Source: a virus (taxonomy: Duplodnaviria; Caudoviricetes). From it: DNA of 64,000 bases. Below, piece after piece: positions 1 through 64,000 of the stretch; the first letter of the stretch is position 1, and every line of letters starts with the position of its first letter. The notes below the pieces were generated by a model that saw only the letters and a list, made by a program, of their open reading frames with translations, did not search any database and had not been told where the DNA came from. Position numbers and translations under genes: made by a program. The stretch is taken from IMG/VR virus record IMGVR_UViG_3300027759_000044, one strand, 5' to 3'.

Positions 1-507
1 AACTCGGGTGGACAATTAAAAATAACATGTTCACATGCTAATAGCACATCGGGTATTAATTTGTTATTTAATGGTTTAGCAAGTAATGTTGGCACAGTAG
101 TCATGTCCGCACCCACATCAGGAACAGCAACCATTTCAGGAACAGCGTATACTGGTATTTATAAAATTGGTTCTGGTGGAAATGCTCCTACTATTCTTCC
201 CAACAATGGATATTATGCTTTAACAACCAGCAACGCTAATGTGTTCACTCAAACAGCATCAACTGGGCCGGGCGCTTATTTAGCTACCTTTATTCGTGTT
301 ATTGCTAAATCAAATGGTACAGTTGGTTCAAACGGTGACGTGGGTAACGTTGTTACTTTATATACTGTTTGGGATGAAGTTCCGGACGGCGGTCTTGTAG
401 TAGGTACAGGCTCCACTGTTACCGTTACTGCTCAGGCGCCAGAAACAACTAATTTGGCTAACACTTGGGGTACTATTAGTGTTGCGGGATCTGCAACAGG
501 CTCATAA
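1..507 (+). CDS. C-terminal part of a putative virion structural (tail/fibre-associated) protein; frame is open from the left edge of the window
   Basis: Frame 1 has no stop from base 1 (NSGGQLKITCSH...) to TAA at 505-507; Thr/Gly/Ser-rich, beta-strand-like composition. Confidence 0.55.
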   Translation, partial: NSGGQLKITCSHANSTSGINLLFNGLASNVGTVVMSAPTSGTATISGTAYTGIYKIGSGGNAPTILPNNGYYALTTSNANVFTQTASTGPGAYLATFIRVIAKSNGTVGSNGDVGNVVTLYTVWDEVPDGGLVVGTGSTVTVTAQAPETTNLANTWGTISVAGSATGS

Positions 508-554
508 TTTTTAACAACGGAGTTGTATTCATCTAAATACTCGTAGGAGTCTAC

Positions 555-860
555 ATGGATACAAAGTCATTAATAACCGAAGCCAAAGCCCGCTTTAATC
601 ACAATAGCGCAAAAGCATATTTAAAAGACAAATACGATAGTAAATTTATTGTAGCCGATCAAAACGGTTTATGGCGCTCTAATTTAGAAATTATCAACTT
701 CTTAAATTCAACATCAGATTCAGAAGTTATTATTATTGATACCTTCAACAACCCTGTCAAAGTTATTAGACAAGATTTGTTAGATAAACTCAGCACAGTT
801 TATAAAACAACTATGGAAGAATGGTATAACGAATGGGTTGAATTAGAGAAAAACCGATGA
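555..860 (+). CDS. hypothetical phage protein
   Basis: 101-aa ORF with GGAG SD, CTAAATA late-type element at 533-539, ATGA overlap with the next gene. Confidence 0.75.
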   Translation: MDTKSLITEAKARFNHNSAKAYLKDKYDSKFIVADQNGLWRSNLEIINFLNSTSDSEVIIIDTFNNPVKVIRQDLLDKLSTVYKTTMEEWYNEWVELEKNR

Positions 861-1660
861 GCAAGGGTGCATTATTATTTGCGTTTAACTCACCTAAGTA
901 CAACTACTATGATATGGCAGTTGCTACAGCTAAACGCATTAATCATTTTTTAAATTTACCTGTTACAATAGTAACAGATGAAAGTTCTATTCCTGATAAT
1001 AGAAATTATACCTTTGACAAAACTATAACAATAACCCCTGATAAAACTAATAAACGTGATTGGGGTATATGGATTAATAAGGGTAGATATAAAGCATTTG
1101 AATTAAGCCCGTATACCGAAACATTATTGTTAGATACAGATTATATGGTAAACTCATCTAAACTACTAAAAACATTTGATTTACCCACTGATTTCTGCTG
1201 TCACGATACTACTAGTTTTTTAATGCAACCGAGTGTTTCTCAAGAACTGTTAAGTGTTTATAGCTTTAATACATTATGGGCAACTGTAATTAACTTTAAA
1301 AGAACTAAACGGTCAGAACAAATATTTCAATGTTTAGGAATGGTACAAAATAATTTTGAACATTATGCTAATATACATGGATTCATCTCAGCCACGTTTA
1401 GAAATGATTATGGATTAACATTAGCTACACGTATTACTAACGGACATATTATGCCAATTGAAGATATAATTCCTTGGAACTTGTTGCATGTAGGAAAAAA
1501 TACTAGTGTTTATAGAAACAATGACCATGAATTTAATACAGAATATACAGTAATGTTTGATAACTGGCAACGTGGCAAAATTCGTAAAGAATATAATACT
1601 ATCAAAGATACTGACTTTCATGTTATGTCTAAAGAAAACTTTATGGAGCTAATAGCATGA
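857..1660 (+). CDS. putative GT-A-fold glycosyltransferase-like protein
   Basis: LLLDTDY DxD-type motif after a hydrophobic strand, LWATV motif; paralogous in layout to the next gene. Confidence 0.5.
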   Translation: MSKGALLFAFNSPKYNYYDMAVATAKRINHFLNLPVTIVTDESSIPDNRNYTFDKTITITPDKTNKRDWGIWINKGRYKAFELSPYTETLLLDTDYMVNSSKLLKTFDLPTDFCCHDTTSFLMQPSVSQELLSVYSFNTLWATVINFKRTKRSEQIFQCLGMVQNNFEHYANIHGFISATFRNDYGLTLATRITNGHIMPIEDIIPWNLLHVGKNTSVYRNNDHEFNTEYTVMFDNWQRGKIRKEYNTIKDTDFHVMSKENFMELIA

Positions 1661-2406
1661 CTAAAGGATTTGTAATAATGGCACAGGATACTGCTACAGT
1701 AAGTTATACTAACTGTGCTAAAGCATTGGAAAAAAGCATAAAACGTGTCATGCCTAATGCTAACGTTACTATAATTACTACTGATATGTTACCACACGGA
1801 AATTTGGGTGGTTACACAAATGATTGGCAAGTGTATGAAGCAAGCCCGTATGATGAAACTATTAAATTAGAAGCAGATATGTATATTCCACGCAACATTG
1901 ACTATTGGTGGGACGTTCTATCTACACAAGATGTTGTAGTATCAAGTTCTATTAGAAATTATAAGCAAGAACTATCTGATATTAGACTATATCGTAGATT
2001 TATTGATGATAACAATTTACCTGATGCATATAATGCGATAACATATTTTAAAAAATCAGATACGGCTAACCAATTTTTTGATATAGCAAGAAATGTCTTT
2101 GAGAATTGGGATGAGTATAAAAAAATACTAAAGTGTAATCCCGAAGAATTGGCTTCTACAGATTGGGTATATGCCATAGCATGTCATATTGTAGGGGTAG
2201 AAAAAACAATGATGCCGACATTTACTGAAATGTCGATGATTCATATGAAACAATATATTAATGGTACACCAACCGAAAACTGGACAGATACTTTTATATA
2301 TGAATGCTTATCTAATCAAATTAGAATTCAAACTATTCCACAACAATACCCATTTCACTATCATATAAAGAATTTCAGTGCTAAAATATTAGAAGGTATG
2401 AAATGA
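1657..2406 (+). CDS. putative GT-A-fold glycosyltransferase-like protein (paralogue of 857..1660)
   Basis: SPYDETIKLEADMY matches SPYTETLLLDTDY of the upstream gene; translationally coupled. Confidence 0.5.
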   Translation: MTKGFVIMAQDTATVSYTNCAKALEKSIKRVMPNANVTIITTDMLPHGNLGGYTNDWQVYEASPYDETIKLEADMYIPRNIDYWWDVLSTQDVVVSSSIRNYKQELSDIRLYRRFIDDNNLPDAYNAITYFKKSDTANQFFDIARNVFENWDEYKKILKCNPEELASTDWVYAIACHIVGVEKTMMPTFTEMSMIHMKQYINGTPTENWTDTFIYECLSNQIRIQTIPQQYPFHYHIKNFSAKILEGMK

Positions 2407-2759
2407 CTACGTCCAATGATGAAAAAGATTACATTATACTATGGGAACAACCTAAGTTAGAACCACCGGAATTTAGATTGTATTACGATGATAACGGTAA
2501 TGTAATATATTATAATGGAGATAAATCTGGTATCGGTAATTACATTGTTATTGATGCTCTTACCTTTGCGGCCGCAAGACATGATATAAAAGTTATTGAC
2601 AATAAAATATCTACTGTTGCGGCCAATGCGGTAATACATAAATTAATGCCAAATGATATTGAAGGTATAGAGTGTCATCTTGAAGATATAAGTGTAGTAG
2701 TTGATAATACATATACTGATAAAAACAAAAAATGGAAATTAACAACATATGAACTTTGA
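2403..2759 (+). CDS. hypothetical protein
   Basis: 118-aa ORF coupled by ATGA overlap in the operon. Confidence 0.65.
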   Translation: MTTSNDEKDYIILWEQPKLEPPEFRLYYDDNGNVIYYNGDKSGIGNYIVIDALTFAAARHDIKVIDNKISTVAANAVIHKLMPNDIEGIECHLEDISVVVDNTYTDKNKKWKLTTYEL

Positions 2760-3702
2760 AGATATTATTGATGTAGCAGATTTAGACTGTATCTATCTTA
2801 GTTATGATGAACCACAGAAAGAAGAATTTTGGCTGAAAATTAAGAACATGGTACCTTGGGCAAAACGGGTTGATAGTATTAAAGGCAGTGATGCCGCACA
2901 TAAAGCGGCAGGGGAAGCAAGCGATACTGAACGTTTCATTTTAATTGACGGCGATAATATGCCTAACGAAAGTTTCTTTAATCTACAATTAGACTTCACT
3001 GGCAAAGACCCTAACTATAAGATAGCACAATATCGTTGGAAAGCAATTAACAATATCAATGGACTACGCTATGGTAATGGCGGAATGAGTTCTTGGACAA
3101 AAACTTATGTGCGTGAGATGAAAACACATGAGCATCAAACTGAGGGTGATGTTTCACGAATCGCTGACTTTTGTTTAGACAGCAAAGATAACTTATACTG
3201 GACAATGTATGATTGCTACTCTACTACTTATCCTAATTATACTCCGTTTCAAGCGTGGCGAGCTGGATTCAGAGAAGGAGTAAAAATGGTTCTTGACCAT
3301 GGTGCCAAACCCACAGTTGATGCACTAAAAGAAACGGTTGCCAGTCGCAATCTCAACAACTTAACAATCTGGCACAACATCGGTCGTGATGTAGAGAACG
3401 GTGAGTGGGCTATTTACGGAGCACGTCTTGGTACATATATGACCATGCTTACTGAGTGGGATCCTGCTAATGTACAATGGTTTGATAACTATACAGTACT
3501 ATGGGAAGAACATTTACATAGAGATCCTGACCGTGAATCGGCATTACTTGGAGCCGCACTACATGACAAGTTGGGACTACCAATGAATCATTTTGATGGA
3601 GGACAAAGCAAGTTCTTCAAGCGTCATTATAGTGCTGATAAATATAATCTCGGGCCGTTAGTCAAAGAGATGGATGTTATTAGAAAAATAGAAGGTTGGT
3701 GA
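2749..3702 (+). CDS. GT2-like (GT-A) glycosyltransferase
   Basis: N-terminal strand DCIYLSYDE, FILIDGDN DxD motif, NGLRYGNGG motif. Confidence 0.55.
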   Translation: MNFEDIIDVADLDCIYLSYDEPQKEEFWLKIKNMVPWAKRVDSIKGSDAAHKAAGEASDTERFILIDGDNMPNESFFNLQLDFTGKDPNYKIAQYRWKAINNINGLRYGNGGMSSWTKTYVREMKTHEHQTEGDVSRIADFCLDSKDNLYWTMYDCYSTTYPNYTPFQAWRAGFREGVKMVLDHGAKPTVDALKETVASRNLNNLTIWHNIGRDVENGEWAIYGARLGTYMTMLTEWDPANVQWFDNYTVLWEEHLHRDPDRESALLGAALHDKLGLPMNHFDGGQSKFFKRHYSADKYNLGPLVKEMDVIRKIEGW

Positions 3703-3703
3703 T

Positions 3704-5131
3704 ATGAGTGAAAATATTAAAGGTGATGAAATTGGCAAAGTTGATGGCAAATTTCAAAGCTTATATCAAAACTCATCTGAACACGTATTAAAAGAACTTA
3801 ACAACGTAAGCCCAAGCTTTTGTTTAGCTAAATGGTATAATGTAAGCATTCATATCCCTACTGGTAGAACACATAGTTGTTATCATCCTCCCACACATCC
3901 TATCCCAATTGAAGAAGTAAAAATTGATGTAAGCGCATTACATAATACCAAATATAAAAAAGAACAACGTAAGCTGATGTTGGAAGGTAAACGTCCTTCT
4001 GAATGTAATTTTTGCTGGGAGATAGAAGATAGTGGTAACCAGTTAAGCGATAGGGCATATAGAAGTAAAGATGTATTTGCTCCGGGTATAATTGGTGAAG
4101 CCATACAAATTGGTTATGAAGGTAATCCTAAGCCTAGATATGTAGAAGTTAACTTTAATCAAGCATGTAATTTTAAATGCACCTACTGTAGCCCACACTT
4201 ATCATCCGCATGGATGCAAGATATTGAAAAGAATGGGGCTTTTATTCTATCCGATCATTGGCATAATGATATGACTTGGATGAAAGAATCCAATATGATT
4301 CCAAACAACAGGTCAGATAATCAATATATTGAAGCATTTTGGGAATGGTTACCTGACATTTATCCCACACTACAAACATTTCGTATGACCGGCGGTGAGC
4401 CATTAATGGATAAGAATACATTTAAGATGTTTGAGTATGTAAAAGATCATCCAAAAAAAGATTTACAACTAAGTCTGACTAGTAACTGTTGTCCACCTGA
4501 AGGACAGTGGGATAGATTTATGAATGGTTTAAAAAATATTACTGATGCTGATGCTGTGGATCACTTTATGTTATTCTGTAGTTTAGACAGTTGGGGCAAG
4601 CAAGCTGAATATATCCGTACTGGAATGGATTTTGAACTATTAGAAAAGAATATTATTGACTTTTTAATCAATAGTAAAAAACATAGTTTGACTTTTATTG
4701 TAACGTTTAACGCATTAAGTTATACAGGCTGGTTAGAGTATGTTAAACAAATACATAACATGCGTAAGACATATTGTACTGATAGGCAACTGATTTGGTT
4801 TGATGTTCCGATGTTATCTAGCCCCGAATGGCTTAATCCTAGAATTTTTCCTGAACTTATTACGGAGCTTGAAAAATCTGTTAAGTATATGCTTGAACAC
4901 AAAGAAGCTGACCACAATAGATTTAAAGGCTTCAAAGATTTTGAAATCAACAAAGTTGAAAGACTTATTGATTGGGTAAAAACTGAAAACAATTTTGACA
5001 GAAGTTTAGCAATGAAAAACTTTTATATGTACTTTACCGAACATGATAAACGTAGAGAAACAAACTTTTTAGAAACTTTCCCCGAATTAACTGAACAATG
5101 GAATAAATGTAAGGACGAACATGGACGATAG
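3704..5131 (+). CDS. radical SAM protein with N-terminal twitch/SPASM-like Cys domain
   Basis: CNFKCTYC (CxxxCxxC), MTGGEP, SLDSWG; N-terminal FC...HSCYH...CNFCW. Confidence 0.85.
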   Translation: MSENIKGDEIGKVDGKFQSLYQNSSEHVLKELNNVSPSFCLAKWYNVSIHIPTGRTHSCYHPPTHPIPIEEVKIDVSALHNTKYKKEQRKLMLEGKRPSECNFCWEIEDSGNQLSDRAYRSKDVFAPGIIGEAIQIGYEGNPKPRYVEVNFNQACNFKCTYCSPHLSSAWMQDIEKNGAFILSDHWHNDMTWMKESNMIPNNRSDNQYIEAFWEWLPDIYPTLQTFRMTGGEPLMDKNTFKMFEYVKDHPKKDLQLSLTSNCCPPEGQWDRFMNGLKNITDADAVDHFMLFCSLDSWGKQAEYIRTGMDFELLEKNIIDFLINSKKHSLTFIVTFNALSYTGWLEYVKQIHNMRKTYCTDRQLIWFDVPMLSSPEWLNPRIFPELITELEKSVKYMLEHKEADHNRFKGFKDFEINKVERLIDWVKTENNFDRSLAMKNFYMYFTEHDKRRETNFLETFPELTEQWNKCKDEHGR

Positions 5132-6479
5132 AGTTGTATTTGTAAAAAGCGTAAGAGATAGATTAAACACAGTAAGCCCAAGCTTCTGTGCGATGAAATG
5201 GTTACACCAAACATTGTATCTACACACCGGTGATAATCATAGCTGTTATCATCCTAGACCACATCATATCCCGCTAGATGAGATTGCCGTTGACCCAAGT
5301 GCATTGCATAACACTAAGTGGAAAAAAAAACAACGTAAAAAGATGTTAGAAGGTGAGCGTCCGGATGAATGTTACTATTGCTGGAATATTGAAGACCTTG
5401 AAGGAGATCATATCAGTGATAGGATGATACATAGCGCAAGCGATTTTAGTGAACCATTCATTGAAAAACTAGCACAAATGCCATGGGATGCACCTGTTAA
5501 TCCACGTTATTTGGAAGTAAGTTTTGGTAATGCGTGTAATTATCGGTGTGGTTATTGTAGCCCGCAAGCTAGCACAATGTGGATGGAAGAAATTAAAAAA
5601 CATGGTAACTATGATTTAACATACAATCAATATGGTATTGATTTTTTAACATCAGGTACATATTATGGACCTAAAGAAGAAAACCCATATATTGAAGCAT
5701 TTTGGAAATGGTGGCCTAGCTTAAGAAATGATTTACATACATTACGTATTACAGGTGGAGAACCATTAATGAATCCTGGTGCTATGCAGTTCTTTGACTT
5801 GTTAGAGGATGAACCCGCGCCAAACTTAGAAATAACATTGAATAGTAACTTGGGAGTTACATTTGATAGAGTTGATAGATTGATTGAACGTGTAGGATCA
5901 TTAACATCACAAAATAAAATACGTAAGTTTAGTTTTTTTACAAGCATTGAAGGTTGGGGAGAGCAAGCTGAATATATGCGTACAGGTATGAAGTGCGACC
6001 ATTGGGAAAGAAATATGAGAGCTGTTATGAAAACCGGCGCAACTATTAACTTGATGTGTACATTCAATGTATTATGTGTAGCAACATTTGAAAAGTTGTT
6101 ACATAAGGTTATTGAATGGCGTAAAGAGTTTGGTAAACATAGTGTTGGTCTTGATACTCCGTATTTGAAAGAACCACCCCATTGGATGATTAACATATTG
6201 ACACCTGATTTTATTCCATATATGGATAAGACGTTGAAGTTCATTCAGGATAATCCAGAACACTTTCATGCAGTAGAATATGAAAAATTTAAACGTGTTA
6301 CAAATTATATGAAAGAGCATGTGATTAGTGAAGACAAGATCCGCGCTGGACGTAGAGATTTCTATAGTTTCTTTACTGAGAATGATAAACGTTTGGGTAC
6401 GGATTTAATTAAAACATTCCCTGAATATAAAGACTTCTATGATTTGTGTAAGGATGTTTATGACAACTATGATAAATGA
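5121..6479 (+). CDS. radical SAM protein with N-terminal twitch-like domain (close paralogue of 3704..5131)
   Basis: CNYRCGYC, ITGGEP; shared SPSFC..KW, HSCYHP, SALHNT, QAEY.RTG motifs. Confidence 0.85.
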   Translation: MDDRVVFVKSVRDRLNTVSPSFCAMKWLHQTLYLHTGDNHSCYHPRPHHIPLDEIAVDPSALHNTKWKKKQRKKMLEGERPDECYYCWNIEDLEGDHISDRMIHSASDFSEPFIEKLAQMPWDAPVNPRYLEVSFGNACNYRCGYCSPQASTMWMEEIKKHGNYDLTYNQYGIDFLTSGTYYGPKEENPYIEAFWKWWPSLRNDLHTLRITGGEPLMNPGAMQFFDLLEDEPAPNLEITLNSNLGVTFDRVDRLIERVGSLTSQNKIRKFSFFTSIEGWGEQAEYMRTGMKCDHWERNMRAVMKTGATINLMCTFNVLCVATFEKLLHKVIEWRKEFGKHSVGLDTPYLKEPPHWMINILTPDFIPYMDKTLKFIQDNPEHFHAVEYEKFKRVTNYMKEHVISEDKIRAGRRDFYSFFTENDKRLGTDLIKTFPEYKDFYDLCKDVYDNYDK

Positions 6480-7692
6480 AAATAATAAACATTCATGGTG
6501 TGTAAATGCATACCATGCTCTTAGTGCTAACAATGACGGTAGTACTAAAACATGTTGTATGATCGGGGAGGAATACAATAAATTATCTAAAACTTCTAAT
6601 GAATACTACATTGGAGTCAAAAGTATTAAAGAAAACTTTGACTGTGACGCCGCACAAAATCTTAGAGATAATCTTTCAAGGGGTATAAAAGATAATTCCT
6701 GTCGTCTATGTTGGCAAGAAGAAGAAGGCGGGAGAAAAAGTAAACGTCTACGTGATAATGAAAAATACCTACATGCTATTGAATTTGATGGTCAGGCTCC
6801 GTTTACAGGACTTGCTAAGGTAGAATTAAACTTAGGTAACAACTGTAACATTAAATGTAGAACATGTCATCCTACAATTAGTTCTACCTGGATGAAAGAG
6901 GCATTTGATTTGGATCACGCACCCCGCGGCACTACATATAAAACATTTAGTGTAGGTATGAAAAAGTATCACCAACATTATGATGATGATAGCAGTTTTT
7001 GGCCTGATCTTATTGAAAACTTAGAAACAATTAAACAATTTGATTTTTATGGTGGCGAACCTTTCTTAAGCAAAAAGATGTGGGAAATATTACGTATATG
7101 TGTTGAACGTGGATACGCCAAGGACATTGAGCTACATTATAATACAAATGGAACAGTATGGCCTAAAGATATTGAGTTATGGAAACACTTTCGCTCAGTG
7201 AATATTAGCTTTAGCATTGATGGTATTGGTGAACGTTTTGAATATATGCGTTATCCTGCAAATTGGCAAGAAGTTAGAGCAAATATGAAAAAAGCTGTAG
7301 ACTTTAATATTGAACATAATAACTTATCATTAAGTTGGTGTATGACTTTAAGTAGTCTAAACATATATTATTTGCCTGAACTATTAGATGAGTATTACAA
7401 AAACTGGACAAGTATGGGATTCTATTTGAATTTAGTTCATAATCCAAATCATTTCAATATAAGCAAAATGTCACCTGAAGCTAAACAAGCCGCATTAGAA
7501 CAACTAAACAGTATTCCAAAAGAATATGAAAATGCATGGTATCAACTTCCCGGTATTATTGGGTTTATGATGGCCGGGGAATATGATCCCACAACATGGA
7601 ATTATATGCTTAAAACAATAGATAAGCATGACAAATATAGAGAGCAAGATTATGCTAAAACATTTAGTGATTTTTCAAAGGCAATAAGATGA
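6460..7692 (+). CDS. radical SAM protein with N-terminal twitch-like domain
   Basis: CNIKCRTC, FYGGEP, YNTNG, SIDG; AAGGA SD before ATG 6460. Confidence 0.85.
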   Translation: MTTMINENNKHSWCVNAYHALSANNDGSTKTCCMIGEEYNKLSKTSNEYYIGVKSIKENFDCDAAQNLRDNLSRGIKDNSCRLCWQEEEGGRKSKRLRDNEKYLHAIEFDGQAPFTGLAKVELNLGNNCNIKCRTCHPTISSTWMKEAFDLDHAPRGTTYKTFSVGMKKYHQHYDDDSSFWPDLIENLETIKQFDFYGGEPFLSKKMWEILRICVERGYAKDIELHYNTNGTVWPKDIELWKHFRSVNISFSIDGIGERFEYMRYPANWQEVRANMKKAVDFNIEHNNLSLSWCMTLSSLNIYYLPELLDEYYKNWTSMGFYLNLVHNPNHFNISKMSPEAKQAALEQLNSIPKEYENAWYQLPGIIGFMMAGEYDPTTWNYMLKTIDKHDKYREQDYAKTFSDFSKAIR

Positions 7693-8981
7693 GTGAACAA
7701 TTCTGGAAATCTAATAACTTAATGCAGATGCACATTGAGTTAACTAATTTATGTAACGCAGCCTGTCCTATGTGTGTTAGATTTTATAACAATAGTCCAC
7801 ATACTAGACCTGATTTAGAATTTGGACAAATCACTATTGATAAGTTTAAAAAATATTTCCCACCAGAAATTATTCGTAAATGTAATCTTATTTTATTTTG
7901 CGGCGTGCACGGAGATCCATGTATTGCTAAAGATATGTATGAGATATGTGAATATATCTATGAATGTTCTGAAACTACTGCTGTGCGTGTTAATACCAAT
8001 GGGGGTATGCGTAAAAGTGATTGGTGGGCTAAACTAGGCGCATTGTTTGCTAAACGAAAAAAGAGTTTAGCCGACGATTTTTGGGAAATTATATTTAGTA
8101 TTGATGGGTTAGAAGATACCAATCATTTATATCGTAGAAACGTAGAATGGTCAGCATTGATGGAAAATGTTAAGGCATTCGTTAATGCAGGTGGAGGAGC
8201 ATCTTGGGATTATTTGATATTTAAGCATAATGAACATCAAATACAAGAGGCAAAACGTTTTAGTGAACAGATTGGCTTTAGAGAGTTTATCCCTAAAAAA
8301 GCTTTGGGTGTAAGCTATGATGTTGAGAATAAGTTGACCATCATGCCTGTATTGAATAAAGAAGGTGAATTAGATTATACAATTGAATCACCTGTTAATC
8401 CAGAAAATAGAAACTTACCTAATGCTGATGGCACCTTACCATTAATGTATTGGCCCTTTAAGGTTGATGAATATCGCAAACTTAAAGATGATAAAGAATC
8501 TATAAGAATGAATTATGATATCAACGCTGATTCAATTTATCAGACTGCAATTAATAATAAAAACTTTGATGAGCAAGATTCATGTAGTATTATTTGCAAA
8601 TCCAAGACACCATTAGGCGGCAAAGAAATATTTGTTGATAACTTTGGCAGAGTTATGCCTTGTTGTTATATCGGGACACACTTAAATGGTAAATATAATG
8701 ATATTGCATCCATGCAATTATACAATCATATGAATCAATATGGCTGGGAGCATTTTAGTTTAGATACACATACATTAGAAGAAATACTTGATGCCGGACA
8801 CTTAGATAGAGTATTTGCTGATTCATGGAAGAAAGACTCAGTTAAGAATGGTAAATTAGCATATTGTGCTAATACATGCGGTAAGAAATCAGCTATTGAT
8901 AAAATATTTTCACATGAATTGAATGATAAAGCTAGTCAAATGGAAAAGTTTAGAACACAAAATGAACATAGAGTTGATTGA
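7689..8981 (+). CDS. radical SAM protein with C-terminal SPASM/twitch domain
   Basis: CNAACPMC, GVHGDP, VNTNG, FSIDG; C-terminal GRVMPCCY...CANTC. Confidence 0.85.
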   Translation: MSEQFWKSNNLMQMHIELTNLCNAACPMCVRFYNNSPHTRPDLEFGQITIDKFKKYFPPEIIRKCNLILFCGVHGDPCIAKDMYEICEYIYECSETTAVRVNTNGGMRKSDWWAKLGALFAKRKKSLADDFWEIIFSIDGLEDTNHLYRRNVEWSALMENVKAFVNAGGGASWDYLIFKHNEHQIQEAKRFSEQIGFREFIPKKALGVSYDVENKLTIMPVLNKEGELDYTIESPVNPENRNLPNADGTLPLMYWPFKVDEYRKLKDDKESIRMNYDINADSIYQTAINNKNFDEQDSCSIICKSKTPLGGKEIFVDNFGRVMPCCYIGTHLNGKYNDIASMQLYNHMNQYGWEHFSLDTHTLEEILDAGHLDRVFADSWKKDSVKNGKLAYCANTCGKKSAIDKIFSHELNDKASQMEKFRTQNEHRVD

Positions 8982-11038
8982 TGGACAGCAAAAAACAGTC
9001 AGGATATAAAAAACTATTTACATTAAAAGTATCTAATCCTAAACCCAAAGTTGATACTGATTTTGATGATAAACATACTAAAGTTATGGCAGCAATATTG
9101 CCATATGCTAGAATTAAACCACAAAAAAACTTAATTGATGTTGCTACTGAGGATATAAGTCGTAAAACAAGTGTAATGTATATGTTATTGCCTCAATGGG
9201 CAAAGATGTTCGCACCCTATAATGTAGCCAGACTTGTTGCCCTAACCAAAGCCGCTGGGTATAGAACCACCGCAGTTGATTTAAATGCTAAAGCAGGACA
9301 AGAATATTCTAAATGGGATATTGACTTTGATCCATGGAGTAGTGCAAGAGAATGGAAATGGTTAGAAAACACATATCATACAGAGCTACATAAACACTTA
9401 GAACCTTTGTTAGAAAAATACTTAGACTATATCGGTGAAGTTAAACCCGATGTTATTGGCTTTAGTATATATTATTGTAACGAAGAACCAACTAAGTGGA
9501 TGGCAAAAGAAATAAAAAAACGTTATCCGAACATTGTTATAATGGTAGGAGGTCCGCAATGTCATCAGAGTTATTGGACACCCATACCTGAGTTTGATTA
9601 CATAGTATCAGGTGAGGGTGAAAAGATGGTGTTAGAGATACTAGAAGAAATAGAATCTGGTGTAAGACCAACGGAACAAAAATGGTTAAGACAAGAAGAG
9701 GGTCAACGATTAAACTTAGATGCATTACCTAGACCTGATTACAGTCATTTCAACTTTAGAGAATATGCAATGCCCAATGGTGCAAACGCAGAACTAAGTA
9801 GAGGGTGTGTAGCTAAATGTGTGTTTTGTAGTGAGACACACTTTTGGAAATTTAGAGGAAGGCAAGCAACATCTATTATAGATGAAGTAAGTGATTTATA
9901 TCACAACTATGGAATTGATGTTATTTGGTTTTTAGATAGTTTAGTTAACGGCAATCTTAATGAACTTAGAGCATTTGCTAAGGGTGTTGTAGCTAGAGGA
10001 TTAAAAATACATTGGACCGGATACGCAAGATGTGATGGTCGTATGGATTTAACTTACTTAAAAGACCTAGCGGATTCCGGATGTTTAAGTTTAAGCTATG
10101 GTATTGAATCAGGATCAAATAAAGTATTAAAAGCTATGGATAAGGGAGTTACTGTTGAAGAAATAGAACAGAACTTAAGAGATGGAACTATAGTAGGAAT
10201 AGAAGCATTCACTAATTGGATTGTAGGTTTTCCGGCAGAAGAACACCAAGACTTCTATGAAACACTGACCTTAATTTGGAGAAATAGAAACAACAATATT
10301 ACAGATATTGCCGGTGGACATGGGTTTACTATTCCTCCGGATACCATTGTAGGACAAGCATCAGAACAATATGGAATCATTAAAGCTTATTACTTAAACA
10401 ATTGGATTAAGGAAGACTTTACCAATAGTAAACTACATAGATTAGTTAGAGTAAAGACGTTCAACATACTATTACACTATCTTGTAACCAAGCTTGATAT
10501 GGGTTGTAGTGGTATGAGACCAACAATTGAATCATTTTATACTCTTAATGTTAAAAACAACACACCACTAGAGATGGAGTTTGAGTCATTTGATTTCAAT
10601 ATAATCAATACAGGTAATAATTTTGCTGATTCATTGATGAATGAAATATGGCCTTTGTTAAGACTGTTTTGGAAAGCACAGGGCGCATATGATATTGAGA
10701 TTATATTTGACCCAGCCCAGGATTTAAATGAGTTTAGTGATAGATTAGCAGGAAACTATTCAGCTAGTTATAAGTTCTCAATAGATGAGAATGGTAATTG
10801 GAATGCTAATTTTGATTGTGTTTATAAGCAAGATGATAATGCATGGAGATATTCGGATTATTCGAGAGCAGATTCAGTTGCAGCCTCACGTGCTAGACAA
10901 TTAGCAGAACCAGACTCTGGTGGCATAAGTACCTGGACAATGGAAAAATATAAAAAACATATGACATTGTTAGATGAGTTAATATTAGTAGATTTCTCAT
11001 TTGAACACAAATACATTAGTAATGGAATTTGGAACTAA
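8978..11038 (+). CDS. cobalamin (B12)-binding radical SAM protein (class B methylase-like)
   Basis: B12-binding domain (PDVIGFS...VMVGGP...DYIVSGEGE) followed by SRGCVAKCVFC and GIESGS. Confidence 0.85.
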   Translation: MMDSKKQSGYKKLFTLKVSNPKPKVDTDFDDKHTKVMAAILPYARIKPQKNLIDVATEDISRKTSVMYMLLPQWAKMFAPYNVARLVALTKAAGYRTTAVDLNAKAGQEYSKWDIDFDPWSSAREWKWLENTYHTELHKHLEPLLEKYLDYIGEVKPDVIGFSIYYCNEEPTKWMAKEIKKRYPNIVIMVGGPQCHQSYWTPIPEFDYIVSGEGEKMVLEILEEIESGVRPTEQKWLRQEEGQRLNLDALPRPDYSHFNFREYAMPNGANAELSRGCVAKCVFCSETHFWKFRGRQATSIIDEVSDLYHNYGIDVIWFLDSLVNGNLNELRAFAKGVVARGLKIHWTGYARCDGRMDLTYLKDLADSGCLSLSYGIESGSNKVLKAMDKGVTVEEIEQNLRDGTIVGIEAFTNWIVGFPAEEHQDFYETLTLIWRNRNNNITDIAGGHGFTIPPDTIVGQASEQYGIIKAYYLNNWIKEDFTNSKLHRLVRVKTFNILLHYLVTKLDMGCSGMRPTIESFYTLNVKNNTPLEMEFESFDFNIINTGNNFADSLMNEIWPLLRLFWKAQGAYDIEIIFDPAQDLNEFSDRLAGNYSASYKFSIDENGNWNANFDCVYKQDDNAWRYSDYSRADSVAASRARQLAEPDSGGISTWTMEKYKKHMTLLDELILVDFSFEHKYISNGIWN

Positions 11039-11808
11039 ATATCACTATGGATAAAATAGATATAGATTCATTTGATAGGATAGTAGCGTACGGTTGTAGT
11101 TATACTGCAGGTGATGAGTTGTTAGACCATGAAATATTAGGTATTAGTTTTGAAGCATGTAATAAATTAAAAAATTCTTATAAAAAATTATATCCTTATA
11201 ATTTTTATAAGAATTTACCAAAAGATGTTTTATATAAAATAGAAACAACCAACCCACAAGTGTCATGGGCCGGACAGTTAGCTAAACAGTTGAATAAACC
11301 TTTTCTAAATAGAGCAAAAGGTGGCTCTGGTATAGATGAAATTTTGTTCACTGTGGTATCTGATAGGACAAATAAAACCATATCGGATAGAGATTTGATT
11401 GTAGTTGGATTAACCTATCCAGAAAGAATACTTCATATAACTGATAACCATATATGTACTTTACATCTAGGTAATCAACATGGCTGGCCGTCGGCCGATA
11501 CACATAAAGCAAGTGTTGAATTATGGAATAATAGTAATACTTTGTTTAACTATTACAAATCATTATTCATCTTAACTAAATTGGGATTAAATATTAAATT
11601 ACAACCAATTTGCATGCCTTCATTTCAGGATATAAATAAAAAACTATGTGATCAGGTTATTATGCCTTTAAGGGATGAAATAGCAGACTACATGTTTTTT
11701 ACGACAGAAACGTTAAATGTAGATTTGCCATACAAGTGTGGTTTTGGACATGTAGCAATTGAGGCTCATATTGAGTTAGCAGACAAAATTCACAAACAAT
11801 ATTTTTAA
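11029..11808 (+). CDS. SGNH/GDSL-hydrolase-like protein
   Basis: Block I-like YGCSYT, block II-like NRAKGGSG, C-terminal His motif GHVAIEAH. Confidence 0.55.
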   Translation: MELNITMDKIDIDSFDRIVAYGCSYTAGDELLDHEILGISFEACNKLKNSYKKLYPYNFYKNLPKDVLYKIETTNPQVSWAGQLAKQLNKPFLNRAKGGSGIDEILFTVVSDRTNKTISDRDLIVVGLTYPERILHITDNHICTLHLGNQHGWPSADTHKASVELWNNSNTLFNYYKSLFILTKLGLNIKLQPICMPSFQDINKKLCDQVIMPLRDEIADYMFFTTETLNVDLPYKCGFGHVAIEAHIELADKIHKQYF

Positions 11809-11810
11809 AC

Positions 11811-12641
11811 ATGAGTAATACTTTTAAATTAAACGACATAAAACGAGTAGTAGCTTACGGATGTAGTTATACAGCCGGAGTTGAGTTAGCAGACGCTGAT
11901 TTTATTCCGCATCTTACTTTAGACGAAATTAATGCTGAGAAAAAAGCATTAGGGCAACATCTGTTTTATTCAAAGTATCCTGCGGTACTGTTTCAAGCTC
12001 CTCCGGAAAAGAAACAACTTGAGTATAATAGGGCCTGGCCAAAACATTTGATTAATTATTTAGAACTGCCGTTAGATTATTTAAATCGTTCAATTGCCGG
12101 GGCATCAATGGAAGCGATCGTATTTGCTATAGAACATGATTTACACAATGGCATAATTAATGATGATGATTTGATAGTAGTAGGTGTAACTAGCGCAGAT
12201 AGGATATTAACAATTAATGATGAAGGCTCGCCTAGTAGCCTAGTATTACATGATTTAGATTCTAGATGGACTAGCCAAGAGTTTAGAAAAATGTTTACTA
12301 TGGAAATTGCTAACGATCATTGGTTATTATACAATTGGTATCGTTCAGTAAAGTACATTGATATGTTATCAAAAACACTTAACAATAGGATATTACAAGT
12401 ATATTTACACACCAATGATCAGGCCTATAAAAATGTATTCAATGTACATAATAATGAATTTTTAAACATAATCAATTCATTGGAAAATATTGAATCAATT
12501 TTGGATAAAGATTTGTCTTTTGGTAAGGTAGAACCATATTGGAGTCATAAAACAGAACACGGCTTTTATCATCCTTACGAGATTCTACATAAAAATTTAG
12601 CTAAGATATTAGCAGAAAAAATTAAAGAAAAATATATATGA
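11811..12641 (+). CDS. SGNH/GDSL-hydrolase-like protein (paralogue of the upstream gene)
   Basis: VVAYGCSYTAG, NRSIAGAS, DLIVVGVT..DR, YHPYEILH. Confidence 0.55.
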   Translation: MSNTFKLNDIKRVVAYGCSYTAGVELADADFIPHLTLDEINAEKKALGQHLFYSKYPAVLFQAPPEKKQLEYNRAWPKHLINYLELPLDYLNRSIAGASMEAIVFAIEHDLHNGIINDDDLIVVGVTSADRILTINDEGSPSSLVLHDLDSRWTSQEFRKMFTMEIANDHWLLYNWYRSVKYIDMLSKTLNNRILQVYLHTNDQAYKNVFNVHNNEFLNIINSLENIESILDKDLSFGKVEPYWSHKTEHGFYHPYEILHKNLAKILAEKIKEKYI

Positions 12642-13861
12642 AAAAAGAAACCTTTTGTTCCTTACCGTTTAGTGCATTATTCTTAGGAAGTGATGGTGGT
12701 GTAAGACCCTGTTGTTCATTACGAGGAGAGCTAGGTAATATCAATGATAATTCAATTGAGGAAATTATTCACGGGAAAATTGCTACTTCTATTAGACAAT
12801 CCATTATTAATAATGAGATGCATTCTATGTGTAGCCAATGCCAAGAATTAGAGTCCAGAGGCGCTAGAACAGAACGTTCAGGTACTATTGAAATGTTTGA
12901 CAAGTTTAAAGATTATACCGAAAAAGACTTTTTATTAGAAAAACTTGACCTACGTTGGAGTAATACTTGTAACTTAACATGTAATTATTGTTATGAATAT
13001 TTTAGTTCTAAATGGGCAGAAATTAAGGGTATTAAAGTAAACGCAAATAAAGAAACAGCAGAAGAAAAGGTATTCTCATTCATTGAACAAAATTTACAAG
13101 ACAATCCAAACGTAAGATTTAATGTTAACTTACTAGGAGGCGAACCTTTATTACAAAAACCTAACTCTAGGCTTATTGAGTTAATTAAAAACAATTCAGA
13201 TATATACATTTTGACTAACTTAACAGTACCTCTAGAAACTAATAAAGTAGCAAATTTACTGTTAGAAGGTAATAATGTTGCATGGGGAATTAGTTTTGAG
13301 ACAATAGGTAATAGATTTGAATATGTAAGAAAAGGTGGAGATTGGAACCAGTTAGTTAAAAATCTACGATATTTAAATTTAAACAAGGTTAAGCACATTG
13401 ATTCTCATCCTTTATACTGTGTGTATAGTGCGTTTAATTTAGTAGAATACTTTGAGTTTTTAGGAGAAGAAGGATATTTTCATAAACAATATTGGCAAGT
13501 ATTACAGAATATTCCCGGTCTTGATGTATTTCAATTACCTTACCCAATGAAGGTTAAAGCTATTAAAGAGTTAGAGACATGTTTTAATCGTTATGAAAAT
13601 ACTTTTGATTTGTCATTACTAAGATCCGTTCATAGTGGATTAGTAAGTTCTATTGACAAACAATATTGGGATAGTACCGCATGTTTTACATGGCTTAATG
13701 ATTTAGATAAATCTATACCTGGTCAAAAACAATCATTTATTGATAATTGGGCAGAATTGTATGATGATATGTTATCTACTTATAATTGGCTTACTGATAG
13801 TAATGGAAATATGAATCCTAAAACAGAATATGAGAGACCAATCTATGTTAGAAAGATATAA
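12638..13861 (+). CDS. radical SAM protein with N-terminal twitch-like domain
   Basis: FCSLPF...VRPCC...CSQC, then CNLTCNYC and LLGGEP. Confidence 0.85.
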   Translation: MKKETFCSLPFSALFLGSDGGVRPCCSLRGELGNINDNSIEEIIHGKIATSIRQSIINNEMHSMCSQCQELESRGARTERSGTIEMFDKFKDYTEKDFLLEKLDLRWSNTCNLTCNYCYEYFSSKWAEIKGIKVNANKETAEEKVFSFIEQNLQDNPNVRFNVNLLGGEPLLQKPNSRLIELIKNNSDIYILTNLTVPLETNKVANLLLEGNNVAWGISFETIGNRFEYVRKGGDWNQLVKNLRYLNLNKVKHIDSHPLYCVYSAFNLVEYFEFLGEEGYFHKQYWQVLQNIPGLDVFQLPYPMKVKAIKELETCFNRYENTFDLSLLRSVHSGLVSSIDKQYWDSTACFTWLNDLDKSIPGQKQSFIDNWAELYDDMLSTYNWLTDSNGNMNPKTEYERPIYVRKI

Positions 13862-13864
13862 TAT

Positions 13865-15106
13865 ATGGCAGTTTTAAACTATGAGAATTACCCTCAAATA
13901 TTATCATGGGGCAAAAAGTGTAACGTAGATACTACTACTATAAAAATTCATAACGGAAACTATCCGTATCATAGATATTTAACCATACGTGATTATACTG
14001 ATACTGATTATTGGTATGCTGAAGTATTACACGGTGATGCTTTTTATTGTTTCCCCTTAACAGATTTAATGTCGGAAGAAATATTAAATAGAGTTCGAAA
14101 TAAAGAAGTAACTATACTAGTATGCCATCATCATGAGGCATACCATTGTATAATACATGATCTATATGAGTTTTTAATTGTAGCAAATAACATCCCTCCG
14201 GAACAGGTACTATTATTAACTAATAGTCCGGATATTATAACTGAAATAAACTTTGTTAGTTCAATGTTTAATTTAAATCCAATTAAGGTTGAATGGATGA
14301 CAGAATTTGAAATGTCAGCCTCGGTAAAAGCACAAGAGCTTAATTTTCCTGAAATGAAACATACCGTAGCTAAAACTTTAGTTGATAAAGAATATCCTAA
14401 AAAGTTTTTAAGTTTTAATGGCTTACATAGACCACATCGGTCATTATTGGTGTCTTTATTAGCCGCTATGGATGTATTACAGTATGGCCATGTAAGCTAT
14501 AACTCATACACATTTCCAAACTATAAAAACCCTTCATCAAAAGAAATATATGATTTAATGTTAACATGGACTGAAAGCTCTACAGAGTTTACTGAAATTT
14601 TAACAAATAATAAAGAAAAACTTAGCCAGTTAGATACAATGTATTTGGATGACGCTCCAAAAATAGATAAAGGTATAATGGTGGAATCTTTTACCAAAGA
14701 ATGCGTACCATTTTATGAAGAAACGTATTTTAGTGTAGTAACTGAAACACTGTGTATGAGGATACACAGCCATGACGGTCATACTGGAATAGGAAGATTA
14801 TTAAGTGAAAAAACGTTTAAAGCTATCCTCAATAAACATCCTTTTATATTAGTAGGAGTTCCAAAAACACTTCAATTATTAAAAGAGTTGGGATATAAAA
14901 CGTTTAGTCCATGGATTAACGAATCGTATGATGATGAGTATGATGATTGTAAAAGACTATTAATGATTGCCCAAGAGATTAAAAAACTAGCTGAGTTAAC
15001 ACCTGTTGAATTAACTGAATTTTTAAAATTTGCTACTGGTATAGTAGAACATAACTTTAAAGTAATACATTCTAAAAAGGGGCCCTGGGCTACCCCCTTA
15101 AATTAA
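13865..15106 (+). CDS. putative glycosyltransferase-like protein (GT-B-like C-terminus)
   Basis: FSVVTET...SEKTFK...HPFILVG...LKELGYKTF motif block, recalled from phage glycan-cluster proteins; family assignment is inference. Confidence 0.45.
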   Translation: MAVLNYENYPQILSWGKKCNVDTTTIKIHNGNYPYHRYLTIRDYTDTDYWYAEVLHGDAFYCFPLTDLMSEEILNRVRNKEVTILVCHHHEAYHCIIHDLYEFLIVANNIPPEQVLLLTNSPDIITEINFVSSMFNLNPIKVEWMTEFEMSASVKAQELNFPEMKHTVAKTLVDKEYPKKFLSFNGLHRPHRSLLVSLLAAMDVLQYGHVSYNSYTFPNYKNPSSKEIYDLMLTWTESSTEFTEILTNNKEKLSQLDTMYLDDAPKIDKGIMVESFTKECVPFYEETYFSVVTETLCMRIHSHDGHTGIGRLLSEKTFKAILNKHPFILVGVPKTLQLLKELGYKTFSPWINESYDDEYDDCKRLLMIAQEIKKLAELTPVELTEFLKFATGIVEHNFKVIHSKKGPWATPLN

Positions 15107-15453
15107 CCGTATTTCTTAACTTCTTTAACCGGATCATTAAGTAGTTCGGCCATTCTATTTTTTAATACATAACGTTCACTTAATATATTACGAACATGTA
15201 TGGCTCTACGACCTACTTCTTCTAAACTATATTTGTGTTCTACTGTATACTTTTTGAAATCGTCCTCAAGTTCCCAAACTCTAGCATGTACCTCATATAG
15301 TTTATCTAAATCTTCTTTGATTAAATTAAAATTTAACTCTTTAAGTTGGTCAGTGTAGAAGTCTAGTTCTTCTTTATTATCACCTAGCTTTGCAAACTTA
15401 AGTTTGGCAATACAATAACGGTCTACTAGTTCAATTACTGGAAATTTATACAT
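15103..15453 (-). CDS. hypothetical helical protein
   Basis: 116-aa ORF coupled to the methyltransferase; its stop overlaps the stop of the convergent gene. Confidence 0.65.
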   Translation of the reverse strand: MYKFPVIELVDRYCIAKLKFAKLGDNKEELDFYTDQLKELNFNLIKEDLDKLYEVHARVWELEDDFKKYTVEHKYSLEEVGRRAIHVRNILSERYVLKNRMAELLNDPVKEVKKYG

Positions 15454-16642
15454 TTGTTATTTCTACCTTAGGAAAATATTTTAAGAAAACATCTTGTTTC
15501 ATGTTACGTATAGTTTTTATTCTATTACTTATCTCAGTAAAGAAGTTCCAAGCTAATGGCATAAACACTATTTTATCATCTATATTAAACTCTGCTATAG
15601 CATCCGGCCCTTTAATTAATATCTTAGTGCCCGGAGTATATAAGTTTTGTTTTAACGGATTATCATCAATGATTAAATCTAACTGAATGTCTATATAGTT
15701 TAATAATGTATTGCCCTTTGCGGCCGCGCCATATCCTACTATCTTATATCCTTGTTGTTTGTATGTTAACAGCGTTTGTTTAAGGGTAACTATATTATTA
15801 TTCACGTTTTGTACCCATTTGGTATAAGTATCAACCTTATGTAAAGCTGACTCGGTCGTTAATGCATTTTGTATGTTAAACGGTTTACCCTCAATCTTGC
15901 TGAACACAAATACATAACTGGTACCATGAATGGGAGTGCGTATAGCTTCAACCAAATATAATCCTGCTCTCTTTGCTAATTTATTCATGCTATTGATATT
16001 AAAATAATTAACATGCTCATGGTAAATAGTATCAAACTCATCATTGAGTACCATATTAGCCTGACTAGTTTGTACAAACAATTTAGTATGATTGCTCATA
16101 AGTTCACGGCAGTTGATTAAAAATTCTAAAGGATTTGGATTATGTGCCATTACATTTTGAGCTGTTATAGCATCAAATCTACTATTCAACTTGGATAATA
16201 CTTTATCATTAAAAAAATCACAAATTATTGTATGATTCTTTGAACTAGTAGGATAGATATTTTCTGCTGGATCAACTCCCCACGTATCATATCCTAATGT
16301 TTTAAAACAATCTAATTGCGTACCGTCATTGCATCCTATATCTAACACCCGATTGTTAAGCTTAGTGCAATATTCATTAACATAGTTAGCAAACCAGTTA
16401 GAATAGTCTTTTAATGTATTGCTAGTACCACTAACATATAGATAGTTTTTATATATTAATTCAGGGTCAACTATAGTAGTTAATTGGAGGTGAAGGCAAT
16501 CTAAGCATAGATTGACACCTAACGGGAATGTTAGTTCATCTTCATCTTTAGTGGATAGATAGCTATTAGCTAAAGGTTGTTTCCCTAAATCTAAAGATGG
16601 GGTTAAGTTATGTGACCCGCAAGCCAAACATGTATTATTCAT
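15446..16642 (-). CDS. NDP-sugar C-methyltransferase-like SAM-dependent methyltransferase
   Basis: N-terminal Zn-finger CLAC...CLDC, VLDIGCNDG, FDTIYHEH, IHGTS, GYGAAAKGNTLLN. Confidence 0.85.
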   Translation of the reverse strand: MNNTCLACGSHNLTPSLDLGKQPLANSYLSTKDEDELTFPLGVNLCLDCLHLQLTTIVDPELIYKNYLYVSGTSNTLKDYSNWFANYVNEYCTKLNNRVLDIGCNDGTQLDCFKTLGYDTWGVDPAENIYPTSSKNHTIICDFFNDKVLSKLNSRFDAITAQNVMAHNPNPLEFLINCRELMSNHTKLFVQTSQANMVLNDEFDTIYHEHVNYFNINSMNKLAKRAGLYLVEAIRTPIHGTSYVFVFSKIEGKPFNIQNALTTESALHKVDTYTKWVQNVNNNIVTLKQTLLTYKQQGYKIVGYGAAAKGNTLLNYIDIQLDLIIDDNPLKQNLYTPGTKILIKGPDAIAEFNIDDKIVFMPLAWNFFTEISNRIKTIRNMKQDVFLKYFPKVEITNV

Positions 16643-17540
16643 ATTTTAAAAATTGATTTCTGTTACTAAAGGTAGCATTGTCAAACTTTGTAGATAATTC
16701 ATCTACAATAGTATTAACTGTTTCTTTAAATTCAAAGTCAAAAGTTTTTTGAAACTTTGTCGTATCCATAATAAAGTCATATGAACCTGTAACATCAGGT
16801 TGAACATTGACATTACTTGATAATAATGAACTTATTTTATTACTAAGTCCTTCAACGGAATCATAAAAACTAGCTAGATTGTATATCCCTGCTATTGGTT
16901 TTTTAATGATAGTATCTATTGCCCTAGATATATCAGCAATACCTAAAATAGGACGAATAATATTTTTATTGTTAATAAGAATGTTTCCGTTCTCAATAGA
17001 ATGTTTGGTCATTGAGTTTATCATTAACTCTTCCCTAACGTTAGGACTCCACCCGTTAACGGTACCAAATCGTAACCCTACAATATTATACCCCTTAAGG
17101 ATCATTGATTGTGCAATATTATCAAGTGTGTATTTGGTCAAGTCATAGTTATTAATAGGTTTAAAAATAAGGTCAGTATCTTCATTTGTTTCTGAATGAG
17201 TATCACCATATACGCTTCCACTACTTGCATAGATAAGAGTTTGTCCCTTATCAAGTTTATGTGCTAAGTTGATGAAGTTATTGACATTATTATTCCAACT
17301 AGAGTTAGCTTCTCCCTGACACATTTTAACTGAACTATGACCGGCTAATAATACTACAACCTCAAACTTTGCTATATAATCTTTGGTAAGTGAGTTGTAA
17401 TCAATTACATTACTAAATCCTAAATTTTTACCAAACCAACATGTATCTATGCTTTGTATATCATAAGTATATTGTAGGTCGTGTGTTAGGCGGGAACCTA
17501 TATATCCGTTCCCACCTATTAATAGTATCTTTTTAGCCAT
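16635..17540 (-). CDS. NAD-dependent epimerase/dehydratase (extended SDR)
   Basis: GGNGYIG Rossmann motif, ASSGSVYG, YDLTK (YxxxK), LRFGTVNG. Confidence 0.85.
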   Translation of the reverse strand: MAKKILLIGGNGYIGSRLTHDLQYTYDIQSIDTCWFGKNLGFSNVIDYNSLTKDYIAKFEVVVLLAGHSSVKMCQGEANSSWNNNVNNFINLAHKLDKGQTLIYASSGSVYGDTHSETNEDTDLIFKPINNYDLTKYTLDNIAQSMILKGYNIVGLRFGTVNGWSPNVREELMINSMTKHSIENGNILINNKNIIRPILGIADISRAIDTIIKKPIAGIYNLASFYDSVEGLSNKISSLLSSNVNVQPDVTGSYDFIMDTTKFQKTFDFEFKETVNTIVDELSTKFDNATFSNRNQFLKYE

Positions 17541-17545
17541 CATTA

Positions 17546-17576
17546 TATTTATTGACTATTTTAGGGTCGATAAATA
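17546..17576. promoter_or_regulatory. back-to-back divergent late-type promoters (ATAAATA on both strands)
   Basis: TATTTAT at 17546-17552 (ATAAATA on minus) and ATAAATA at 17570-17576, in the only divergent intergenic region. Confidence 0.6.
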
Positions 17577-17640
17577 ATCGTATTAAGGTAATAACAGATT
17601 ATAATACTGATAAAAACGGAACATTAATAGAAAGATAACT

Positions 17641-17736
17641 ATGTTTATAATACGCTGGATTAAAAATATTATTAGAGAATACAAATATCGTAAACGAATT
17701 AAAGAATTACGTAAACGTGACCCATTTATTTATTAA
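17641..17736 (+). CDS. small basic protein (31 aa) missing from the ORF track
   Basis: MFIIRWIKNIIREYKYRKRIKELRKRDPFIY; fills the gap between the promoter and the SGNH/carbamoyltransferase genes. Confidence 0.6.
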   Translation: MFIIRWIKNIIREYKYRKRIKELRKRDPFIY

Positions 17737-17748
17737 TAGGTATACTTA

Positions 17749-18579
17749 ATGAGCCTTGCCAAATTAAATACCTTAATGTCTGATAACATAGATGATTTTA
17801 AAAAGTTTAGCATAGTTGCTACACGCAAAGATTTGTCTATTCAAACCGATATGAATGTACACTATTTTAGTCCATTAGACTATACACATAGAGAAACATG
17901 GAACTATGAAGATTTTAGTTACGATATATCTAAGTTAGGGTTTAGAGACAATTCAAATATTCCATCTGATATAGATATAGCTGCATTTGGTTGTAGTTTT
18001 ACTTTTGGTCAAGGTCTACCTAAAAATGTGTTATGGCATCATTTATTGGGAGATAGTTTACAACTATCTACGTATAACTTTGGGCAGCCTGCCGCAAGTG
18101 TAAAAACAGTATTAGATATATTTTCGTTAACGTGTAATCATACTAAAATAAAACATGCTATTTTTTTACTCCCACCATTTTTTAGATTACAGATAGCAAG
18201 CAAGCATAAGCATTCAGACAATGTTGAATTGATTCCTATAATACCTAATTATTCTAGTAATTTGGAAAATTCATATATGTTAGATGCGTCGGCAATTTAT
18301 AAATCATTGCCCAACGAAGAATTATGTAAAAATTTCAAAGATAATGTATATCTTATGGAATATATTGCTAAAAAAAATAATATTAAAATTTATTATTCTT
18401 CATGGGATAATTCAACGTATGAGATATTGCTTCAAATGAAATTTAAAAGTGCAATATTGTTACCAAGATGGATTGATTATACTACACCTGAGTTAAAAAG
18501 TTTGGCAAGAGATATGTTACATCCCGGACCGTCAAATCATTTGAAATGGGCTGAAGAAATTAAACCTTATATAATATAA
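17749..18579 (+). CDS. SGNH/GDSL-hydrolase-like protein
   Basis: AFGCSFTFG, NFGQPAAS, intact DxxH (RDMLHPG). Confidence 0.6.
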   Translation: MSLAKLNTLMSDNIDDFKKFSIVATRKDLSIQTDMNVHYFSPLDYTHRETWNYEDFSYDISKLGFRDNSNIPSDIDIAAFGCSFTFGQGLPKNVLWHHLLGDSLQLSTYNFGQPAASVKTVLDIFSLTCNHTKIKHAIFLLPPFFRLQIASKHKHSDNVELIPIIPNYSSNLENSYMLDASAIYKSLPNEELCKNFKDNVYLMEYIAKKNNIKIYYSSWDNSTYEILLQMKFKSAILLPRWIDYTTPELKSLARDMLHPGPSNHLKWAEEIKPYII

Positions 18580-20054
18580 TGAACTACATAGGTATTTCAT
18601 CTGGATTCCATGATGCAGCTGTTAGTGTTATAGATGATACTGGCAACATACTCTTTGCTGGGCACAGTGAACGATATAGTAAAAACAAACATGATAAAGA
18701 TATATGTGACGGATTATTAACCGACGCACTATCACATACCAATTATGTGAATTTACAATATCATTACTATGAACGCCCGTGGTTAAAGTCATTGCGTCAA
18801 TTACGTAGTGGAGAAGGTTTTGTTTGGCCAACATGGAATAATTTATTAGGTACTGTATACAATGACATGAGTAAACCTAACATACACACTCATAATCATC
18901 ACTTAAGTCACGCAGCCGCAGGGTTTCAAACAAGTATTTTTCAAGATGCCACTATTGTAGTAATTGATGCTATTGGTGAGTTTGATACTATCAGTATTTG
19001 GGATGCTAGATATATTAATGGAATAGCAAAGTATAAAAAACTATGGGGACAACGATATCCAGATAGTATTGGGTTGTTTTACTCAGCAATGACTAAACGA
19101 GCAGGTCTTAAACCATTAGATGAAGAATATATACTGATGGGTATGGCAGCATATGGTAACACTAGACCTTTGCGAGAAATGTCTAATACTTTAATAGAAT
19201 CTTTTAGCAACCTCACATTCAAACAAAACCTACATGTAGGTGTATCTGATGATTTTGCCAAAGGTGCGGACAATATGGACATTGCACATAGCGCACAATT
19301 GATAGTTGAACAAATGATAATGGCAGTTATTAGTAAAGCACGAATGCTAGGTGGTAGTAGGAACTTAGTGTATGGCGGAGGAGTAGCATTAAATTGTTTA
19401 GCAAATAGATTGTTAGGAGAATATTATGACAACATTTGGATTATTCCTAATCCTGGCGATGCTGGTTCTAGTCTTGGAGCCGCTGCTTTGGGCTACGGTA
19501 AACAGCTTAATTGGATTGATGCTTATCTTGGTCATAATATCCCTGGTGACTACCCTGTTAATAAGTTATTGGATCATCTTGTTACCACTGGCATTGTTGG
19601 TGTGGCTAGTGGTCGTGCTGAATTTGGACCTAGAGCCCTTGGACATAGAAGCTTACTTGCAGATCCAAGAGGATCAGCAATAAAAGATAAGGTAAATGAG
19701 ATTAAACGTAGACAAAAGTTTAGACCATTTGCTCCTATTATATTAGAAGAATATGCTGATACTTACTTTGATATGCCTAAAGGTTTTACTAACAGTCGAT
19801 ATATGCAAGTTATCAGTAGATGTAGAGTACCTGAATTATTCCCTGCTATTGTTCACCATGACAATACCAGCCGTGTTCAAACAGTACCAAAAGACGGGTC
19901 GGGTATTAGAGAACTATTAGAAAAGTGGTATGTGTTAACTGGATGTCCAATGTTGTTGAATACATCATTAAACATACGTGGTGAGCCGATGGTTAATGAT
20001 AGAGCAGATGCTGATAGATTTGAAAAACTTTATAATGTCCCTGTAATTTCATAA
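18579..20054 (+). CDS. carbamoyltransferase (NodU/CmcH family)
   Basis: GISSGFHDAA, HHLSHAA, VIDAIGE, EYILMGMAAYG, GGVALNC, EFGPRALG.RS, KRRQKFRPFAP, LLNTSLN. Confidence 0.92.
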   Translation: MNYIGISSGFHDAAVSVIDDTGNILFAGHSERYSKNKHDKDICDGLLTDALSHTNYVNLQYHYYERPWLKSLRQLRSGEGFVWPTWNNLLGTVYNDMSKPNIHTHNHHLSHAAAGFQTSIFQDATIVVIDAIGEFDTISIWDARYINGIAKYKKLWGQRYPDSIGLFYSAMTKRAGLKPLDEEYILMGMAAYGNTRPLREMSNTLIESFSNLTFKQNLHVGVSDDFAKGADNMDIAHSAQLIVEQMIMAVISKARMLGGSRNLVYGGGVALNCLANRLLGEYYDNIWIIPNPGDAGSSLGAAALGYGKQLNWIDAYLGHNIPGDYPVNKLLDHLVTTGIVGVASGRAEFGPRALGHRSLLADPRGSAIKDKVNEIKRRQKFRPFAPIILEEYADTYFDMPKGFTNSRYMQVISRCRVPELFPAIVHHDNTSRVQTVPKDGSGIRELLEKWYVLTGCPMLLNTSLNIRGEPMVNDRADADRFEKLYNVPVIS

Positions 20055-20062
20055 GTATACTA

Positions 20063-23000
20063 ATGCTTAGAGATGTATTTTATTACGGGAATAAACCCAA
20101 TGTTCACCCAAGAGAAAAACATGCAATTGATTTAGTTGATGCTAGACAACAAGCTACTACTGAACATTTTTGGATAATCAATGAATATTGCGATTATACC
20201 AATTTTGATTGGGATTGGGACTTTGATTTTTTACCTGATGAAGAAGTTTGGACAGGTGAACATAATAATGTATGGCCAAACAAACAAAATAAAGACAGTG
20301 GCACATGGCTATGTTCAACCCAATATAGCGACATTATTATATATCGGGCAGATGTTGAACCTGTTAATAGAAAAAATACAAAACATAATAATTGGGTAAT
20401 TTTAGATAAGATTGATGAAACCAAATTTGATTTTAGTTGGGAGCCCAATCCATATGATCCTCCTTATATATACAAATGGGGTTGTAAATTCTATCCCGCT
20501 GAAATTAAACATTATGTAGAGTATCATGTTGAGGGTGCTACTAATATAAAATATATGCCTGATGTAGTAGAATTATCTCCTGAATGGGATAAATGGAAAA
20601 TAAATTATTCTATTGACAAATCAAGTTTTGATTTTAGTTGGAGACCTGATCCTCGTGAACCAGCATTTATTTATATGTTTGGTAACACACAATATCTAGC
20701 TGAAACGATGCCAACAGTTGAATATCATGTATCGGGAGCAACAGAACAAAAATTTATTGATGACCTATCAATGAGAGCCAAAATATTACCCAATAGTACA
20801 CGATTTGAACATTTAGAAAATTGTGATGGAATAGATTATTCATGGGTACCTGATCCATGGAGTCCCCCGTATATCTATGCTTGGGGCAATCAATGGAATA
20901 AACCAGAAGATAAAATCTCTATTCAATATGTTGTTGAAGGTGCAACAGAATACAAATACATGGAAGACCGTGCTACACGTAAACCATGCATGGACAACTG
21001 GGAAATACCACCTTATGTTATAAAGAATAGTTTTGATTTTAGTTGGGAACCTAATCCACATGACCCACCTTACATATATCAATTTGGTACAGTACATCAA
21101 AAGACAGGCGGTCCTCGCTATACAGTGCCCGGTGCAACAGAATTAAAATATATTGATACTGTTAAAGCAGAAGTAGTAGCATGGAGATTTACAAATTGGT
21201 TGATTCCAAGAAATGTAGACCAGGCATCATTTGATTGGAGTTGGCATCCCGATGATACTGACCCGCCCTACATCTATCAATTTCCTAGTACATGGAGTAA
21301 AACAGGTGGACCTAAATTTACTGTAGAAGGTGCCACTGAAACAAAATATATAGATTCGTTAATAGCAAAAGTTAAACAAGATATGACACATTGGTCTATA
21401 CCTGAAGGATTAGATACTAGTGAGTTTGATTTTAGTTGGCATCCTGATGTTGAAGACAAACCCTATATATATCAATTTGGTACACAATGGCAAAAAACAA
21501 ATGGTCCTGTTTTTACTGCTCCATTATGCGATGAAACTACACCTATCAAGTATATAGATATTATCAAAGCAAAATATTTGCCTAATAAAACAAATTGGAT
21601 TATACCTGCAGGGTTTGATGAAACTAAATTTGATTTTAGTTGGCATCCTGATGCAACTAGCCCGGCATATATCTATCAGTTTGGCACACTATTAGATGAC
21701 GTTCATTTAGAAGACGGTCCTAAATATGTTACACCCGATAATGACGGGACCATTGTATTAATGGAAAACATATTGTTATCAGATACAGTAGTACAGTACC
21801 CTCAATATTATATTGAAACTACATTAGAAGCATTGATAGAACAACACATAGATGAAATCTTTTGGGCATTACGTAAGAACATTAACTATACTAAGTTTGA
21901 TTTTGCATGGCAACCAACTAAAGAACAAGCATTTAATATTAACACATTTGGTAGTCCTGACAGTGAGTTAACACAAACCTACTTAGTTAACGGTAAGATG
22001 TGGCAAAAAGGTTATAGAGATATTAGCTTTATTGAAAATACAAAACTAGATGAAGAATATCTATCTAAGTTATTCAAACAAGTTGACGCTTTCTTTGTGG
22101 ATAAAGGTAATAAAGAATCTGCTACTAGATTTGAACAACTAAAAATACACTTCCCTACACTACAAAAGACACGTTATCTAAACAGTTGGGTTGATACAAT
22201 CAATCGCTGTATCAACAAATCTACTACAGAACTATGCTGGATATTGAATAGTGAATTAGATTATACTAACTTTGATTTTAACTATTATCCTAACCCATGG
22301 CAAATGACAATGGTTCATGTATTTGGCACTCAATGGAGTCATTGGGGTAGTACGTTTATGGTCAATAAAGAAACCTTTGCGGAAGATACAAAGTATGTGA
22401 AAATTATTGAACACCTAACTAACTTAAACTTTGTAAAAACAAAACGTGCTATAGCTAGTAATTGCTTGTATGATGTTTACTTAATTGATTATGGTAATGA
22501 CGGAGTTAATGATATTGTTTCATTAATAGAAAGCAAGATTAAACGTGAAAACGTTTATACAATCAAGTATGAAACTGATTACTTAACTACATTGAAGAAT
22601 ATGCTATATGAGTTGGGTATAAAAAAGGATCACTACATTTGGGTATGCAGTTCAATATGTGATTACACTAACTTTGACTTTACTTATATATGTGATCCAT
22701 TCTCATTGGAGCAGTTACATGTATTCCCTAGTGATAAACAAAAGTTTGGAGATACATTCTTTATTAATGTAAACAAATTACGTATTCTTGTAGAAGATTT
22801 GGATAAGCTAGAAAATATAGAGAAGATTAACTTTAATCAGCATCAAAAAGTAAAACGTTTGCCTGCCCCTAGTTTTGTTACTGATGCTGATACACATTTG
22901 AATTTCAAAAAACATAGTTATAACTTCCCTTATGCTGTGTTTACTACAAGTGATAATTTAATCGCACCAGACATTAATGATGAACCAATCAGTATGTGGT

Positions 23001-23812
23001 CTATTGAATCTAAGAATATATTGATTACGAATATGGGAGGCACACGTATTGTTGTACCCAAAGAAGCTAATAATTATGTTGAAAAGGAGTTGTATGATTA
23101 TCCATACATTTCCAAAGCAACAAAGATAGGACAGTCAACGCCACTGGATATAGTCTTCCTAAGTAACGGTGAAACCGGAGCTGACGAGAACTACGAACAC
23201 TTACTGAACGTGACTAAAGGACTGAAAAATCGTGTTGTTAGAGTCGACGGGGTCAATGGTCGTGTTGCTGCCTATCATGCAGCCGCAATTGCTAGTCAAA
23301 CATCTTGGATGTTTACGGTGTTTGCTAAATTAAAAGTTAATAGCAAGTTTGACTGGACATGGCAACCTGATAGATTACAAGTACCTAAACATTATATCTT
23401 CTATGCAAGTAACCCTGTTAATGGATTAGTATATGGTCACCAAGCTATGATTGCGTACAACAAACAGATTACATTAAGTAATATGGGCAAAGGATTAGAC
23501 TTTACATTAGATAGTGAGCATGAAGTTGTTGAGATTAATTCGGGTGTAGCACGTTACAATACAGATGAGTTTAGTACATGGCGCACTAGTTTCCGTGAAG
23601 CTATTAAGTTACGATTAGATGATAGTGCTATTAGTAGACACAGATTGAAAGTATGGACAACCGTTGGTGAAGGAGACTATGCCCAATATAGTACACAAGG
23701 TGCTCAACATGCTGTAGAATACTTTGAACAAGTCAATGGGGATTTAGACAAATTACGACTAAGTTATGATTGGCCTTGGTTGCAAGAGTATTTTAATACT
23801 AAATACAATTGA
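20063..23812 (+). CDS. 1249-aa protein of tandem FDFSWxPD...YIYQFG repeats with a C-terminal degenerate GT-A-like domain
   Basis: Seven well-conserved repeats plus about five diverged ones; C-terminal DIVFLSNGE...VDGVNG...NPVNGLVYG resembles 2749..3702. Confidence 0.7.
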   Translation: MLRDVFYYGNKPNVHPREKHAIDLVDARQQATTEHFWIINEYCDYTNFDWDWDFDFLPDEEVWTGEHNNVWPNKQNKDSGTWLCSTQYSDIIIYRADVEPVNRKNTKHNNWVILDKIDETKFDFSWEPNPYDPPYIYKWGCKFYPAEIKHYVEYHVEGATNIKYMPDVVELSPEWDKWKINYSIDKSSFDFSWRPDPREPAFIYMFGNTQYLAETMPTVEYHVSGATEQKFIDDLSMRAKILPNSTRFEHLENCDGIDYSWVPDPWSPPYIYAWGNQWNKPEDKISIQYVVEGATEYKYMEDRATRKPCMDNWEIPPYVIKNSFDFSWEPNPHDPPYIYQFGTVHQKTGGPRYTVPGATELKYIDTVKAEVVAWRFTNWLIPRNVDQASFDWSWHPDDTDPPYIYQFPSTWSKTGGPKFTVEGATETKYIDSLIAKVKQDMTHWSIPEGLDTSEFDFSWHPDVEDKPYIYQFGTQWQKTNGPVFTAPLCDETTPIKYIDIIKAKYLPNKTNWIIPAGFDETKFDFSWHPDATSPAYIYQFGTLLDDVHLEDGPKYVTPDNDGTIVLMENILLSDTVVQYPQYYIETTLEALIEQHIDEIFWALRKNINYTKFDFAWQPTKEQAFNINTFGSPDSELTQTYLVNGKMWQKGYRDISFIENTKLDEEYLSKLFKQVDAFFVDKGNKESATRFEQLKIHFPTLQKTRYLNSWVDTINRCINKSTTELCWILNSELDYTNFDFNYYPNPWQMTMVHVFGTQWSHWGSTFMVNKETFAEDTKYVKIIEHLTNLNFVKTKRAIASNCLYDVYLIDYGNDGVNDIVSLIESKIKRENVYTIKYETDYLTTLKNMLYELGIKKDHYIWVCSSICDYTNFDFTYICDPFSLEQLHVFPSDKQKFGDTFFINVNKLRILVEDLDKLENIEKINFNQHQKVKRLPAPSFVTDADTHLNFKKHSYNFPYAVFTTSDNLIAPDINDEPISMWSIESKNILITNMGGTRIVVPKEANNYVEKELYDYPYISKATKIGQSTPLDIVFLSNGETGADENYEHLLNVTKGLKNRVVRVDGVNGRVAAYHAAAIASQTSWMFTVFAKLKVNSKFDWTWQPDRLQVPKHYIFYASNPVNGLVYGHQAMIAYNKQITLSNMGKGLDFTLDSEHEVVEINSGVARYNTDEFSTWRTSFREAIKLRLDDSAISRHRLKVWTTVGEGDYAQYSTQGAQHAVEYFEQVNGDLDKLRLSYDWPWLQEYFNTKYN

Positions 23813-24087
23813 AGTTATTGCTGTATGAAGCGATGTAAAATAAGTTCAAGACGCCGGGGCAGTGCCGGCCATCTCCACCTAAGTGTATGAGGTATATTTA
23901 GGTGGGGATGACACAGGATCGATTGGGCAAAGAGTAACAAAGTGGACAGCTCGGCAAAGCAGAAGCCGTTAGGGTTGGGGGAACTCGGCCGTAGAAGCAA
24001 AAAAAGTAACCGCAAACGACTCACAGTTCGCATTGGCAGCTTGATAAAGGCTACCTAGGGTAAGACATACCTCGTAACAGAAACTCA
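23811..24087 (+). ncRNA. ssrA: circularly permuted (two-piece) tmRNA
   Basis: T-arm GCCGG-GGCAGTG-CCGGC (23853-23869) and acceptor 3' strand CATCTCC-A (23870-23877) lie upstream of the 5' strand GGGGATG (23904-23910); G3:U70 pair; tag ORF ANDSQFALAA then TGA TAA at 24012-24047. Outer ends are approximate. Confidence 0.9.
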
Positions 24088-24110
24088 GAAAAGGCTCTTC
24101 GGAGCCTTTC
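24088..24110 (+). terminator. intrinsic terminator after tmRNA
   Basis: AAAGGCTC-TTCG-GAGCCTTT hairpin. Confidence 0.75.
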
Positions 24111-24171
24111 CTATTTAATAAATATCATGATATTTCTCAACTAAAAAGCAAATAAATACTATCTCTAGAGG

Positions 24172-25317
24172 ATGATAATAAAAATGAAAAGAATTCTCGC
24201 TATAGTTGCCATGCTGGGTATGGCATTCACTACGCAAGCACAAACTACTACTACATCAGGAACAACCGGCGGTACAACCACTGGCACAAGTACACTGATT
24301 AATCAAAACTCAGCAATATCAGGTGGATACTCTTCTACCAGTTTAGTAGATACTAATAGTACAAGTAACAGTACCAGTACGGTTACTTCTAATAGTAATA
24401 CTACTAGTAATAGCAACAGCACCAGTACCGCTGCCGTTAATAGTACTAGTGCAAATACTAACAATAATACTAGTACTAGCGTAAACACTAACAATAACAT
24501 CAATAGTGGTACAAGTACTGTTAACAATAACAATGTTAGCTCCGGAACAATGACATACAATAACAATAACGTTAATACCGGAACAATGACTTATAACAAT
24601 AACAATGTTAGTACAAGCACAAGTAATAACACAAACATTAACAAAAATGAAAATACTGGTACAATGACATACAATAATAACAATGTCAGTACAGCCACTA
24701 ATAACAATAACAATGTTAGTACAAGCACAAGTAATAACAATAACGTTAATACTGGTGATATGACTAATAGGAATATCAATACTTCAACAAGTGCTAGTAC
24801 TTCAGTTAACAACAATGTTAATCAAAATAATTCAGTTAATACAAATATTCAACAAGGTGAGTTAACCAACAAGAATATTAATCAAACTGAGATTACACAA
24901 CGTGTTATTCAGCCGCCACCAACTGCTGTAGCTCCTGCTATGTTGTCAGGTGGTAATGCTGACCTATGTTCTACTGGTAGTAGTGGTAGTGTACAGACGC
25001 AAGTATTTGGTGTAAGTTCAGGTGGAACTATACGTGACATGAATTGTGAACGATTAAAATTATCTAAAACTCTATACGATATGGGTATGAAAGTGGCCGC
25101 AGTGGCTACTATGTGTCAAGACCGTCGTGTGTTTGATGCTATGTTAGCCGCAGGAACACCTTGCCCATACGAAGGCAAGATAGGTGAACAAGCTAAAGCA
25201 CAATGGGAAGCTAATCCAGATAAGATACCTAAAGTAGATGAGGAAAAACTAGATGACACTTATAAGAAAGTTGGCATTGGGGCTGTTCTTGGTCTTATTG
25301 TCAACAAAATATTCTAA
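24172..25317 (+). CDS. secreted/membrane protein with Asn/Thr/Ser-rich repeats and a Cys-containing C-terminal domain
   Basis: Signal peptide MKRILAIVAMLGMAFTTQA (start may be 24184); NNNNV(S/N)T repeats; C-terminal PPPTAVAP...CERLKL...MCQD...GTPCP and a hydrophobic tail. Confidence 0.7.
   Translation: MIIKMKRILAIVAMLGMAFTTQAQTTTTSGTTGGTTTGTSTLINQNSAISGGYSSTSLVDTNSTSNSTSTVTSNSNTTSNSNSTSTAAVNSTSANTNNNTSTSVNTNNNINSGTSTVNNNNVSSGTMTYNNNNVNTGTMTYNNNNVSTSTSNNTNINKNENTGTMTYNNNNVSTATNNNNNVSTSTSNNNNVNTGDMTNRNINTSTSASTSVNNNVNQNNSVNTNIQQGELTNKNINQTEITQRVIQPPPTAVAPAMLSGGNADLCSTGSSGSVQTQVFGVSSGGTIRDMNCERLKLSKTLYDMGMKVAAVATMCQDRRVFDAMLAAGTPCPYEGKIGEQAKAQWEANPDKIPKVDEEKLDDTYKKVGIGAVLGLIVNKIF
24593..24739 (+). 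repeat. 39-bp identical direct repeat inside the Asn-rich coding repeat
   Basis: ATAACAATAACAATGTTAGTACAAGCACAAGTAATAACA at 24593-24631 and 24701-24739. Confidence 0.8.
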
Positions 25318-26956
25318 TAGTCAACAAGTTGATACAACAGGTAACCTGACTAACTTTACTAATCAGGCTACTGGTACTACCTCTACTTGGCAAAATGCTG
25401 GTACGATCGGTCAACAGTTAACTTGCTGGGAAGCCGGAGGTCCTGGCTATTGTGGTCCACTACCTAGAGTTGCAGCCTGGGGTTCAGGTAGTAATGTCAT
25501 CAACTTCTCTTATGGATTAACAGACTTAAATCAAGTAGTCAATATTAAAAACGCATTGCCTAATTCAGGAACAGGATTACAAGTTAACGGATTTAACTTT
25601 AGTTTCCAAGCTAAAAACGGTAACGGTTGGGATAATGGTATGCAAGATTATCTAACAGCGTATGTCAACATCTACAATAACACAAACTCAAAAGTAGTAG
25701 AGGCATACAACTATGACCTCAATCGTAAATACAACTGGACACAGTTTAGCTATTCAGAAACATTTAAGTCAGCATATGGTGCTCCTGATTTAGGCAATGC
25801 TCAGTACGGGTTCATTGGTAAAGATAATAACTTTTGGGTAGGGCCATATGGTCCAGAAATAACTGCGGTAAGTTTTAGTTTAAAATATAGTGTTGATCCT
25901 TGTGCTACCAACCCATTATATTCACCTAGTTGCAGAGGTTACAATGATGCTATGGCTAAACTAAATCCAATAGTAGTTGCGCCTGAAGATACTCCTCCAC
26001 CGCCATCACCGGATGGTATGCCTCCACCGCCACCGGGTTCAGAACCACCATCGGGAAGTCCACCTCCTCCAGGACAAGGCCCTGGCCCAAACAATAACCC
26101 CAACGGTCCTCCGCCAAACAATCAACCTCCTCCTCAAGGTGGTGGTCAACCACCTAAGCCAGGTGAAACAAAAACTGCAAGTGATAACAAAGCTGGTCCT
26201 AGTCTAGGATCAGTATTGAGTATGATTAATACTAATCAAGCTAGAATAGGTAATGAAACAAAAGCAGTTGTTCAAGCGGCAGAAAGTGCGGCAGCAAAAG
26301 ATGCACAGCAAGCACAACAGCAAGCTGAAACAGTGGCAGGAACATTAACTACTCAAAGTATTACTGGCAGTCTAACAACTACAGGTACAACGGCAACAAA
26401 AACAACCAGCTCATCACAAATGTCAGTTGTTTCTATTTTAAACACAGCACAGGATAGTATCATTAATATTGGAGGTCTACGTGCGCCAACTCAGAGTATA
26501 TTTGTTGAACCTAATACTACAATGAATAACAATACGTCATTTGGATCAACAGAAATGTATAGTTTACAATCACCTCAAGGACGTAATGCTACTACTATTG
26601 AAGTAGAAGTACCACAGAATGAGGGTATTAAAATGGGTTCACGCTCAGTGTTAAATGATGCAATAGAAGAACGTCCAGTTGCACAGAATACAAATACGCA
26701 AGAACAAAAGACAGAATTAGTGAATAGAAATGTTCAACCAAATGAATTAGCTGGGGGTGTCGATATAGCTAGAATGGCAATTCAACCTGCCGGTTATCAA
26801 GCATATTCATTTGCGTTAGCAGATGCACCGTTCTATTCACCAAAAGAGATTTATAAAAATCAAGTAAATGTAGACAACGCAAGAGTATTGCGTCAATTGT
26901 CTAGTGATAGATTACACCAAGACTTGGTAAACTTACAATATAAATTAGGACAATGA
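25253..26956 (+). CDS. secreted protein with beta-rich N-domain, Pro-rich linker and low-complexity C-terminus
   Basis: Signal-peptide-like N-terminus; DPCATNPLYSPSC motif followed by a poly-Pro tract. Confidence 0.7.
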   Translation: MTLIRKLALGLFLVLLSTKYSNSQQVDTTGNLTNFTNQATGTTSTWQNAGTIGQQLTCWEAGGPGYCGPLPRVAAWGSGSNVINFSYGLTDLNQVVNIKNALPNSGTGLQVNGFNFSFQAKNGNGWDNGMQDYLTAYVNIYNNTNSKVVEAYNYDLNRKYNWTQFSYSETFKSAYGAPDLGNAQYGFIGKDNNFWVGPYGPEITAVSFSLKYSVDPCATNPLYSPSCRGYNDAMAKLNPIVVAPEDTPPPPSPDGMPPPPPGSEPPSGSPPPPGQGPGPNNNPNGPPPNNQPPPQGGGQPPKPGETKTASDNKAGPSLGSVLSMINTNQARIGNETKAVVQAAESAAAKDAQQAQQQAETVAGTLTTQSITGSLTTTGTTATKTTSSSQMSVVSILNTAQDSIINIGGLRAPTQSIFVEPNTTMNNNTSFGSTEMYSLQSPQGRNATTIEVEVPQNEGIKMGSRSVLNDAIEERPVAQNTNTQEQKTELVNRNVQPNELAGGVDIARMAIQPAGYQAYSFALADAPFYSPKEIYKNQVNVDNARVLRQLSSDRLHQDLVNLQYKLGQ

Positions 26957-26957
26957 T

Positions 26958-27047
26958 ATGAACGGTGAACTAATTTATGATATAGTATGTGGAATTGTAG
27001 TAGTTACTGCAATCATTGTTGTAGTGTGTTATCTAATTTTAAAATAA
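26958..27047 (+). CDS. small single-TM peptide (29 aa) missing from the ORF track
   Basis: MNGELIYDIVCGIVVVTAIIVVVCYLILK; fills the intergenic gap. Confidence 0.45.
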   Translation: MNGELIYDIVCGIVVVTAIIVVVCYLILK

Positions 27048-27061
27048 ACTAGGAGAAAAAA

Positions 27062-27682
27062 ATGAGTGAAGAAATAAAAGACGTAAATGCAAAGGTTGAT
27101 GAACTAGAAGCAGCCGCAAAAAAATACGCAAGCAAGGATACGGTAATCAGTATTGGTGGATATGAGTTTACACCCGCCAAACTAATGGTAGCATTTACTA
27201 TCGTATCATCTATACTGGGTGGACTTTATGGTTCATTTGAAGTGTACAAAGACTATGTGGGTATGAAGAAAAAGATAGCTGAATACTCTGCACCAGACTT
27301 ATCTGGATTTGATAAGCGTTTAGCAGTTATTGAAGAAAATAGTCAAAAGGGTGCTGATTACACACGTGATATCAAAACCGATTTAAAGAACGATATTCGC
27401 CGTAACGAAACTGTAACTGAACAAGTAGAACGTAGTGTTAAGAATGCCCAACGTGAAACTGAGTCAGAAATGCGTGATATGCGTAAAGCTGTGCGTGAAG
27501 ACTTGGAAAGAGCTAGAAACGAAGCTAACGCAATTCGCAAGGATATGGAATCAACCCGTAAAGAAATTAACAGTGAATTTACTGCGGCACGTAGAGAAAT
27601 CAACCGTGAAGTAGAGACACTAAAGAGAGAAGTTGATAGCAAAATACAAAAAGCTATGGACAATCCTTTAGCTAACAAATAA
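27062..27682 (+). CDS. single-TM coiled-coil protein
   Basis: GGAG SD; TM segment LMVAFTIVSSILGGLYGSF followed by a long charged heptad region. Confidence 0.7.
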   Translation: MSEEIKDVNAKVDELEAAAKKYASKDTVISIGGYEFTPAKLMVAFTIVSSILGGLYGSFEVYKDYVGMKKKIAEYSAPDLSGFDKRLAVIEENSQKGADYTRDIKTDLKNDIRRNETVTEQVERSVKNAQRETESEMRDMRKAVREDLERARNEANAIRKDMESTRKEINSEFTAARREINREVETLKREVDSKIQKAMDNPLANK

Positions 27683-27684
27683 GA

Positions 27685-27719
27685 TTGTCACTAATTTGTC
27701 ACATATCTCTCAATAAATA
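27685..27719 (+). promoter_or_regulatory. Pho-box-like direct repeat plus TAAATA late element
   Basis: TTGTCAC-TAAT-TTGTCAC (27685-27702), 11-nt gap, TAAATA (27714-27719). Confidence 0.75.
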
Positions 27720-27723
27720 CTAT

Positions 27724-28566
27724 ATGAAAACATATCGTTCTATTTTTGTGAGTGATGTACATTTAGGTACCAAAGATAGTCAGGCTGATAAGTTAAATAA
27801 CTTTTTAAAACACAATACATGTGATACACTTTATCTAGTAGGTGATATTATTGATGCATGGCGTATACAGCAAAACAAGTGGCGCTGGAAACAAAGCCAT
27901 ACCAATGTAGTACGTAGAGTGTTAGGCCATGCTAAACGTGGTACTAGAGTTGTTTATATCGCTGGCAATCACGATGAGTTTTTAAGACCTATGATTCCAT
28001 ATGATTTTAGTTTTGGTCTTATAGAAATTCATAATCAAATAGAACATATAGGTATAGATGGAAAGCATTATCTAGTCACACACGGTGATTTATTTGATGG
28101 AATTACACGGCTAGCACCTTGGCTAGCATTTTTAGGAGACAAAGCATATGATTTCATTTTATCGCTCAATAGTAAGTTCAATTGGATACGTCATCGTTTT
28201 GGTTTTGGGTACTTTAGTCTTAGCAAATACCTTAAACACAAAGTAAAAAAAGCCATAGATTTTATGTTTCAGTTTGAAAAGAATCTAGCTGGGTATTGTA
28301 AGAAGCGAGGATTTGATGGTGTAATATGTGGTCATATACACCATGCTGAAATAAAAACTATAGATGGTGTCATTTACATGAATGATGGTGACTGGGTTGA
28401 ATCTTGTACAGCACTAGTAGAACATCATGATGGACGTTGGGAAATAGTTACTTGGACTAGGGAGAAGGACAATGTGGGTATTAATAATTCTAGCAGTTCA
28501 CATGAACGACCCAAAGGACATACCGGGACGAGTGGAGTTGACATTTCAGGACAAACTCTCATGTGA
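27724..28566 (+). CDS. PlcP/LpxH2-type metallophosphoesterase (putative phospholipase C)
   Basis: SDVHLG, LVGDIID, GNHD, THGD, DGVICGHIH, NDGDWVESCTAL motifs; likely start is ATG 27724, not TTG 27685. Confidence 0.8.
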   Translation: MKTYRSIFVSDVHLGTKDSQADKLNNFLKHNTCDTLYLVGDIIDAWRIQQNKWRWKQSHTNVVRRVLGHAKRGTRVVYIAGNHDEFLRPMIPYDFSFGLIEIHNQIEHIGIDGKHYLVTHGDLFDGITRLAPWLAFLGDKAYDFILSLNSKFNWIRHRFGFGYFSLSKYLKHKVKKAIDFMFQFEKNLAGYCKKRGFDGVICGHIHHAEIKTIDGVIYMNDGDWVESCTALVEHHDGRWEIVTWTREKDNVGINNSSSSHERPKGHTGTSGVDISGQTLM

Positions 28567-28642
28567 ACAAAGTTTACAAAGTATGACATATTGGCTAAAG
28601 TTTAGTCAATTTAAAATTGAAGGAAAGTGTATAAAAAAATGA
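28472..28642 (+). CDS. overlapping 56-aa protein (hydrophobic N-terminus, two Cys) missing from the ORF track
   Basis: GGAG/AAGGA SD, MWVLIILAVHMNDPKDIPGRVELTFQDKLSCEQ...GKCIKK; its TGA overlaps the ATG of GT2. Confidence 0.55.
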   Translation: MWVLIILAVHMNDPKDIPGRVELTFQDKLSCEQSLQSMTYWLKFSQFKIEGKCIKK

Positions 28643-29349
28643 AACTCAGTGATAAAATTACTATTGTTGTACCTTGTAAGAATGAAGAAAATTATATTCA
28701 TTATTTGTTAGATTCGTTGCGTAGTCAAGATATTGGTGATACTAGAGTTATCATTGCTGACTGTTCTACTGATAATACTAGACAAGTCATTAACGATAAC
28801 AGTGATTCATTGAATATTGAAATCATTGAGGGTGGTCCTGTTTCTATTGCTAAGAATAACGGAGCACGATTAGTTACTACTCCTTATATACTATTCATTG
28901 ATGCTGATGTTCGTTTCTTTAAAAATAATGTCATTTATGATGCTGTTAATAAAATTGACTCTATGAATTTGGATCTTGTTGGATTGAATATCAAATGTTA
29001 TGACAAAGACCCAAGAGCAATGCTCGGTTTCACTCTTTTTAATACAATAAACAACACATTGAAATATTTTTCACCCTTTGCAGTTGGAGCATTTATGCTA
29101 ACTCGTAAAGATAAGTTTATAGAATACGGTGGATTCCCCGAACAGTTCTCAACTTCCGAAGATTATTTTTTGTCAAGGAAATATAGCCCTAAAAAGTTCA
29201 GAATTGTTAAACATCACTTTGGTCAAGATAGTCGTAGATTTAAAAAGATGGGATATCTTGGTATGGGTAAATATTTAATAAAAAATTTTGTTAATCGCAA
29301 TAATAAAAAATACTGGGATAGTTTAGACTCATCTAAATATTGGTCGTGA
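28639..29349 (+). CDS. GT2 family glycosyltransferase
   Basis: ITIVVPCKNEE, IIADCST, NNGA, LFIDADV (DxD), GGFPE, EDY. Confidence 0.85.
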   Translation: MKLSDKITIVVPCKNEENYIHYLLDSLRSQDIGDTRVIIADCSTDNTRQVINDNSDSLNIEIIEGGPVSIAKNNGARLVTTPYILFIDADVRFFKNNVIYDAVNKIDSMNLDLVGLNIKCYDKDPRAMLGFTLFNTINNTLKYFSPFAVGAFMLTRKDKFIEYGGFPEQFSTSEDYFLSRKYSPKKFRIVKHHFGQDSRRFKKMGYLGMGKYLIKNFVNRNNKKYWDSLDSSKYWS

Positions 29350-29350
29350 T

Positions 29351-29385
29351 TTGTAACATCACTGTCACACAATATCTATTAAATA
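29351..29385 (+). promoter_or_regulatory. Pho-box-like direct repeat plus TAAATA late element
   Basis: TTGTAAC-ATCA-CTGTCAC (29351-29368), 11-nt gap, TAAATA (29380-29385). Confidence 0.72.
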
Positions 29386-29432
29386 ATTATGTGCCATGGT
29401 GGCACACAAACTAACCCCACAAGGAGAAACCC

Positions 29433-30080
29433 ATGAGATTAGAAGATTTAGCCGCAAGATTAGTAGCTGTAGAAGCCAAATTAGCAAACCTAACTGGTAC
29501 AACAGTTAATACAGACAGTGCCACAAGCATTGAAGAACTAGACGCAAGACTTTCTGTAGTTGAAGTTCAGGTTGACCAATTAATCATTGAGAAAACAGAA
29601 GCTCACATTGGCGCTATTGTTGCCGCAGTAGCAAATGACGCACCAGTTGACGTAGCAGAAGTAGTTGCATTGTCATCAAGCGTATTCCATGAAGAAGCCG
29701 CTAGCATCGTTACTGATGTTGTTACAGCACAAACTGAAGCTGATCCAATTGTTCATACTGAAGTTGCTGATATTGTTTCAGCCGCTGTCATGGCAGTTGT
29801 TACAGCAGATCCAGAAGTTGTTATTGATCCAGTCGCAATCACAGAAGCTATCATGCAAGCAGTTGCTGATATGCCAGCCCCGACTCCAGAAGTAGCTCAA
29901 CAAGTTGCTGATGCAGTTGCGGAAGTTATCGCTACAGCTACAGGTGTTGAAGCAGTTGCCCCAGAAGTAACACAACAAATTGTGGAAGCAATCGCTACTC
30001 CTGCAGATCCTGCATTAGATGCAATTGAAGCACGTTTGAATATTGCTGAAGCAAAAGTTGATTTCTTGTTGGGAAAGTAA
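29433..30080 (+). CDS. acidic Ala/Val-rich coiled-coil protein of unknown function
   Basis: AAGGAG SD; three (L/I)xARLxxxExx(L/V) motifs; no Cys, Trp or Tyr. Confidence 0.75.
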   Translation: MRLEDLAARLVAVEAKLANLTGTTVNTDSATSIEELDARLSVVEVQVDQLIIEKTEAHIGAIVAAVANDAPVDVAEVVALSSSVFHEEAASIVTDVVTAQTEADPIVHTEVADIVSAAVMAVVTADPEVVIDPVAITEAIMQAVADMPAPTPEVAQQVADAVAEVIATATGVEAVAPEVTQQIVEAIATPADPALDAIEARLNIAEAKVDFLLGK

Positions 30081-30162
30081 TAATTAGTATTAAACGTTGG
30101 TTTTTTACTCTTTTTAAATCGGACACAAAATAGCGTGTCGCTGGATTTGCGTAACCAGTACT

Positions 30163-30186
30163 AAGGGCCCTATAGGGCTCTTTTTT
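30163..30186 (+). terminator. intrinsic terminator
   Basis: AAGGGCCC-TATA-GGGCTCTT followed by a T run. Confidence 0.75.
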
Positions 30187-30195
30187 ATTGGATAA

Positions 30196-30230
30196 TAGTA
30201 AAACAATTGTCATATTGCCTAGCATAAATA
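30196..30230 (+). promoter_or_regulatory. degenerate Pho-box-like repeat plus TAAATA late element
   Basis: TAGTAAA-ACAA-TTGTCAT (30196-30213), 11-nt gap, TAAATA (30225-30230). Confidence 0.6.
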
Positions 30231-30237
30231 CAGTACT

Positions 30238-31056
30238 ATGAAAAAACTACTACTATTATTATTCGTACTGATTAGTTCAGTTGTCCACGCACAATTACCA
30301 ACTAGTACTGTACCACTACCCGCTGATATTGCCGCAATTAAGAAAGCAAATGTTCTTATTGTGGCAATGACCAAAAAAGATAACCCTCCCTTCTTCAGTG
30401 GTGGCGAGGATGATATCAAAGGTCTTGACGTTGAAATTGCACGAAGAATAGGCGTAATGCTTGGAGTTCCTGTAAAATTTAGACGAGATGCCGAAAGTTT
30501 TGCTGAGGTTGTTGAACAAGTACGAGACGGGCGAGCAGATGTTGCAGTAAGTAAATTATCTGTCACAGCCCCTAGACTACAGGTTGTTAGATTCAGTGAT
30601 CCATATATTAAACTAAGACAAAGTTTAGTTATCAATCGTTTATGGTTAAGTCAAAACAGTCAAGGTAAAGAAACATATCAAGTCATTAGAGATTTTAACG
30701 GTAAGATAAGTTTTATTCGTAACTCAAGCTATGATACATTTGCCCGTATTAATTTCCCTAATGCTGTATTTCTTCCAGAAGATAAGTGGGACGTAATTAT
30801 CGATAAAGTTACACGTGGTGATATCGCAGCCGCTTATCGTGATGAATTTGAGATTAAGAAAATTGCTTTTGAAAAGCCAGATGCGGCAATCACAACAAAA
30901 AGTATTACAATCTCTGATAGCGTGGATAATATTGCTGTAGCAGTCAATCCTAAATCACTACAATTGTTAAGCATTATTAATTACGTTATTAAAAATGAAT
31001 ACAACAACATTGACACTAAAAAGTTAATGGATCGCTACAAAGCTGAAAAGAAATAA
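30238..31056 (+). CDS. periplasmic amino-acid-binding protein (SBP family 3)
   Basis: Signal peptide, PPFF...GLDVEIA, GRADVAVS..S.T..R motifs. Confidence 0.85.
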   Translation: MKKLLLLLFVLISSVVHAQLPTSTVPLPADIAAIKKANVLIVAMTKKDNPPFFSGGEDDIKGLDVEIARRIGVMLGVPVKFRRDAESFAEVVEQVRDGRADVAVSKLSVTAPRLQVVRFSDPYIKLRQSLVINRLWLSQNSQGKETYQVIRDFNGKISFIRNSSYDTFARINFPNAVFLPEDKWDVIIDKVTRGDIAAAYRDEFEIKKIAFEKPDAAITTKSITISDSVDNIAVAVNPKSLQLLSIINYVIKNEYNNIDTKKLMDRYKAEKK

Positions 31057-31065
31057 GGACCTAGT

Positions 31066-32343
31066 ATGACAACCGCACATTTAAAATCGTTTTTAACAAG
31101 CCCGTGGACCATACTTGGTTCTATTATAGTGGGCGTACTGAGCGGCGTTTACGCACCTGAGTTCAGCATAAACTTTGACAGTATTGGTAGTATCTATATC
31201 AGCTTACTTAAAGTTGTTGTTCTTCCATTCTTATTAGCAACTATATTAGTTGGTATAATTGGCTTACTACAAAAAGAAGGTAGTCAACAACTAATTCGTA
31301 AAATCATTATTGGTTTTGTGTCTAGTATGTTCTTAGCCGCAATCATTGGTGTTGGTACAGTTCTTGTTACAGGAACTGAAATGACTCCTGAAAAGAAAAC
31401 ACAACTTGGTGTACTAGTTAATACTAAGGATAGTGGAACTGATTTGAACATCACTCTTAAAGAACCAATGCCTATAGCACCAGAAGTTAGTGCTGGTAAA
31501 ATGGCAGAGAAGTTTATTCCAGAGAATATTTTTAATACACTAAACAATGGTGAAAGTTTGAAGATTGTTATATTCTGTTTAATCTTTGGTGTTGCCCTTG
31601 GTCATCTACAAACTGAAGGTCAAAAGATGTTGGTTGAAGTACTTAAAAGCATTCAACAAGCAAGTATCAGCATCTTTAAGTTCTTAAACTACTTCTTACC
31701 AATAGCATTGTTAGCAATGATTGCCGCTCAAGTTGGTAAAGTAGGTGTAGGTATATTCTTAACTATGTTTGACTTTGTGTTCCAGCAATTCATTGGTGGA
31801 CTATTAGTAGTTGCCGCAGGTACTGCTATGATTTGGTGGAGGTCTGGATTAAGTCTCTCCACTGTTATCAAAGAAACTAAAGAAACATTGATTGTTGCTG
31901 TTAGTTCACGTAGCTCTTTAGCTTGCATCCCATACGCACAAGAAGCATTACATAAACTACACTTTGACAAAGGTGGAGTTGAATTAACAGTTCCGTTAAG
32001 CTTTACAGTTAATCGTATTGGTAGTATTGTTTATTATGCTATTGCTACAGTATTCATTGCTAACATTTATGATGCACCACTAGGCTTAACAGGACTAGCA
32101 GTTGTATTGTTTGGTAGTATCTTAGCAGGACTAGCAAGTGCAGGTACAACAGGTATCCTTACAGTCGCTACAGTGGCAGTTGTGTGTGATTTGTTGAAAT
32201 TACCAAGCGAAGCTGTATTAGTATTACTAATCGCAGTTGATCCATTAATGGATATGATTCGCACAGCAAGTCATGTACACGGCAATGTAGCAGTAACAGC
32301 ATTTGTCTGCGACAAAGAGGTAGTTACTGGTGGACAAACTTAA
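31066..32343 (+). CDS. dicarboxylate/amino acid:cation symporter (DAACS, GltP-like)
   Basis: Multi-TM protein; LLKVVVLP, FIPENIF, SSRSS serine motif, PLSFTVN, IAVDPLMDMIRT. Confidence 0.88.
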   Translation: MTTAHLKSFLTSPWTILGSIIVGVLSGVYAPEFSINFDSIGSIYISLLKVVVLPFLLATILVGIIGLLQKEGSQQLIRKIIIGFVSSMFLAAIIGVGTVLVTGTEMTPEKKTQLGVLVNTKDSGTDLNITLKEPMPIAPEVSAGKMAEKFIPENIFNTLNNGESLKIVIFCLIFGVALGHLQTEGQKMLVEVLKSIQQASISIFKFLNYFLPIALLAMIAAQVGKVGVGIFLTMFDFVFQQFIGGLLVVAAGTAMIWWRSGLSLSTVIKETKETLIVAVSSRSSLACIPYAQEALHKLHFDKGGVELTVPLSFTVNRIGSIVYYAIATVFIANIYDAPLGLTGLAVVLFGSILAGLASAGTTGILTVATVAVVCDLLKLPSEAVLVLLIAVDPLMDMIRTASHVHGNVAVTAFVCDKEVVTGGQT

Positions 32344-32932
32344 AGATTTTCTCTTTAGTTTATTAACCTATATAGGCGAAAGTCCATTTCGCCTATTTAC
32401 CGTTGTCTTTCTCTGTATACTAGGATTTGCTGGTTGGATTGTTTATACAGAAAAAGACAACTTCTTGGCAACATATCGTGCCCAACAAGCATTGCCTAAG
32501 ATGAATGGAAGATATGAAGAAGCATATAATTTCTTATTAAAAAATACAGAAATAGAGCTTGTATCTATTATGGAAGTTAACACTTTAATAAACACAAGAA
32601 AAATTGTATTTGTGTCCACACGCAATGGTGGAAGAATTAAACAATACGATGGATTAGATGTTGGATTGTTTAGTAAAAACTATGATAACAATAATGATGT
32701 TATTGGTTTAATGTCTGGTAAGATACCATGTAGTCCATATCTTAAGCCACAAAGTCTTATTGGATTTGCGTATAGAGAAAATGGTGTTAACTATATGTGT
32801 AGAATTAGTGTACCAGCAGAGCCTGGCGTATTCATTGGACAAATTAGTGTAGGTTGGAAAGAACAACCCACTGATGTTGAAGCCGCACAAACCGCATTAG
32901 TTATTGCTTCTGCCTTGTTATTTAAAAAATGA
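32330..32932 (+). CDS. T4 gpT-like holin candidate (N-terminal TM plus GAF-like periplasmic domain)
   Basis: TM then WIVYTEKDNFLATY and VNYMCRISVPAEPGVFIGQISVGW, resembling recalled T4 T segments IVWYRGDSFFEYY and INYMYSCPYFNLDNIYAGTITMYW. Confidence 0.45.
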   Translation: MDKLKDFLFSLLTYIGESPFRLFTVVFLCILGFAGWIVYTEKDNFLATYRAQQALPKMNGRYEEAYNFLLKNTEIELVSIMEVNTLINTRKIVFVSTRNGGRIKQYDGLDVGLFSKNYDNNNDVIGLMSGKIPCSPYLKPQSLIGFAYRENGVNYMCRISVPAEPGVFIGQISVGWKEQPTDVEAAQTALVIASALLFKK

Positions 32933-32997
32933 GACTTCCTGCTGTCATCGCTATTGGTATTGGTATTTTTATAATCATAATATTGGTTATGGTATGA
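32929..32997 (+). CDS. 22-aa hydrophobic peptide coupled to both neighbours
   Basis: MRLPAVIAIGIGIFIIIILVMV; ATGA overlaps at both ends. Confidence 0.5.
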   Translation: MRLPAVIAIGIGIFIIIILVMV

Positions 32998-33686
32998 TTA
33001 AACGATTAGGAGTATTAGGTGGCATGGGCCCTGCCGCAAGTGCTGAATTTATAAGCAGACTAATACAACAAACTCCTGCAACGTGTGACCAAGAACATAT
33101 TCCATTTGTATTATGGAATGAGCCACGAACACCTGATCGTAGTACAAGTATGCGAGCCGGCAATGATGATCCTTTACCGTACTTGAAAGAAGGCATTCTA
33201 TCATTAAAAGCTGTAGGATGTGATTATATTGTCATACCTTGCAACTCAGCACATTACTGGTATACTGAATTAAATGAATTAGGTGTACCAATAATTCATA
33301 TTGTTAGTAGTGTAATTACAGAGTTAGACAGTTTAGCTATTCCAAATCAAACTATTGGTGTAATAGGAACACAAGGTACAATAGAGTACGGAATATATCA
33401 ACAACATTTAATAAAGCAAGGTTGGAAATGTATTGTACCAGACACAGCAGAGATGGATTACTTTGTTCAGCCTGCAATTGATTTTATTAAAGCTGGTAAT
33501 ATGGTGGAAGCAAATTCTTTGTTAGTCAAGGTTATTGACAGTTTAATTTCTCGTGGGGCAAAAGCTGTAGTATTAGGTTGTACAGAATTGCCATTAGCTG
33601 TTAGAGAATTAGAGCTAAACGGCATTCCTTTAGTTAATAGCATAGATAGTTTGGTTAAAAGAGCTATATTTCATGCCAACATGTGA
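32994..33686 (+). CDS. aspartate/glutamate racemase (PLP-independent)
   Basis: LGVLGGMGP, catalytic PCNSAH and LGCTELP; likely start is ATG 32994. Confidence 0.88.
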   Translation: MIKRLGVLGGMGPAASAEFISRLIQQTPATCDQEHIPFVLWNEPRTPDRSTSMRAGNDDPLPYLKEGILSLKAVGCDYIVIPCNSAHYWYTELNELGVPIIHIVSSVITELDSLAIPNQTIGVIGTQGTIEYGIYQQHLIKQGWKCIVPDTAEMDYFVQPAIDFIKAGNMVEANSLLVKVIDSLISRGAKAVVLGCTELPLAVRELELNGIPLVNSIDSLVKRAIFHANM

Positions 33687-33716
33687 TCCTAATCACACCT
33701 ACGTAAAATATTAGTA

Positions 33717-33746
33717 TTGACAGTACTAGTAGAAATGCTATATACT
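33717..33746 (+). promoter_or_regulatory. sigma70-type promoter
   Basis: TTGACA-18 nt-TATACT. Confidence 0.65.
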
Positions 33747-33778
33747 TATTGAGTTATTTTTATATAAAAAGGAAATTT

Positions 33779-34675
33779 ATGACAACTACAATTACAATCA
33801 AAGACAAACCGGTAAACACTACCTATCAAAACATCACTGGATTAACAGGTGGCGCAGGTGTTGAAGCCGCATTTGATGTTACAAAAACTAACGGAGTATA
33901 TTCCGTTGTATTAGATTCACTAGCCGCTAGCGCAGGTCGCGGTTACTTAGCTGGTGACACAATCACTCTTGCTGGTACGGCACTAGGCGGAACAGTTGCT
34001 AACAACTTAATCGTTACAGTTGCTACTGTTGGTACATTAGGTAAGATTGCTACATTTGGTGTAGTAGGTACAGGTCGTGTTGGCGATGGTACAGTTGATG
34101 TGGTAGTAGATGTTACTGGTACAAGCGGTATTGACACCTATACAACAGGTGGTGCAAGCACAGAGTATACAATTACAAAGACTGCCGCTAAAGTAACACT
34201 AGCAAGCACATTAGTTAGTAACATGGAATTCAATCTTGCCGACCACGAACGTGTTGTCTTTACTGACAAGGCTATTGCTTATGATGCTGCCGGTCGTGCA
34301 GGTGATGTATACGCATTACTAGCAGCCGCACTTGGTGTTGCTGATGTTACTAAAGCATATGAAGGCATTGGTATCTATCTTGCTGATGCTGGTTGGACAA
34401 ACAAAGAATTAGCCACAGCATTACTAGCTACGGACACTTATAAGGCAGACGCCGGTGGTGTTAGTGATGAAACATTCATTAAGCATGTTTACAAAAATGT
34501 AATGGGTACAACTGCTACTTTAGCAGATGTAACTTCATTGACAAATTGGATGACTGCTAACAAGTACAGCCAAGCTGATGTATTAGTTATTGCTAGTGAA
34601 TTGGCAACATTTGAAACAAGTATCGGTTTAGTTGGTTTAGCAACAACTGGTATTGAATATACACCAGTCGTATAA
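33779..34675 (+). CDS. S-layer-like surface protein (C-terminal DUF4214-like domain)
   Basis: AAGGA SD before ATG 33779; N-terminal AAFDV...GRGYLAGDTITL.G..LGG repeat-type module; C-terminal FIKHVYKNVMG...W...SQADVL...SE. Confidence 0.55.
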   Translation: MTTTITIKDKPVNTTYQNITGLTGGAGVEAAFDVTKTNGVYSVVLDSLAASAGRGYLAGDTITLAGTALGGTVANNLIVTVATVGTLGKIATFGVVGTGRVGDGTVDVVVDVTGTSGIDTYTTGGASTEYTITKTAAKVTLASTLVSNMEFNLADHERVVFTDKAIAYDAAGRAGDVYALLAAALGVADVTKAYEGIGIYLADAGWTNKELATALLATDTYKADAGGVSDETFIKHVYKNVMGTTATLADVTSLTNWMTANKYSQADVLVIASELATFETSIGLVGLATTGIEYTPVV

Positions 34676-34692
34676 TTAATATATACTACTAT

Positions 34693-34715
34693 AAAAGGCT
34701 CTTTGAGCCTTTTTT
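34693..34715. terminator. bidirectional intrinsic terminator
   Basis: AAAAGGCTC-TTT-GAGCCTTTTTT. Confidence 0.75.
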
Positions 34716-34823
34716 CATGTTAAAGCAGACGTTATTACGCAAACAACTATTTTATATGGGTAAGAAAAATCGCTCTAAATATTAGTCTAATCTGTTAACA
34801 GATTTTATTTAAAGGAAAATTAT

Positions 34824-35708
34824 ATGAAGAAAATCGCAATAGCGACATTATTGGCCGCAACAACACTAGTTGCAACTGCTCAAGTATCAGTCTCTGGTAA
34901 AATCAGCGAATTTGCTGACAATACTAAAACAGGTGCAACAAGCAAAACAACTCTTGTTACAGATCCAACAAGCAACTTCACATTTTCAGCAAATGAAAAT
35001 ATTGGTGGTGGTTTGAAGGCTCGTGTAGTATTAGATACAAGTTTGGCAGCTAATGATCCAACAGGTGGCTCTGCAACTAAGTTAGGTGATCGTCAATCAA
35101 CAGTCGGTTTAGCTAACAGACTAGGCAGTGTTGACCTAGGTCGCAACTTACATAGTCACTTCTTAGCAGTTACTAACAATGATGCCTTTGGTACATTGTA
35201 TGGTAGTATTGCCGGTGATGTACATAACTTGCGTGGTCTAAGAATGAGCAATGGTACATTCTTTGCATTGACACCAATCAAAGGTGTAACTGCAACCTAT
35301 GACCGCACAAATAATGGTGTAGGTACTGAAGCAACTAGCTATAGTGCATCAGCAACTGTTATGGGTGTTAATGCTGTAGTTGCCCAATATAGTCAAGGTA
35401 CTGAAAAAAGTACTGTATATGGTGGTAGCGCAAAATTAGGCGGTACTCAAGTATTTTACACACATAGTGATGACAAAGGTGTAGGCGCACATAAGGGTGA
35501 TTTGATTGGCGCAAGTCAAGCATTTGGTCCAGTAACTGCTAAAGCAAGTTTTGGTAAAACAAATACCAATGTTAAAGCTTATTCAATGGGTGCTGATTAT
35601 AACTTCAGTAAGCGTACTGCTCTTGGTGTCAACTATCGTAGTGTTGATGCTACAGGTACAGCAAATGACGTAAAACAAGTTGGAGTTGGTGTAACACATC
35701 GCTTCTAA
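34824..35708 (+). CDS. Gram-negative general diffusion porin (betaproteobacterial type)
   Basis: Signal peptide, ENIGGGLKA, DRQSTVGL...LGSVDLGR, GADYNFSKRT, C-terminal GVTHRF. Confidence 0.85.
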   Translation: MKKIAIATLLAATTLVATAQVSVSGKISEFADNTKTGATSKTTLVTDPTSNFTFSANENIGGGLKARVVLDTSLAANDPTGGSATKLGDRQSTVGLANRLGSVDLGRNLHSHFLAVTNNDAFGTLYGSIAGDVHNLRGLRMSNGTFFALTPIKGVTATYDRTNNGVGTEATSYSASATVMGVNAVVAQYSQGTEKSTVYGGSAKLGGTQVFYTHSDDKGVGAHKGDLIGASQAFGPVTAKASFGKTNTNVKAYSMGADYNFSKRTALGVNYRSVDATGTANDVKQVGVGVTHRF

Positions 35709-35724
35709 TCTCAACGAGATTACA

Positions 35725-35748
35725 TAAAAAGGCTCTCAGGAGCCTTTT
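35725..35748. terminator. bidirectional terminator, copy 1 of a 24-bp identical repeat
   Basis: TAAAAAGGCTCTCAGGAGCCTTTT, identical to 42087-42110. Confidence 0.8.
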
Positions 35749-35785
35749 ATATTGGGTATAAATATATAGTTATAAAGGAATTATA

Positions 35786-36001
35786 ATGATAGACTTAGAA
35801 AACATGCCAGCACCAACACAAGAAGAAATTGCTGAAGCAAGAGAAAACGCATTTAATGCTGAACGTCCAGCATCATGGATATGGGATGAAGCTGCTGTAT
35901 CATATGTTGCACCAACCTCACCCCCGTCAGATGGATATCCTTATTTATGGGATGAAGATACAACTAGTTGGACTCCTTTCCCGGGATATCCTAGAGGATA
36001 A
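35786..36001 (+). CDS. small Trp-motif protein related to the C-terminus of 40229..40594 (fibre-associated)
   Basis: TATAAATA at 35757-35764, AAGGA SD; SWIWDE...P.DG.PYLWDE..TSW. Confidence 0.6.
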   Translation: MIDLENMPAPTQEEIAEARENAFNAERPASWIWDEAAVSYVAPTSPPSDGYPYLWDEDTTSWTPFPGYPRG

Positions 36002-36034
36002 TTGATAAATATAATATAACGTAGGAATAATAAA

Positions 36035-37531
36035 ATGGCATTACCAGGCATACAAATAGGTCCAGGCATTGATATAGGAGCTGGTATTTTAATACAACAA
36101 GCTCCTAGTGGTAGTTCTCCGGTTAATACCGTAGCACCGGTTGTAAGTGGTACACCAAATTTTGGTCAAACACTATCAACTACTAATGGCACTTGGACTG
36201 GCACAGCTACAATAACTTTCACATATCAATGGCAACGAAATGGTACTAATATAGGAAGTGCAACGTCTAGTAGCTATACTTTAGTAGCCGCAGATGTAGG
36301 TAATCCAATCAGATGCGTAGTAACTGGTACTAACGGCATTGGTAATTCATCTGCTAATTCTAATGCCACAGCTAATGTATCAGCTATAGCCCCAGATGCG
36401 CCAACTATAGGTACAGCTACAGCTACAGGGTCAACCACAGCAACAGTAGCATATACAGCTCCGGCAAGTAATGGTGGTGCCACTATTACAACATATACAG
36501 CAACAAGTAGTCCAGGTAGCATCACTGGTACATTAAGCCAAGCAGGTAGTGGAACCATCACTGTTTCTGGATTAACAGCAAGCACAAGTTATACATTTAC
36601 AGTTACTGCTACAAATAGTATTGGTACAAGTAGCCCAAGTGCTGCAAGTAATAGTATTACAACATCAGCACCGGCAGCCCCATCAACAGTTGATTACCTT
36701 GTAGTTGCAGGCGGCGGTGGAGGTAACACTAATGATGGTGGTGGTGGTGGCGCCGGTGGATTTAGATATGGTACTTCTTTCTCTATTGGATCTTCATTTA
36801 CTGTAACAGTTGGCGGTGGTGGCGCGGCTCAAACAGGACAAGCAAGTTATGGTAATGCTGGGTCAAATTCAGTATTTTCAAGTATTACGTCAGCCGGCGG
36901 CGGTGCTGGCGGTTCTGGTCAAGGCGGTGGAAATTGGAAAAACGGTGGTGATGGCGGCTCTGGTGGCGGAGGCGGAAACGGTGGCGGAGATAGTTCCGTA
37001 GGAGGCGCCGGCAATACACCAAGCACAAGCCCATCTCAAGGTTTTGGCGGCGGTGCTGGAAGTGGTACTGGTCCAGCTTATCCTGGTGGCGGAGGTGGAG
37101 GAGCTAGTGCGGTTGGGGGTAATGGTCAAGCTCCAAATGGCCCCGGAGGTTCTGGTGGTGCAGGTTCTGTTAACCCAATTACAGGATCAACAACAGGTCA
37201 ATTAAGTGGCGGTAATTACTATTTAGCCGGCGGTGGCGGTGGCGGTGTTGATAATGGCGCGACTCCAGCGGCCGGCGGACTTGGAGGAGGCGGTACAGGA
37301 GGAAATAATGGTACTGCTGCCACAAATGGAACTGCCAATACTGGCGGTGGCGCCGGATCATCAGGTAGATCCACTACAGGTAGTGGTGGCTCTGGTGTTG
37401 TTATTATTGCCTATCCATCTTCATATGCTGACCTTACAACAATTGGTGGTGGTCTAACTTATGCTAAAACAACATCAGGTGGAAACACTATATATACATT
37501 TACAGCTGGAACAGGAACAGTTACGGTGTAA
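36035..37531 (+). CDS. Gly-rich fibre/adhesin: Ig-like + FN3 + polyglycine domain
   Basis: PVNTVAPVVSG Ig module, PDAPTIG...YTFTVTATN FN3, DYLVVAGGGG and GGGG motifs. Confidence 0.75.
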   Translation: MALPGIQIGPGIDIGAGILIQQAPSGSSPVNTVAPVVSGTPNFGQTLSTTNGTWTGTATITFTYQWQRNGTNIGSATSSSYTLVAADVGNPIRCVVTGTNGIGNSSANSNATANVSAIAPDAPTIGTATATGSTTATVAYTAPASNGGATITTYTATSSPGSITGTLSQAGSGTITVSGLTASTSYTFTVTATNSIGTSSPSAASNSITTSAPAAPSTVDYLVVAGGGGGNTNDGGGGGAGGFRYGTSFSIGSSFTVTVGGGGAAQTGQASYGNAGSNSVFSSITSAGGGAGGSGQGGGNWKNGGDGGSGGGGGNGGGDSSVGGAGNTPSTSPSQGFGGGAGSGTGPAYPGGGGGGASAVGGNGQAPNGPGGSGGAGSVNPITGSTTGQLSGGNYYLAGGGGGGVDNGATPAAGGLGGGGTGGNNGTAATNGTANTGGGAGSSGRSTTGSGGSGVVIIAYPSSYADLTTIGGGLTYAKTTSGGNTIYTFTAGTGTVTV

Positions 37532-37687
37532 TTAAAGTCGGCATAAATAATATTAATATATATTGGAAATAATAATATGGCAGTGACAATAGGCGGAAAC
37601 ATAACAATAGGTGGTGGTATTACTCTAATACCAGAATCAAGCACAAGTCCCCCAGTTAATACCGTAGCACCGGTTGTAAGTGGTACA
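36122..37687 (+). repeat. 33-bp identical direct repeat at the start of Ig modules of fibre paralogues
   Basis: GTTAATACCGTAGCACCGGTTGTAAGTGGTACA at 36122-36154 and 37655-37687. Confidence 0.8.
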
Positions 37688-38965
37688 GCTAATTTTGGTC
37701 AAACACTATCAACTACTGATGGTACTTGGACTGGCACAGCTACAATAACATTTACATATCAATGGCAACGCAATGGAGTTAATATAGGAAGTGCTACTGC
37801 TAGCACATATACATTAGTAGCTGCAGATGTGGGTAATCCAATTAGATGTGTAGTAACTGGTACAAATGGTATTGGTAACTCATCTGCTAATTCTAATGCT
37901 ACATCTAATGTATCAGCAATTTCACCAGGAGCTCCTACAATAGGTACAGCCACAGCTACAGGTGCTACTACTGCAACTGTATCATATACCGCTCCAGCAA
38001 GTAATGGCGGTGCTACTATTACAACATACACAGCAACAAGCAGTCCTGGTGGCATCACCGGTACATTAAGCCAAGCAGGTAGTGGTACTATTAATGTTAC
38101 TGGATTAACAGCTGGTACAAGTTACACATTTACTGTTACTGCTACTAACAGTGTTGGTACTGGTTCAGCTAGTGCATCAAGTAATAGCATTACGACAGAT
38201 GCCGCATTTAGTTATCTTGTTGTTGCGGGCGGCGGTGGAGGATCCGGTGGCGGTGGTGGTGCAGGTGGTATGCTAACTGGTACAGCTACATTCTCTGGTT
38301 CCTATACAGTCACCGTGGGCGCAGGCGGTAGTGCTGGCACGCAAACTAGCGGAAATGCTTCTCCTGGAACTAATTCAATTATAACTGGGTATACCGCAGT
38401 TGGCGGTGGATATGGTGCTGGAGCTTATGCAGTAGTTAACGGTGGTTCTGGTGGCTCTGGTGGCGGTGGTTCAATTGGTTCTTTTATTATAGGAGTAGGA
38501 GCAGGAGGTACTGCAACAGCAGGACAAGGTTATGCAGGCGGATCAGGCACTGCAACAACTACCGCATATGGCTGGCTTTCTGGTGGCGGTGGTGGTGCTG
38601 GCGGGGTAGGTGCTAGTACCCAAGATATTGATACTGGTGCTGTAGGAGGTGGTGCGGGTGGTGCCGGCTTAGCATCATCTATTACAGGATCTTCTGTTAC
38701 CTATGCTGCTGGAGGTAAAGGCTATTGGTCTACCGGTGTCACCGGAGATGCCACAGCAAATTCAGGAAACGGCGGAGGTGGTTCAAGAACTTTTCAGGCG
38801 GCAAGTGCTGGATGGAACGGAGGCTCTGGTGTAGTAATTATTGCTTACCCAGATAGTTATCCAGCTATCTCCTCAATTGGAGGTGGTTTAACATACACCC
38901 AACCATCTAGAGCTGGTTACCGAGTGTATAGATTTACTGCTGGTACAGGAACTATTACTTTCTAA
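37577..38965 (+). CDS. Gly-rich fibre/adhesin paralogue (Ig + FN3 + polyglycine)
   Basis: Same architecture; ATAAATA at 37543-37549. Confidence 0.75.
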   Translation: MAVTIGGNITIGGGITLIPESSTSPPVNTVAPVVSGTANFGQTLSTTDGTWTGTATITFTYQWQRNGVNIGSATASTYTLVAADVGNPIRCVVTGTNGIGNSSANSNATSNVSAISPGAPTIGTATATGATTATVSYTAPASNGGATITTYTATSSPGGITGTLSQAGSGTINVTGLTAGTSYTFTVTATNSVGTGSASASSNSITTDAAFSYLVVAGGGGGSGGGGGAGGMLTGTATFSGSYTVTVGAGGSAGTQTSGNASPGTNSIITGYTAVGGGYGAGAYAVVNGGSGGSGGGGSIGSFIIGVGAGGTATAGQGYAGGSGTATTTAYGWLSGGGGGAGGVGASTQDIDTGAVGGGAGGAGLASSITGSSVTYAAGGKGYWSTGVTGDATANSGNGGGGSRTFQAASAGWNGGSGVVIIAYPDSYPAISSIGGGLTYTQPSRAGYRVYRFTAGTGTITF

Positions 38966-39003
38966 AGTTAACATAAATATAAATATATAATAGGAATAAT
39001 AGC

Positions 39004-40212
39004 ATGGCATTACAAATAGGTGGAAATATTGTTATTGGTGGTAATATCACACTTCAAATAGAGTCTGGTGTTACGGTGCCAGGTGCTCCTACAATAGGTA
39101 CAGCTACAGCTACAGGTGCATCAACAGCCACAGTAGCATTTACTGCTCCAGCAAGTAATGGTAATGCCACGATTACAACGTATACAGCGACAAGTAGTCC
39201 TGGCGGTATCACTGGTACACTAAGTCAAGCAGGTAGTGGTACTATTAATGTTACTGGATTAAGTCCAAGTACAAGTTATACATTTACTGTAACTGCTACT
39301 AATAGTGTTGGTACAGGTAGTCCAAGTTCGGCAAGCAATAGCATAACTACTGCAGCATTAAGTGCTTCAATTCAATATTTAGTAGTTGCAGGAGGCGGTG
39401 GATCAGCCGGCAGTGGTAGTGTCAATCCAGGTGGCGGCGGAGCCGGCGGATTTAGATCATCTACTCTTTCGGCATCTTTAAGCACAAATTACACAGTAAC
39501 CGTAGGTGGCGGAGGAGCCGGAGTACCTAATAATAGTCAGAGTGATGGATCACCTGGTTCTAACTCAGTATTCAGCTCTATAACTTCTGCAGGTGGAGGT
39601 GGTGCTAATGGATTTAACACTGCTACCGGCGGTAGCGGTGGTTCTGGCTCCGGCGGTTTTGGCTCTGGAGGTGGCGGTTCAACTAAAGGTTTTGGTAATA
39701 CTCCAAGCACAAGTCCTTCACAAGGTAATGACGGTGGTAATGGGGGCGGTTCTCCATACTATGGAGGTGGAGGTGGAGGTGCAGGAGGTGCAGGCTCTAA
39801 TGGCGGATCAAGCGTAGGAAATGGTGGTATTGGAGCAGCCAATCCAATTGCAGGATCAACGACAGGTGAATTCTCTGGTGGACAATATTACCTAGCTGGT
39901 GGTGGCGGTTCTGGTAGTAATGGACCAACTGCATCAGCCGGTGGTCTTGGTGGTGGTGGGTACGGTAGTAATGGATCAGCAGTTGCGGCTGCAGGAGCAA
40001 CTAACACCGGAGGTGGCGGGGGCGGAGGTACTAATGTCGGAAGTCCTTATGATCAAGGTAAAGCCGGCGGATCAGGTGTTGTTGTACTTAAATATCCAGA
40101 TACTTATACAATTACAGTTGGCGGCGGGCTAACAAGCTCAACATCTTCACCATCAGGTGGATACAAAATAACAACATTTACTGCCGGAACAGGCAACGTA
40201 CAATGGAATTAA
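39004..40212 (+). CDS. Gly-rich fibre/adhesin paralogue (FN3 + polyglycine, no Ig module)
   Basis: FN3 module directly after the N-terminal IG repeat; TATAAATA at 38978-38985. Confidence 0.75.
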   Translation: MALQIGGNIVIGGNITLQIESGVTVPGAPTIGTATATGASTATVAFTAPASNGNATITTYTATSSPGGITGTLSQAGSGTINVTGLSPSTSYTFTVTATNSVGTGSPSSASNSITTAALSASIQYLVVAGGGGSAGSGSVNPGGGGAGGFRSSTLSASLSTNYTVTVGGGGAGVPNNSQSDGSPGSNSVFSSITSAGGGGANGFNTATGGSGGSGSGGFGSGGGGSTKGFGNTPSTSPSQGNDGGNGGGSPYYGGGGGGAGGAGSNGGSSVGNGGIGAANPIAGSTTGEFSGGQYYLAGGGGSGSNGPTASAGGLGGGGYGSNGSAVAAAGATNTGGGGGGGTNVGSPYDQGKAGGSGVVVLKYPDTYTITVGGGLTSSTSSPSGGYKITTFTAGTGNVQWN

Positions 40213-40228
40213 TTAAAAAGGAAAAAAT

Positions 40229-40594
40229 ATGGCACATTACGCATTCTTAGATGAAAACAAAATCGTTACTGAAGTTATAGTAGGTAAAGATGAAGGTGAA
40301 AACGGTATTGATTGGGAACAACACTACGGTGACTTCCGAGGTCAAACTTGTAAACGCACAAGCTACAACACTTATGGAGGTGTTCATTTAAACAGTGGCA
40401 CACCATTACGTAAGAATTATGCAGGTATAGGCTACACATATGATGAAACACTTGATGCTTTTATACCTCCCAAACCATTTGCATCTTGGACATTAAACGA
40501 AACTAGTTGTTTGTGGGAAGCACCCACACCAATGCCAACAGATGATAAAATGTATCGTTGGGATGAAGAAACAATGTCTTGGCTTGAAATATAA
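40229..40594 (+). CDS. putative fibre assembly/chaperone-like protein
   Basis: MAHYAFLDEN.IVTEVIV, RKNYAGIG, W.APTPMP..W motifs, recalled as accompanying Gly-rich phage fibres. Confidence 0.55.
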   Translation: MAHYAFLDENKIVTEVIVGKDEGENGIDWEQHYGDFRGQTCKRTSYNTYGGVHLNSGTPLRKNYAGIGYTYDETLDAFIPPKPFASWTLNETSCLWEAPTPMPTDDKMYRWDEETMSWLEI

Positions 40595-40610
40595 TAATTA
40601 AGGTAGTAGT

Positions 40611-42059
40611 ATGGCATTAGAAATAGGCACCGGAATCACGATAGGTACTGGTATTACATTACAAATTGAAACAGGCGGTTCAGCTCCAGTTAACACAGTG
40701 GCACCTGTTGTTAGTGGTACAGCTACTGTTGGTCAAACATTATCAACTACTAATGGTACTTGGACTGGTACAGCCACAATAACATTTACATATCAATGGC
40801 AACGAAATGGTACTAATATAGGAAGTGCAACGTCTAGTAACTACACATTAGTAAATGCTGATGCTGGTAATCCAATTAGATGTGTAGTAACTGGTACAAA
40901 TGGTATTGGTAATTCATCTGCTAACTCTAATGCTACAGCTAATGTATCTGCTATTGCTCCCGGAGCTCCAACTATAGGTGCAGCCACAGCTACAGGATCA
41001 ACAACAGCCACAGTAGCATATACAGCTCCAGCAAGTAATGGCGGTGCCACTATTACAACATATACCGCAACAAGCAGTCCTGGTGGCATCACCGGTACAC
41101 TAAGTCAAGCAGGTAGTGGTACTATTACAGTTTCAGGATTAAGTGGAAGTACAAGTTACACATTTACCGTAACAGCAACTAACAGTGCTGGTACAGGTAG
41201 TCCAAGTAGTGCAAGTAATAGCATTACAACATCAACACCGGTAGCAACATCATCTGTTGATTATCTTGTTGTTGCAGGTGGCGGAGGATGTGCTGGTCCA
41301 TATCACGGAGGTGGCGGCGGTGCGGGAGGTTTATATTATGCTTCTGGATTCTCTGTTAGTGGCGGAGTTAACGTAACTGTTGGTGCAGGCGGTGCTGGTT
41401 CTGTAAATGGAAGTAGCAGTACATTTTCATCAGTTACTGCTTCAGGAGGAGGAGGAGCATATGCTGATGCTAATGGCTTGAACGGTGGTAGCGGTGGTGG
41501 TGCCGGTGGCTATCAAGAGATTGGTGGTAGCGGTATTGCTGGACAAGGATATGCCGGTGGTAATTCTAATGTAACCAATGGTACTAATGCTCGTGGTGGC
41601 GGAGGAGGTGGAGGTGCAGGCGGAGTAGGTGGTAATTTAATTCCTAATGCATCAAATACACCTACACAATATGCGGGTAATGGCGGTGTAGGACTTGCTT
41701 TAAGCATTACTGGAACATCTGTTTACTATGCAGGAGGTGGTGGTGCCGGAGCCGACTACGTTACTTGGAATACAGTTAAAGGTACCGGTGGTTTAGGTGG
41801 AGGCGGTGATGGTGGCCAACAAGGCGGAGCAGGATCCTCAACACCCACAAACGGAACTGCAAATACAGGAGGAGGTGCCGGTGGTGTAAGCCCTGCTTTA
41901 ACATCAGTTAACGGTGGCTCTGGTGTTGTGATTATTGCTTATCCATCAAGCTACCGAGATTTGTCAGGTATTGATGCTGGACTAACTTATACCAAAACTA
42001 CTTCAGGTGGAAACACAATTTACAAATTTACTGCTGGTACCGGAAGTATTACTTTCTAA
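40611..42059 (+). CDS. Gly-rich fibre/adhesin paralogue (Ig + FN3 + polyglycine)
   Basis: Same architecture as 36035..37531. Confidence 0.75.
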   Translation: MALEIGTGITIGTGITLQIETGGSAPVNTVAPVVSGTATVGQTLSTTNGTWTGTATITFTYQWQRNGTNIGSATSSNYTLVNADAGNPIRCVVTGTNGIGNSSANSNATANVSAIAPGAPTIGAATATGSTTATVAYTAPASNGGATITTYTATSSPGGITGTLSQAGSGTITVSGLSGSTSYTFTVTATNSAGTGSPSSASNSITTSTPVATSSVDYLVVAGGGGCAGPYHGGGGGAGGLYYASGFSVSGGVNVTVGAGGAGSVNGSSSTFSSVTASGGGGAYADANGLNGGSGGGAGGYQEIGGSGIAGQGYAGGNSNVTNGTNARGGGGGGGAGGVGGNLIPNASNTPTQYAGNGGVGLALSITGTSVYYAGGGGAGADYVTWNTVKGTGGLGGGGDGGQQGGAGSSTPTNGTANTGGGAGGVSPALTSVNGGSGVVIIAYPSSYRDLSGIDAGLTYTKTTSGGNTIYKFTAGTGSITF

Positions 42060-42086
42060 AAATTAAACACCGGTAGTGTAATTTAA

Positions 42087-42110
42087 TAAAAAGGCTCTCA
42101 GGAGCCTTTT
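42087..42110. terminator. bidirectional terminator, copy 2 of the 24-bp identical repeat
   Basis: TAAAAAGGCTCTCAGGAGCCTTTT. Confidence 0.8.
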
Positions 42111-42113
42111 TTG

Positions 42114-42142
42114 TTGACATAAATTACATTCTCTGTTATACT
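42114..42142 (+). promoter_or_regulatory. sigma70-type early promoter
   Basis: TTGACA-17 nt-TATACT; ATG follows 6 nt after the -10. Confidence 0.75.
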
Positions 42143-42148
42143 CATCAT

Positions 42149-42403
42149 ATGAAAATAGAACGTGCTTTAGATTGGAATCAAGTTAGTAGTAACTTATCAA
42201 GTCAAATGAATGGGATTGGCTACAACCCCGACCTACATCGTATGTATAAAAACATTGACAAAATGGTCACAGAATTAAGCAAACTAGAAGTCAATCTACG
42301 TAGAACGGGTAAGTTTGAAATGTTAAACGATAGAGTTACCAAAATCAATAACGCTATCAATCACTTGGAAAAGTTAGTATTGATGGCTAATCTAATGAAG
42401 TAA
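42149..42403 (+). CDS. hypothetical early protein
   Basis: 84-aa helical ORF. Confidence 0.7.
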   Translation: MKIERALDWNQVSSNLSSQMNGIGYNPDLHRMYKNIDKMVTELSKLEVNLRRTGKFEMLNDRVTKINNAINHLEKLVLMANLMK

Positions 42404-42404
42404 T

Positions 42405-42433
42405 TTGACAATAATTGGATTTGGGTATATAAT
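42405..42433 (+). promoter_or_regulatory. sigma70-type early promoter
   Basis: TTGACA-17 nt-TATAAT (perfect consensus). Confidence 0.8.
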
Positions 42434-42460
42434 AGAGTCTTATTCAGTCAAAAGGTATCT

Positions 42461-42715
42461 ATGAAATTCAATGCAAATGCAGTTAGTACTTTGTACTTCA
42501 GAGTCTCAATGAAAAAACGGCCCTATAGTGATGAAGAAATTTGTTTATTAATCTCAGCAAGTGATTATACAAAAACAAATAATAAAGGTAAACTTTTATT
42601 AGGTAAAACTCTCTATTTTAGAGAATTACCATTAACTACTGAACAAACTATTATTGATTCTCATATTGAGCAAATTGCCAGAATCAATAATTTTTCTTCT
42701 ACACAAGTTTTGTAA
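42461..42715 (+). CDS. hypothetical early protein
   Basis: 84-aa ORF with AAAGG SD. Confidence 0.65.
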   Translation: MKFNANAVSTLYFRVSMKKRPYSDEEICLLISASDYTKTNNKGKLLLGKTLYFRELPLTTEQTIIDSHIEQIARINNFSSTQVL

Positions 42716-42722
42716 TCAAAAT

Positions 42723-42751
42723 TTGACAATAAATCCAATTAGTGATACAAT
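42723..42751 (+). promoter_or_regulatory. sigma70-type early promoter
   Basis: TTGACA-17 nt-TACAAT. Confidence 0.75.
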
Positions 42752-42825
42752 ACACAAATTGAACAATATAAAACTGACTAGTTAATCAAATGGGTAGTTG
42801 TTGTAAATAAACAACAACACAAAAT

Positions 42826-42854
42826 TTGACAATAAATCAGTTTTATACTATACT
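42826..42854 (+). promoter_or_regulatory. sigma70-type early promoter
   Basis: TTGACA-17 nt-TATACT; shares CAAAATTTGACAATAAATC with 42717-42735. Confidence 0.75.
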
Positions 42855-42888
42855 TCATACATATTAAATTTTTCAACAGGAGCATCTA

Positions 42889-43989
42889 ATGGCATCAGTA
42901 TCAGACAATCTCACTATCACTAGTGTACAAACTCGCAAGGCAATGCTTAAAGCATTCAAAGCGAAACGCCCGCTTTTCTTGTGGGGCCCGCCCGGTATCG
43001 GTAAATCAGAAGTTGTAGCAGAAGTTACTGAAGAACTAGGTGGCTTTATGATTGACTTGCGTATGGCACAAATGGAGCCTACAGATATTCGCGGTATCCC
43101 ATTCTTTAATAAAGATATTAATAAAATGGACTGGGCGGCACCTGTTGACTTGCCTGACGAGGACCTAGCAAGTCAGTACCCGATCGTTGTTCTATTCTTA
43201 GATGAAATGAATTCAGCAAGTCCCGCAGTACAAGCGGCCGGCTATCAGTTGATTTTGAATCGTAGAGTTGGTAAGTATAAGTTACCTGACAATGTTGTTA
43301 TCGTTGCGGCAGGCAATCGTGACTCTGACAAAGGTGTTACATATCGTATGCCAATGCCCCTCGCTAATCGTTTCTTACACTTAGAAATGAGAGCAGATTT
43401 TACATCATGGCAGAATTGGGCTGTTAACAAAGGTATTCACAAAGACGTTGTGGGTTACTTGTCATTTGCTAAACAAGATTTGTACGATTTTGATGCTAAA
43501 TCGTCAAGTAGAGCATTCGCTACACCTCGCACATGGTGTTTCGTTAGTGATTTGTTGAATGATGAAAACGATACAGATAGCGATACATTGTTCAATTTGA
43601 TTTCAGGTGCTGTTGGTGAAGGTCTTGCTGTTAAGTTTGCGGCACATCGTAAAGTAGCAGGTCGTATGCCCGAACCCTCAGATATTTTGTCAGGTAAAGT
43701 TAAGGACCTCGCAGTTAAAGAAATTTCTGCTATGTACTCACTTACAATTTCAATGTGTTATGAATTGCGTGATGCACTAGAGACAAAGAAAGTTTCTAGT
43801 AAAGAGTTCCACACAATGGCTGATAATTTCTTCAGTTACATTATGGCAAACTTTGAGACTGAACTAGTTGTTATGGGTGCCAAGATTGCGCTTAAGACAT
43901 ACAAGTTACCAATTGAACCTAGTCAGTTGAAGAACTTTGATGACTTTCATAAGAAATACGGCAAGTACATTGTAGACGCAGGTAATTAA
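42889..43989 (+). CDS. MoxR-like AAA+ ATPase
   Basis: Walker A GPPGIGKS, Walker B LFLDE, AAGNR, PLANRF. Confidence 0.88.
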   Translation: MASVSDNLTITSVQTRKAMLKAFKAKRPLFLWGPPGIGKSEVVAEVTEELGGFMIDLRMAQMEPTDIRGIPFFNKDINKMDWAAPVDLPDEDLASQYPIVVLFLDEMNSASPAVQAAGYQLILNRRVGKYKLPDNVVIVAAGNRDSDKGVTYRMPMPLANRFLHLEMRADFTSWQNWAVNKGIHKDVVGYLSFAKQDLYDFDAKSSSRAFATPRTWCFVSDLLNDENDTDSDTLFNLISGAVGEGLAVKFAAHRKVAGRMPEPSDILSGKVKDLAVKEISAMYSLTISMCYELRDALETKKVSSKEFHTMADNFFSYIMANFETELVVMGAKIALKTYKLPIEPSQLKNFDDFHKKYGKYIVDAGN

Positions 43990-43990
43990 T

Positions 43991-44155
43991 ATGGCAACAA
44001 AGATTTTAACTGGCAAGAAGTATTTCTACGCAATGGGTCAAAGTGCCCGTGATCGTGGATTGAACAAAAGTGAAGCGGAGGAACTGTACACTAAAGGTGC
44101 GGATCCTTACGCAAGGATTTACTTTGATAAAGGTTATCGCAAACTATCAATGTAA
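43991..44155 (+). CDS. 54-aa hypothetical protein missing from the ORF track
   Basis: MATKILTGKKYFYAMGQSARDRG...DKGYRKLSM, directly after the AAA+ gene. Confidence 0.55.
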   Translation: MATKILTGKKYFYAMGQSARDRGLNKSEAEELYTKGADPYARIYFDKGYRKLSM

Positions 44156-44157
44156 TT

Positions 44158-44186
44158 TTGACAGTAAATCACTAGTGTGTTACAAT
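44158..44186 (+). promoter_or_regulatory. sigma70-type early promoter
   Basis: TTGACA-17 nt-TACAAT. Confidence 0.75.
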
Positions 44187-44212
44187 ACATACTTAACTAA
44201 CAAAGGACCAAT

Positions 44213-45499
44213 ATGAGTGAAGTAATTAATCCCAGTAAGAAACGTAGTCGCAGTAAGAAATTTGAGAATCTTGTAGGACCTACAGATAGTAAGATTGACC
44301 ATCAAGCACGTGAAAAATTAGTTACCGCACGTATTGGTCTATTGTTGCGTCATAGTTTTTTTGGCAATCTTGCTACACGTATGCAATTGATTAATGCTGA
44401 TCTATGGTGTAGTACAGCGGCAACTGATGGATTGAAATTCTATTACAATAGTCGTTTCATTATGATGTTGAAGCCTAAAGAAGTTGAATTCTTAGTTGGC
44501 CATGAAGTGTTACACGTTGTTTACGATCACATGGGTCGTAGAGGTAATCGTGATCCCGAAATCTGGAACATTGCTGATGACTATGCTGTCAATGCTGATT
44601 TGAAACGTCACAAAGTGGGTGAGTTTATTAAGACAGTACCTTGCTTGTATGAGCAGAAGTATGATGGTAAAGCCGCAGAAGAAATCTATGATGATTTGAT
44701 GAAGAATGTTCAGAAAATCTCTATTGATGATTTACTAGACCAGATGATTGACGATCACATGGATGATGAAGGTGATGGAGATGGTGATCAAGAAGGTGAA
44801 GGTAACAAAAAAGGCAAGCGTCCTTCAATGAGTCCTGAAGAACGTGAACGTGTGCGTCAGGAAGTTAAGCAAGCAATTATCAATGCCGCAAGTAGTGCTG
44901 AAGCAGGTTCATTGCCCTTAGGTGTTGAGCGACTGATTAAACAACATACTAACCCAGTTATGCCTTGGCGTGAACTGATTCAAACTAATTTGACAAGTGC
45001 TATTCGCACAGATTATTCTTGGATGCGTCCCTCACGTAGAGGTTGGCATATGGATGCTATCATGCCCGGCATGAATCCCGGTGAAGAAATTGATGTTGTT
45101 ATTGCTATTGATATGTCAGGTAGTATTAGCAATAGTCAAGCACAAGCATTCTTGGGTGAGATCGGTGGCATGATGAATAGCTTTGATGGTTACAAGGTCC
45201 ACGTATTTTGTTTTGATACTGAGACATATAACCCGAAAGATTTCAGTAGTGAGAACATGGACCTCATTGATGAGTATGAGCCAATGGGCGGTGGTGGTAC
45301 TGACTTTGATTGTATCTTTACGTACTTGAAAGATATCGGTAATGTACCTAAACGATTGATTGTATTCACCGATGGTTATCCTTTTGGTAGTTGGGGTGAT
45401 GCTGATTACTGTGATACAACATGGATCATTCATGGTGACAAAAATCCCAATCCCCCTTTCGGTACTTATGCAATTTATGATGAGCCGGTAACAGCATGA
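44213..45499 (+). CDS. metallopeptidase-like + VWA-domain protein (DUF2201-like), MoxR partner
   Basis: HEVLH (HExxH), MIDAS-like IDMSGS, GGGGTDF, VFTDG. Confidence 0.82.
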   Translation: MSEVINPSKKRSRSKKFENLVGPTDSKIDHQAREKLVTARIGLLLRHSFFGNLATRMQLINADLWCSTAATDGLKFYYNSRFIMMLKPKEVEFLVGHEVLHVVYDHMGRRGNRDPEIWNIADDYAVNADLKRHKVGEFIKTVPCLYEQKYDGKAAEEIYDDLMKNVQKISIDDLLDQMIDDHMDDEGDGDGDQEGEGNKKGKRPSMSPEERERVRQEVKQAIINAASSAEAGSLPLGVERLIKQHTNPVMPWRELIQTNLTSAIRTDYSWMRPSRRGWHMDAIMPGMNPGEEIDVVIAIDMSGSISNSQAQAFLGEIGGMMNSFDGYKVHVFCFDTETYNPKDFSSENMDLIDEYEPMGGGGTDFDCIFTYLKDIGNVPKRLIVFTDGYPFGSWGDADYCDTTWIIHGDKNPNPPFGTYAIYDEPVTA

Positions 45500-45612
45500 T
45501 ATTAGATATACTTGGCTATGGGTTTATAGTATTAGTACTAGGAATAGTCTTGTATATTTTTATTAGACTACTCACCGGAGCATTAGAAACATTATCAAAA
45601 CATGATGACTAA
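45496..45612 (+). CDS. 38-aa single-TM peptide missing from the ORF track
   Basis: MILDILGYGFIVLVLGIVLYIFIRLLTGALETLSKHDD; ATGA overlap. Confidence 0.45.
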   Translation: MILDILGYGFIVLVLGIVLYIFIRLLTGALETLSKHDD

Positions 45613-45964
45613 GAACAAGCATTATCTAGCAGTGTGGGACTGTAACGGTCTTGAAAGTCTACATGATGTTGACTATCATATGGAAAAGTATAATGAATGG
45701 GAGAAGCAAAAAGTTCTTTCTATTCTTAAAGAAGAACGCATTCCTGAGCAGCCAAAAGGTATTCCGTTACAAATGTTGATCCTTCGTGCTAAATTTAATA
45801 GTCAACGTGCTTATGAAATTTATGAATTCAATAGTACAATGGGATACAAAGAACTTACGAAAGTATTTAATGATGACCCCCAACCAGTTGTAAAATGGAT
45901 TAGAGAGAACGGCAAGAAAGTCTATAGTGACTATGTTAAGCAGGATAGGAAGATGATTGTATGA
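45602..45964 (+). CDS. hypothetical protein
   Basis: 120-aa ORF in the early operon. Confidence 0.65.
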   Translation: MMTKNKHYLAVWDCNGLESLHDVDYHMEKYNEWEKQKVLSILKEERIPEQPKGIPLQMLILRAKFNSQRAYEIYEFNSTMGYKELTKVFNDDPQPVVKWIRENGKKVYSDYVKQDRKMIV

Positions 45965-46392
45965 TGTATATTGGTACAAGTCTAGGTGGTTGCTTACTTA
46001 GTCTTATGAATAACGAAGTGTCCGAGGATCAGGTTATGTTCATTGTAACACGTACATTTTGTCCTGATTATGATGCCTTCATTCAAGTAGTACAACAATA
46101 TCACGCAGAGGGTAATCCTAATGCCCGTAATCCTGCACAATATGGTTTAGGTGATTATGATTTGAACGAAGTAAAAAATCTAGCTACTAGATTATATTTC
46201 TCAGGTAGAATACACCAACCTAGGGTATTTGATAATGCAGGAAGAACAGCTGGACATTATTATCCTTATAATCATCCAGCAAAGTTAGGTCACGGATTAT
46301 GGATGCAAGTTGTTCCCACTAATGATAACTCTACTCCAGTAGTGATTGAAGCTTGGGAAAAATACAAGATGTTGGACAATTTAACAAAATGA
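45961..46392 (+). CDS. hypothetical protein
   Basis: 143-aa ORF with ATGA coupling. Confidence 0.65.
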   Translation: MMYIGTSLGGCLLSLMNNEVSEDQVMFIVTRTFCPDYDAFIQVVQQYHAEGNPNARNPAQYGLGDYDLNEVKNLATRLYFSGRIHQPRVFDNAGRTAGHYYPYNHPAKLGHGLWMQVVPTNDNSTPVVIEAWEKYKMLDNLTK

Positions 46393-46640
46393 TTGAATAT
46401 CAGTTAGATCCTATTACATGGTTTAGTGAAAGAGAGTTGACACATACTCCTAAACATTTTGTAGTAACCTCACATCCATGTACAGAAGAATCTAAACAAT
46501 GGGTTTTAGATAAATTAACTGGTAGATTTAGTATTACATATCCTACAATCAGTAGCAATATATATGAATTAATAAACCCTAGTTGTATTGCCTTTGAAGA
46601 TCCTCAAGAAGCAGTCTTTTATGAACTTAAATGGTCATAA
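46389..46640 (+). CDS. hypothetical protein
   Basis: ATG 46389 overlaps the previous stop; FEDPQEAVFYELKW ending. Confidence 0.6.
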   Translation: MIEYQLDPITWFSERELTHTPKHFVVTSHPCTEESKQWVLDKLTGRFSITYPTISSNIYELINPSCIAFEDPQEAVFYELKWS

Positions 46641-46714
46641 ATGGGCATATGGAAATTTTGTAGAGAACAAATTTCTTATTAAATAAGTTTAGCATATTAC
46701 AAGGAGAACATAAT

Positions 46715-47422
46715 ATGAGTTTTACAAGACATGTAGGAAAACACGGTGATAGAAAAGTAGCTGTAGTATTCCGAGAAGTACCGGGCGAGCCTCATATGTG
46801 CTTAGTAACATATACGGAAACAATTAATAAGAATATACATGATTCACTTATTAGCTGTATTGAAAGTGATATTGGTCAAAATAGCGAGAATTTAGCTGAT
46901 GCGTTGAATCGGAGCTATACTCAAGATGGTAGACCGATACTACAAGTTTTACATTCGGAAAGTCAACTAAAGAAAGTCAATACAGAAGTAATTGTAATGA
47001 CACCTGCACCAAACACTAGAATTAAATTAAATGACCTTAATAAAATTTTAGATGAAATGAAATTGGGTGAAGATGCAGTTAAGCGTATGGCTGAATTAGA
47101 CCAGAGTCGCGGATTACAAGATCCAGCTGATGTAGCACGTAGAATGCGTGGACAACAAGGTAAACAACCACCAGTAGTTGCACCATCAGGTGATGCATTA
47201 GGTGACGCCTCATTAGCTAAACAACGTATTGAACAAGCACAGAAAATGGAACGTGAAGCAAAAGGCTTATTAGCTGAAGCACAACGTTTAACTACAGAAG
47301 CACAAACACTAGATCCTTCACTAGCTCCTAAACCAGCTAGGGCTAAAAAGGCAGCAGTTGTGGCTGAAGTAGCGACACCAGCAAAGAAAAAAACTACAAA
47401 AAAAATAACTAATGTCGCCTGA
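46715..47422 (+). CDS. hypothetical protein with Lys/Ala-rich tail
   Basis: TTAAATA at 46679-46685, AAGGAG SD. Confidence 0.7.
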   Translation: MSFTRHVGKHGDRKVAVVFREVPGEPHMCLVTYTETINKNIHDSLISCIESDIGQNSENLADALNRSYTQDGRPILQVLHSESQLKKVNTEVIVMTPAPNTRIKLNDLNKILDEMKLGEDAVKRMAELDQSRGLQDPADVARRMRGQQGKQPPVVAPSGDALGDASLAKQRIEQAQKMEREAKGLLAEAQRLTTEAQTLDPSLAPKPARAKKAAVVAEVATPAKKKTTKKITNVA

Positions 47423-47708
47423 TTTTATCGATAAATGGGAACACATCCTTGAAGATGTTGAGAAGAACAAAATACCAGTAGAGTTTATTAAAAAATTAAT
47501 TATTAAACTAACTGGAAAGAAGCAACAAACGATTAACATTCAAAAGTTACTTCAACAGGGTTTGGATCCAGATCAAGTAGAGGATGCTGTTAGTCGTAAA
47601 TTAAATGAGTTGGAAGATTCTATTGTTAGTGTAGAATTTGTTCTTAATGTACAAAGTATCGCAGATACAGTACAACCAGAAACTGATAGACTATTAGGTA
47701 AACTTTAA
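47412..47708 (+). CDS. hypothetical protein
   Basis: 98-aa ORF overlapping the previous gene. Confidence 0.65.
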   Translation: MSPDFIDKWEHILEDVEKNKIPVEFIKKLIIKLTGKKQQTINIQKLLQQGLDPDQVEDAVSRKLNELEDSIVSVEFVLNVQSIADTVQPETDRLLGKL

Positions 47709-47717
47709 CTCAATCAA

Positions 47718-47741
47718 AAAGCCCTGATTAGTCGGGGTTTT
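47718..47741. terminator. intrinsic terminator
   Basis: AAAGCCCTGA/TCGGGGTTTT stem. Confidence 0.55.
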
Positions 47742-47760
47742 CCTTATTATATAATAAATT

Positions 47761-48660
47761 ATGAAACAATACTTAGAACTATTACAAGATATACTAGATA
47801 ACGGAGAAATTAAAGATGACAGAACTGGTGTGGGTACCTATAGTGTTTTTGGACGTCATATTCGCTTTGATTTGCGTAGGGGCTTTCCCGCAGTCACAAC
47901 TAAAAAACTTGCTTGGAAATCTTGCGTTGGTGAACTACTATGGTTTATTGAAGGCAGTAGTGATGAGCGTAGATTGGCAGAGATTACCCATGGTGACAGT
48001 GAAGGAAAAATTACTATCTGGACGCCAAATGCGCTTGCTCCGTATTGGAAACACAAAGCGAAGTTTGAAGGTGATCTCGGACGTGTATATGGGGTACAAT
48101 GGCGCCATTGGAACAAATATCGCACCGAAAAAGACATGGGTAAGGCACACAAAGGTGGTACACGCCTCGCAGTTGACAAGATTGAAGTCGACCAATTGGC
48201 AAATCTCATTAAAGGATTAACTGAAGATCCTAATGGGCGCAGGCACATACTCAGTGCTTGGAACGTGAGCGAGTTAGACGAAATGGCATTGCCCCCTTGT
48301 CACGTTATGAGTCAATTTTATGTCAACAAAAATAAAGAACTTTCTTGCCATATGTATCAGAGATCCGTGGATGTTTTTTTAGGCCTCCCCTTTAATATTG
48401 CTAGTTATGCACTACTTACACATCTACTGGCACATCACTGTGGTTTAAAAGTAGGTGAACTTGTTATCAGTACAGGTGATACACATATCTACAAAGACCA
48501 TATTGAGCAAGTTAAAGAACAATTAACACGTGAACCGTATCCATTGCCTACATTGATGTTAAATGCTTCAAAGACAAACATTTTTGAGATGACAATGGAA
48601 GATATACATTTGGAGAACTATCAAAGTCATGGCCCTATCAAAGCAACAATGGCAGTCTGA
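47761..48660 (+). CDS. thyA: thymidylate synthase
   Basis: DRTGVGT, ELLWFI, GRVYGVQWR, ALPPCH, YQRSVD.FLGLPFNIASY (Asn, dUMP-specific). Confidence 0.95.
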   Translation: MKQYLELLQDILDNGEIKDDRTGVGTYSVFGRHIRFDLRRGFPAVTTKKLAWKSCVGELLWFIEGSSDERRLAEITHGDSEGKITIWTPNALAPYWKHKAKFEGDLGRVYGVQWRHWNKYRTEKDMGKAHKGGTRLAVDKIEVDQLANLIKGLTEDPNGRRHILSAWNVSELDEMALPPCHVMSQFYVNKNKELSCHMYQRSVDVFLGLPFNIASYALLTHLLAHHCGLKVGELVISTGDTHIYKDHIEQVKEQLTREPYPLPTLMLNASKTNIFEMTMEDIHLENYQSHGPIKATMAV

Positions 48661-48958
48661 TACTGAACTTAGACCTAAGTATCAGGTACAAGTATCTGAT
48701 ACAGGGAAAGAGATAGTGTCTATCACTCATGTAGTTCACTATATTAAAATGGGTGACGTTGAGGATCCTGATTTGTTTGTGGCACAACCTATATATGAGT
48801 GGCAACAAACGGAAGCTGGTAAATGGATAATGGAAAACTCTAATCCTACACCCAGTTGGCATCGCAACAATGACCTATACAATTATGGTTATGTATATCA
48901 GATTAGAGCATATCTAACACATAAACAATTAACATTTTGGAAATTAAAATATGAGTAA
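48629..48958 (+). CDS. hypothetical protein
   Basis: 109-aa ORF, GDVEDPDLFVAQP...WQ.TE.GKWIME motif; start uncertain. Confidence 0.6.
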   Translation: MALSKQQWQSDTELRPKYQVQVSDTGKEIVSITHVVHYIKMGDVEDPDLFVAQPIYEWQQTEAGKWIMENSNPTPSWHRNNDLYNYGYVYQIRAYLTHKQLTFWKLKYE

Positions 48959-49922
48959 TATACTAGTTACAGGCGGATTAGGACTTATCGGACACAATGT
49001 TGTTCAACGATTACAACGTATGGGGCACCATGTTGCTATAACCGATATACGAACTAACTACGGCATTATCCCACAAGATGAGATAGACTATCTAATGACA
49101 GAAAGGTTAAAGAAAATTCAACCCGGTAGTATCCATGCTATTGATATTTCTAGTGAAAGTATTGATTGGTTATTTGGTCGATACAAGTTTGATACTGTGA
49201 TTCACATGGCTAGCTTTCCAAGACAAAAAGTTGTTAATGCTAACCCAACTATGGGAGCAAAAACAATGATGGAAGGTCTATTGAATTTATGTGAAGTTAG
49301 TAAGAAGCATGGAATAAAGAAATTTGTTTATATCAGTAGTTCAATGGTATATGGTGACTTTACTGATGATGTAACAGAAGATTATAACTGTAAACCACAA
49401 GGACAGTATGGTATTATGAAACTAGCAGGAGAACGATTAGTAGAAGATTATAGCCGACGTGGTTGCTTTAGTCACACAATTATTCGTCCAAGTGCTGTAT
49501 ACGGTGAATTAGATGTTGAGGATCGTGTTATTGCTAAGTTTATGCTTACTGCAATGCGTGGTGGAACACTAAATGTGAATGGTGCAAACGAAACATTAGA
49601 CTTCACCTATGTTGAAGATGCCGCAGATGGAATTGTTGCGGCAGCATTGAGTGATAACACAGAGAACAAGACATATAATATTACTAAGAGCCACAGTCGT
49701 ACATTGTTAGAAGCCGCACAACTAGCATTGAAATTAGCAGGTGGCGGAACATTAGTAGTTAAAGATAAAGATGTTGATTTTCCGAGTCGTGGTGCATTGA
49801 ACATTGATGCCGCTCGTAGAGACTTTGGTTATGATCCTAAAGTAGATGTAGAAGAAGGATTTGAAAAATATTATGAGTGGCTTAGTAATTCCACATTTTG
49901 GTCTAAAAAGACAGTACAGTAA
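48951..49922 (+). CDS. NAD-dependent sugar epimerase/dehydratase
   Basis: TGGLGLIG, ISSSMVYG, YGIMK, DFTYVED. Confidence 0.88.
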   Translation: MSNILVTGGLGLIGHNVVQRLQRMGHHVAITDIRTNYGIIPQDEIDYLMTERLKKIQPGSIHAIDISSESIDWLFGRYKFDTVIHMASFPRQKVVNANPTMGAKTMMEGLLNLCEVSKKHGIKKFVYISSSMVYGDFTDDVTEDYNCKPQGQYGIMKLAGERLVEDYSRRGCFSHTIIRPSAVYGELDVEDRVIAKFMLTAMRGGTLNVNGANETLDFTYVEDAADGIVAAALSDNTENKTYNITKSHSRTLLEAAQLALKLAGGGTLVVKDKDVDFPSRGALNIDAARRDFGYDPKVDVEEGFEKYYEWLSNSTFWSKKTVQ

Positions 49923-50940
49923 TCTAAGAGATGAATTACTAGATGCCACAGACCGTGCCCTCAAAGATGGTAAGTTAGTTGGTGGACATTATACACGGTC
50001 ATTTGAAGAATGGCTTAAACACCGCACTAAAACAAAATATGCTATAACTGTACATTCAGGTACACAAGCATTAGAGATTATTGCTCGTTGGAAAAAGATT
50101 AAACATAGTGAGACTATGGAGGGCAATCCAAAGATTCGTATACCCAATTTAACTTACCCTGCTACATTAAATGCCTTTCTAATAGCTGGATGGGATATTG
50201 AATTAGCTGATACTGACAAGAACGGTGTTATTAACATTGAGTTTGGTAGAGGTGGTATATACGATTGTGTGATGGGATTTGCAGGTCGTAAGCCATGGCC
50301 AGATGCTGGCTATTCAAATGCGTATGGAGTAATAGTTGACGGAGCACAACACTGGTTAGCATGTGAGGGTGATGTGGGTAGCGGTATGTCTATTAGTTTT
50401 GATCCTACAAAGAACCTACCTAGTTCAGGCAACGGTGGTGCTATTGTAACCAATGATGAAAAGTTATATCTATATGCCTCAAGTTACAGAGATAACAACA
50501 AACCCTATTTTCATGATGCTGGATCTAATAGTAAAATGAGTGAACAGGATTGTGCTCAAATTCTTGTTAGAGTAAATTATATAGATGAATGGCAAAAACG
50601 TAGAAGTGATATCGCAAAATATTGGTGTGATAAATTTAAAGATTTACCTATAAATTGTTTGTCAGATACCAAAGATCCTCATGCTCATCAAAAGTTTGTG
50701 ATGTACTTAGCCGATCGGAATAGTTTACATACACGTTTACTTAGTGATGGAATTGATACTAAAATTCATTATGAATATGTTTTGGGTGATTTACCAATTG
50801 GTAAGGATTTATCTAAACCCGACTTATTAAGTAATAGTGTATTGTTGTCTAGGGGTGTATTAAGTTTGCCTATGTATCCTGAGTTGACTGATACAGAAGT
50901 ACAATATATTACTGATAAGGTTATTAATTTTCATAAATAG
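49873..50940 (+). CDS. DegT/DnrJ/EryC1/StrS sugar aminotransferase
   Basis: VHSGTQAL, VDGAQH, SFDPTKNLP (PLP Lys), GNGGAIVT, SLPMYP; likely start ATG 49873. Confidence 0.85.
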   Translation: MSGLVIPHFGLKRQYSNLRDELLDATDRALKDGKLVGGHYTRSFEEWLKHRTKTKYAITVHSGTQALEIIARWKKIKHSETMEGNPKIRIPNLTYPATLNAFLIAGWDIELADTDKNGVINIEFGRGGIYDCVMGFAGRKPWPDAGYSNAYGVIVDGAQHWLACEGDVGSGMSISFDPTKNLPSSGNGGAIVTNDEKLYLYASSYRDNNKPYFHDAGSNSKMSEQDCAQILVRVNYIDEWQKRRSDIAKYWCDKFKDLPINCLSDTKDPHAHQKFVMYLADRNSLHTRLLSDGIDTKIHYEYVLGDLPIGKDLSKPDLLSNSVLLSRGVLSLPMYPELTDTEVQYITDKVINFHK

Positions 50941-50943
50941 CAT

Positions 50944-51933
50944 ATGAAAATATTTCCAATTAAAGTTGAGCGATCCAAACCACTAGCGTATAAATTAATA
51001 GAATGGAAATTACATAATGTGTGTAATCATAACTGTAGTTTTTGCGGCTCCGTACATAAAGATGGCAGTGTTAGGTGGCTTACTTTAGAAAAATACAAAT
51101 TATACGTAGATAAACTTGCCAAGATGTGTGAGGGTCATCCTTTTTGGATTCAATTAACAGGCGGTGAACCTACTCTTTATCCAGACCTACTAGAGTTAAT
51201 AACCTATATTAAGTCTAAGGGAGCAATGATAAGTATGATTTCAAATGGTACAAGAACATTGCGTTGGTGGAAAGAATTACAAGAATCTAATACTATGGAT
51301 TATTTGTTTTTAACGTACCATTCGGAACAAACTAATGATTGGCAACATATAAGTGATGTTGCTAATCTATTCCATGAAAAACCCACAGAAGTAATTATAT
51401 TAATAACTCATACAATTGATTCTTTTGATCAGGCAGTTTTGGGAATGAACAATCTATTAGATAATACCGGAGCTATTATTAATTTAAAAGCAATGTTCAT
51501 AGATGCTTATGATATTTATGACAAATATACCAAAGAACAGCTTAATTCATTAAAAAGTGTTAATTGGGAATTGGGAGCAAAAAGAGATACTAAAACAAAA
51601 TTCCCATATGAAGATAAATTTAAATTAAATCATAAATTAAAAGTAACCTATAATCGACCTAATACGGTGATTGAAGTTGAATCACAAACTCTTATGAAAA
51701 ATAAAAAAAATAATTTTAGAGGATGGGATTGCTTTATAGGAAAAGACACCATTAGGATTGATAGTGAAACCGTATATCGTGGTGTGTGTGGGGAGGGGGA
51801 AGTTAGAAGCCTATCAGACCCAAATTTGTCATTCACATCCGATTCAATAGTATGCGGGATTAAAGAATGTTATTGCGGATCAGACATGATAGCAACTAAA
51901 ATACTTCCTGAGAGTAAGTATCCCCTGGCATAA
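50944..51933 (+). CDS. radical SAM protein with C-terminal Cys cluster
   Basis: CNHNCSFC, LTGGEP, ISNG; C-terminal WDCFIG...CG...CGIKECYC. Confidence 0.85.
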   Translation: MKIFPIKVERSKPLAYKLIEWKLHNVCNHNCSFCGSVHKDGSVRWLTLEKYKLYVDKLAKMCEGHPFWIQLTGGEPTLYPDLLELITYIKSKGAMISMISNGTRTLRWWKELQESNTMDYLFLTYHSEQTNDWQHISDVANLFHEKPTEVIILITHTIDSFDQAVLGMNNLLDNTGAIINLKAMFIDAYDIYDKYTKEQLNSLKSVNWELGAKRDTKTKFPYEDKFKLNHKLKVTYNRPNTVIEVESQTLMKNKKNNFRGWDCFIGKDTIRIDSETVYRGVCGEGEVRSLSDPNLSFTSDSIVCGIKECYCGSDMIATKILPESKYPLA

Positions 51934-51944
51934 ATAAGGATACT

Positions 51945-52403
51945 ATGTGGATACTATCATTACTACCCGACGCCGCAATACATATAATCTTTGGATTAGG
52001 TATTTTGGGCACTATCGCAGGATTCGTCCTAGGATTCATTCCTTTTGTCAAAACATATCAATTTGCTATACAAATATGTAGCATTATTGTACTTGTATTT
52101 GGCGTCTATCTTGAGGGAGGCTTAGCCGACTACAAAGAGTGGGAACTCAAAGTCAAAGAAATGGAAGCTAAAGTAGCACAAGCTGAGGCACAATCCGCTA
52201 ATACAAATATTGAGATTCAGGAAAAAATCGTAGAAAAGACTAAAGTTATCCGTGAAAAAGGTAAGGACATTATAAAGTACATTGATAAAGAAGTTATCAA
52301 AAAAGAGGAAGTTATCAAGTATATTGAAAATTGCCCCGTTCCCAAAGAAATCATAGATTTACATAATCAAGCTACTGAATTAAATAAGGCGGCTACAAAA
52401 TGA
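51945..52403 (+). CDS. i-spanin (Rz)-like inner-membrane protein
   Basis: N-terminal TM segments, coiled coil, C-terminal CPVP; overlaps a lipoprotein gene. Confidence 0.55.
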   Translation: MWILSLLPDAAIHIIFGLGILGTIAGFVLGFIPFVKTYQFAIQICSIIVLVFGVYLEGGLADYKEWELKVKEMEAKVAQAEAQSANTNIEIQEKIVEKTKVIREKGKDIIKYIDKEVIKKEEVIKYIENCPVPKEIIDLHNQATELNKAATK

Positions 52404-52660
52404 AATATCTATTAATACTTCTATTATTAGCCGGATGTTCAACAGTAGTTCCTGTTAAACAAAAGTTTCCCAATGCCACTCCCGAATTAATGAAAAAATG
52501 CGAAAGTCTTAAAAAGATTGAGGGTGATAAGGTAGCAATTACAGAAATGCTTAAAGTCATTATATATAACTATTCACTTTACCACGAATGTTCTACTAAG
52601 GTAGAAGGCTGGCAAGATTGGTATAACGAACAGAAAAAGATATTTGACAACGTAAAATAA
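52400..52660 (+). CDS. o-spanin (Rz1)-like lipoprotein
   Basis: Lipobox LLAGC, Pro-containing N-terminus, additional Cys residues. Confidence 0.55.
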   Translation: MKYLLILLLLAGCSTVVPVKQKFPNATPELMKKCESLKKIEGDKVAITEMLKVIIYNYSLYHECSTKVEGWQDWYNEQKKIFDNVK

Positions 52661-52669
52661 TAGCATATT

Positions 52670-52927
52670 ATGAAGTATTTGATATTATGTATGTTACTAA
52701 CCGGCTGTGCCACCAATAAAGACTTTGAGTTATACCTAGAAGCACAGAAATCCATAAGTAGAGATGCCACTATGAGTGAAGCGGCCCGTATAAGCGTATT
52801 GATTGATATGACCAAGAGTTCTGACAATCAAGTGAAAATGGAAGCAATACGTGCTTTACAAGAGATACAACGTAGTAAAACCCCTATAGTTATTGAAGCC
52901 CCAAAGAAGAATTGGTTCGGCTTTTGA
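52670..52927 (+). CDS. small lipoprotein
   Basis: Lipobox LLTGC. Confidence 0.6.
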   Translation: MKYLILCMLLTGCATNKDFELYLEAQKSISRDATMSEAARISVLIDMTKSSDNQVKMEAIRALQEIQRSKTPIVIEAPKKNWFGF

Positions 52928-52955
52928 TAAATACACTAGAGGTCTAGGATTTTAC

Positions 52956-53840
52956 ATGTCACAAGAATTTATTAATACAAGCGGCTCATCAAACAATGCT
53001 AATGTAGATCCATTAAGTACGGCTTTTGTTAACGTAGCTAATAATGTATTTTCTTTACCAACAAGTGACTCAAACGTCCCTTCAATAGTTGAAGTAATCA
53101 ATCCTACAAGCCAAGCTACTAATACTAGTAATACTAATAATCTAAACATTGGTAATGTGTATATTACTAATAGATTTGATAGTAGAGCAAATAATCCTGT
53201 ACTCATTAGACAAAAGCAAAGAGTTACACCACCGGTAACACTTACTGCAATAGAAACAATTGATTCTACTCCGGCACTTTCTATTAATTCAGTTATATAT
53301 GGTAACCAAGAATACATTAACATTGGCGAAACACCAAATGATGGTAATGGAGACCCGTTAAGAACTGCATTTGGTAAAATTAATAACAATTTTTCAAACT
53401 TATTTTTTACTACTACAACTACCAGTACAGCATATACGTCCGGAAATGAACAGAATCAAGTTATACTTGAAATTCCTATAACACGTTTTTATCAAGGTGA
53501 ATTTCAAATTCGTTCAAGTGATTCAGGAACACCTGACATGCAAGATATTACATTGTCTGCTAGTATTACTAATAATCTAGCTGGTGTAAGATTTAGTGGA
53601 CATTCAACACTATTTGAAGGTAATGCTATTTGTAGATATGATATGGATGTATCAGCCGGGAATGTTAGGATTTTAATAAATCCGTTATTAGATATAGGAA
53701 TTGAACATTTTATATCAGCATTTGTAACTTATCCTGATCAGGTAGTGGTATCAGGAATTGAGATTGCATTAGACGGTTATGCTAACGGTTATCTAATGGG
53801 AACCGAAGATGGATTAATATTAACAACGGAATCAGCATGA
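52956..53840 (+). CDS. baseplate wedge/tail-fibre connector-like structural protein
   Basis: INIGETPNDGNGDPLRTAFGKINNNF motif (T4 gp9/gp10 N-terminal type); ATAAATA at 52927-52933, AGGA SD before ATG 52956. Confidence 0.6.
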   Translation: MSQEFINTSGSSNNANVDPLSTAFVNVANNVFSLPTSDSNVPSIVEVINPTSQATNTSNTNNLNIGNVYITNRFDSRANNPVLIRQKQRVTPPVTLTAIETIDSTPALSINSVIYGNQEYINIGETPNDGNGDPLRTAFGKINNNFSNLFFTTTTTSTAYTSGNEQNQVILEIPITRFYQGEFQIRSSDSGTPDMQDITLSASITNNLAGVRFSGHSTLFEGNAICRYDMDVSAGNVRILINPLLDIGIEHFISAFVTYPDQVVVSGIEIALDGYANGYLMGTEDGLILTTESA

Positions 53841-54214
53841 GAGCAAAAGAATTTATAACTGAACAAAACAATCTACCTGATAGAATTACTAAGCCACTTC
53901 CTGCAACATGGATAATACCGGAATTACAAAATCAAAATGCATATTTACAATATAGATTTTCTGTAGCACTAGCTGGCGCCAAAGCTGCCCGTAATGGTGA
54001 CATACCTAAAATGGATAAAGACTCTGTTTGGGGAGAAAATCAACTAGTGTCCGGATATATGAATCCAGATGTAGCAGACGATATTGATTTTGCTTTAGGT
54101 GAAATGGGCCTTAAGGGTAGTAAAGTTTTAGTTACATCTGATCATAGTGAAGAAACACCAGATACCGGGATAGGTAGTCCACTAAAGGCTTTCAAAGGAT
54201 ATAAAAGAAAATGA
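53837..54214 (+). CDS. candidate internal head protein
   Basis: N-terminal MRAKEFITE; C-terminal KAFKGYKRK shared with the next gene. Confidence 0.55.
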   Translation: MRAKEFITEQNNLPDRITKPLPATWIIPELQNQNAYLQYRFSVALAGAKAARNGDIPKMDKDSVWGENQLVSGYMNPDVADDIDFALGEMGLKGSKVLVTSDHSEETPDTGIGSPLKAFKGYKRK

Positions 54215-54585
54215 GAGCAAATGAATTTGTATCCGAATCTAAAATCGGTAAAATAGGAAATAGAAAACAAATGTCAACTATAGGTTTACACAAGTTTCGT
54301 GATGAAAACTGTGCCGACCGTACATATGAATTGAATAGAATCATGATGGCAGCAGCCGCTACTGATGGTACTTTTGTACCAGACATTGACGGCGAGAGCT
54401 GGGCCGGAAGATACAATATTGCTGTACCTTACACACAAGAAGAAAGTGATATGTTAATGATGGCCTACAAGGCAGCAGGTTCTGAATTTCACGACTTAAA
54501 TAAAGGTGACTTAAAAAGTAAAGAGTTAGATAGTACCAATATTCAAAGCATAGTTAAACCTTTTAAAGGATACAAAAGAAAATAA
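54211..54585 (+). CDS. candidate internal head protein (paralogue)
   Basis: N-terminal MRANEFVSE; C-terminal KPFKGYKRK. Confidence 0.55.
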   Translation: MRANEFVSESKIGKIGNRKQMSTIGLHKFRDENCADRTYELNRIMMAAAATDGTFVPDIDGESWAGRYNIAVPYTQEESDMLMMAYKAAGSEFHDLNKGDLKSKELDSTNIQSIVKPFKGYKRK

Positions 54586-54637
54586 TTTGAGCTACATCAA
54601 TCAGAATAAGTAATTATATCAAATTACAGGATTATAA

Positions 54638-55354
54638 ATGATTGATATTAATAACACACTTGACCTAGTCAAACTTAAATTTTACAACGAATGGCTATAT
54701 ACTGCTCATATATATGAAGAGGGTGAGAGTCAGATGCATGAAGTACTGACTGAAACAGTTGTTGAAAAATATATTGACCCCCTTAACATACAAAAAGACG
54801 CAAAAATACTTGATTTAGGATGTGGTCCGGGCTATTTCATGGATTCAATGAAAAAACGTGGATATACTGATCTTACGGGAGTTACACTAAGTCTCGGTGA
54901 TGTTAAACTATGTGAAGATAAAGGTCATGTTATTAAAAAATACGATTTTAGTTTTCTACCACAAAAAGACGGCTATTATGATGAATCAATTGATTTTATC
55001 TTTTTACGCCAAACACTAGAACATAGTCCATACCCAATATTTACATTAATGGAATACAATCGTGTTCTTAAACAAGGTGGTAAAATTTATATTGAGGTTC
55101 CTGCCCCAAATAATCCAAGACTACATGAAAATAATTTAAATCATTATAGTATTTTGGGAGAACATCAATTAGCTGCATTAGTAGAGCGTACAGGATTTAA
55201 AATCAATCTGTTTGAAAATTTTGAATTTGATCTTAATGTACCGGTACAAGATAATGTAAAGATTAATAATGATGATCCTAGCACATTTACAACAATGAAA
55301 GAAAAATTCTATTGTCTTATTGCTACCAAAGCTAGACCATTAGATATCAAGTAA
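54638..55354 (+). CDS. class I SAM-dependent methyltransferase
   Basis: ILDLGCGPG, LEHSPYP, EYNRVLKQGG. Confidence 0.85.
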   Translation: MIDINNTLDLVKLKFYNEWLYTAHIYEEGESQMHEVLTETVVEKYIDPLNIQKDAKILDLGCGPGYFMDSMKKRGYTDLTGVTLSLGDVKLCEDKGHVIKKYDFSFLPQKDGYYDESIDFIFLRQTLEHSPYPIFTLMEYNRVLKQGGKIYIEVPAPNNPRLHENNLNHYSILGEHQLAALVERTGFKINLFENFEFDLNVPVQDNVKINNDDPSTFTTMKEKFYCLIATKARPLDIK

Positions 55355-55357
55355 ATT

Positions 55358-55381
55358 AAAGCACTCTTAGGAGTGCTTTTT
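55358..55381. terminator. intrinsic terminator
   Basis: AAAGCACTC-TTAG-GAGTGCTTTTT. Confidence 0.75.
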
Positions 55382-55403
55382 AATAGCATCTCTAAATTGC
55401 TTA

Positions 55404-55411
55404 TATAAATA
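55404..55411 (+). promoter_or_regulatory. T4-type late promoter
   Basis: TATAAATA 6 nt before the terminase ATG. Confidence 0.7.
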
Positions 55412-55417
55412 CTTGTT

Positions 55418-56965
55418 ATGAGTAATACACCTTCACTAGTAAAGAATCCTTATACTAAAACAGTTTTTAAAACTGATAAAGAACTACAGGATTTCATTAA
55501 ATGTTGTGACCCAGATACAGGTTATCTATACTTCATGGATAACTTTTTTATGATACAACATCCTACGAAAGGTAGTATGGTCTATCATCCCTGGCCCTAT
55601 CAAAAACGATTGATTGAAACATACCACAACTATCGTTATTCAATAAGTTTGATGCCACGACAATCAGGTAAATCAACTTCAGCTGCCGGATATTTACTTT
55701 GGTATGCTATGTTTGTACCAGATAGTACTATCTTAGTTGCGGCACACAAATATACAGGTGCACAGGAGATTATGCAACGTATTCGTTATGCATATGAAAA
55801 TTGCCCCGACTACATAAAAGCGGGCGTAACAACATACAACAAAGGTTCACTAGACTTTGAGAACGGATCTCGTATCGTTTCAGCAACAACTACTGAAAAT
55901 ACAGGTCGTGGTATGTCTATTACCCTACTATACTTAGATGAGTTTGCATTCGTTAGACCAAGTATTGCTAAAGAATTCTGGACAGCTATCACACCAACAC
56001 TATCAACTGGTGGTAAAGCTATTATCACAAGTACTCCAAACAGTGATGAGGATCAATTTGCCTACATTTGGAAAGGTGCTAACAAAACTGAAGATGATTT
56101 TGGTAACACAACAGAAATTGGTGTAAACGGGTTTAGAGCATATAGGGCGCATTGGAGTGAACAACCGGGTCGAGATCAAAAGTGGGCTGATGAAATTAAA
56201 GCACAGTTAGGTGATGATCGGTTTAACCGAGAGATTGGTTGTGAATTTATTATTGCTGACGAAACATTAATCAATCCAAATACATTGATAGCAATGGAAG
56301 GGATAGAACCCGTGAATCGTATAGGACAAGTTCGATGGTATGATAAACCCAAGAAGGGTAATATCTATTGTGTAGGATTAGATCCAAGCTTAGGCACAGG
56401 CGGTGACCCGTCTGCTATACAAATCTTTGAAGCTAATACTACTACTCAAGTAGGTGAATGGAAACACAATAAAACAGACATTCCAAGTCAAATCAAACTA
56501 TTAGCACAGATAAACAAATACATAGCAGAATGTACTAATGAACCTAACAACATATATTACAGTATTGAATGTAACGGGATTGGAGAAGCCGCTATCATAT
56601 CATTAAACGAATACGGTGAAAGCAATATCCCAGGTATTTTTATTAGTGAAGCCGGTAAAGGGCGTAGAGGATTCAACACTACTAATAAAAGCAAATTAGC
56701 AAGTTGCGCTAAGTTCAAAACACTAGTTGAAAGCAAAAAAATGACTGTAAATAGTCGTAGTCTTATTAGTGAAATGAAAGCATTTGTAGCACATGGTGGT
56801 AGTTATGCCGCTAAAATTGGTGACACCGACGATTTGATTATGGCTAGCTTGTTAGTAACTAGAATGTTACAACATTTAAGTGATTATCACGTTAATTTAG
56901 AGACACAGATACGTGACCATGATGAATACATAGCTCCTTTACCCTTCTTTGCGGTCATAAGCTAA
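55418..56965 (+). CDS. terL: terminase large subunit (T4 gp17-like)
   Basis: MPRQSGKS Walker A, LLYLDEFAF Walker B, ITSTPN coupling motif, RNase H-like GLDPS and DDLIMA. Confidence 0.92.
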   Translation: MSNTPSLVKNPYTKTVFKTDKELQDFIKCCDPDTGYLYFMDNFFMIQHPTKGSMVYHPWPYQKRLIETYHNYRYSISLMPRQSGKSTSAAGYLLWYAMFVPDSTILVAAHKYTGAQEIMQRIRYAYENCPDYIKAGVTTYNKGSLDFENGSRIVSATTTENTGRGMSITLLYLDEFAFVRPSIAKEFWTAITPTLSTGGKAIITSTPNSDEDQFAYIWKGANKTEDDFGNTTEIGVNGFRAYRAHWSEQPGRDQKWADEIKAQLGDDRFNREIGCEFIIADETLINPNTLIAMEGIEPVNRIGQVRWYDKPKKGNIYCVGLDPSLGTGGDPSAIQIFEANTTTQVGEWKHNKTDIPSQIKLLAQINKYIAECTNEPNNIYYSIECNGIGEAAIISLNEYGESNIPGIFISEAGKGRRGFNTTNKSKLASCAKFKTLVESKKMTVNSRSLISEMKAFVAHGGSYAAKIGDTDDLIMASLLVTRMLQHLSDYHVNLETQIRDHDEYIAPLPFFAVIS

Positions 56966-56986
56966 GAGGTAAAAGATAAATACAAT

Positions 56987-59317
56987 ATGGCTAAAAATCA
57001 AGAATCAATCAACCGCTCATTATTTGAACTATTACGTAGTAGAGGGTATGCACCGACACTATTAGATACTTCTGGTAAAGAAATCCCAGTCCCAGAAGAA
57101 GCAGAAGTATTTCAGTTTAAATTCACAAAAGACGGGGAAGAATACGGGACAGTAACAGCATCCATTGACGGATTACATAAATTAATAATTTACTTTGGTG
57201 ATGATGTTGCTAATAGTGCTAAGGGTGAAGGTACAGACGATGATTGGTCTGATTTTATCAAAAAAGTTAAGAAATTCAAAAAATCTAAACTAAAAGAAAG
57301 TAGTGGTGACGATTCTTGGTACAAACTATTGAATCACCTAAAGCGTTTTTCACAGCAACATCAATTGAGTTTTGAAGTTAAAAATAGAGACCATTTAAAA
57401 TATGATATGGCAAAAAGGGAACATATGAAAAAGCAAGAAAAAATTTCAGAAGGCTATTATCCAATGGGTAAAAAGGCTAGTTATAATGACAATATTCCAA
57501 CTGTTAAGATTGTTATTGAACATAGTCGTACAATTGAAGAAGGTGAACAGCGTTATCGTAATGTAAACCGTATCTTTTTAGAGAATACACAAGGTGAAAG
57601 AATTCTTGCCCCTACAACTAAGCCTGGTGTTGCTCAGATATATGCCCGTCATTTAGCTGAAGGTGGTATGCCACACGATGATCGTTGGAATCATATTATT
57701 GGTCTATGTGAAGAATATAATAAGATGGGTGCATTTGTTCGTGCTACCCGTAACAACCAATTCAATGAATCAGCACAGCAATTAGTTAATGAAGGTATTA
57801 ACCACTATCAAAGTTTAAGAGAATCATTAAGCAAGATGCGTGGTGCACGTGGTTACAATGCGTATTTTGAATCATACACTCCTCCATTAATGGAAGATGA
57901 AAGTGAAGAAAACAATTTGAATGAGTTGTTTGTACAAGAAACATTAGACCCACGTATTGAAAGCGTAATGCCAATATTGAATAAGCTACATAAGAAAGTA
58001 GCAGAGATGAAAGAAGTTAATGAATTAAGTGAGTGGGCCGATAGTTTAACTGAAATTGCTTTAGAAGAAGGTGAGCTTGGTCAAGCAGTAGGCACTGCAG
58101 CCGGAACTGTTCTTGGTGCAAGATTGGGCCCAGCTGGTTCAGCAATAGGCGGTGCGGTAGGTGGAGAGATTGGTGATTTTGCAGGTGATATGGCTGGCGA
58201 TGCTTTGGGCATAGATGAAGAAGTAGACAAGGGTATTTTAGATACTGTTAAGAAAATTGGTAGTAAAGTAAAAGATGTTGCAAGTACCGCATTTGACAAA
58301 TTAGGCGGCGGCACTGAAGAAGACCTAATTAGAAAATTACAACAAGATGCAGGTGTAGAGCAGACTGGTAAAAAACCAGAACCAAAAGATAAACCGGTTG
58401 GTGAAGGTAAAGGTATATTAGACCGTAGTCGTGAGCAACAAGCCGCCAACAAAATTGAAAAACCTGCAGTATGGCGTAAAGAGCAAGATAGTTTTTCCAT
58501 ACATAAAAGTAATAATGATGACGACGGAGCTGTTAAAGTACAGGGTTCTAACTGGAAAGTTACTCCGGACGATTTAAAGATGGCTGATGAAAAAAATATG
58601 ACTAGTTCATCTAGTATGGCAGCATTGAGGAAAAACTTAAGTAATATTGAAGAAGTTGACATGGGTCAAGCTGACAGTTCATTAAGAAATGATCCAAAAC
58701 AAAGCAATGATAAAATGGATCATTTTACTGCGTTAGATAAAGCATCAAAGAAAATGGGACACAATCATTTTATGGATGTACCTGATGACAAACTTGAAGC
58801 ACTTAGATCAATGGTTAAAAGATTTAGAGCCGGCGAAGAAGTTGATGAAAGCGCACTACAAGCATCTTTTGGGTACGATAAGTACGGTGAAGATGGTATG
58901 GAAGCACTACAGGACGCTGGTCGTAAAGGTGCTAGTGAGAAAAAAATGCAAAATATTCGTGCTGAATTTAGTGATAAAGAAAAACCTGTAACAGAAGATG
59001 GTGAGTTTGCCGGTGACTATGCTACAGGTGAAGCAGGACAATGGCGTAACAAAGGTCCTAAAGCTAACAAGCCAGCAACGATTGGTGATCTAGTTGGTGA
59101 AGGCGAAGAAAAAAATCCTCTTGATCCGTGGAAGAATGTTAATCCTAGAGTTGATAATCCAAAAATTAAAGGTACTGATAACCGTGCCAAATCAGGATAC
59201 TATCCTACTCCAAAACCCCCTGTTAAGAAATTAGATACGCCGTTAACTAATGAAACAGTAATAGAAGGTTTAGATGATTTAGCAAGAATATTAAATATTG
59301 CTGGAATTAGAAAATAA
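56987..59317 (+). CDS. large head-associated protein candidate: conserved N-domain plus modular low-complexity C-terminus
   Basis: ATAAATA at 56976-56982; Gly-zipper segment and short modules separated by xxE motifs. Confidence 0.6.
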   Translation: MAKNQESINRSLFELLRSRGYAPTLLDTSGKEIPVPEEAEVFQFKFTKDGEEYGTVTASIDGLHKLIIYFGDDVANSAKGEGTDDDWSDFIKKVKKFKKSKLKESSGDDSWYKLLNHLKRFSQQHQLSFEVKNRDHLKYDMAKREHMKKQEKISEGYYPMGKKASYNDNIPTVKIVIEHSRTIEEGEQRYRNVNRIFLENTQGERILAPTTKPGVAQIYARHLAEGGMPHDDRWNHIIGLCEEYNKMGAFVRATRNNQFNESAQQLVNEGINHYQSLRESLSKMRGARGYNAYFESYTPPLMEDESEENNLNELFVQETLDPRIESVMPILNKLHKKVAEMKEVNELSEWADSLTEIALEEGELGQAVGTAAGTVLGARLGPAGSAIGGAVGGEIGDFAGDMAGDALGIDEEVDKGILDTVKKIGSKVKDVASTAFDKLGGGTEEDLIRKLQQDAGVEQTGKKPEPKDKPVGEGKGILDRSREQQAANKIEKPAVWRKEQDSFSIHKSNNDDDGAVKVQGSNWKVTPDDLKMADEKNMTSSSSMAALRKNLSNIEEVDMGQADSSLRNDPKQSNDKMDHFTALDKASKKMGHNHFMDVPDDKLEALRSMVKRFRAGEEVDESALQASFGYDKYGEDGMEALQDAGRKGASEKKMQNIRAEFSDKEKPVTEDGEFAGDYATGEAGQWRNKGPKANKPATIGDLVGEGEEKNPLDPWKNVNPRVDNPKIKGTDNRAKSGYYPTPKPPVKKLDTPLTNETVIEGLDDLARILNIAGIRK

Positions 59318-59333
59318 GATTTGGATTGAACAC

Positions 59334-61028
59334 ATGAAGATTATTTCATTATTGGGTGAAGCTGGAGTAGGAAATAAAGCTAACCTATCTGTAGACCAGG
59401 ATTTGCTATATAAAGCCAAGCAAAAATATCCACAATATAGTGGAGAACAAGCCTTAACTTTATATATAGCTGATGAAATGAAAGAGAAAGACAAAACTGA
59501 TTCAAATCAAAATAGATTAATAGATACACAAAAACGTGAAAATGAACGGTTAAGAAGTGTAGTAGATAATTTGGGTCAAACAGTAGAACAAGAAATACAA
59601 CAAGTAGCACAACAGGCTGAAATAAATGATAATGAAATTTCACGTATTAAACAACTTACCGGAACACTATCTCAGGGTGGTACTGATACTCAACGTAAGG
59701 CAAAACTAAGTTCTGATGATCTAGAAAAACTTCAAAAAGAATTAGAACAATTAAAAACTAAACCTGGTATGGATTCAGAGAAGTTTAATCAGTTAAAAAA
59801 GCAAATTGAAACTATGGTTTCTAATCCATCAATAGATGATAAAGAATTATCAAAAATAAATTCTTTAGTCAATACACTTACCCAACAAAGACAAGTTGGA
59901 GATACCTTATATAAAAAAATAGAAGACCAATTACGTAAGACGCAATCTGATTTAGATAAAAAAGAAGGTAGATTTTCAAAATATATTGAAAAGAAAAAGG
60001 GCGAAATAGGTACAATTCAACAACAAAATGCCGGCGAAATAAAAAAATATTCTGATATTGTTAAAAGTTATCAACAAGATATTGAAAAATTTAATTCACA
60101 AGTAGAAAAACTAAACAAAGATAGAGAATTTATCAATAATGAAAAACAAATTATAGTAAATTTGAGAGGTGAGGTTCAACAAAATGCCGAAATAATTCAG
60201 CAGAATGCTGATAATATTAACAACGATTCAAAAGAAGCCGCAGAATTGTTAAAGGTAATTAAACAACTATATACTAAAAATATCAAGGATATAGATGATA
60301 CACCTTCTACATCTGATGTAGATGATACACCTTCTACATCTGATGCGGATAATATTATACCTAGTAGGGATGATATTCGTAAAGTTTATAAAGATAATAT
60401 ATCTCAGTCTGATAATCAGGCGACTACTGATACTGATACTGAACCTTCAAAACAAAAAGATAATGTTGTACCATTTCCAACTCAAGCAGAATTAGCAGGT
60501 TTATACCCTAAAGGTGGTACTGTTGATGCTACCACTGATGATAAGAGTGCCAATAATGATGATGGAATAGTTGGATATGATCGTCGGGCTAAACTTGTAA
60601 AAACAGGTACGGATGAAAGTCTATTAGAATATGAAAATCAACCATTTAAAATATACAAAAATTGGGGAGATCCTCGTTTCAATAAATGGATGAAAGATAA
60701 TTTATCTATGTTAATTACATTGTTTAAAAATAAATTCAGAGAAGAATTATCAAATAAAAATCCTAAGTACGGTGATGGTCAAATATCATATAGTATACAA
60801 GAAGAAGCTTGGTATCTCAAAGAAATATTTGAAAATAAAGAAGATTCTATATTAACTAGAGAAAAAATGGATAGTTATTTAACTTTAGTTAAAAGAACAT
60901 TGTTTAGTCAACCGTCGAACTCAACATTGTATATGCAACCAAATGATTTGTTTAATGAAAGCCTAGCTAAAACATATGCCCGTATGTTGGATAACATCAT
61001 TGGTTTAGATTACATCAAAAAGGGTTAA
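59334..61028 (+). CDS. long coiled-coil protein
   Basis: Gln/Glu/Lys heptads; likely start ATG 59334. Confidence 0.65.
   Translation: MKIISLLGEAGVGNKANLSVDQDLLYKAKQKYPQYSGEQALTLYIADEMKEKDKTDSNQNRLIDTQKRENERLRSVVDNLGQTVEQEIQQVAQQAEINDNEISRIKQLTGTLSQGGTDTQRKAKLSSDDLEKLQKELEQLKTKPGMDSEKFNQLKKQIETMVSNPSIDDKELSKINSLVNTLTQQRQVGDTLYKKIEDQLRKTQSDLDKKEGRFSKYIEKKKGEIGTIQQQNAGEIKKYSDIVKSYQQDIEKFNSQVEKLNKDREFINNEKQIIVNLRGEVQQNAEIIQQNADNINNDSKEAAELLKVIKQLYTKNIKDIDDTPSTSDVDDTPSTSDADNIIPSRDDIRKVYKDNISQSDNQATTDTDTEPSKQKDNVVPFPTQAELAGLYPKGGTVDATTDDKSANNDDGIVGYDRRAKLVKTGTDESLLEYENQPFKIYKNWGDPRFNKWMKDNLSMLITLFKNKFREELSNKNPKYGDGQISYSIQEEAWYLKEIFENKEDSILTREKMDSYLTLVKRTLFSQPSNSTLYMQPNDLFNESLAKTYARMLDNIIGLDYIKKG
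60292..60345 (+). repeat. perfect 27-bp tandem duplication, in frame
   Basis: TAGATGATACACCTTCTACATCTGATG twice (DDTPSTSD repeated). Confidence 0.85.
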
Positions 61029-61064
61029 AAACCTGTACAAAAAAATGTGTTTACCCACAAACGG

Positions 61065-61104
61065 GATAAATACTATTGACATTGAGAGTTAGCTATGCTA
61101 TACT
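61065..61104 (+). promoter_or_regulatory. dual late (ATAAATA) and sigma70 (TTGACA-17-TATACT, extended TG) promoter of the SSB gene
   Basis: GATAAATA 61065-61072; TTGACA 61076-61081; TATACT 61099-61104. Confidence 0.72.
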
Positions 61105-61182
61105 AACTCTTATGTTAGTCGCTTCATAGGGAAGCGGCGAATATTAAAAACGAGACCATCTCAATTTATAAGGAAATTTATC

Positions 61183-62187
61183 ATGGCATCATTAGCAGAG
61201 ATTCGTGCCCGTATTGCGGCACAAGAAAACAAATCAAATTCTGGTTCAACACAGAAACAATCAGATAACTCTATCTACCCTCATTGGAATATGGACGAAG
61301 GCACAACAGCCACAATGCGTCTATTGCCTGACGCAGATAGCAATAACCCATACTTCTGGGTAGAACGACAAATTATTAAACTTCCATTCAATGGGGTTAA
61401 AGGTGATTCTAATATTAAACGTATTGAGGTTCAAGTACCTTGCGTTGAAATGTATGATCCCAAAGCACAATGCCCAATCTTAACTGAGGTTCGTCCTTGG
61501 TATAAAGATGAAACATTAAAAGAGTTAGCAAACAAATACTGGAAGAAACGCAGTTACTTGTTTCAAGGTTTTGTTCGTCAAAACCCAATTGGTGATGACA
61601 AGACACCAGCTAACCCAATTCGTAGGTTCATTATTAGTCCACAAATCTTTACAATCATTAAAGCAAGTTTGATGGATCCTGAGATGGAAGAATTGCCAAC
61701 AGACTTTATGCGTGGTCTTGATTTGAATATTAAGAAAACAAGTAAGGGTGGATATGCTGATTACTCAACAAGTAATTGGGCACGTAAAGAGTCAGCATTG
61801 ACTGAAGCAGAGCAAGCCGCTATTGAAGCACATGGTTTATACAATTTGGCAGAGTTCTTGCCAAAGCGTCCTGGTGAAGCAGAGTTGCGTATCATCAAAG
61901 AAATGTTTGACGCAAGTGTAGACGGTCAACCATATGACTTAGAGCGTTGGGGTAGTTACTATCGTCCTTGGGGACTAGAAGCACCTGCAGGAGCAACCGC
62001 GGAAAAACAAACAGCTACTACTGAAACTAGAGCACCCGCAACCGCCCCCGTAGCAGAAACTTCAGCACCATGGGAAGATGACGCTGTAGCAGCCGCAGAA
62101 TCAATTAAGATTCCAACAGCACAACCTTCAAGCGACAAAGCACAAGACATTCTAGCAATGATTCGTGCTAGACAAAACAAGTCTTAA
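61183..62187 (+). CDS. single-stranded DNA-binding protein (T4 gp32-like)
   Basis: Basic N-terminal helix, RLLPD...FWVER, QCPI, KTSKGGYADYSTS; acidic/Ala-rich linker. Confidence 0.82.
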   Translation: MASLAEIRARIAAQENKSNSGSTQKQSDNSIYPHWNMDEGTTATMRLLPDADSNNPYFWVERQIIKLPFNGVKGDSNIKRIEVQVPCVEMYDPKAQCPILTEVRPWYKDETLKELANKYWKKRSYLFQGFVRQNPIGDDKTPANPIRRFIISPQIFTIIKASLMDPEMEELPTDFMRGLDLNIKKTSKGGYADYSTSNWARKESALTEAEQAAIEAHGLYNLAEFLPKRPGEAELRIIKEMFDASVDGQPYDLERWGSYYRPWGLEAPAGATAEKQTATTETRAPATAPVAETSAPWEDDAVAAAESIKIPTAQPSSDKAQDILAMIRARQNKS

Positions 62188-62193
62188 AAGGTA

Positions 62194-62214
62194 GTAGGGA
62201 GCATTGCTCCCTAC
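62194..62214 (+). other. stable hairpin without U-tract (processing/stability element)
   Basis: GTAGGGAGC-ATT-GCTCCCTAC just before the AAGGAG SD of the next gene. Confidence 0.55.
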
Positions 62215-62228
62215 CTAAGGAGAACTCC

Positions 62229-62462
62229 ATGACATTACCAGACGAAAGATACCGCGCCATTAAGCAAGGTAAAAAACTATTGGAAGAATTATGCGATCCA
62301 GGTAAGACACCTCGTGTACCTAGTATCATTAGAGATAGGGCTAGAGGTGCATTACGTCATTATCCAAATGATTGGGAATTAGAATCTATCGCAGAAAAAT
62401 GTCCAGATATACTAGACAAGCAAACATTTAGTGTATATACTAACGGTGTACACGTAAAATAA
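62229..62462 (+). CDS. conserved small hypothetical protein
   Basis: MTLPDERYRAI...TPRVP..IR.RA...LRHYP; AAGGAG SD. Confidence 0.7.
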   Translation: MTLPDERYRAIKQGKKLLEELCDPGKTPRVPSIIRDRARGALRHYPNDWELESIAEKCPDILDKQTFSVYTNGVHVK

Positions 62463-62474
62463 AAGGAATATAAA

Positions 62475-62666
62475 ATGAAATACCTAGAAAAATTAAACAA
62501 AGTAAATGAATCATTTACCATCAATCGTTATACTAATGGTTATATGATTGAAGTAGGTGGTAGAGATTCAGAGAATGATTGGAAGAATTACAAATTTCTT
62601 TGCACTACTGATGAAGAACTCTTTGCTGTAATCAAGGAAGCATTAGCACTAGAATTGGATAATTAA
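62475..62666 (+). CDS. hypothetical protein
   Basis: 63-aa ORF with AAGGA SD. Confidence 0.65.
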   Translation: MKYLEKLNKVNESFTINRYTNGYMIEVGGRDSENDWKNYKFLCTTDEELFAVIKEALALELDN

Positions 62667-62667
62667 T

Positions 62668-63735
62668 ATGGCAAAACCATTTGATATTAGTAAGTTCCGT
62701 AAGGACATTACAAAAAGTATTGAAGGTCTATCAATAGGATTTAACGATCCTACTGATTGGATCTCGACAGGAAATTATGCTCTCAATTATCTCATTAGCG
62801 GCGACTTTAATAAAGGCGTTCCTCTTGGTAAAGTTACTGTCTTTGCCGGAGAGTCAGGCGCAGGAAAAAGTTTCATCTGTTCAGGAAACCTCGTCAGACA
62901 CGCACAAGAACAAGGAATCTTTGTAGTCTTAGTTGACTCTGAGAATGCCCTTGACGAAGCATGGCTACACGCACTTGGTGTATCCACTGCAGAAAATAAA
63001 CTATTAAAACTAAACATGGCAATGATTGACGAAGTAGGAAAAACTATTTCTATGTTCGTTAAAGATTACAAAGCACTACCTGAAACAGATCGTCCTAAGG
63101 TATTGTTTGTAGTTGATTCATTAGGTATGTTATTAACACCCACGGACGTTAATCAGTTTGAAGCAGGTGATATGAAAGGTGACATGGGTCGTAAGCCTAA
63201 AGCACTAACAGCACTTGTTCGTAATTGTGTTAATATGTTTGGTTCACTGGGCATTGGCTTAGTAGCAACTAATCACACCTATGCTTCACAAGATATGTTT
63301 GATCCAGATGATAAAATCTCAGGCGGTCAAGGTTTCGTTTACGCATCAAGTATTGTAGTTGCTATGAAGAAACTAAAACTTAAAGAAGATGAAGATGGTA
63401 ATAAGATTAGTGATGTACGAGGTATTCGTGCCGCATGTAAGATTATGAAAACTCGCTATGCGAAACCATTTGAATCTGTTCAAGTTAAGATTCCTTATGA
63501 AACAGGCATGAGTCCCTATTCAGGTCTACTAGATATGATTGAGAAGGCCGAACTTGTTAAGAAAGAAGGTAACAGTCTTGTCTACACAACACTTGATGGT
63601 GAAATTATTAAGAAGTTTCGTAAAGGATGGGAAGCTAATACTGACGGTTGCTTAGATATAGTAATGAGCGAGTATAGTCAAAAATCATCTACAAAGATAA
63701 GTACTGTAACACCTGAGGAGGAGGGTACAGAATGA
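62668..63735 (+). CDS. uvsX: RecA/UvsX recombinase
   Basis: GESGAGKS Walker A, VDSENA, VVDSLG, GDMG, SGGQG..YASS. Confidence 0.92.
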   Translation: MAKPFDISKFRKDITKSIEGLSIGFNDPTDWISTGNYALNYLISGDFNKGVPLGKVTVFAGESGAGKSFICSGNLVRHAQEQGIFVVLVDSENALDEAWLHALGVSTAENKLLKLNMAMIDEVGKTISMFVKDYKALPETDRPKVLFVVDSLGMLLTPTDVNQFEAGDMKGDMGRKPKALTALVRNCVNMFGSLGIGLVATNHTYASQDMFDPDDKISGGQGFVYASSIVVAMKKLKLKEDEDGNKISDVRGIRAACKIMKTRYAKPFESVQVKIPYETGMSPYSGLLDMIEKAELVKKEGNSLVYTTLDGEIIKKFRKGWEANTDGCLDIVMSEYSQKSSTKISTVTPEEEGTE

Positions 63736-63980
63736 GTTTAGATTTTGTTGCTGAAGTTTGGGATGCACTACGCACACACATTGATTTCAATGACCGTAGT
63801 GATGCCGCAGATACACTTATCAATCTATTGATTGACAACAACTACGAAACCGACGATATCAAAGATGCGTTCAAAGGCGACAAGGAAGTGCTTAAGGCAT
63901 TGAAAGGTTATGCGGAACAACACGATGATGTTGAAGATGACTACGAAGAAGAAGACGAAGACCAAGACGATTGGAATTAA
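63732..63980 (+). CDS. hypothetical protein with acidic C-terminus
   Basis: 82-aa ORF, ATGA overlap with uvsX. Confidence 0.7.
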   Translation: MSLDFVAEVWDALRTHIDFNDRSDAADTLINLLIDNNYETDDIKDAFKGDKEVLKALKGYAEQHDDVEDDYEEEDEDQDDWN

Positions 63981-64000
63981 ATGTCAAATTGGTATACAAG
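63981..64000 (+). CDS. start of the next gene (truncated by the window edge)
   Basis: ATG immediately after TAA; reads MSNWYT. Confidence 0.35.

Follow-up and report, generated by a model that had tools for sequence, protein, structure and literature searches.

A PlcP-type phosphoesterase and a small glycosyltransferase form a probable membrane-lipid remodelling cassette in a freshwater jumbo phage

Why does a phage carry, behind a repeat that resembles a Pho box, a gene of the kind that annotation pipelines name lpxH, followed by a gene for a small glycosyltransferase? The question is raised by a freshwater jumbo phage of ~349 kb, of which we analysed a stretch of 64,000 nucleotides (the window; IMG/VR record IMGVR_UViG_3300027759_000044). 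The two genes, one for an LpxH-fold metallophosphoesterase and the other for a 236-aa family-2 glycosyltransferase (GT2), lie on the same strand 72 nt apart (Table 1). On balance, the pair is probably an auxiliary metabolic cassette with which the phage would remodel membrane lipids.

Table 1 Features of the cassette and its downstream neighbours in the window
Feature	Position	Strand	Remarks
Pho-box-like direct repeat TTGTCAC-TAAT-TTGTCAC	27685..27702	+	11-nt period; degenerate third repeat CTCTCAA after
TAAATA promoter element	27714..27719	+	11 nt past box, 4 nt ahead of ATG
PlcP-type metallophosphoesterase, predicted phospholipase C	27724..28566	+	280 aa
GT-A fold family-2 glycosyltransferase, predicted diacylglycerol glycosyltransferase	28639..29349	+	236 aa
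Second unit: TTGTAAC-ATCA-CTGTCAC, 11 nt, TAAATA	29351..29385	+	ahead of ORF 29433-30080
Ala/Val/Glu-rich protein	29433..30080	+	215 aa; behind second box; no family match
Third unit: half-site TTGTCAT, 11 nt, TAAATA	30207..30230	+	ahead of binding-protein/symporter genes
SBP_bac_3 binding protein	30238..31056	+	behind third box
DAACS/GltP-DctA-like symporter	31066..32343	+	behind third box

The phage origin of the window is evident from the large terminase, the gp32-like SSB and the UvsX that it encodes. Relatives were found on IMG/VR contigs of 330-525 kb, and a megablast search with 24 kb of the window gave no match among GenBank phages. Of 400 genomes searched for a host by way of the phage porin, 2 gave a match, at just 29-31% identity; a beta-type tmRNA is present, which is a hint only of a betaproteobacterial host. 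Downstream of the cassette, the gene for the 215-aa protein adjoins the cassette in several relatives as well, and a structured element at 30118-30185 matched no Rfam family.

The preliminary description had proposed that the two genes are co-transcribed, and the layout agrees with this: an intergenic scan found no terminator-like site in the short gap between them, and in some phage relatives the GT2 gene begins right at the stop codon of the phosphoesterase gene or overlaps it, which fits co-transcription of both genes. Short contigs over both genes are present in lake RNA libraries, where they possibly reflect DNA carry-over and where start, strand and induction are not readable from the contigs.

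Homologues of the phosphoesterase are not confined to this lineage. The gene was found in at least 596 IMG/VR stretches and in thousands of metagenomic protein clusters at >80% identity. Pelagibacter phage Mosig encodes a homologue with 49% identity, divergent from an adjoining pstS, and Synechococcus phage S-SRM01 encodes another, both of them labelled LpxH. The system had been put forward as possibly new to phages; a literature search found no paper describing a phage PlcP, but homologues of the gene were already present in isolated phages under the name LpxH.

The direct repeat and hexamer upstream of the cassette

A classical Pho box has two 7-bp direct repeats, set apart by a 4-bp spacer and placed ~10 bp ahead of a hexamer that resembles a -10. 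When the region upstream of the phosphoesterase gene was compared with this layout, taking the repeats to be of CTGTCAT type and no -35 to be present, we found 7-bp repeats, a 4-bp spacer, a distance of 11 nt and the hexamer TAAATA, as far as a test of sequence only can tell. No other site in the window fits TGTCAYNNNNYTGTCA without a mismatch, and the repeat sits just upstream of the cassette, as expected from the earlier claim that the best Pho box heads these genes. Allowing up to one mismatch to TGTCAYNNNNYTGTCA, the window contains 8 matches versus 1.9 expected, a number reached in 0 of 100 shuffles. The combination of box, 11 nt and TAAATA appears as three consecutive units in the window, versus 0.18 expected, and as only two copies in the whole 348.7-kb genome of a relative. 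Of 80 relatives, 47 have homologous repeats upstream of the gene, both halves reading TGTCAY or TGTAAY, and the spacing between box and TAAATA was 11 nt in all 63 occurrences among relatives. That the upstream repeat has the sequence and geometry of a Pho box, and that it is conserved, is well supported by computation.

The hexamer also stands ahead of further genes of the window, among them the terminase and fibre-like genes and others that look late, and by this distribution TAAATA is a general late-type element of the phage. PhoB acts through sigma-70, so that co-operation between PhoB and a phage late factor at such an element stays hypothetical. As TAAATA lies just 4 nt ahead of the ATG, transcription from it would imply a leaderless or near-leaderless mRNA.

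It might be that both enzymes act on lipids as we propose while the repeat binds a phage activator or another OmpR-family regulator in place of PhoB, in which case the phage programme, and not phosphate status, would time the cassette. Such an arrangement would go with the fixed 11 nt to a phage TAAATA, a geometry typical of activator-dependent phage promoters (the T4 MotA box lies ~12 nt upstream of the -10), and with the variation seen among relatives, many of which have TGTAAT or TGTAAC in both halves in place of TGTCA, while in some the box is missing and a structured leader is found in its place. The strict form TGTCA-N6-TGTCA is rare among bacterial homologues, too, being found within 250 nt upstream in just 2 of 80, a count that is uninformative for the phage. 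We nevertheless consider a regulator other than PhoB unlikely, since two or three sites per 349-kb genome are too few for a general temporal class, the Mosig homologue is paired with pstS, and the repeat and hexamer together have the classical Pho-box layout; Pho boxes are described at plcP clusters (PMC4796936).

The phosphoesterase and its relatives

The open reading frame at 27724-28566, whose product begins with MKTYRSIFVSDVHLGT, contains both motifs noted in the preliminary description, GNHD at residues 81-84 and NDGDWVESCTAL at residues 220-231. The metal ligands D11, H13, D41, N82, H83, H120, H204 and H206 are all invariant in a family alignment of 38 sequences. In the predicted structure, an LpxH-like core carries a helical cap formed by residues 122-194, and the closest solved fold is LpxH with bound lipid X (TM 0.5-0.6).

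Although the phage protein thus shares with LpxH the fold, the helical lipid-binding cap and also the name assigned by annotation pipelines, it is only 17-20% identical to LpxH and scored 45.6 and 33.6 bits against the two NCBIfam LpxH equivalogs, far under their cut-offs of 134 bits (NF003743) and 190.35 bits (TIGR01854). The true LpxH in each of five proteobacterial genomes scored 213-332 bits, and in four of the five a second match at 38-55 bits proved to be a close relative of the phage protein. Motif III reads GNRD in all five true LpxH proteins but GNHD in the phage protein; GNHD is present in 19 of 19 phage and 78 of 78 bacterial PlcP-like proteins, and NxGDW in 19 of 19 and 77 of 78, respectively.

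We built a tree of 102 proteins that included true LpxH from the same genomes as the bacterial homologues. LpxH was split from the PlcP-like family with 100% SH-aLRT, on a long branch. The phage clade (99% support) is nested within the family, with Mosig and two marine bacteria as its sister and a Pseudomonas clade adjacent, and the phage protein groups among bacterial homologues that adjoin agt or diacylglycerol (DAG) kinase genes. True LpxH is ruled out by the cut-offs, the GNHD motif and the tree together, and the earlier proposal of a PlcP-like enzyme rather than an E. coli-type LpxH is borne out on each of these points. A PlcP-type identity for the phosphoesterase is well supported by computation, as an assignment based on synteny, on motifs and on a phylogenetic place among homologues that are themselves uncharacterised; the nearest proxies to a characterised PlcP are Pseudomonas-genus homologues (L125 and L141), at 52-55% identity.

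PlcP-Agt lipid remodelling is known from Sinorhizobium (SMc00171), SAR11 HTCC7211 (PB7211_983/960), Phaeobacter MED193, Pseudomonas aeruginosa and Methylosinus OB3b. For the scan of bacterial genomes, an alignment of 9 sequences served as the query, the 38-sequence alignment being too diverse. The bacterial relatives that it found are 48-59% identical to the phage phosphoesterase, and among 40 downstream ORFs on the same strand that were scanned, 21 encode a GT4 and 2 a diacylglycerol kinase, neighbours that match the plcP-agt arrangement published for bacteria (PMC4796936, PMC9239053).

The glycosyltransferase slot

The GT2 reading frame could start at 28627 (GTG) or 28639 (ATG) and ends at 29349; 28639 is the likely start because relatives begin at the ATG (MKLSDKITIVVPCKNEE). 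The protein scored 75.9 bits against Pfam Glycos_transf_2, has no transmembrane helix and ends in a basic, aromatic C-terminus, and 17 phage copies all have its motifs DCSTD, IDADV, TSEDYF and GQDSRRF without change. With its GT-A fold it is unrelated to the GT4 Agt, which has a GT-B fold with Glyco_transf_4 and Glycos_transf_1 domains. Its structural matches are generic GT-A enzymes (TM 0.55-0.70), and the closest of them, CrtQ, ceramide glucosyltransferase and a PGL glycosyltransferase, have lipid acceptors.

A plcP gene beside a glycosyltransferase other than Agt has parallels in bacteria: Sebastian et al. 2016 described plcP context types 3 and 5 with such enzymes, one of them being the processive Pgt (GT21) found in Mesorhizobium loti. 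In both settings plcP lies directly upstream of a gene for a GT-A type glycolipid glycosyltransferase, this function being a prediction for the phage. In addition to its fold match with ceramide glucosyltransferase, the phage GT2 scored 22.7 bits against Pfam Glyco_transf_21 (PF13506), just over the cut-off of 21.7. Set against the D/D/D/QxxRW-type motifs and the membrane anchoring expected of GT21/Pgt-type enzymes, it has DCSTD, IDADV, SED and QDSRRF but no membrane-spanning segment, and it is shorter than Pgt. A tblastn search with the phage GT2 found no homologue beside plcP at 80 bacterial loci.

The partner gene alternates among the phages themselves. The GT2 follows the phosphoesterase gene in 62 of 80 related phage contigs, and an Agt-like GT4 follows it in all 15 that were scanned of the 16 others, the GT4 of a sister phage being 43% identical to a bacterial Agt-like neighbour. 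No GT4 was found in a near-identical complete genome of the GT2 type, nor any close GT2 on the GT4-type contigs. Whatever the flanking genes, each of the 77 relatives that had downstream DNA and were checked has a glycosyltransferase gene following that of the phosphoesterase. The alternation implies that the GT2 occupies the slot of the canonical plcP-agt operon, and a functional coupling of the predicted phosphoesterase to the glycosyltransferase is well supported by computation. Like the bacterial operon, the phage cassette has a GNHD LpxH-fold enzyme with a same-strand glycosyltransferase downstream of it and a Pho-box-like repeat in front, and sister phages have the canonical GT4 Agt-type partner; the phage version differs in being encoded by a lytic-type jumbo phage, in having in the window a 236-aa GT2 and not a GT4, in the fusion of its box to a phage TAAATA element, and in forming a distinct phage clade with ~50% identity to bacterial members.

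Seroconverting phages use GtrB-type GT2 enzymes, and the cassette could in principle modify the envelope, altering a glycoconjugate at the cell surface, be it LPS core, a precursor of lipid A, capsule or a polyprenyl-linked sugar, for instance to block superinfection or change a receptor, with no bearing on phosphorus economy. GT2 enzymes mostly build cell-surface polysaccharides, the NCBIfam and fold matches include TuaG, EpsD, PgaC, WbbD-like and AglE/AglJ proteins, the source database labels the GT2 a 'glycosyltransferase involved in cell wall biosynthesis', the window encodes other envelope proteins besides the porin, and lists of virus-borne auxiliary metabolic genes (AMGs) put 'lpxH' under LPS biosynthesis (PMC9611531, PMC10653327). 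However, the phosphoesterase departs from LpxH in score and in motif and groups with agt-linked PlcP homologues, the GT2 slot is taken in sister phages by the Agt-like GT4 that resembles a bacterial plcP neighbour, the membrane helices found at the C-terminus of GtrB-type enzymes are missing from the GT2, and the cassette contains no flippase or other LPS genes. Envelope modification is therefore improbable in our judgement. It is very improbable that the phosphoesterase works alone, in degrading lipid, in helping lysis or on a non-lipid phosphodiester, while the glycosyltransferase modifies something unrelated, for instance phage DNA or protein: although the enzyme scored just 44.2 bits against Pfam Metallophos, calcineurin-like phosphoesterases have many different substrates, the Mosig and S-SRM01 enzymes have no adjacent glycosyltransferase, and glycosyltransferases that modify DNA or protein are common in large phages, the phage protein has the family-specific motifs of agt-linked bacterial proteins in addition to its identity with them, its cap lies where LpxH binds lipid, a glycosyltransferase gene follows in all the relatives checked with downstream sequence, and two unrelated glycosyltransferase folds alternating in one slot are difficult to account for unless they share a link by substrate.

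A proposed route from membrane phospholipid to phage phosphate

Under the lipid-remodelling reading, the most likely role of the cassette would be to replace, in the course of infection, the phospholipids of the host membrane with glycolipids that contain no phosphorus. The predicted Mn-dependent PlcP would cleave host glycerophospholipids (PE, PG) to diacylglycerol and a phospho-headgroup, which host phosphatases may convert to phosphate. The GT2, a presumed membrane-peripheral enzyme that would take the part played in the bacterial plcP-agt operon by the GT4 Agt, would glycosylate the diacylglycerol to a phosphorus-free glycolipid, and the membrane would remain intact until lysis. Transcription would start at a composite promoter in which a PhoB-type direct repeat lies 11 nt upstream of the phage TAAATA, and with such a repeat expression would rise in a phosphate-starved host. 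Each copy of a 349-kb genome contains, by arithmetic, ~0.7 million phosphorus atoms, which would make membrane phospholipid a worthwhile reserve. More tentatively, freshwater jumbo phages of an abundant lineage might sense host phosphate status through a composite PhoB-box/late-type promoter and, under starvation, turn membrane phospholipid into phosphate usable by the phage; the bilayer would be rebuilt with glycolipid from a small GT2 that would be a diacylglycerol glycosyltransferase not recognised before and would have displaced the canonical Agt.

Phage pstS, phoA and phoH are textbook cases of viral steering of host metabolism. The cassette resembles these Pho-regulon genes of marine phages (cyanophages and pelagiphages) as a set of phage-borne phosphate-stress genes behind Pho-box-like sites, and the two meet in Mosig, where the PlcP homologue is paired with pstS, and in the near-identical genome G006, which contains phoH and in which no pstS was found. 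The difference is that the cassette would target the membrane lipid pool and not phosphate uptake, and membrane lipids have so far been outside the picture of phage phosphate-stress genes. If the proposal is true, the phospholipid pool would be an added phosphorus source open to viruses, and infection would be linked to the non-phosphorus lipid signatures that serve in lakes and oceans as markers of limitation by phosphorus. Many of the 'lpxH' genes of viruses, which AMG surveys place under LPS biosynthesis, would then be lipid-remodelling genes, and a systematic annotation error would be corrected. The alternation of GT2 and GT4 may serve as a natural experiment toward a new family of diacylglycerol glycosyltransferases, and the box with its TAAATA promoter may offer a compact model of a phage transcription programme coupled to a host two-component system.

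Affiliation of the phosphoesterase

Although annotation pipelines name the product of ORF 27724-28566 and its relatives LpxH, this calcineurin-type phosphoesterase scored only 45.6 and 33.6 bits against the two NCBIfam LpxH equivalog models (cut-offs 134 and 190.35) and ~26 bits at most against solved LpxH sequences. An exhaustive profile-free search returned 903 cluster representatives at E < 1e-30 with 40-55% identity to it, and judged by sequence these homologues are a large family apart from LpxH, with the consensus FISDxHLGT, LVGDIID, GNHDEF, CGHIH and YxNxGDWVESCTALVE. The nearest relatives in species genomes are found in Alpha-, Beta- and Gammaproteobacteria (48-59% identity). Each of five such genomes also has a true LpxH (213-332 bits), and four of the five show a second, sub-threshold match (38-55 bits), namely the gene related to the phage protein. 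A maximum-likelihood tree built from 102 proteins sets LpxH apart on a very long branch (support 100%) and unites the 18 jumbo-phage proteins in a single clade (99%) nested within the non-LpxH family, sister to phage Mosig and two marine bacteria and adjoining a Pseudomonas clade. GNHD is present in every phage member and in all 78 bacterial members, and NxGDW in every phage and 77 of the 78 bacterial members, whereas five of five true LpxH proteins have GNRD. The low scores, the motif and the separate branch speak against LpxH, in agreement with the preliminary description, which had read a metallophosphoesterase with GNHD and NDGDWVESCTAL here and had argued from GNHD against LpxH.

A plcP gene typically precedes one whose product uses diacylglycerol, in most cases agt, which encodes a GT4 glycosyltransferase (PMC4796936, PMC9239053). 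We made the PlcP assignment by this published signature, the gene neighbourhood, in uncharacterised homologues. Directly downstream of the bacterial homologues, on the same strand, we found GT4 genes in 21 of 40 cases and diacylglycerol kinase in 2 of 40, and the agt-linked members are dispersed over the tree, surrounding the phage clade. These computational and indirect lines agree with one another in placing the protein in the PlcP branch, not LpxH, and we predict it to be a phospholipase C. An AlphaFold model (pLDDT 85) has a phosphoesterase core with a three-helix insertion (residues 122-194), and among solved structures LpxH-lipid X complexes match it best; by the order of structural elements, without residue-level superposition, the insertion would take the position of the LpxH lipid-binding cap.

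Two isolated phages, Mosig and S-SRM01, carry homologues annotated as LpxH-type enzymes. That of Pelagibacter phage Mosig (L001; MT647606.1 93031-94866; 49% identical) is called a putative UDP-2,3-diacylglucosamine hydrolase, probably wrongly in the same way as the cassette's LpxH label. Here ATAAATA stands 6 nt ahead of the start codon (ATG), and the gene is divergent from a pstS-like phosphate-binding gene, which supports a link to phosphate. In a full-text literature search for PlcP with phage or auxiliary metabolic genes, phage PlcP was not described; viral 'lpxH' in tables of such genes is filed under LPS biosynthesis.

Features of the window
Feature	Position	Strand	Details
Permuted two-piece tmRNA gene	23778-24113	+	Rfam tmRNA_permuted 104 bits, beta_tmRNA 98.6 bits, both above gathering scores
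Pho-box-like repeat	27685-27702	+	TTGTCAC-TAAT-TTGTCAC, directly upstream of phosphoesterase
TAAATA element	27714-27719	+	11 nt after repeat, 4 nt before ATG
Phosphoesterase ORF	27724-28566	+	280 aa; N-terminus MKTYRSIFVSDVHLGT; GNHD and NDGDWVESCTAL
GT2 glycosyltransferase	28639-29349	+	start most likely ATG 28639, after 72-nt spacer
Second unit (repeat, 11 nt, TAAATA)	29351-29385	+	ahead of ORF 29433-30080
Two-hairpin element	30118-30185	+	conserved; GGACAC..GTGTC, GCTGG..CCAGT, then intrinsic terminator; -23.4 kcal/mol, z -2.8
Third unit	30207-30230	+	weaker first half-site; ahead of binding-protein/symporter pair
Gram-negative porin	34824-35708	+	phage-encoded; Pfam Porin_4, 78.9 bits
Large terminase	55418-56965
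gp32-type SSB	61183-62187
UvsX	62668-63735

Glycosyltransferases behind the phosphoesterase

The claimed GT2 gene was found behind a spacer with no terminator-like site. It follows the phosphoesterase in 62 of 80 related phage loci, in some of which its start abuts or overlaps the phosphoesterase stop, and the flanking genes vary. Two of the remaining 18 loci stop at the contig edge, and 16 hold a ~335-aa gene in the slot, ~75 nt downstream. A scan of 15 of these 16 (L046, laid out as L045, was left out) detected a GT4 enzyme in all 15, as the slot gene or, in L010 and L066, as the second gene downstream. The extra gene in these two loci (L010:4901-5551, L066:4901-5791) encodes in one case a RimK-like ATP-grasp protein. 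One sister-phage GT4 shares 43% identity along its entire length with an Agt-like gene beside a bacterial plcP homologue. No such GT4 was found in the complete GT2-type genome, and no close GT2 in five GT4-type contigs that are just 10-50% complete. On the phosphoesterase tree, GT2-type and GT4-type loci intermingle: L031 (GT4) has L027 (GT2) as its sister. Thus, two unrelated glycosyltransferase folds (GT-A for GT2, GT-B for GT4) alternate behind one enzyme, the GT4 being of the canonical Agt type. Most simply, both would use the phosphoesterase's product, diacylglycerol. This evidence, computational and indirect but mutually consistent, ties the phosphoesterase functionally to a glycosyltransferase.

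The GT2 protein is strongly conserved, with invariant DCSTD, IDADV, TSEDYF and GQDSRRF, lacks a membrane-spanning helix and ends in a basic, aromatic helix. It scores barely above the Pfam GT21 cut-off; its best fold matches are the lipid-glycosylating enzymes CrtQ, ceramide glucosyltransferase and a phenolic-glycolipid GT, and generic polysaccharide GT2 enzymes are likewise among the matches. These properties fit a lipid acceptor without proving one, and diacylglycerol is the acceptor we would predict. Bacterial plcP genes with non-Agt glycosyltransferases are known (types 3 and 5; PMC4796936). The cassette differs from the bacterial plcP-agt operon in its glycosyltransferase and in its hybrid promoter.

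Promoter units and conserved hairpins

The Pho box ahead of the cassette, described as the best one, is the window's sole exact match to the core pattern (near matches, 8 against 1.9 expected). All three elements, the phosphoesterase, the GT2 and the Pho box, are therefore real. PhoB-dependent promoters have two 7-bp repeats with a 4-bp spacer, ~10 bp before a -10-like hexamer. The repeat has the same geometry in its sequence and may place the cassette under the control of PhoB, which would then work together with a phage late factor; a phage activator acting there, rather than host PhoB, is a live alternative. Pho boxes have been reported at plcP clusters (PMC4796936).

The window has three copies of the combination of half-site, 11 nt and TAAATA, consecutive and all on the + strand, against 0.18 expected; the whole 348.7-kb relative has only two. 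All 63 occurrences in relatives keep the 11-nt spacing, and the box core alternates between TGTCA and TGTAA, usually with both halves alike. TAAATA alone is found ahead of the terminase gene, of fibre-like genes and of others that look late, in many cases with only 4-8 nt left to the start codon, and is thus the phage's general late-type element; so short a distance to the ATG suggests late promoters of a T4-like class, whose mRNAs would have a very short leader or none. Such sites, often ATAAATA, lie for example at 55406-55411 (terminase), 56977-56982, 50934-50939, 36006-36011, 37544-37549 and 38974-38985.

The two-hairpin element matched no Rfam family. In six relatives (L004, L010, L016, L027, L030 and L072) a homologous leader just upstream of the phosphoesterase start replaces the Pho-box promoter, and the element may be a small RNA or act as a cis-regulator. 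Behind the third box, a host-like transport and metabolism set (30238-33686, +) comprises a family-3 solute-binding protein, a DAACS (GltP/DctA-like) symporter, a 200-aa family-less protein and a racemase (216.5 bits; NCBIfam cysteate racemase (CuyB) cut-off 190).

The phage and its cassette

Nearly all genes of the window are on the + strand, GC is ~35%, and a baseplate-like protein and thymidylate synthase are also encoded. The GT2 protein is letter-identical on a 348,724-bp contig, and a 348,701-bp IMG/VR genome, 100% complete by CheckV, has cassette proteins 96% and 89% identical. The stretch's DNA was detected in freshwater and lake metagenomes of 15 studies. This gene content, the ~348.7-kb relatives and the metagenome matches identify the source as a jumbo phage of fresh water whose replication and packaging genes are T4-like. 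The beta-type tmRNA may hint at a betaproteobacterial host, and together with the porin, for which 400 genomes from the class of a Limnohabitans MAG (G003) yielded at best 29-31% identity, it points loosely to a proteobacterial one.

The window also encodes a series of five or more radical-SAM proteins (3704-13861, +) with family-less proteins between them, one member having a B12-binding and one a SPASM domain, followed by C-methyltransferase, epimerase and carbamoyltransferase genes (15446-20054). Four paralogous, fibre-like fn3 and glycine-rich-domain proteins occupy a GC-rich island (36035-42059, +; 44-48% vs ~35% elsewhere).

Three lake-water/sediment RNA libraries yielded short contigs that cover the two cassette genes, phosphoesterase and GT2, as well as ORF 29433-30080, some identical to the window; being without starts or strand, and with DNA carry-over possible, they weakly suggest that the cassette is expressed in lakes. 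The computational and indirect but mutually consistent evidence argues that with this cassette phages have taken over a bacterial lipid-remodelling operon, from which they would presumably benefit.
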